Source: a virus
Taxonomy: Duplodnaviria; Caudoviricetes
Direction: 5' to 3' (one strand)
Virus record (IMG/VR): IMGVR_UViG_3300027863_000173
Location: 1 to 24,673 of that record
Length of the DNA stretch: 24,673 bases
Shown here piece by piece: positions 1 to 24,673 of the stretch. The first letter of the stretch is position 1, and every line of letters begins with the position of its first letter. A program made the position numbers and the translations under genes. The notes under the pieces are model-generated. The model saw only the letters and a program-made list of their open reading frames with translations, was not told the origin of the DNA and did no database searches.

Positions 1-132
1 CTAACACCGTGTATAAAACATGGTGGGTTTTCTGCGTTATTTAAAGTTTCATTCATTCTATTAAGTTATTTATAGTTTGATAGTTATGTGGTTTCTATCC
101 CACCACGTTTCATACACAACACGTTATATGCT
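1..132 (+). repeat. attC-like imperfect inverted repeat A (left end cut by window edge)
   Basis: Left arm CTAAC-ACC-GTGTAT-AAAACA-TGGTGGG (1-27) pairs with right arm CCCACCA-CGTTTC-ATACAC-AACAC-GTTAT (99-127). TAAC...GTTA ends as in the R''/R' boxes of attC sites. Confidence 0.8.
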
Positions 133-412
133 ACTTTAAAGACCGCCATAAACCAACATTTTCGATAATTGTTTTGTCTGTCGTATCTATCCAGTTCGTG
201 CCATTCCAATAACCAATACAGTATTGATATTTTGTAAATGGAGTTCGAACTAACACTGCCTTATTAGTTTCTGGAAGTTCATCGTTAGCAGAAATAAAAT
301 TAATCCTATCCAATAACTGCCTTTCCAGCCAGTTTTCATAAGTTTCAATTTCTCCGGTTCCATCGTCTGTAGATGTTCCGTTGTACATGTTTATTAAAGA
401 TTCTCTGTCCAT
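131..412 (-). CDS. phage hypothetical protein with DUF551-like C-terminus (cassette 1 cargo)
   Basis: Start moved to ATG 412 (MDRESL), 1 nt after the upstream stop at 414. C-terminus ISANDELPETNKAVLV...GYWNGTNW...NVGLWRSL follows the DUF551-type pattern. Confidence 0.65.
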   Translation of the reverse strand: MDRESLINMYNGTSTDDGTGEIETYENWLERQLLDRINFISANDELPETNKAVLVRTPFTKYQYCIGYWNGTNWIDTTDKTIIENVGLWRSLK

Positions 413-413
413 A

Positions 414-704
414 TTAATTTTGTTTTTCGTTAAAAATAAATTCGGGTACAAATACACGGTAATCGTGAAAGTTTGTAAAAAAGTCTATTTTAGTCCAAAC
501 AGTCCAGTTAATTACTTCGTTAAGCTCATTGCATCGCCTTGTTATTACTTCATATTCGGTAGTGTCGACAATTTGGTATAATTCTAAATCATTCCGAGCG
601 GAAGTATAATAATCGCCTGGCTTTATTTTCCATTCTAAATGGCTATAATACTTAAGAGATAAGGCTAATAGTTTTTGCTCAGGTGTTAGTGATATTCTTT
701 CCAT
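414..704 (-). CDS. phage hypothetical protein (cassette 1 cargo)
   Basis: 96-aa ORF (MERISLTPEQKL) in a tightly packed co-directional run. Confidence 0.7.
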   Translation of the reverse strand: MERISLTPEQKLLALSLKYYSHLEWKIKPGDYYTSARNDLELYQIVDTTEYEVITRRCNELNEVINWTVWTKIDFFTNFHDYRVFVPEFIFNEKQN

Positions 705-966
705 GTTCAATACTTTTAAATTTCGATCCTTTTACACAGTTATTTATACAATACATTCCAGATTCGGTTCCTTGCCTATTGTATAAGCATTCTTGGCATT
801 TATCTACAACCTCCTTATATTCACCTAATACAGTATCTATTTTACCGTAAAGTTGAATTACTATTCCAATTGTAGGCAAAAAGAAAATGTAAATACGTCT
901 TTTCTTTTGATCGTAGAATACGCCTACCCATATGTCGTACCAAGCAAATATTAATTTTATCTTCAT
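679..966 (-). CDS. phage hypothetical protein, Cys-rich C-terminus (cassette 1 cargo)
   Basis: MKIKLIFAWYDIWVGVFYD...IYIFFLP N-terminus, a pattern I recognise from small phage proteins; CQEC...CINNC at the C-terminus. Start 966 lies 4 nt after the upstream stop. Confidence 0.7.
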   Translation of the reverse strand: MKIKLIFAWYDIWVGVFYDQKKRRIYIFFLPTIGIVIQLYGKIDTVLGEYKEVVDKCQECLYNRQGTESGMYCINNCVKGSKFKSIEHGKNITNT

Positions 967-970
967 AGCT

Positions 971-1108
971 TTACAGTTTACCAAATCCAATTACTTCTTT
1001 ATGTCCACAATTAGGGCAATATCCAACTGTTGCACCTAATTCTTCATCATAATACACATCCATGTAGTATAATTTCTTTCCACTTACTGAACATTTATAA
1101 CATTCCAT
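971..1108 (-). CDS. small zinc-ribbon protein (cassette 1 cargo)
   Basis: 45 aa, MECYKC...YCPNCGH, two CxxC pairs. Start set to ATG 1108 because the longer ORF-track version runs into repeat B. Confidence 0.6.
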   Translation of the reverse strand: MECYKCSVSGKKLYYMDVYYDEELGATVGYCPNCGHKEVIGFGKL

Positions 1109-1140
1109 ATATTTAGTTTTAATTATTTGGCTTAATAAAA

Positions 1141-1245
1141 GCAGCATATAACACCGTATATAAAACATGGCTTGATGAGTTCGTGCCAACTTGAAACATT
1201 CGAGCAAAGCCACGTTTCATATACGAAACGTTAGCGGTAATTGCC
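1141..1245 (+). repeat. attC-like imperfect inverted repeat B
   Basis: GCATATAAC-AC-CGTATAT-AAAACA-TGGCTT ... AAGCCA-CGTTTC-ATATACG-AAAC-GTTAGCGGT. Arms closely resemble repeat A, with compensatory GTGTAT/ATACAC vs GTATAT/ATATAC. Confidence 0.85.
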
Positions 1246-1536
1246 TGAAATCCAATCGTAGCAATCCATCCACCCGCTATAATATGCATCACTATCATTG
1301 TTCCTACAAACAAGTCTAAAGTTAAACCCATCAACCGTTGCCCTCTTAAACCCCTCGCTCACAGCTTCATCTTTTGACGGCAACATACCGCTAACATCGT
1401 GTATATTGCATTTTTTTACTTCATCCAGTGCTTCGTATATAAGGCTGAGAACACTCGAATCTTTATAACCTAATCTTTTATATAATCCGTTAAGTTCTGT
1501 AGCGGCCATTTCTAAAGCTTTTTGTACTTGTTCCAT
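1231..1536 (-). CDS. phage hypothetical protein overlapping repeat C (cassette 2 cargo)
   Basis: 101-aa ORF with ATG 1536. Reads through the left arm of repeat C (CNIHDVSGML); its stop TAA is the TTA of the repeat B GTTA core. Confidence 0.7.
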   Translation of the reverse strand: MEQVQKALEMAATELNGLYKRLGYKDSSVLSLIYEALDEVKKCNIHDVSGMLPSKDEAVSEGFKRATVDGFNFRLVCRNNDSDAYYSGWMDCYDWISGNYR

Positions 1537-1603
1537 ATTAAAGGTTTTGTGTTAATAATCCGTAAAAAACCGACAACATACACTTCTCGTTATGGGCAAC
1601 CGT
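1379..1603 (+). repeat. attC-like imperfect inverted repeat C with long central region
   Basis: TACCGCTAAC-ATC-GTGTAT-A-TTG (1386-1408) pairs with CAA-C-ATACAC-TTCTC-GTTATGGGC (1574-1597). Same arm geometry as A and B but about 165 nt between arms. Confidence 0.75.
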
Positions 1604-1643
1604 AAGACCGCTCCGAAGAAACAGTCTTACGAACCCAAAAACT

Positions 1644-1955
1644 TTAGTCGCACATGAAATAATTCCAGTTACCTGGTTCATTTCCTTGTGGTGCAGATGT
1701 AACCCAAAATTGGTCGCAGCCATCTAAAAAAACCTGACCATTTACGCAGGTATCGCTCCAAATACCTACAATAACCATCGGTAAAATTTGCCCTTCTCTG
1801 GCTTCATTGCCTATGTGCGCCTGTGCGCCAGTTGGCCAAATTTTTTCTTTAATTCTCTCTGCAATTGATTGAGAGTTAGTTCTACGTCTGTTAATCTGAG
1901 CGGCATTTTCTGCGCTCAATTTGTAATTAACAATTAAATTGTTTGATATTGGCAT
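1644..1955 (-). CDS. conserved phage hypothetical protein (cassette 3 cargo)
   Basis: 103 aa; VNYKLSAENAAQINRRR...PMVIVGIW...VNGQVFLDG...WVTS...PGNW resembles a family of small phage proteins of unknown function. Confidence 0.75.
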   Translation of the reverse strand: MPISNNLIVNYKLSAENAAQINRRRTNSQSIAERIKEKIWPTGAQAHIGNEAREGQILPMVIVGIWSDTCVNGQVFLDGCDQFWVTSAPQGNEPGNWNYFMCD

Positions 1956-2001
1956 AATATTTATGGATTTTACAAAGCCCGTCCAAGGCTATATTTTAAA
2001 A

Positions 2002-2150
2002 ACGGCAGCCCATAACAACGGCTCATACCCAATTGGGGTTTAAGTGGTTGTTTAATGTGCGTAGCCCGTTCGTTCATTCGTGCATTTTGATAATGTTGTT
2101 CTTCGCAGTCCCCAACTGGGCATAGCCGCAGCCGTTAGTAGCAAGCAGTA
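2002..2150 (+). repeat. attC-like imperfect inverted repeat D
   Basis: GCCCATAAC-AA-CGGCT-C-AT-A-CCCA-A-TTGGGG ... CCCCAA-C-TGGG-C-AT-AGCCG-CAGCC-GTTAGTAGC. Arm sequence differs from A-C but the architecture is the same, with one unpaired base. Confidence 0.8.
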
Positions 2151-2494
2151 CTGCATCGCTTCGAATAGACAAAATCTACCTGTTCTTTAAAACTTGGTAT
2201 AACAAAATCTTTACTTTCATAAAGTTCGTTATCCAGCTTAATCCAAATTTGCCTAAATTCTTCGGTAATATATTCGTAAAAGTCCTCACCTGTTACACCT
2301 TCATCTCCTTCCATATTAAGTTCACTAACAAGTTCAGCGCATTTCAAATGGTTTTTCCAAACGTAAATATTATCGTACTTTAATGTTTGCGTGTGATATA
2401 TTTCTCCCACAGGGATGGTGCAACCACACCAATTACAAACATGAGCTTTTCGTGCCTTTACTTTTTTTGTATCGTTAATTATTTCAATTCCCAT
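2135..2494 (-). CDS. phage hypothetical protein, putative Zn-binding (cassette 4 cargo)
   Basis: KARKAHVCNWCGCTIPVGEIY...HLKC pattern; stop TAA is the TTA of the repeat D GTTA core. Confidence 0.75.
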   Translation of the reverse strand: MGIEIINDTKKVKARKAHVCNWCGCTIPVGEIYHTQTLKYDNIYVWKNHLKCAELVSELNMEGDEGVTGEDFYEYITEEFRQIWIKLDNELYESKDFVIPSFKEQVDFVYSKRCSTACY

Positions 2495-2536
2495 TACTAA
2501 AATATTTAATGATTAATTATTCAATTAAGTTACTGC

Positions 2537-2866
2537 CTAATTTACCGTGCCAGCAGCCCAGAAAGTAAGCATTTCCGTTTCTGGCAAAAGCGGATCAGTT
2601 GTGAAACTAAAGAACAAACCATGTTTCTGAAGTTCCCCAAGGTTTTTATCCAATTCCTTCGAAAATATCTCAAATGCATCCGTTTCGTTTTTGAAGCATT
2701 TCTTCAGCTGTGGTTTATCCTGCCCCATAACCGGTGCAAAGATTCCCTTCTTGCAATAACAGTATTCACAACCGTTGCTGCAACCAACATAAAAGTTGCA
2801 GGCCCAATAACTGTATTCGCCAGCTTTGCCGGAGGGATTATAAATTACTTTCCCGTGGTAACTCAT
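2537..2866 (-). pseudogene. radical SAM protein, apparently C-terminally truncated
   Basis: GCSNGCEYCYC (CxxxCxxC) and FSFTTDP motifs, but only 109 aa, too short for a radical SAM barrel. Ends at the edge of the cassette array. Confidence 0.65.
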
Positions 2867-3063
2867 ATCGTATTTTTAAATTTATTATTACTATTGATAC
2901 TTTTTCTCCTATCTGAAAAATGACCAACACTGTCAATTACAGACTTTTTACTTTCAGGTCTCTTCCGTAACCTACATTTAGGACAAACAAGCCAAATTGA
3001 TACTTGTCCAAGTTTTTTGGATTCACTTATTAATGGTTCTATACAATTTGGGCAGTATTCCAT
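2863..3063 (-). CDS. small zinc-finger protein
   Basis: YCPNC...VCPKC; ATGA overlap with the next gene at 2863-2866. Confidence 0.65.
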   Translation of the reverse strand: MEYCPNCIEPLISESKKLGQVSIWLVCPKCRLRKRPESKKSVIDSVGHFSDRRKSINSNNKFKNTI

Positions 3064-3095
3064 GTATTAATTTTCTCGTAATATTAGCACAATAT

Positions 3096-3434
3096 TTACA
3101 ATTCACAAAGAGAAAAACCATATTTTTTTTGAATCTCAATCATTTGATTTCTAAACTTTTTATCAGTTTCAATCAAATTTTTTACCGTTTTAACGGCATG
3201 TAAAACAGTTCCGTGATCTTTTCCTCCAATAATATTTCCAATACTTTCAAGGCTTTTACCTGTTTGTCCTTTTGCAAAAAACATCGCAATTTGCCGAACT
3301 TGTACAATTTCACGTTTACGGGTTTCAGAGTTCATTAGTTCTAAAGATATATTGTAAAATTGCGATATATTTTTTTGAATGGTTATAATAGGATTTTCGC
3401 GCTCCAAAATCCCTGGGGCTATCATGTAGTTCAT
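3096..3434 (-). CDS. stand-alone DnaA C-terminal (domain IV) DNA-binding protein
   Basis: RKREIVQVRQIAMFFAK...SLESIGNIIGGKDHGTVLHAVKTV matches the Bac_DnaA_C signature; no AAA+ domain. Confidence 0.85.
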   Translation of the reverse strand: MNYMIAPGILERENPIITIQKNISQFYNISLELMNSETRKREIVQVRQIAMFFAKGQTGKSLESIGNIIGGKDHGTVLHAVKTVKNLIETDKKFRNQMIEIQKKYGFSLCEL

Positions 3435-3446
3435 TTTTTGTAAAGT

Positions 3447-3995
3447 TTAATGGTTCCACATTTTAAATCTTACAATATTCCCAATTTGAGCATCAGAAAT
3501 ATTATATTCTTTTGATAATTTTAACTTTGTATAATTCCCTGTTTTAAATTTATCTCTTATTTCATTAACTATTTTATTAGTTAATTTACATTTAGGATTT
3601 TTTTCACCTTTTAATCCAATTCTAAGCCCAGTTCTAAAAGCATGTTTCATATTTTCAGAATGCGTACTCCATTCTAAAACACACGCTCTATTATCCGATT
3701 TGTCTCCAAATAAATGATTAACTTCAGGTAGATTTAATGGATTAGGAATAAAATGAAGCGCAACTTGCCTATTTATTCTTAAATGTTTTTTTAAACAATC
3801 TATTTGCAAAATAACAAATAAATAATCACTAGAATCAATTAAAGGCTTTAATATTGTTTCAGGTTTTATGTATCCTTTATTTTTACCATTTTTTCGGTAT
3901 CTTTCTAAACTTTTAACCCTTCCCAAATTACTAACTTGATACAATCCCTCATATCCTTTAATATCTTTCCAAATTTCCTCTTCAATAATTTCCAT
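3447..3995 (-). CDS. NUMOD4/HNH homing endonuclease
   Basis: EIWKDIKGYEGLYQVSNLGRVKS (NUMOD4); FIPNPLNLPEVNH...DNRACVLEWSTHSENMKHA (HNH); C-terminal HTH. Confidence 0.9.
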   Translation of the reverse strand: MEIIEEEIWKDIKGYEGLYQVSNLGRVKSLERYRKNGKNKGYIKPETILKPLIDSSDYLFVILQIDCLKKHLRINRQVALHFIPNPLNLPEVNHLFGDKSDNRACVLEWSTHSENMKHAFRTGLRIGLKGEKNPKCKLTNKIVNEIRDKFKTGNYTKLKLSKEYNISDAQIGNIVRFKMWNH

Positions 3996-4096
3996 GATTC
4001 CAGATTTAAAATGATACCAGAAGAAAAGAATAGGGAAAGGCTCTGGTTACCCTTATCATCCGGTTAATTAGGCCGAACTATCCCATTGCAAAGATA
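3996..4096 (-). promoter_or_regulatory. promoter plus structured 5' leader, copy 1
   Basis: TATCTTTG (-7 element-like, 4096-4089) followed by a leader of about 90 nt that is highly similar to 6118-6217. Confidence 0.65.
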
Positions 4097-4097
4097 A

Positions 4098-5622
4098 TTA
4101 TTTTTTATAAATTTTTATTTGATGTTCAAACCACGAATGGTGAAAACCATGTTTTTTAGCATAGTCTTTGAGCCCTTTTTCACCCCAATTAAGATAAACT
4201 TGTCGATGTACAAATCCTTTTTTATAACCTCGTTGTTTCGCATATTCATCCAATTCTTCAAAAGTCATCTTTGAAAAGTTCAATTTCTGAGGGATATGCT
4301 GAGCATAGTTTATCTCTACCAATTCAGTTATTTTTTCTTCCTTCGTTTTTTCGAAAATAAATCCACAATATTTACAAAACCTTGCCGAAGCAATTACCAA
4401 AGCCTGACATTTTGGGCATGTTTTAACGCTTGCGATGCCTTCATTTTTCGAAATGGCATGGGTAAGGGACCATTCGCGTTGCTGTCGGTAATGCCCAAGC
4501 CTGTCAGCATTACAACCAAAATCCAAAATGTAAAAAAACTTCTTATCAGTTTCGGGAGATGGCCGGGAGCCGCGGCCCAAAATCTGAAGCCATTTATTTA
4601 CGGATGTCGTCGAAAGATTAACGATAACCGTTTCAATTGGTTTATGATCAAATCCCTCCACAAATATGCCGGCATTTATAAGGACATCAAACTCTCTGTT
4701 TTTCCACTGTCGAATAATTTCTTCCCGTGGGCCTGAATATAAATCATAAGCAGCATTGTAATTCTCAAATTCTTTAAGCTTTCGTTCATAAAGAATTTTG
4801 CCCGAAATCCCTTCGCCTTGAATTGGCTTTGCAACATCAGAAGTCACGAATTTAGCCTTTATTCCAGCTTCATTAAATGCTTTGGCAGTCTCAATACAAT
4901 GTTGAATATTAACACAAAAACAAATTGTAATTGTATTCGGGCAAATTCGCTTCCAATTGTCAATTACACCGGAATAAAGTTCAGTCTTATTGTATTTTGA
5001 AAAAAGTTGATTCGAGTCAAATTCTCCATCATTACCAATTCCAACATCTGATATATCAACCTGGACGCCAAAATAACGATCAGGCATCAATCTTCCCATG
5101 TTAACGAGATCTTGGGTATCGGGTCCGCAAACCATCCGATCATATTCCGATGATAACTGAGGCATTTTACCGGATCGTTTCGGGCTGGCCGTAACACCAA
5201 GTTTGAAACAATCGACTTTTATCCAACTAAAATCTGACCTATGGCATTCGTCGATTATAATTAAATCCAATTTTGAAAACCAGTCTTTCCATATCTCATG
5301 CTTTAACCTATTCTTTAAAGTCATTACCATAGCCACAGAAACAGGTGCGTCTTGAGGTTTTTTTGTTTCGGGAGTGATAAGTATAGGCTTTATTCCAAAT
5401 TGTTCAAGAGTGCCTCCGGATTGGCTTAAAAGTTCAATTCTGTGAGATAAGATAAGGATGCGTTTGTTTCGTTTAGAGCTTTCGGCAGCGATAAAGGAAA
5501 AAATAACGGTTTTACTAACCGCTCCCTGTCGGAGAGCATACCAAAACTTTTTTGATATTTTCTGCGAACAGGGAGCGAACTTCATTAATTATTTTTTGCT
5601 GATAGTTGTAAAGCTTGATCAT
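4098..5622 (-). pseudogene. SF2 DEAD/DEAH-box helicase with C-terminal Zn finger, reading frame split by a 4-nt insertion
   Basis: ATG 5622 overlaps the upstream stop (ATGA) and gives MIKLYNYQQ...CSPTGSG*. The other frame continues KTVIF, IIIDECH, TASPKR, EGFD, QILGRGSR, CPKC/CKYC. Removing TAGT (5517-5514) restores PTGSGKT. Functional status unknown. Confidence 0.8.
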
Positions 5623-6116
5623 TTATACCTTTTAAAATTAACAATTCTACAAATGGAGGCTCGACTTGAATTATATTGTCGAGCCAAGTCTTTCTGTAAT
5701 TCTCCATTTTTATGCCTTTCTCTAATTTCAATAATTTGATTAGGAGTCATATTAGTATTGTAACAATCACAGCCTTTTCTAGTTTTAACTAGATTTAACA
5801 TATATGCATGCATTGCATTTTCTTTTCTAGTACTCCATTCTAAAACACACGCTCTATTGTCTAATTTATTACCAAACATATGATTTATCTCTGGTTTATT
5901 TTCAGGATTTGGAATAAAATGTATCCCAACTAATCTATGGACTGGATATTTCTTGGCTTTCCCTTTTTTACTTAAAATAGTAGATAAATATCTATTTCTC
6001 ATAAATAATTTTAAGATAGTAACTTTATTATTAAAAAAGCTTCTAATTCTACCTAAGTCACTAATTTGATACAATCCTTCATACCCAATTATATCTTTCC
6101 AAATTTCATTTTCCAT
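5619..6116 (-). CDS. NUMOD4/HNH homing endonuclease
   Basis: EIWKDIIGYEGLYQISDLGRIRS; VHRLV...FIPNPENKPEINH...DNRACVLEWSTRKENAMHA. Paralogue of 3447-3995. Confidence 0.9.
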   Translation of the reverse strand: MENEIWKDIIGYEGLYQISDLGRIRSFFNNKVTILKLFMRNRYLSTILSKKGKAKKYPVHRLVGIHFIPNPENKPEINHMFGNKLDNRACVLEWSTRKENAMHAYMLNLVKTRKGCDCYNTNMTPNQIIEIRERHKNGELQKDLARQYNSSRASICRIVNFKRYK

Positions 6117-6117
6117 T

Positions 6118-6217
6118 GATTCCAGATTTAAATGATACCAGAAGAAAAGTGAAGGGAAAGGCTCTGGTTTACCCTTGTCATTCGGTCATGACTCCGAACT
6201 ATCCCAATGCAAATATA
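6118..6217 (-). promoter_or_regulatory. promoter plus structured 5' leader, copy 2
   Basis: TATATTTG (6217-6210) followed by a leader homologous to 3996-4096. Confidence 0.65.
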
Positions 6218-6221
6218 TAAT

Positions 6222-6593
6222 TTAAAAAGGTAAATCCCCTCCCGTCTCATCATTATAAACCGGCGCAGGTGCCGAATTATCTTCCCTCTGAAAATTCTTA
6301 AAATTACCAATGATAGGAAGATTTTTAAAGTCTTCCTTTTGGGCATCAGTAGCAGCTTTATAAGTTTTTGAATCAACTTTTTGAGCTATAAAACCATCTT
6401 GCCCAAATTTATCTGGTTCATCATGCACCACAATATCAATAGGAACAGCTATACGATTATCAAGGAACTCATGAAGCTTATTTGCTTCGATAGGAATAAA
6501 TATACCACGTATCATCCCTGATTTACCTTTTTTTTCAAGGATAACACATTGTAATTTTGTCAATTCTATTTGACCTGAAAATTTTTCTTTCAT
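6222..6593 (-). CDS. putative single-stranded DNA-binding protein
   Basis: 123 aa, acidic C-terminal tail DETGGDLPF typical of SSBs; follows annealase and exonuclease genes. Confidence 0.6.
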   Translation of the reverse strand: MKEKFSGQIELTKLQCVILEKKGKSGMIRGIFIPIEANKLHEFLDNRIAVPIDIVVHDEPDKFGQDGFIAQKVDSKTYKAATDAQKEDFKNLPIIGNFKNFQREDNSAPAPVYNDETGGDLPF

Positions 6594-6594
6594 G

Positions 6595-7383
6595 TTACAA
6601 GTTATTTACGTTTTTAATAATAGAAATATCATTCTTTTCCAAAGCTAGGTCAATAACCTGGTTAGCCTTTTCAATTCGTGCCCGAAGCCGAGCGAGATTA
6701 AATTTGTGATCCATTTTTACAACCCTGACAATATGCATCTTTAACGGATCATCTTCTTTGCTCCGGGGGTCATAAGATACGAAATCGCACCATTCGGCCT
6801 GATCGTCTAAAAGATGCCCAAGGAATTGCCAATAGTAGTCATCTTTTTCAGATATGGCGGTAATGGTGCAATAATCGTAATGAATTGCACCGCTTTCGGG
6901 GCATTTGATTTCAGCCCGGCCAATACCATCTAAAGTTATTCCGTCGGGAGAATCCCCAAAGTTTTCAAAAGGCTCCACAAAAACGATATCATCAAAATCA
7001 AATGAACCAGATCGCATGTCAATACCGGTTTTGTTTTTGTAAAACTCCAAAGCTTCAGGTTCATATTGTTTGCCCCATTCCAATGCCTTAACACCTTTCA
7101 ATGAAGGCCGCTCTATTCCGGTACGGCGTTCGTGGGCAACTTCAAACATAGTTGTAATAGCAGTTTGCCCCCACTCTTCGCCTTTTGCCCGGCCTGACTT
7201 CATTAGATTGGGGAGTTTCGAAGCTGTAATTTTCCCTATCCTTTTTTGCTTCCACCTATCCTCCCTTGCCAACCATTCTGCCTCAATTCCCATAGGTTTA
7301 GCAAGTATCTCAGTTCGGGCTTCAATGGATTCGAAAAGCTTTTCGAGGCCAGACTTATCTGGCTTTAATGCATCTTCGATCAT
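6595..7383 (-). CDS. YqaJ/lambda exonuclease family protein
   Basis: WKQKRIGKITAS, LEWGKQYEPEA, SPDG, EIKCP, YYWQ, WCDFVSYDPR motifs. Confidence 0.9.
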   Translation of the reverse strand: MIEDALKPDKSGLEKLFESIEARTEILAKPMGIEAEWLAREDRWKQKRIGKITASKLPNLMKSGRAKGEEWGQTAITTMFEVAHERRTGIERPSLKGVKALEWGKQYEPEALEFYKNKTGIDMRSGSFDFDDIVFVEPFENFGDSPDGITLDGIGRAEIKCPESGAIHYDYCTITAISEKDDYYWQFLGHLLDDQAEWCDFVSYDPRSKEDDPLKMHIVRVVKMDHKFNLARLRARIEKANQVIDLALEKNDISIIKNVNNL

Positions 7384-7940
7384 ACGCCTTGCGTTTTAAG
7401 TATTTCCAACAACCCCTTAACATGATCCTTGTACTCAACTTGCTCATTCAAATGTGAATTTTGTTTTACGATTTGCATGAGGAGGGCGGTTGATTCGTTG
7501 ATACCGTTGATGTAATTGGTAAGCTGATCACCCGTATAAAGAATCTGGCCTTTGGCGGTTTTGGCGTATTTGCCTTCAGCGGAATCTAGGGTTTTTGTAC
7601 CGATAAAATAAAGATCTCGGCCAATGCCCCAAAGAACTGCCGCGCGCTTAAAAGCATCTGAGGCTTTACCTTTAATCTTTTCGACATTGGATTCGGTGCC
7701 TACGTCAGATTTCCAAATCCATTCTTCGTCAATCTTAATACCAATACTAGCAACCCCAGATTCAGCATCATAAGTATTTTGCCAGTTTGCCCGACCAACG
7801 ACAATATCGAGTCGTTCATGAACTGCGCGGGCATCCAAATACGGAACACATACCGCTTTATTCCCTTTTACTGATTGAATTCGCCATCTCGGTTCGATGG
7901 GTTCTGAAAGTGCCGTTAAATCAATTGTTTTTGTTTCCAT
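7380..7940 (-). CDS. Rad52/Sak-family single-strand annealing protein
   Basis: YLDARAVHERLD...WQNTY...KSDVG...KGKASDAFKRAAVLWGIGRDLY. Confidence 0.88.
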   Translation of the reverse strand: METKTIDLTALSEPIEPRWRIQSVKGNKAVCVPYLDARAVHERLDIVVGRANWQNTYDAESGVASIGIKIDEEWIWKSDVGTESNVEKIKGKASDAFKRAAVLWGIGRDLYFIGTKTLDSAEGKYAKTAKGQILYTGDQLTNYINGINESTALLMQIVKQNSHLNEQVEYKDHVKGLLEILKTQGV

Positions 7941-7969
7941 CTATTCTGGTTTTTAAAATTAAGTTCTGT

Positions 7970-7999
7970 AAACAAAGCCCCGGCAATAATACCGGGGCT
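7970..7999 (-). terminator. intrinsic terminator-like hairpin
   Basis: AGCCCCGG (7976-7983) / CCGGGGCT (7992-7999), followed on the minus strand by TTGTTT. Confidence 0.65.
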
Positions 8000-8041
8000 G
8001 TCCCTCTCTACCAACTACTAGCCGAAGATGGTCGGCACCGT

Positions 8042-8176
8042 TTATGATTTAAACCTATCATCCTCCGGGTTTTTAAATTCCCTGTATTCAACCGGTTTTT
8101 TGTTTTTCCCAAAAATACAAGCAAATACAAATAATGCTATAAAGCCAATGATAAGGATGTAGTCTGTTGTATTCAT
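8042..8176 (-). CDS. 44-aa single-pass membrane peptide (not in ORF track)
   Basis: MNTTDYILIIGFIALFVFACIFGKNKKPVEYREFKNPEDDRFKS*; hydrophobic helix then basic residues; fills the gap after the ATPase gene. Confidence 0.6.
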   Translation of the reverse strand: MNTTDYILIIGFIALFVFACIFGKNKKPVEYREFKNPEDDRFKS

Positions 8177-8191
8177 TTTGTAAATATACGG

Positions 8192-9898
8192 TTATTTTTG
8201 CAACAATTCCCCATTTTCAATCAAAAATTGTCCCGGTTCCAAACCTTCTATTGTAAAGTCACCGGTAACACCGACAACAATTGTCAGATTATACTTTTCC
8301 TGAATTTGCAAAAGAAGATCGCGGGTCTTTTTGTCAATAGGACATTCGATCCACATAAGGCGAAGTCCGTCTTCGTTTTTCTTTAGCTTTTCTTCCAAAA
8401 GATATATTTGCATCAAAATAGCGATAATAGGACGCTGTGTCTGGCTGTATTGCGTTAACAAACGATCCTCCTTCTTTGTATTGCCAAAGAACTCAGGATT
8501 ATGAACACCATTGTACATTGTTCGAATCTCTGATTTTTCCTCGTCGCCTACAATCTGAATGGACAGTCCCGGAACGCCCAAATCAATCTTTGAATACATT
8601 TCGCAATATTCGCGCCAAATTGATTTTACCAGTTCATCAGATTCTTGCCAATCGTAAAAGGCAGACCAGCGCTCAGCTATTTTATTGGAAATACGGGCAT
8701 GGTTAATGATAGCATCATAATCATTAGCCGATTGATCGTCGATATATTCGGGAAGTTCTTCTTTGGATAGGGATTCTTTTTGAGACCAGATGGGAATAAG
8801 TTTTTCCCTCAAAAGTTTGATATCTTGAAGGTGCAACCAGGTATCTTCATCGACTTTATCAAGATAATATTCTGTAAATGCAATAGGGTTTATTTTCCCA
8901 TTTTCATCGAAAGGGATAACTTCAAATTCAGGCTCCTTCATTTCGTCCACCCATTTCTTCACATCTGCAAAATTTGGATAACCCAATCTTTCGAGAATAA
9001 AATAAGCCTCATTTGCCTCTGCGAGCTTATTGGCAAAATTTTCTTTAGCATTACCGATATTGTCATTGTATGAAACCAATTTCGCCGTAAGGATCGAAGC
9101 TTTTGCGGTAATTTCGTTAATCTGCTTTTGAAGTTCGTCTTTCTTCTTTCCTTGCATCTCATACCAATCCTTTTGCCACTTATCCTTTCTGCCTTGCAGT
9201 TCAGCGGCGGCGGTTGCCTTCTTAATTTCCAAGGCTTGAATGTCAATCAAGGCCGGCACATTTGTTTCATTCAATCCTTCAGCGTCAAAAGCCTCTTTAA
9301 AAGCATTTAGGCCCCGGCGAATAATATGTTTGTTTTGTCGGTCCATTTTAGCCTGTTCGAGTCGCCAAAGAATAGAATTCACATAGGCAGGGCTTTTGGT
9401 GTCAAAAATTACACCCATTTCTTTAAGCTTATGCGAATAAATTTTCATCATAAACTCAAGGTGAGTGCGAGGGTTTTCGGAAAGGAAATCGTCAATACCA
9501 AATGTTAAATCAGTACGAAGCGCATCCCGGAGGGCGGCGGCGGTAAGTTTCTTCCCTTGGATAACCGGGTCACGGGCAATCTTACCTTCGCTGTCTTTTA
9601 CGTAGGCCACAGATGTAACGTCGCCGTTTTTGGCCGTGTAGGTGCGAAGGTAAACAGGCATGTCACCGTATGTCAACTTGACTTCAACATCTATGTTTTT
9701 AAACTTCGATGTGTCAAAGGGTAACATCTGTTGATTACCAGATGAGATAGCCGTTTCCGTGGCTTGCTTTAAGGTAGTTTTACCGGCTCCGACATTGGCC
9801 CTAACTTCGATGAGGTTGCCTGTTTCGACAAATTCAACGGTTTGGGCTTTTAAAATGCCGAAAGAGTTGTTTAGGGAGAGAGAGATTAGTTTGCTCAT
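8192..9898 (-). CDS. SMC/Rad50-like coiled-coil ATPase
   Basis: N-terminal Walker A ANVGAGKTT, long central coiled coil, C-terminal signature-like YSQTQR and degenerate Walker B LMWIECPID. Confidence 0.75.
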   Translation of the reverse strand: MSKLISLSLNNSFGILKAQTVEFVETGNLIEVRANVGAGKTTLKQATETAISSGNQQMLPFDTSKFKNIDVEVKLTYGDMPVYLRTYTAKNGDVTSVAYVKDSEGKIARDPVIQGKKLTAAALRDALRTDLTFGIDDFLSENPRTHLEFMMKIYSHKLKEMGVIFDTKSPAYVNSILWRLEQAKMDRQNKHIIRRGLNAFKEAFDAEGLNETNVPALIDIQALEIKKATAAAELQGRKDKWQKDWYEMQGKKKDELQKQINEITAKASILTAKLVSYNDNIGNAKENFANKLAEANEAYFILERLGYPNFADVKKWVDEMKEPEFEVIPFDENGKINPIAFTEYYLDKVDEDTWLHLQDIKLLREKLIPIWSQKESLSKEELPEYIDDQSANDYDAIINHARISNKIAERWSAFYDWQESDELVKSIWREYCEMYSKIDLGVPGLSIQIVGDEEKSEIRTMYNGVHNPEFFGNTKKEDRLLTQYSQTQRPIIAILMQIYLLEEKLKKNEDGLRLMWIECPIDKKTRDLLLQIQEKYNLTIVVGVTGDFTIEGLEPGQFLIENGELLQK

Positions 9899-9942
9899 AA
9901 AATTTTAAATATTAATTTCCTGTAAAATTAATACTATTTTTA

Positions 9943-10299
9943 CTAAACACAAACTTTTTTCAAGAAATTTTCAATTAATTTTATTGTACCGTCGGAAACA
10001 GGCTGTAAGTTAATGACATTGAATATTGTTTTCGGAGAAACCCCAATGGATTCCGAAAGTTTTTCAATACTTGTTTTGGATGATTGTTTGTATTCAATTA
10101 ACTTGTTTACGGTCACTTCTGGATCGTTTAAGTTATCCAGAAAGTAATCAATAGTCATTTCGGTACGCCGGGAAACTTCTTTGCAATCCAGCACTTTAAT
10201 TAAAGTACTGTCTGAAATACCTATATTTTTTGAAAGTCGATCTTTGCTCCAGCCAGATTCCTGAAGTTTTTTGAGTTCTGCAAGTCGTTTATATGCCAT
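9943..10299 (-). CDS. tandem XRE-like helix-turn-helix protein
   Basis: Two similar HTH units (SKDRLSKNIGISDSTLIKVL; SIEKLSESIGVSPKTIFNVI). Start set to ATG 10299, just downstream of a promoter motif. Confidence 0.75.
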   Translation of the reverse strand: MAYKRLAELKKLQESGWSKDRLSKNIGISDSTLIKVLDCKEVSRRTEMTIDYFLDNLNDPEVTVNKLIEYKQSSKTSIEKLSESIGVSPKTIFNVINLQPVSDGTIKLIENFLKKVCV

Positions 10300-10318
10300 A
10301 ATTTTGAGATATTTTAGG

Positions 10319-10341
10319 CAAATATAATACTTTTTTTGCAA
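10319..10341 (-). promoter_or_regulatory. Bacteroidota-type promoter, 23-bp direct repeat copy 1
   Basis: TTGCAAAAAAAGTATTATATTTG contains TAnnTTTG; identical to 10462-10484. Confidence 0.75.
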
Positions 10342-10342
10342 T

Positions 10343-10372
10343 AAAAAAGCCTATCGCATGACGATAGGCTTT
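10343..10372 (-). terminator. intrinsic terminator
   Basis: AAAGCCTATCG-catga-CGATAGGCTTT perfect stem; T6 tract on the minus strand. Confidence 0.8.
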
Positions 10373-10461
10373 CATTTCATTTTTTTTAATTACTACTGTT
10401 TTAGTTTTTCATGGCTACATGAATTAGTTTGTTTTTAAACAAAATTGTTTACAAGCAAGAA

Positions 10462-10484
10462 CAAATATAATACTTTTTTTGCAA
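10462..10484 (-). promoter_or_regulatory. Bacteroidota-type promoter, 23-bp direct repeat copy 2
   Basis: Identical to 10319-10341. Confidence 0.75.
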
Positions 10485-10487
10485 AAC

Positions 10488-10521
10488 AAAAAAGGCCACG
10501 ATATCACATCGGAGCCTTTTT
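10488..10521 (-). terminator. intrinsic terminator closing the late operon (possibly bidirectional)
   Basis: AAAAAGGC...CGAT-atcac-ATCG...GCCTTTTT with T tracts on both strands. Confidence 0.75.
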
Positions 10522-10568
10522 CGCTAACTAACATTTACAACTACTAACTATTTATTAACCACCTAAAC

Positions 10569-10757
10569 CTATTCATTTTTATAAGTTAAACCAGTTATAG
10601 CCCCCAATGCAGAAACTGCAATAATAGCCGGCATATACCAGTATCTATTAACAAAGCTATCGCCGCTTAATAGGTCCCTTGTTTCAATTCGCAGAAAGAC
10701 AAATAACAAAATTGCGGCAATACAAATTATAAGTGAAATTATTCCTAGTATTTTCAT
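10569..10757 (-). CDS. small two-helix membrane protein
   Basis: Two hydrophobic segments; ATGA overlap with the upstream gene. Confidence 0.65.
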   Translation of the reverse strand: MKILGIISLIICIAAILLFVFLRIETRDLLSGDSFVNRYWYMPAIIAVSALGAITGLTYKNE

Positions 10758-11113
10758 TTTGTGACTTTTAAACGTTCACCACATGCAATCATAGTCTGAC
10801 GAACCAAGCGAGATTGAATTATACAACCTAAAGAAGCCTCTCCAGGATGTTCCCGGTCGTCTCCGTGACATAAAAACTGAGACCTTCCATACATCTCATT
10901 TTCAGGATCGGGAATTAAAGGTATGGAATAATCCCCAGTATGATCTGAATTAAAAGGCTTGCCCAATTGATAATTTCCCTCTGGAATAGGGCCAACATTT
11001 TTAACCGATTGCATCTCGGGGTTATTTTTGCCCACCCCATGCCCGGAATACCCTTGGCCTAAAATTTCACCGTTATCCTTTTTTAGAATTCCTGTTGATT
11101 GGCTGTATATCAT
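10754..11113 (-). CDS. Tlde1/DUF2778-like L,D-transpeptidase-fold peptidoglycan enzyme
   Basis: GYSGHG...NNP...GPIPEGNY...GRSQFLCHGD...ASLGCII, with His and SxGC catalytic-type motif. Confidence 0.8.
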   Translation of the reverse strand: MIYSQSTGILKKDNGEILGQGYSGHGVGKNNPEMQSVKNVGPIPEGNYQLGKPFNSDHTGDYSIPLIPDPENEMYGRSQFLCHGDDREHPGEASLGCIIQSRLVRQTMIACGERLKVTK

Positions 11114-11469
11114 TTTTTTAAAAGTATATCAATTTTATGATCCATTGATGCCATAAATTCATGAATAGCATTAATGTGCTGATTTAAATTCTCTTTTTCC
11201 TCTTTTACTTTTTCATCGACATAAGTAATATCTGCTTTCTTTTTGATAGATTCTTCCATATTATCAATTTTTTTTGATATCGATGCAACTATCCATCGAA
11301 TAACCCATCCAACCCCAGCGCCAATAATACCTAATAATGACAAAAAATAGGCATCAAAATTTTTTCCAAGGTAATTTTTCCCATACCATTTAGCTGACAG
11401 CATTAGAAGCAACCCAAAAGCTATTGCGGTTAAAAAACCTATAAATGACACGCGAAATCCTTCTTTCAT
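11110..11469 (-). CDS. membrane protein with C-terminal coiled coil (holin/lysis accessory candidate)
   Basis: Two hydrophobic helices then a charged heptad-like region; ATGA overlaps at both ends. Confidence 0.6.
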   Translation of the reverse strand: MKEGFRVSFIGFLTAIAFGLLLMLSAKWYGKNYLGKNFDAYFLSLLGIIGAGVGWVIRWIVASISKKIDNMEESIKKKADITYVDEKVKEEKENLNQHINAIHEFMASMDHKIDILLKK

Positions 11470-11843
11470 TTTTTTAAAACATTTAAGGCAATTGTGAAAA
11501 CTAAAATAAAAATTGAGAGTCCAAGACTAATAGCTTTTGAATCTAACCACTTAACATAAGTAGGCATATCGCTATTAATCAATAAGGAAAAGAAAACAAA
11601 TTTGAAAACGAGGTAAATCCTAAAAAATAGAAGAGAAAAAATATCGAGAGAATAAAAAGTATGTTTTACAGCAGATTGCGCCCAATAAAACATCATGCCA
11701 TATATCATAAAATAAAAAAACACGCTTCGCCACGGCGAAAAATCAACGTATCCAACCATTGAGATAGTTGGATACGTCAGCATGTAGACAAGCATGCCTA
11801 CAAAAAAAATGAATATGGCCAATGTTTTACCGCCGTGTCTCAT
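11466..11843 (-). CDS. multi-pass membrane protein
   Basis: About four hydrophobic segments in 125 aa; ATGA overlaps at both ends. Confidence 0.65.
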   Translation of the reverse strand: MRHGGKTLAIFIFFVGMLVYMLTYPTISMVGYVDFSPWRSVFFYFMIYGMMFYWAQSAVKHTFYSLDIFSLLFFRIYLVFKFVFFSLLINSDMPTYVKWLDSKAISLGLSIFILVFTIALNVLKK

Positions 11844-12091
11844 CCTTTAGGAGGAATTACAGGTTCAGTATTACCGGCCTGTATTTGGTTCGGCGTTTTA
11901 GTCGTTCCGGCAGGGGTCTTCCCGGTAAAATACCCAATAAGTCCACCTGTAATAGCAACCAATATCCCACACACGCCATTTACCCATGTAGGCAATGCAA
12001 CTGCACCACTGGCTGAAGTTGTTAAAATGGCTGTACAAATTGCAAATATAATTCCGCAAATGTTTGTGATTTTGTCCTTTAAATTATTCAT
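11840..12091 (-). CDS. holin-like small membrane protein
   Basis: 83 aa, two predicted TM helices, hydrophilic tail; upstream of the peptidoglycan enzyme. Confidence 0.55.
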   Translation of the reverse strand: MNNLKDKITNICGIIFAICTAILTTSASGAVALPTWVNGVCGILVAITGGLIGYFTGKTPAGTTKTPNQIQAGNTEPVIPPKG

Positions 12092-12101
12092 AATGTATTA
12101 T

Positions 12102-12560
12102 TTAAAATGAAATTGAAATCGAAGTCAAAAACAAAAAGTGATTATCTACAAATCCAACTCCGGCCCCTACCAGTTTATTAAAAGCATCCGCCGTGATTGC
12201 CGCGCCGAATTTTGGCGAAGTAACCCCGTCAATTTTTACCGATGTAAGCAAAATAGCATTTACGCTATAATTACAATAAGGTTGGCCGTTTATTTGGGTA
12301 AAATTTCCATAAGAAACTCCCGTACCGACGCTTGATAAGCTCTGTACTACCGGTTGGGCACCTCCAAATTGAACAGCAACCGCCGTTAAGGAAACTGAGG
12401 GCCGAAAAAGCCATACGCCGGTTCCCCCACCAAGAATTGCCGATTGATTGGTAAATACCGGGTTGGTAGCAACCGGTTTAAAGAATCCTTTAAAAGGAGA
12501 TTGAGCCTGCGTAGTAATTGCCAATGCTAAAAACAATAAGCCAAAAATGAGTTTTTTCAT
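12102..12560 (-). CDS. exported beta-rich protein
   Basis: Signal peptide MKKLIFGLLFLALAITTQA|Q; amphipathic beta-strand pattern; terminal Phe. Confidence 0.7.
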   Translation of the reverse strand: MKKLIFGLLFLALAITTQAQSPFKGFFKPVATNPVFTNQSAILGGGTGVWLFRPSVSLTAVAVQFGGAQPVVQSLSSVGTGVSYGNFTQINGQPYCNYSVNAILLTSVKIDGVTSPKFGAAITADAFNKLVGAGVGFVDNHFLFLTSISISF

Positions 12561-12594
12561 GGTTGAAATTTTAGTTAAACAATAAAGTCCAAAT

Positions 12595-13347
12595 TTACGA
12601 AATTAATCGGATTGTCCAAAAATCTGAGGCTAATCCGGGATTTGTCCAATATTCATATGGCATATAACAGTATCCGAGAATTCCCCATTTGTCCGACCAT
12701 GAATTGCGAATAATAAAGCATTGTTTGCTATCGTCATAACCAACAATATCAATGGCATGACCCCCAAGCTGAGATTCATTTTTACCTGGCATTGGCACAA
12801 TCCCGGTTTTTGCCACCTGGTCGCTTTCAAAACTTTGATAAACTGAAAATCCACCAATGATAGGATACCCGGACGCTAAACATGATTTCATATCATTTAA
12901 AGTCTGAGGAACTACCGAATATTGAACAACTTTATCTTTCAAAGCCTCTGAATAGCATTTTTTTAAAGGTTTTGTTTTAAACTTTGAAATGATATAAGGC
13001 CAATCAGTTTCCGGGCAAACGCCTTGTTTATTTACCGATTTTATTCCATCTCGAATCTGAGCTCCGGAATCATATCGGATTGTACCTTCCATTGCCCGTT
13101 CGTTGTAATAAATGAAAAGCCGGGAAGGCATCAAATCTTGTCCAAATTGTTTTTTATGAGCAAACTGCACAGCCGCACCAATGGCATTTGCTGTACAGCT
13201 TCCTAATTGACCTTGATCGTAAATTGGTGGCATTTGGGAACGAAGATCTACAACTTCAGGTAGTGCTATTGGTTGAGATAATGAAAATAAACGATCCCGA
13301 TGATCGGGCCTTTGCGGAATCCACCCGTATTTATTTATATTTGACAT
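12595..13347 (-). CDS. papain-family (C1A) cysteine peptidase
   Basis: DQGQLGSCTANA (Gln, Cys), GGHAI (His), IRNSW (Asn), SRLFIYYNER; no signal peptide. Confidence 0.92.
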   Translation of the reverse strand: MSNINKYGWIPQRPDHRDRLFSLSQPIALPEVVDLRSQMPPIYDQGQLGSCTANAIGAAVQFAHKKQFGQDLMPSRLFIYYNERAMEGTIRYDSGAQIRDGIKSVNKQGVCPETDWPYIISKFKTKPLKKCYSEALKDKVVQYSVVPQTLNDMKSCLASGYPIIGGFSVYQSFESDQVAKTGIVPMPGKNESQLGGHAIDIVGYDDSKQCFIIRNSWSDKWGILGYCYMPYEYWTNPGLASDFWTIRLIS

Positions 13348-15394
13348 TTTTAGTTTTATATTTTACAATTTTACCTTTATATTTTAAAGACTTAGATATT
13401 AACGAAACTGGCGCAGGATTGTAATCCACAAGTAATATAGCTGACGAATACGGCTGCAAAGTAATATTTGACGCATATTTTGTCGATTTAACATCAATCA
13501 TAGGCACCGGCAATGATATTGATTTTGTGTTTGATGTCTCATTATAATAAAAATACTCATCGTTTACGGTTGTGACCGTTTGAGGTGTTCCCAAAGTATG
13601 AATATCTTTCCCTGAGAATCCTTTCCATTGTGCTATGTTTTTTAACCAATTTGGGAAAGCAGCATTAACAAAAACAACAGTAGTTTGAGCGTATGGTCGG
13701 GCGTAATAATTAGAATCGGCCCAAAATGCTGCCCTATACTTAGTAGTATCTGAAAAGTATAAATAAAAACATTTCTGATAATCAAACGAGCCAGATCCGT
13801 TTGTTTTAGCAACTAAAATATTGTTTACTATCGTGTCATGCGTTGGAATAAATTTTTTGCTACCAAAATATTGATAGGATAATCCGTTTTCAGAGTTGTT
13901 GAAACATTTATTCCAGCGAACTTTATTATATCCTGCTGATGTAATATAAAGTCCAGATCCTGCATTATTGGAACATGAATTATAAGCTACGTTTATACTG
14001 CCGGTTCCCTGATCAAGATATATCCCATGTCCATGATGAACAAATGTAGAACCTTCAACGGCCCCGATTCCATTTAAACATACATTGCTAAATATTCGGC
14101 CATAATGGAAAGCTGTAGAAGTATCTGAATATAAATATATGCCACCTCCGTCATCTAGTACCTGGCAGAATGTATCAACATAATTATACTGTATATGGAT
14201 AGTATCCGAGGCCCAACATGATATACCATTAAAACCTACGTTAGTAATCTTATTATTCCAAACCGTCCATTTGCTCACATTCCCACAGTCTATTGTTCCA
14301 TTTGCCATCGTGTAAGTCTTATTATTGCGCATCCCGTGGAATAACCCTATTTTAGTCACCGTGTTATTTAAAATAGAATCGTTGGCACCAAATGAGGTTT
14401 CGCAGGCGGTTGTATTAATGTCGCTGAATAAACATCCGCTTACAGTAAGGTAATTAATCAACACGTAAATACCAGTTACCCCGTTTTGATTAAAATTGCA
14501 ATTCGTAACCTTAACATGGTTATACCTGGGCGAGTGATCCCAGCAGTATAACGCATTACTATTCGCTCCGGTAAACTGTAGGTTCTTAAAAACAAGATAA
14601 TTTGAATTAATGGTAATAAGATTTTCAACCGTCGAAAGTTTTACATTTGAAGGCTGGGTGGTACTATATATTCGTACCTTTCCAGTCGAAGCATTGTAAA
14701 ACCACTCGTTTTGCTGCGTACAGCAGCGAATATCGTTCTGAAAAAAGAACCCATTACCATTGCTCATACTTTCGCCAATACTCCCAAAATTAATGGTTGA
14801 TCCAGATTGTGAAGTTACAAACGACCGTTTTAAGTGAAATGCCTGGCTTCGTATTACAACCTCTGCATCGGTCCAATTTGGAGTCCCGGTTAGGTCTGAA
14901 CTGGTGAGTGAAGTATATCCGGATGATGTTTGAAAAGTATAATACCCTTTATTCGCCGCAGTAACCTTAGGATAACGCCCCATTGGAGTATTCACCCCGC
15001 CAATGGTAAGCATATTACAAAACGTTAGAGCAGATACCGCACTGGTACTTTCCCAAATATTACTGCCCATATCTGTCCATCCACTCACAGTTGAGAATCC
15101 GGTAATAATTGGATTGGCACCTGTGCCGTAAGCGGCGAATACAATAGAATTGGTTGAATTACCTGACCAGGTTGTCGTAAACGAACCGTAAAACGTATCA
15201 CCACGCCGGAAAAGGATAGAATCACCGGCCACGAATGAGCCTGAATTCACCTTGGACAACGTCGCCCAGGGTGTTGCGGTACTGGTTCCGTTATTCGAAT
15301 CAGATCCGGCATTGCTCACATAATAGTTCATTGCCGAAACCCCAATACTATAAAGTAGTACGGCAATGAATAAAAGTTTTTTTAGTAAGGCCAT
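13331..15394 (-). CDS. right-handed parallel beta-helix (pectin lyase-like) protein with signal peptide; candidate depolymerase
   Basis: YYVSNAGSDSNNGTS...PWATLSKVN...GDSILFRRGDTF N-terminus; DGGGIY, GIYLD and repeated N-x-C-x-NN beta-helix turns. Confidence 0.85.
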   Translation of the reverse strand: MALLKKLLFIAVLLYSIGVSAMNYYVSNAGSDSNNGTSTATPWATLSKVNSGSFVAGDSILFRRGDTFYGSFTTTWSGNSTNSIVFAAYGTGANPIITGFSTVSGWTDMGSNIWESTSAVSALTFCNMLTIGGVNTPMGRYPKVTAANKGYYTFQTSSGYTSLTSSDLTGTPNWTDAEVVIRSQAFHLKRSFVTSQSGSTINFGSIGESMSNGNGFFFQNDIRCCTQQNEWFYNASTGKVRIYSTTQPSNVKLSTVENLITINSNYLVFKNLQFTGANSNALYCWDHSPRYNHVKVTNCNFNQNGVTGIYVLINYLTVSGCLFSDINTTACETSFGANDSILNNTVTKIGLFHGMRNNKTYTMANGTIDCGNVSKWTVWNNKITNVGFNGISCWASDTIHIQYNYVDTFCQVLDDGGGIYLYSDTSTAFHYGRIFSNVCLNGIGAVEGSTFVHHGHGIYLDQGTGSINVAYNSCSNNAGSGLYITSAGYNKVRWNKCFNNSENGLSYQYFGSKKFIPTHDTIVNNILVAKTNGSGSFDYQKCFYLYFSDTTKYRAAFWADSNYYARPYAQTTVVFVNAAFPNWLKNIAQWKGFSGKDIHTLGTPQTVTTVNDEYFYYNETSNTKSISLPVPMIDVKSTKYASNITLQPYSSAILLVDYNPAPVSLISKSLKYKGKIVKYKTKNVKYK

Positions 15395-18033
15395 ATCGCA
15401 GGTATTAAATTACGATCTGAAAAAAATAAAGCCGACTCACTGGAAGGAAAAGAAGTCTGTGAATCTAAACTTTGCTGCAAACCATCAGAACTTTCAAAGA
15501 TATATTTTGTCCAGTTTGGCACAGCACTAAAGGCAGCAATAACAGGAGCAGTAGTTTGAGAAGTGCCATAAGAATACATAAAAGATAGTTTGTATTCTCC
15601 AGGGGGTAAAGTTAAGGGGCTGGAAAATGTTTTAGTCGAAAGGTTAGCGGTTTTCCACATTGCCGTATCTAATATTTGCCCACCAGCGACTATATTCCAG
15701 GTTCCAGAAGTGCAAGAGTATAATTGAATGCCGTTTGGCCCGGCGGCTGTTTTTGCAATATAAGCGCCGGCAGTACTAATTTGAAATTTAACTCCTATAA
15801 ATACCGTCGTATCTTTTAAGTAAAAGGTTGATCCCCTAAGTCGCTGTGAAACCATAGTTTCACCTGCACCTCCATTGGTTAATGTAATTCCGACAGGCAA
15901 GGCTTTAAAATTCATACCTAAAGCAGCTAATTCCATCGCTAATCTTGAATTATTCTGTTCAACAAATTTTGAATTAGCGATCTGATAACTACTTGAATAT
16001 TTAGACTCTAATGGAGCAGTTGAAACTCCGGTTAAATGAGCATTATGCAATAAACTATCGGATGATACAGTGTCGGTGATCAAATGTTTTACCTTATTGT
16101 AAATGTATTTGGACATTGATCCATTTCTGGAAAGGTTTGCAGTATCATTAGTTAAATGAGATCTAATATCTGAAAGTAAAGCAAATGTATCAGTCGTGGA
16201 TTTATAAGCGCTACCATTGTAATCTACACGAAATTTATTTACCCCATTTAATTGAGCTTGCAAAATATCTGCTGTACTCCCTGTTGAATTGCTAAAAACA
16301 GCACTAACTCCTGTTACTGAATTTGCGTATAAAGCATTACCAATTCCAGATGAAGCATACAAACCTATCCCAGAATAAGAAACTCCTCTTATTGCTGTTC
16401 GATTGTTTGAAGTATTGTTGCTTCCTGCAGTAAATTGACCATTAAGCAACAGATAGCCTGTTGAATTATATGTTGACAAAGATCCCGCCGACCCTCTAAA
16501 TAATGAAAGGGTTGTATCCGATATTGACGAATAAGGTGTATATGCTGATAGTGTTGAATTATAATTTAATAAATTGTTGGTTGGTTCCCAATGGTTAGCC
16601 CATATTGGAACGCCACCAGAAACGGTTAAAACTTGATTGGTTGATCCTATAGCTTTGCGTGTCGCCGCGCCGGATGTACCGCCGACAATAAGATCGCCAG
16701 GTGTTGTCATGGGATTGGCAAAACCTAAACCAGTTAACATTCGGGCATAAGCTTGGGTGGCAAATGTATCTGTCGTTGATTTATATGCGTTGCCATTGTA
16801 ATCAATTCTGAATACACTTATATAATTTTTTGCTGCTACAACTATATCATTTGTGCTACTTGAACTAATATTAAAATATCCTGCAATTCCGGATGTAGAA
16901 TATCCTTGAACGCCCATACCTGATGAGGAAGAATTCCCAGTAACTCCTGCACCAGTACTCGTTATGCCATAAACACCAGCATTACTCCCTGAACTTCCAT
17001 ACACCGCGTGACTTGATGTTGAATATCCTTCAACACCGTGACCGTAATAAGATACTCCTTTTATTGCTGTTCTACCGTTCGAACTGTTTGAACTTCCAGC
17101 AATAAACTGCCCATTTAATCCTAAATATCCTAAAGAATTTTGTGATGATATAGAATTTCCTCTATATAAAATTAACGATGTATCCGAAATTGCCGAATAA
17201 GGGGTATAGCTTCCTAAACTCGAATTCCAATAAAGCAAATTATTATTAGTCGCTGATCCAGTTGTCCATACCAATTGATTACCAGTTCCCGAACTTGTTA
17301 AATATTGCCCGGCAGTCCCGGCCGTACCTGGCATTTTATAAATTCCTGAAAGACTATAAACTCCATTATAATCAAATGTGGCTTTATTGCTGTTATTTAA
17401 TCGTAAATCAAAAATATCTGAGGTATTACCTGGGCCGTTATTAGCTATTAATGGGATTCCAGATGTGGAGATTGTATTTGTTCCAATTCCGGTTGTAGCT
17501 GAAAACAATCCCGCTGTACCCCCTTGTGCGCTTCCTTGGATTGAATATCCTGTTATAGTTGAACTTTGAATCCCAATTCCTGATGTATTATTGGCCACAA
17601 ATGATGATCCTGAGGGCGCATTTACCCATAATCCACTCGGATGTAAAACTCCATTCCAATTTATTCGCGTTTGACTTGTAGGATCTTGATTGCCTAAATA
17701 AATGGCATTTTTAATTCCGGTGCCAGTTGAGTCAGGATAGGCTATATAAGAAGTCCCATTCCAATGAAGAATCCCGTCGTTAATAGTTTGTACCGAACTT
17801 CCCCATCTTGCTGTATCGCTGGCTTTAATAGACTGAAGCAATGGTAGATTGTTATGACGGTGAGATCGGATATAAGAGGTGTCCCAGTTTGTTAATGATA
17901 ATCTTGATTTTGACAAAACCGTGTCATTTTTAATTAGCACATACTTTGTAAAATTGTAGGGTTGTAATACAGGTATTGGCTTTTGGGCCATACAAGCGAA
18001 AGGAATTAATAAAAGAAAAAATATTTGTTTCAT
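15382..18033 (-). CDS. tail fibre/adhesin-like repetitive protein with signal peptide
   Basis: Gly/Ser/Thr-rich GVxGxS repeats; fibre-like motifs GTAGQYLTSSG, NPMTTPGDLIVGG, IGSTNQVLTVSGGVP; N-terminus MKQIFFLLLIPFACMA|Q. Confidence 0.7.
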   Translation of the reverse strand: MKQIFFLLLIPFACMAQKPIPVLQPYNFTKYVLIKNDTVLSKSRLSLTNWDTSYIRSHRHNNLPLLQSIKASDTARWGSSVQTINDGILHWNGTSYIAYPDSTGTGIKNAIYLGNQDPTSQTRINWNGVLHPSGLWVNAPSGSSFVANNTSGIGIQSSTITGYSIQGSAQGGTAGLFSATTGIGTNTISTSGIPLIANNGPGNTSDIFDLRLNNSNKATFDYNGVYSLSGIYKMPGTAGTAGQYLTSSGTGNQLVWTTGSATNNNLLYWNSSLGSYTPYSAISDTSLILYRGNSISSQNSLGYLGLNGQFIAGSSNSSNGRTAIKGVSYYGHGVEGYSTSSHAVYGSSGSNAGVYGITSTGAGVTGNSSSSGMGVQGYSTSGIAGYFNISSSSTNDIVVAAKNYISVFRIDYNGNAYKSTTDTFATQAYARMLTGLGFANPMTTPGDLIVGGTSGAATRKAIGSTNQVLTVSGGVPIWANHWEPTNNLLNYNSTLSAYTPYSSISDTTLSLFRGSAGSLSTYNSTGYLLLNGQFTAGSNNTSNNRTAIRGVSYSGIGLYASSGIGNALYANSVTGVSAVFSNSTGSTADILQAQLNGVNKFRVDYNGSAYKSTTDTFALLSDIRSHLTNDTANLSRNGSMSKYIYNKVKHLITDTVSSDSLLHNAHLTGVSTAPLESKYSSSYQIANSKFVEQNNSRLAMELAALGMNFKALPVGITLTNGGAGETMVSQRLRGSTFYLKDTTVFIGVKFQISTAGAYIAKTAAGPNGIQLYSCTSGTWNIVAGGQILDTAMWKTANLSTKTFSSPLTLPPGEYKLSFMYSYGTSQTTAPVIAAFSAVPNWTKYIFESSDGLQQSLDSQTSFPSSESALFFSDRNLIPAIWPY

Positions 18034-18034
18034 A

Positions 18035-18058
18035 TTGTAAAATAAGTATTATATTTAC
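18035..18058 (+). promoter_or_regulatory. promoter candidate for the plus-strand lipoprotein
   Basis: TTGTAAAATAAGTATTATATTTA matches the 10319/10462 motif at 20 of 23 positions and ends about 15 nt before ATG 18074. Confidence 0.65.
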
Positions 18059-18073
18059 CAAAAATATTTAACC

Positions 18074-18325
18074 ATGAAAGCACTAATTTTTTTAGCCATT
18101 GTTATTTTGTCATCATGTTCTATGTTGCATCATTATCCGGCACAAATGATCGTTGTGTCTGATAATGTCTATATTCACAAGGAAGATACCCTTAGTTTTG
18201 TTCACGAATTAAGAGATTCTACTTCCCGATATACTTGCTCTTTCTATATTCCCAAGGGTGATACTGTTTTGCTTAAACAGATCAGAACTCAGGATATGAT
18301 GGAGTATAGAATATGTCATAAATAA
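18074..18325 (+). CDS. small lipoprotein on the opposite strand
   Basis: MKALIFLAIVILSS|C lipoprotein signal; fills the gap between two minus-strand genes; has its own promoter motif. Confidence 0.75.
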   Translation: MKALIFLAIVILSSCSMLHHYPAQMIVVSDNVYIHKEDTLSFVHELRDSTSRYTCSFYIPKGDTVLLKQIRTQDMMEYRICHK

Positions 18326-19149
18326 CCAATTACAGTGAATAGCCCTATTAAGCTCATATTTGCTCCTGCATTATATTGGAGTATGCTATTATTATCAACA
18401 AAACACATCATAATTCCGGAATATTCTCCTCCGTTTGCAGCAATAGCATATACTGATTTATGCGTATCCCCTTTTTTTCTGATAAGCAAAGTTGCTCCTA
18501 ATCCTGTAGTGGCAACAAAATCTACATTTATAATTGCCATTCGGTTTGCCGGGACAATGGCCGATAAATCTAAATCATGATATGCATTATTCCTATTAGC
18601 TTGAATAGTAGTTGCATAATTATAAACTACATCTCCAATATGATCAGTAATTTGTGTCGCGGCAATTGCATTAGCTTGAGCAGTATTTGCTTTAGTTGTA
18701 GCATCAGCGGCAGCAGTTGCAATGGCCACATTTTTAGCTAATAATATACTTAATCGGTATGCATCCATATTCGTTGTAAATATGGGAGAACCTCCGGTTG
18801 CCGGAATATTTGAAAAATCGGCTAAATATTCTTCATAAGTATCTCGAGAAACACCATCACCATGAGGTTTATTTTCAATGCTTGTGGTAATTGGAGCAAG
18901 ATATTGACCAACATTAACCCCTCCAACAGAATAGTATATTTTACCAGACATATAAACTAATCCACCTGAATAATGACCAGGCGATCCGGAGGTATATGAA
19001 AATCCTGAAAGTATTGCAAAATCGGAAGGCCCTAACCCTAATATAGCATTTGCGAGAGTATAAAGCCCATTCATTGCATTTTGAATTTCATCATCAAATA
19101 ATGGGCCTTTTATTCCGGGATATGTTTTTCTATTAAATGGGAAATACAT
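18316..19149 (-). CDS. baseplate-anchored tail fibre / distal tail protein
   Basis: Follows J-like and I-like genes; AILSGF...GLVYMSGKIY N-terminus, Ala-rich linker AAADATTKANTAQANA, beta-rich C-terminal domain. Confidence 0.55.
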   Translation of the reverse strand: MYFPFNRKTYPGIKGPLFDDEIQNAMNGLYTLANAILGLGPSDFAILSGFSYTSGSPGHYSGGLVYMSGKIYYSVGGVNVGQYLAPITTSIENKPHGDGVSRDTYEEYLADFSNIPATGGSPIFTTNMDAYRLSILLAKNVAIATAAADATTKANTAQANAIAATQITDHIGDVVYNYATTIQANRNNAYHDLDLSAIVPANRMAIINVDFVATTGLGATLLIRKKGDTHKSVYAIAANGGEYSGIMMCFVDNNSILQYNAGANMSLIGLFTVIGYL

Positions 19150-19151
19150 GA

Positions 19152-19664
19152 TTAAAATGGTATTAATTGATATTGAATTCCTGAAAGCTTTATTTGTTCA
19201 ATGTCTGATATAATTTGAGCCAAATCTACTGAATAAATTGAATTTGGTATGTAAATTTTAACAATTGTCCCGACAAATGGATTATCCTCTATATTATTTG
19301 CAAAAACCGTATCATCGGGGCCGCTATCTAAATTTGCAGCAAAAATACTACTATTGGCATCTTGAATATTTGGAGCAAACAAATACCCCAATATATTTTG
19401 ATCAATGTAAATTCGCTTCAAAGTACTATCATAAAGCATGTTTAAAACATTTGTCAATTGCCCAACCTGCCATTTACAATTTGCAATCAAATATTCCCGT
19501 CTTCTCCATAAATCAAATTGATTAAACGGAATTTGTAATGGATAAAGGCAGCATAAGGCAAATTTGTACAAAAATGAAAGCTGGCCATTGGCATTAACGC
19601 TATGGTAAGCTCTCATAGACTCATAAAGCACTTTTGAAATCGTTATGTTTTTAAACAGTGCCAT
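19152..19664 (-). CDS. baseplate wedge protein (P2 gpI-like position)
   Basis: QVGQLTNVLNMLYD...RIYI and C-terminal IYIP...KLSGIQYQLI pattern; synteny after the J-like gene. Confidence 0.55.
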   Translation of the reverse strand: MALFKNITISKVLYESMRAYHSVNANGQLSFLYKFALCCLYPLQIPFNQFDLWRRREYLIANCKWQVGQLTNVLNMLYDSTLKRIYIDQNILGYLFAPNIQDANSSIFAANLDSGPDDTVFANNIEDNPFVGTIVKIYIPNSIYSVDLAQIISDIEQIKLSGIQYQLIPF

Positions 19665-20424
19665 ACGTGATATTTAATGTACCGTAATTAAAATATCCTG
19701 ATAATAAAGATGTTTCTCCGGCAAAAGCATTGCCGTCAATAGTAGTATTTGACAAAAATACTGAAGTCACTCCTGGAACATTCGCAACCAAATAGCTTTC
19801 AAAATCATAATTATGGAATATCCCATTGAATGGATATAATTTTTGAAATTGCAAAATTGCAGCCTGTACATTTGACTGTAAATTGCTTAAATTAAACGTT
19901 TTATTATAAATTATTTTTGCGTCAAATGCTAAAATATTACCATCACTTGAAACGATCAATAAAGGTAATCCAGGTATTTCAAAATTAGACATATAAGATA
20001 TAAAATTGTCTAATTGTGTTGAATCCAATGCAATCAAAAGTCCAGTAGTTGAATCAATAGTTGCAACTTTTAAAGCTAATGTCGAGGAAGTCCCGGAAAT
20101 AGTTTCCTCAAAAGCAGCCTGTGTAATTATCTGTTTATTAGTATCAATTAAAGCATAATAGTAGTTACCATTTGCATCAACAGAAAGATCATCTCCATCT
20201 TGGTAAGCTAAAGCCGCATTGGTATAATATTTTGAATGTCCATAATTTTGTTCACTTACAATCTGAGTAATAATAGTTTGAGTGTTTATTATTTCAGCTA
20301 ACACCGTATCTATTACCTGCGCAATAGCCTCAGCAAGCTTCGAAAATAAAGCCGCAACGCTTTTACTGTTCAATTGGGATATCCCAGCTTGTATGTTTGC
20401 AATTATGGTTTGATAAGTTGTCAT
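19651..20424 (-). CDS. baseplate J-like wedge protein
   Basis: Start set to ATG 20424; LKVA...FISYM...PG...IVS, PFNG, VPGVTSV, SGYF pattern; synteny. Confidence 0.6.
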   Translation of the reverse strand: MTTYQTIIANIQAGISQLNSKSVAALFSKLAEAIAQVIDTVLAEIINTQTIITQIVSEQNYGHSKYYTNAALAYQDGDDLSVDANGNYYYALIDTNKQIITQAAFEETISGTSSTLALKVATIDSTTGLLIALDSTQLDNFISYMSNFEIPGLPLLIVSSDGNILAFDAKIIYNKTFNLSNLQSNVQAAILQFQKLYPFNGIFHNYDFESYLVANVPGVTSVFLSNTTIDGNAFAGETSLLSGYFNYGTLNITYGTV

Positions 20425-20425
20425 T

Positions 20426-20818
20426 TTACGGGAATAAAACTTTTGAGTCAAAATTTATGTTCACATTACCACCAGTAATGGTAAAATATAAAGTTACTCC
20501 AGAATCATAATAATGTTGAATCATGACTGGTAAAGAACTATCTACGGGAGTAGTATCAATAATATCATTACCTCCAAGAATCGTTCCTATCTTGACTGAA
20601 GGTGTACCAAGTTGTGGAACTATGACAAGTTTCTCAAGCCATGTTTTAACGGCAATGCCCTGGGTAAAGTTTCCGGTTTGATTGATAAGAACTACAGGGG
20701 TAACTATGGCAGCATATAATTCTGTAAAATTTGCATTTATTTTGCCGGAAAATACATAAGCGGAGTCTCCTGTGCCATCGTTGGGAACCGTCCCTCTATT
20801 TATAATTTGTTGTGACAT
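20426..20818 (-). CDS. structural protein with T4 gp9/gp10-like N-terminal motif
   Basis: QIINRGTVPNDGTGDSAYVFSGKINANFTELY resembles the DGTGD...KINxNFxELY motif of T4-type baseplate proteins. Confidence 0.6.
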   Translation of the reverse strand: MSQQIINRGTVPNDGTGDSAYVFSGKINANFTELYAAIVTPVVLINQTGNFTQGIAVKTWLEKLVIVPQLGTPSVKIGTILGGNDIIDTTPVDSSLPVMIQHYYDSGVTLYFTITGGNVNINFDSKVLFP

Positions 20819-20819
20819 A

Positions 20820-21167
20820 CTATAAGTTTTGATCGACTGTTATTGTTGTCATATCCGCCTTGGCCGTTAAATTATTATCCGCAGTAAACACAATTTGTTG
20901 CGTAAAAGTAGCAATAAATTGCGAAATAAGCGAATCTAAATTTGAAATCCCCGAGGCATTGTTAGCCGGATATTTATTTAAAACTACCAAGACATTATTT
21001 TGAAGTTCAACTGTATCCGGAATTAAAACCTGTTGCCCTGGATATAAATCAGGCACCCATTCGGTAAATCCATTAGCATTGAGTATTTCTTCCCAATTGT
21101 CAATAGTCCCGGTTGCGTTAATCACGCAATCAGTTATGGTCTCCCCTGTTCTAACAAAATAAATCAT
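20820..21167 (-). CDS. LysM-like baseplate protein (tail X-like)
   Basis: YFVRTGETITD...EILNANG...LYPGQQVLIP is a LysM-like pattern. Confidence 0.65.
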   Translation of the reverse strand: MIYFVRTGETITDCVINATGTIDNWEEILNANGFTEWVPDLYPGQQVLIPDTVELQNNVLVVLNKYPANNASGISNLDSLISQFIATFTQQIVFTADNNLTAKADMTTITVDQNL

Positions 21168-21173
21168 AATGAA

Positions 21174-21881
21174 TTATTTATTAAGTCTATTTAACTTAAA
21201 GGTATTGGTTCTTTTTTCAATTGTTTCTTTGCTAAGTTTTCTACCCTTCGTCCATGTATTTAATCCCTTATGTGATTCGCTTACTTTTCTGCGTGTTTCT
21301 TCGGAATATTTTTTACCTTTTTTGGACAAAGACATTTTTTCTAAAGTTTCTTGTGAATAACAATTTTTCATTCCTTTATTCCAAGCGATTTGACCTTTAT
21401 GAGCATCACTTAATTTTTTTATTTGTATATCTGTCATTTTTTTACCTTTCATTCCAGATACTCTATTTCTTGATGCTTCCCCTATTTTTTTGCGCGTTTC
21501 TTCAGAATGGTTTTTCCCTTTTATCCAAGTAGTCTTACCCTTATGAGATTCACTTAGTTTTAATTTTGTTTTAAAAGAAGCTTTTCGTCCTAAAGTACTC
21601 CCAGCTATTTTACAAATATTAAACCAAGGATTAAGCGAGTCTATATAGAATTGTTCGAAAGCAATTAATGTTTCCTGAGAACATTCAATTATAACCGAAA
21701 ATTCTAAATCAGATTCACCATATTTGTTATAATGTCGCTGAAGTCTTTGATTGCCATGTTTATTATTTTTTAAGTCAGTTAAATGATAAGACCACCGTTT
21801 CTTTATATTTATGGCACTTCCAATATAAATTTTATCAGATTTAATCTTTGACTGTATTTTATATATTCCTGTTTTAGACAT
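21174..21881 (-). CDS. GIY-YIG homing endonuclease with NUMOD3 repeats
   Basis: TGIYKI...IYIGSA...KRW..H...EQFYID...FN; repeated HSEETRKKI / SESHKG units. Confidence 0.92.
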   Translation of the reverse strand: MSKTGIYKIQSKIKSDKIYIGSAINIKKRWSYHLTDLKNNKHGNQRLQRHYNKYGESDLEFSVIIECSQETLIAFEQFYIDSLNPWFNICKIAGSTLGRKASFKTKLKLSESHKGKTTWIKGKNHSEETRKKIGEASRNRVSGMKGKKMTDIQIKKLSDAHKGQIAWNKGMKNCYSQETLEKMSLSKKGKKYSEETRRKVSESHKGLNTWTKGRKLSKETIEKRTNTFKLNRLNK

Positions 21882-22182
21882 AAGACACTTTATTATTAAT
21901 TTGTATCAATCCCTCGCCAATATTATCGATTGTGAAATTAGCCTTTGTCCCGCCGTCAGATTTGACTTGGGCAATCCATCGGTTCATTTCAAAATTTGCT
22001 ACTCCAATTGGGGTATTTATCAATCTTTGCAAACCAATGCCAAATATCGGAAAACGAACGCTAAAACAATGAGCATCTCGGATGATAGCTCCATTCTGAA
22101 CGCTGGGATTAGATTCGATAACAAAATCGCCATTTTCGATTATAAGATCCCGGGCGACCGGATCAAATTTTAAGTCATTCAT
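21874..22182 (-). CDS. gp25/gpW-like baseplate wedge protein
   Basis: DLIIENGDFVI...Q...FPIFGIGL...DG; size and position after the spike gene. Confidence 0.6.
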   Translation of the reverse strand: MNDLKFDPVARDLIIENGDFVIESNPSVQNGAIIRDAHCFSVRFPIFGIGLQRLINTPIGVANFEMNRWIAQVKSDGGTKANFTIDNIGEGLIQINNKVSYV

Positions 22183-22787
22183 TGTTTTATTTTTGTGTTT
22201 TCAAGATCAGACTGAACTGTATCTGTAAAATTCAACGTATTATCTGGAGGAGTTAATGATGTTGCCGGGGTGGTTGAAACCGGGGTTGCCGGGGAACCTC
22301 CTGGATATGGGATATAACCATGCTGATGACTTTTTAATTTATCCTCAAGTCTGTTTATTTTGGTCAATAAACCTTGGAGTAGTACCATTCCATCATTTTC
22401 GCCACCATTAAAAACAAATCCATTTGCATCAATTTGCAAAGTAGAATCCCCAATTTTAACCAAAATCTTATCGCATTGATCCACCTGATAAAGCTGAGGC
22501 CTCCCAATATTATTATCCCGGTAACAAAGCGTGCAATCGCTCCCAACTTTCGGGATTTCAATAAATGAAGCTTGAGAACCTCGCAGAACTTTTAAAGGCA
22601 CGTTTAAAACATTCGTTTCAGTATCCGATCCATCAATATTAACGGTCGCTACCGTAACAACGCATGTAAAATTTGTTTCATCCACTGAATAGATAGTCCC
22701 TTCAATGATGACAGAAGCCCGGGTCACCATTTTCCCGAATTTTATCATCCCATCGTGCATTAATTTTTCGGCGCTGTCGTTATCCAT
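22179..22787 (-). CDS. baseplate central spike (gpV-like)
   Basis: OB-fold-like N-terminus (IPKVGSDC), short beta repeats, FNGGENDGMV, C-terminal HQH (HxH metal-binding motif of spikes). Confidence 0.75.
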   Translation of the reverse strand: MDNDSAEKLMHDGMIKFGKMVTRASVIIEGTIYSVDETNFTCVVTVATVNIDGSDTETNVLNVPLKVLRGSQASFIEIPKVGSDCTLCYRDNNIGRPQLYQVDQCDKILVKIGDSTLQIDANGFVFNGGENDGMVLLQGLLTKINRLEDKLKSHQHGYIPYPGGSPATPVSTTPATSLTPPDNTLNFTDTVQSDLENTKIKQ

Positions 22788-24079
22788 TATGATTGATCGC
22801 TTAAAAATGCAAGTTTTAATTTTTTGTGAAATCCGTTTTCTCCCAATGAATACTGAATCATTGTAACTACATAGTTTGCATTTCGCTCCGGATACCGGAT
22901 ATCAAAATACCTCACCTTCCAAAACAGATTACAGAAAGGATAAAGTAAAGTCTCTACCGTCCCGGTATATCGGTCCTGATGATATTTGTTTAAAGCTTCC
23001 TCTGCAAGTTTTTTATAATTTTCTGGAACCTGCTTCCCAGCATACGGGACCATTTTTCCAGGCGCAACTTTATAAAAGAAACATTCACGAAGCTGCCCGT
23101 TTTCGTCTCCAATCTCAAAACTATCCTTGGTCCCATTTTCTTTGATGAAATAAGCCTTTAGTTTTAATCGAAGAAATATAGAATTTGAACCCTTTGATTT
23201 CTTTTTGCTTTTTAAATGCTGTAGATTTGTAGTTTGCAAACTTGACGCAATCACATTCGTATCAGTCTGCAAAATCACCGTCCCATTGGTAAAACTGGCA
23301 ATATTGACATAAAGTTGATTGCCAATTAAAGTAATGGCCATTCCAAGTTCTTTTTTAAACCATTCTAATATCGCAGCCGGGGACATGCTAATAAAATGAA
23401 TATCAATCAATGTCATATCAAATATATCCGGAAATAACGTCACCAAAGGATAATTGGTGTCATTTTCTTCATTCCATATCTCAATATTGTAGTTTACTGT
23501 ATCAACAATATCTTGCATCAAATCTTTAAATTGAATCTTTGCATAAGAAGCCCCTTTGCCGGAAAGTATTTTAGGTTTACGAGCCTTTTTATTTTTTACA
23601 GCTGTGACAATTTTATCTCCATAAATTCCAATATTAAACCAATAAATATAATCCAAACACTTTATTTTTAAAGGCGTAGATTCGTAAAAGTCATATAAAA
23701 ACCCGTCGAAAATAGTCAAATATCCATCCGAATCCGAGCCGGGCGACTTCTCATATCCATCATATTTGGCTTTTACAATAATATGGTCCCCGGTATTAAA
23801 AAAATACCTGGATTGAGCCGTGATGTACCCATCGTTGGCGTGAGTAAGGTCTACTGCCGGATTCTGGTCGGCATAAGTCGGCGCATCGTTTTTATTATTC
23901 AGATATTCCAGCCGGATATTTTGAGGCATCACAATGTCGCAATAGGCCCCGATATGATTTGAATCGTTATGCGTTTCAACACTGACAATATTCTCATCAT
24001 GTCCAAATTCATGCACCACGGTATCATTAATGATAACTTTTGCATGAGCATTCAGATATATGTCATTATTCAGGTTCAT
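22787..24079 (-). CDS. baseplate hub (gpD/gp27-like)
   Basis: GDHIIVKAKY...IFDGF...PLKIKCLD, YTGTVETLLYP, YPERNANYVV; position before the spike gene. Confidence 0.65.
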   Translation of the reverse strand: MNLNNDIYLNAHAKVIINDTVVHEFGHDENIVSVETHNDSNHIGAYCDIVMPQNIRLEYLNNKNDAPTYADQNPAVDLTHANDGYITAQSRYFFNTGDHIIVKAKYDGYEKSPGSDSDGYLTIFDGFLYDFYESTPLKIKCLDYIYWFNIGIYGDKIVTAVKNKKARKPKILSGKGASYAKIQFKDLMQDIVDTVNYNIEIWNEENDTNYPLVTLFPDIFDMTLIDIHFISMSPAAILEWFKKELGMAITLIGNQLYVNIASFTNGTVILQTDTNVIASSLQTTNLQHLKSKKKSKGSNSIFLRLKLKAYFIKENGTKDSFEIGDENGQLRECFFYKVAPGKMVPYAGKQVPENYKKLAEEALNKYHQDRYTGTVETLLYPFCNLFWKVRYFDIRYPERNANYVVTMIQYSLGENGFHKKLKLAFLSDQS

Positions 24080-24537
24080 ACCGGAATATTCAATGATTTG
24101 GTTTGATTCAAATTAAGGCGCATTTCAAGGCATTTTAAGGAACCTATGATATTTGTATTCCCTCGCACATTTACCTCAGTGAAGCTCTTTACAATCACAT
24201 TTTGAATACCTTTTTTATTTAACCAAGTATTGGTAAGCTCTAACACTTCATCTAATTCCCATACATCAGTTGTCAATTCGTAAGATGTGTTTTGGCCGAA
24301 AATATACTTTTTTGTTGTCGGGTCTTGCTCCCGGATGGTAAAATTGAATTCGATTTCGTAAGGTTTTCGAGAAACTCTTTCAAATACACTGGCTCCGTCA
24401 AGTATTTTGCTTTCAGCAATGACTTTTTCGCCATTTAAGCTAATAGTAGTATCAATAGGCAAAGTAACACCATTCAACATTACCAGCGATGGTCTGTTTG
24501 TTGCGTCTAAATCTGCTTTTGTTGTAAAATTAGCCAT
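24076..24537 (-). CDS. DUF6046-like tail tube initiator/hub-associated protein
   Basis: ISLNGEKVIAESKI...VFERVSRKPYEIEF...LNKKGIQNVIV; lies between the probable tape measure and hub genes. Confidence 0.55.
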   Translation of the reverse strand: MANFTTKADLDATNRPSLVMLNGVTLPIDTTISLNGEKVIAESKILDGASVFERVSRKPYEIEFNFTIREQDPTTKKYIFGQNTSYELTTDVWELDEVLELTNTWLNKKGIQNVIVKSFTEVNVRGNTNIIGSLKCLEMRLNLNQTKSLNIPV

Positions 24538-24538
24538 A

Positions 24539-24673
24539 TTACATAGTTGAGCCTTGTGACTGGCTGAGGTTATTAATTAATCGGAGCATCATTTCAATTG
24601 TCATTGGGGCTTTAGCAACTACGTCCATGCCATTACCTCCGGGCATATCAACTTTCATCAATGGAGCGTGAAA
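24539..24673 (-). CDS. C-terminal end of an upstream gene, probably tape measure protein (partial)
   Basis: Open frame FHAPLMKVDMPGG...SQSQGSTM* stops 1 nt before ATG 24537. Identity is from synteny only. Confidence 0.45.
   Translation of the reverse strand, partial: FHAPLMKVDMPGGNGMDVVAKAPMTIEMMLRLINNLSQSQGSTM

Follow-up and report, generated by a model that had tools for sequence, protein, structure and literature searches.

A Phage Cassette Array with attC-Like Hairpins and Inverted Cargo Genes, Probably Mobilized by a Short Phage-Encoded Recombinase

Results

The 24.7-kb window (the whole stretch of viral DNA analyzed) is likely to contain the distal part of a phage cassette array, with units moved by a short phage-encoded recombinase of the Xer/IntI type acting on the folded bottom strand. 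Similar hairpins occur in bacterial arrays, and gene orientation relative to them is opposite in phage and host arrays.

attC-Like Sites

Four attC-like hairpins (sites A to D; Table 1) are the only ones in the window; they score 12–17, and none of ten first-order Markov simulations contained any site scoring at least 11. In all four, inverted AAC and GTT cores close an imperfect palindrome, as in attC sites. Explicit pairing of the stems gives eight A·C and no G·T mismatches on the plus strand, the bias described in the original prediction; its counts of two each hold for A (15/111 and 20/106), B (1162/1218 and 1167/1213), and D (2027/2121 and 2032/2116), while C has two (1405/1577 and, at the stem end, 1409/1573) rather than the one reported. 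The spacer between core and stem is also shorter on the left, as had been claimed (left/right 3/5 in A, 2/4 in B, 3/5 in C, and 2/5 in D). Site D has in addition an unpaired C at 2024 in the left arm (G on the bottom strand), absent from the earlier account; this extrahelical base of the L'' arm recurs in related sites of two other contigs (L166 and L317), and A, B, and C have none.

The bottom (minus) strand is richer in G·T pairs and has the lower folding energy at each site, a further property of attC sites. As DNA, the minus and plus strands fold at −13.7 and −11.3 kcal/mol in A (z −2.4 and −1.6), −14.3 and −11.3 in B (z −3.6 and −2.5), −19.6 and −15.1 in D (z −2.5 and −1.1), and −16.8 and −9.7 in C; folding as RNA likewise leaves the minus strand the more stable at A to D. 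A·C mismatches outnumber G·T by 920 to 98 in 532 viral sites and by 274 to 20 in 154 genome sites, and the bias tracks spacer polarity in both sets alike. The same G·T-rich bias of attC bottom strands is described in the available text of Nivina 2016 (PMC5027507). Site A, which belongs to a unit running past the left end of the contig, has counterparts of 92–96% identity in five further viral contigs, and sites similar to C are found in three (L054, L271, and L273).

Table 1. Hairpins, cassettes, and reading frames at the left of the window
Feature	Position	Strand	Remarks
attC-like site A	2..126	+	125 nt; predicted crossover G123/T124
attC-like site B	1149..1233	+	85 nt; predicted crossover G1230/T1231
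attC-like site C	1392..1592	+	201 nt, coding loop; predicted crossover G1589/T1590
attC-like site D	2013..2137	+	125 nt; predicted crossover G2134/T2135
ORF starting in loop of A	3..56	−	Through left arm and off contig; 18 codons
Cassette 1	124..1230	+	Body with four antisense genes, and hairpin B
ORF, 93 aa	131..412	−	Weak DUF551 match under cut-off
ORF, 96 aa	414..704	−	No family
ORF, 95 aa	679..966	−	No credible family
ORF, 45 aa	971..1108	−	Two CxxC pairs
Cassette 2	1231..1589	+	165-nt body and hairpin C
ORF, 101 aa	1231..1536	−	Starts in C loop, runs through C left arm, stops in B core
Cassette 3	1590..2134	+	Body with one antisense gene, and hairpin D
ORF, 103 aa	1644..1955	−	phrog_19300 (unknown function)
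Cassette 4, probable remnant	2135..2541	+	Degenerate core 2532–2541, no hairpin
ORF	2135..2494	−	phrog_7314; stop is core of D
Radical SAM gene	2537..2866	−	109 aa, cut at degenerate core; weak Radical_SAM match

Units and Natural Junctions

Sequence comparison shows that a unit extends, on the plus strand, between the G/TT positions of two consecutive hairpins. The span 123–1233, comprising four genes and the right-hand hairpin, is 100% identical from G/TT to G/TT in a phage contig (L166), where it has other neighbors on both sides, and recurs in two independent metagenomes (X4 and X5). Junctions are found at 122/123 in L166, X4, X5, X6, X8, and X9, and at 1233 in L166, X4, and X9. The right arm of a different site precedes 1588 in X2 and X3, where 1588–2857 and 1588–3200 are contiguous. 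Outer flanks are complementary within the units (10 nt in cassettes 1 and 2, 9 nt in cassette 3), and units occur in other contexts, both as expected of cassettes; flank complementarity is valid in either orientation and was therefore dropped as a test of polarity.

Right-hand homology ends in both sequences at GTT in 32 cases and at AAC in four. Natural junctions lie mainly at the right-arm G/TT, where attC sites cross over and where the original prediction had expected them, with a minority at the left-arm AAC. A 394-nt duplicate in L160 is bounded likewise, one copy lying directly behind an attI-like site. The body of cassette 3 is 92% identical in L001 but carries a different hairpin there, and homology stops at the AAC; hairpins are exchanged with homology ending at the left-arm AAC also between L189 and L232 and between L019 and L075. 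Such changes on the AAC side are not accounted for by the simple model. In a strict shared-hairpin test listing eight informative pairs (59 syntenic pairs were set aside), the right hairpin is common in five of seven pairs and the left in one of six, in a small sample of partly related phages. For comparison, viral hairpins paired at random share 50% identity.

Whole units also distinguish cultured isolates of the Polaribacter phage Freya at an attI-like site: attI is joined to right-arm cores in Freya 1, 5, and 9, Freya 8 lacks one 902-bp unit, and a 472-bp unit at attI is new in Freya 6 (Freya 2, 3, 4, and 7 were left out of the comparison). A blastn search of positions 1–2600 against cultured phages gave no match.

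Gene Orientation Relative to the Hairpins in Phages and Hosts

Antisense genes are found in 409 of 459 viral units, against four with sense genes and 46 with no ORF, whereas the 105 genome-locus units comprise 68 sense, 19 antisense, and 18 without an ORF (loci here and below were not dereplicated by phage family). Fourteen of the 19 antisense genome units come from four phage-like loci, leaving 68 against 5 for bacterial arrays. The left neighbor is sense at 97 and antisense at 10 of 122 host sites, and sense at seven and antisense at 90 of 110 phage sites. The initial host and viral patterns differed in loop length (30–60 versus 50–80 nt), which was controlled by length class and by recombinase-anchored samples; among sites of 101–140 nt, genome loci have 18 sense and nine antisense genes, viral loci five and 107. 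Within this length class, an ATG in the loop with the frame open through the arm is present in 133 of 284 viral sites and in one of 46 host sites, and 142 of the 409 antisense phage genes are translated through the hairpin arm. Opposite gene orientations within the same site family, which the original prediction had proposed looking for, combine with the G/TT junctions to support its reading of plus as the top strand and of the cargo as inverted.

All seven ORFs of the array lie on the minus strand, as had been claimed, although only six fall within the three complete units, and none of these six reads on the top strand toward its own attC, as a classical cassette gene would. The seventh (2135–2494) follows hairpin D on the right, in a unit that lacks a hairpin of its own, and an eighth frame begins within hairpin A and exits the contig.

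Recombinase and attI-Like Site

No recombinase is encoded in the window (0 of 1 contig examined). The left end of the array is beyond reading, because the genome is represented by the window alone, which is linear and 18% complete; one metagenome contig (X1) reaches 515 nt further left. Related phages have, adjoining such arrays, a predicted tyrosine recombinase of about 268 aa; an attI-like half-site immediately precedes the start codon of its gene, and the array is upstream and co-directional. In a sample of 80 viral loci picked by recombinase, the half-site is present in 62 of 73 cases (38 of 3580 control windows); it has GTT as its sole core, in plus polarity. Sites lie upstream in 50 of 52 and downstream in 3 of 77, their polarity counts are 244 versus 2 (with 77 ties), and genes are co-directional with the recombinase (401 versus 18). 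One contig (L359) has a recombinase and attI next to an A-type site; this recombinase is of a different lineage. At host recombinases, sites are downstream in 10 of 19 and upstream in one of 19, and genes are sense (22 versus 0). The original prediction had the polarity right but missed the relatives' recombinase, the attI-like site, and the units that end at AAC.

All nine phage recombinases compared with TIGR02249 fall below its cut-off (129–220 versus 265 bits) and are matched in two stretches; the match to 2A3V is split in two, that to XerA is continuous, and the best family match is archaeal XerA. The phage enzyme apparently lacks the specific insertion near patch III, which has a role in IntI. 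In a quick tree, all but one of the 21 phage enzymes grouped together on the same side (SH-aLRT 94), but its phage rows had been chosen by mutual likeness and it was not relied on as evidence. Such enzymes near attC sites have been judged not to be IntI (Cury 2016).

Proposed Mechanism

We propose that units are excised and inserted by the short recombinase, whose predicted substrate is the minus (bottom) strand in folded form, and that new units enter at attI beside it. Choice of the bottom strand would be set, as it is in classical attC sites, by the A·C/G·T bias together with the asymmetric spacers and the extra base. For the array in the window, the recombinase may be encoded to the left of position 1 or may act in trans. 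The cargo would be transcribed by a leftward early/replication operon continuing into the recombinase gene, and hence no Pc would be needed; a Pc at the attI side could not express the cargo, because the genes face attI. The hairpin would then stand as a leader at the 5′ end of its cassette. A start codon is often found in its loop, and a stop codon is often provided by the TTA with which a unit opens. As had been noted for the GTTA core, TTA at 1231–1233 and 2135–2137 gives two of the cargo ORFs their TAA stops. Three minus-strand terminator-like sites upstream of the array (7999, 6275, and 5523) count against such an operon, and a sigma-70 promoter scan stayed at chance level (48 versus 39.5, sd 6.8). 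A Bacteroidota −7 motif occurs 11 times on the minus strand in 1–10800, once with an upstream TTG; these matches were not used.

Alternative Explanations

Were the minus strand the top strand, the genes would have ordinary integron orientation, ending at the inverse core TAAC, and crossover would occur at the left-arm AAC of the plus strand. Two genes do stop in TAAC on the minus strand, like classical cassette genes, and the few homology ends at AAC (L001/window, L189/L232, and L019/L075) fit as well. Yet unit 123–1233 moves with its right hairpin rather than its left, GTT prevails over AAC at right-hand homology ends, the attI-like half-site offers a GTT core only, in plus polarity, the Freya junctions are at GTT, and host arrays share the hairpin polarity while their genes are sense. 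This reading is already largely refuted, and we give it hardly any credence. The original prediction had itself suggested that the bias might reflect G-U pairs in the mRNA, with the hairpins as RNA processing sites; they were also considered here as stability elements. Minus-strand RNA, the mRNA strand in phages, is indeed the more stable at four of four sites, and the hairpins may have a secondary RNA role there. As the source of the bias the suggestion was not supported: host mRNA corresponds to the A·C strand (97 versus 10 and 68 versus 5), and therefore the bias follows DNA polarity rather than transcription. Cleavage at the hairpin arm would cut coding sequence in the 142 phage genes, of 409, whose translation passes through it, the junctions at the cores are DNA junctions, and Rfam holds no match for the hairpins, all of which makes an origin in RNA very improbable.

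A passive array, moved only by the chromosomal enzyme of the host or through homologous recombination of similar hairpins, is unlikely but deserves somewhat more weight. The phage enzyme would then serve dimer resolution, lysogeny, or the like, as its best match to archaeal XerA and the published interpretation that the Freya integrase points to a temperate lifestyle (Bartlau 2021) would allow. The contig itself has no recombinase, the L166 unit sits at a junction without attC or attI, and phage P12002L has nine sites of plus polarity with no annotated integrase. Against this stand the exact G/TT junctions between unrelated hairpins, the constant placement of attI-like site and array to the same side of the phage enzyme, and phage Ingeline, which already has a second integrase of 398 codons. 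Movement by the phage-encoded recombinase remains the preferred explanation.

Comparison with Known Systems

The phage system resembles classical integrons in several respects: a tyrosine recombinase adjoins an insertion site with a single core, units are bounded at G/TT, AAC/GTT hairpins have a G·T-rich bottom strand (and, in one subfamily, a left-arm extra base), a distal unit is duplicated in first position, and the recombinase gene is divergent with respect to the top strand. It differs in that cargo genes run antisense relative to the top strand, in the direction of the recombinase gene; the hairpin precedes the gene and often encodes its start, with no apparent need for a Pc; the enzyme is short, scores under the TIGR02249 cut-off, and seems to be without the IntI-specific insertion; spacers are 2–3/4–5 nt, usually with no extra base; and a unit may hold several genes.

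Bacteroidota chromosomal arrays with XerA/IntI-like recombinases (NF040815) share the hairpin family, its polarity, a similar half-site, and a related enzyme that likewise falls short of the integron-integrase score. In contrast, the host enzyme is mostly 280–600 aa and upstream, the half-site follows the stop codon, genes are sense, and many sites are of about 60 nt with loops lacking start codons. In the accessible text of the IntegronFinder 2.0 paper (PMC9024848), just a single complete integron is named for Bacteroidetes proper.

Clusters of attC-like sites in phages, including the Bacteroidota phage P12002L, have been described (Qi et al. 2023, PMC9892861); P12002L_attC1 belongs to the site family found here, with the same strand assignment, and failed to recombine with IntI1. 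The consulted portion of that paper reports bacterial integron pieces and 17 CALINs and ascribes odd orientations to mosaicism, and it contains no phage-specific recombinase, attI, or systematic inversion. The cassette 1 copy in L166 and X5 starts at G/TT without a left att structure and fits the GWT consensus, as in attG insertions; the available text on these describes them for IntI1-3 in bacterial chromosomes, not for phage DNA or this enzyme (Loot et al., 10.1101/2022.09.11.507474). No description of the phage system was found in a literature search for which subscription journals and bioRxiv supplements were out of reach.

Implications

It is possible, though we would not yet call it probable, that Bacteroidota phages run an integron lineage of their own, with a cassette pool split from that of the host by polarity. 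Cassettes captured across this divide would be antisense and silent, translation could start in the inverted hairpin wherever it is moved and stop in the core, and an exchange of unrelated ORFs between fixed cassette ends would yield new cassettes and chimeric proteins. To our knowledge, how integron cassettes are made is an open question. The prevailing view is that integrons are nearly absent from Bacteroidota and depend on IntI with its specific insertion, and that cassette genes keep one orientation because reversed cassettes are silent. On the present proposal, a related system with a simpler enzyme would be common in Bacteroidota hosts and phages, with phage cargo almost always reversed. 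It would account for the hypervariable early regions of these phages and alter the reading of their small "integrases," so far taken as lysogeny markers. Freya on Polaribacter would offer a cultured pair in which cassette creation and shuffling, cassette origin, and strand choice by an enzyme without the IntI insertion could be watched.

Cargo Genes

The ORF starting in the loop of A has a leader that is near-identical in three longer ORFs with differing continuations (L357, L358, and L359). The DUF551 match belongs to a longer frame, 131–457 (E 0.00096; 20.4 bits versus a cut-off of 22). Residues 44–101 of the cassette 2 product are 51% identical to those of a gene of like layout in L252; matches to its start in L254 and L255 (E 3–4e-4) were rejected as evidence of chimerism, the displayed part showing no site or matching ORF. 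Relatives of the cassette 3 gene stand outside any cassette in L002–L005. The region upstream of the phrog_7314 gene continues into a normal left arm in L258, and relatives of the Radical SAM gene are 265–302 aa long in eight of nine read out. The 45-aa ORF of cassette 1 has an in-frame upstream ATG at 1168, inside the left arm of B.

Hairpin Polarity and Cargo Orientation

A search of the whole window for TAAC...GTTA hairpins returned four sites (A-D), all inside 1-2137 and scoring 12-17; in ten simulated sequences the same finder gave no site scoring 11 or more. On the plus strand the four stems carry eight A·C and no G·T mismatches. The mismatch tally of the original prediction was right in kind and one short, having missed a mismatch at the end of stem C, and the shorter left spacer that it described is present at all four sites. 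One unpaired C lies at 2024, the minus strand folds better both as DNA and as RNA, and the outer flanks of the inter-site units are complementary over 10, 10, and 9 nt. All cargo ORFs of the array are on the minus strand, and two end within a core, as had been foreseen.

Features of the window and of compared loci
Feature	Position	Remark
Hairpin A	2-126	spacers left/right 3/5 nt
Hairpin B	1149-1233	spacers 2/4 nt
Hairpin C	1392-1592	spacers 3/5 nt
Hairpin D	2013-2137	spacers 2/5 nt
Cassette 1	124-1230	
Cassette 2	1231-1589	
Cargo ORF	1231-1536	start in hairpin loop and stop in core
Cassette 3	1590-2134	
Cassette 3 ends	1589-1646, 1953-2017	5′ leader to start codon; 3′ end with small hairpin
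Same ends, locus L146	7082-7128, 7439-7492	also in L166 and metagenome runs X5 and X9; three unrelated ORFs enclosed in all, different hairpins next
Cassette 3 gene and untranslated ends	1603-2001	in phages L002-L005 with no core or hairpin near; transfer may have gone either way
Radical SAM gene	2532-2866	cut to 109 aa right at a degenerate core, against 265-302 aa in relatives; hairpin present there in L258 missing; abutted by the seventh cargo gene, which has no hairpin of its own
NUMOD4-HNH genes	3447-3995, 5619-6116	related; 79% identical stretches
Helicase gene	4098-5585	between the NUMOD4-HNH genes
Intergenic hairpins	7976-7999, 10346-10372	strong
A/T-rich motifs	10326, 10469	near-identical, upstream of leftward operon; may be promoters
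Tail-fibre-like ORF	15382-18033	883 aa; internal repeat 16374-16542/17046-17208, 69% identity
GIY-YIG/NUMOD3 endonuclease gene	21174-21881	
Locus L359	3317-5125	A-type site first, next to a 289-aa recombinase whose branch is long and separate
Phage P12002L (L346)	29248-40949	lytic; at least nine sites, several flanking DNA methyltransferase genes; no annotated integrase

Since hairpin A is related to B, the eight mismatches do not count as independent, and the bias argument is carried by family-wide counts: sites oriented by spacer length alone had 920 A·C against 98 G·T mismatches (532 viral sites) and 274 against 20 (154 genome sites). The attC sites treated by Nivina 2016 (PMC5027507) have the same bias, with G:T pairs at 1.24 on the bottom and 0.39 on the top strand.

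Genome contigs searched with the pattern in the window's plus polarity gave at least 123 loci; for the 122 distinct sites among the matches listed, a left neighbor no more than 250 nt away ran sense in 97 cases and antisense in 10; those of the 10 that have long flanks are phage-like contigs. At 110 sites of this polarity in viral contigs, the neighbor was sense 7 times and antisense 90 times. Whole units were antisense in 409 viral cases and sense in 4, apparently spurious frames on the strand opposite a real gene (46 had no ORF); those of genome loci were sense in 68 and antisense in 19, 14 of these in four phage-like loci (18 had no ORF). Since the opposite gene orientations of host and phage, the G/TT junctions, and the polarity of an attI-like half-site agree, these comparisons support the predicted arrangement, in which the plus strand is the top strand and the cargo is inverted. 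The alternative offered with that prediction, that the bias is kept for G-U pairs in the mRNA, is not supported, since in hosts it is the A·C strand that serves as mRNA.

Recombinase and attI-Like Site

The viral contig that makes up the window is linear, with an estimated completeness of 18%, and no recombinase was found in it. Among 80 viral loci selected with an alignment of six proteins and counted without dereplication, an attI-like motif lies at most 130 nt before the recombinase start codon in 62 of 73 (38 of 3580 control windows); this half-site, beside phage recombinases, has a GTT core only and plus polarity. Viral sites are upstream of the enzyme in 50/52 loci and downstream in 3/77, with their top strand antisense to it in 244 cases and sense in 2 (77 ties), and array genes are co-directional with it by 401 to 18. 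Host regions, 19 of 20 with the enzyme, mirror this layout: sites are downstream in 10 and upstream in 1, and genes beside the recombinase are sense by 22 to 0.

All nine enzymes tested missed the integron-integrase cut-off, and two host enzymes pass NF040815. The phage enzyme matches archaeal XerA in one continuous alignment and VchIntIA in two separate stretches, a pattern that points to loss of the insertion carried by IntI. These arrays may be served by two or more enzyme lineages. Enzymes of this sort are taken not to be IntI (Cury 2016), and the phage array is therefore not classed as an integron proper, though by analogy it appears to work like one. The observation is confirmed and the polarity reading supported, and we consider it probable that the array is an integron-like system; by the IntI and gene-orientation tests it differs from integrons. 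Our literature searches returned no account of this phage cassette system. Chromosomal cassettes are reportedly often anti-phage, according to one study (10.1101/2024.07.02.601686).

Proposed Mechanism and Expression

By analogy, the enzyme would attach to a hairpin's folded minus strand and, by cutting at G/TT, free a circle of body plus right-hand hairpin (boundaries taken from sequence), which would be inserted at attI. Judging from orientation, the early-operon transcript would read hairpin then gene, unit by unit, into the recombinase gene. In the window, a minus-strand gene run including recombination, helicase, HNH, and DnaA-like genes extends from 11113 to 131 without break; minus-strand terminator-like sites number none below 5505 and three above.

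Among sites of 101-140 nt, a loop ATG whose frame stays open through the arm and reads the core as Val occurs in 133/284 viral and 1/46 host sites (opposite strand, 19/284 viral), and 142/409 viral antisense genes start in the loop and 94/409 stop in the core. Viral hairpins thus appear adapted to being read as the leader of their gene. Hairpin A encodes an 18-residue protein start, relatives of which head different proteins in L357-L359; in both L357 and L359, A-type sites also stand at the head of methyltransferase-like ORFs.

Unit Junctions and Probable Cassette Exchange

The stretch 123-1233, from the G of A's right core to B's right core, is 100% identical in L166 with both outer flanks different, a junction that fits attG insertion (Loot et al., 10.1101/2022.09.11.507474). 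The same span occurs in contigs of other studies (X4 and X5), with further left neighbors in X4 and X8; in X2 and X3 the right arm of another site precedes 1588, and the sequence is then continuous through D. Across loci, 32 right-hand homology ends lie at GTT in both sequences, compared with 4 at AAC. In X1, the run from which the window contig may come, two left branches at 122 have depths of 7.9 and 3.5; their sum roughly matches the depth of the main contig (11.8), suggesting an array mixed within one sample; such a mixture would explain the left end of the window contig.

The cassette 3 body has a different hairpin in L001, homology ending at AAC, as in the pairs L189/L232 and L019/L075, and in a strict pair test the right hairpin was common to 5 of 7 pairs and the left to 1 of 6. 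Stretches 92-100% identical to the ends of cassette 3 surround unrelated ORFs in L146 and L166, and the cassette 3 gene is present without cores in L002-L005. Hairpin exchange or cassette creation might make these odd units; simple excision does not. The ends look like a reusable expression frame, which bears on how cassettes are made. In L013, L015, L023, and L068 (Saprospiraceae genome), many ~500-nt units, 82-99% alike and apparently with no real ORF, lie between short sites.

Cultured Phages and Setting of the Array

The phage enzyme matched 23 records of cultured phages. Ten Polaribacter phage Freya isolates range from 43,978 to 48,920 bp, and the six compared (Freya 10, 1, 5, 6, 8, and 9; L259, L260, L342-L345) differ in entire cassettes at the attI-like site upstream of the integrase. 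In Freya 1, 5, and 9, attI adjoins right-arm cores known from the Freya 10 array; a 902-bp unit is missing from Freya 8, and Freya 6 carries an additional unit of 472 bp at attI. Each of these differences may be a gain or a loss. These isolates of one cultured phage are a ready experimental system; the available text of their isolation paper (PMC8776804) takes the integrase as a temperate marker and does not contain the word "integron."

Qi 2023 (PMC9892861) describes CALINs in phages, P12002L among them, and reports that its attC1 failed with IntI1. This attC1 is a site of the window's hairpin family, with the same bottom-strand call, followed by an antisense methyltransferase gene; our finder placed nine plus-polarity sites in the minus-strand early region of P12002L.

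From where the hairpin family occurs, we infer a Bacteroidota host for the window phage, whose contig carries baseplate-like genes on its right side.
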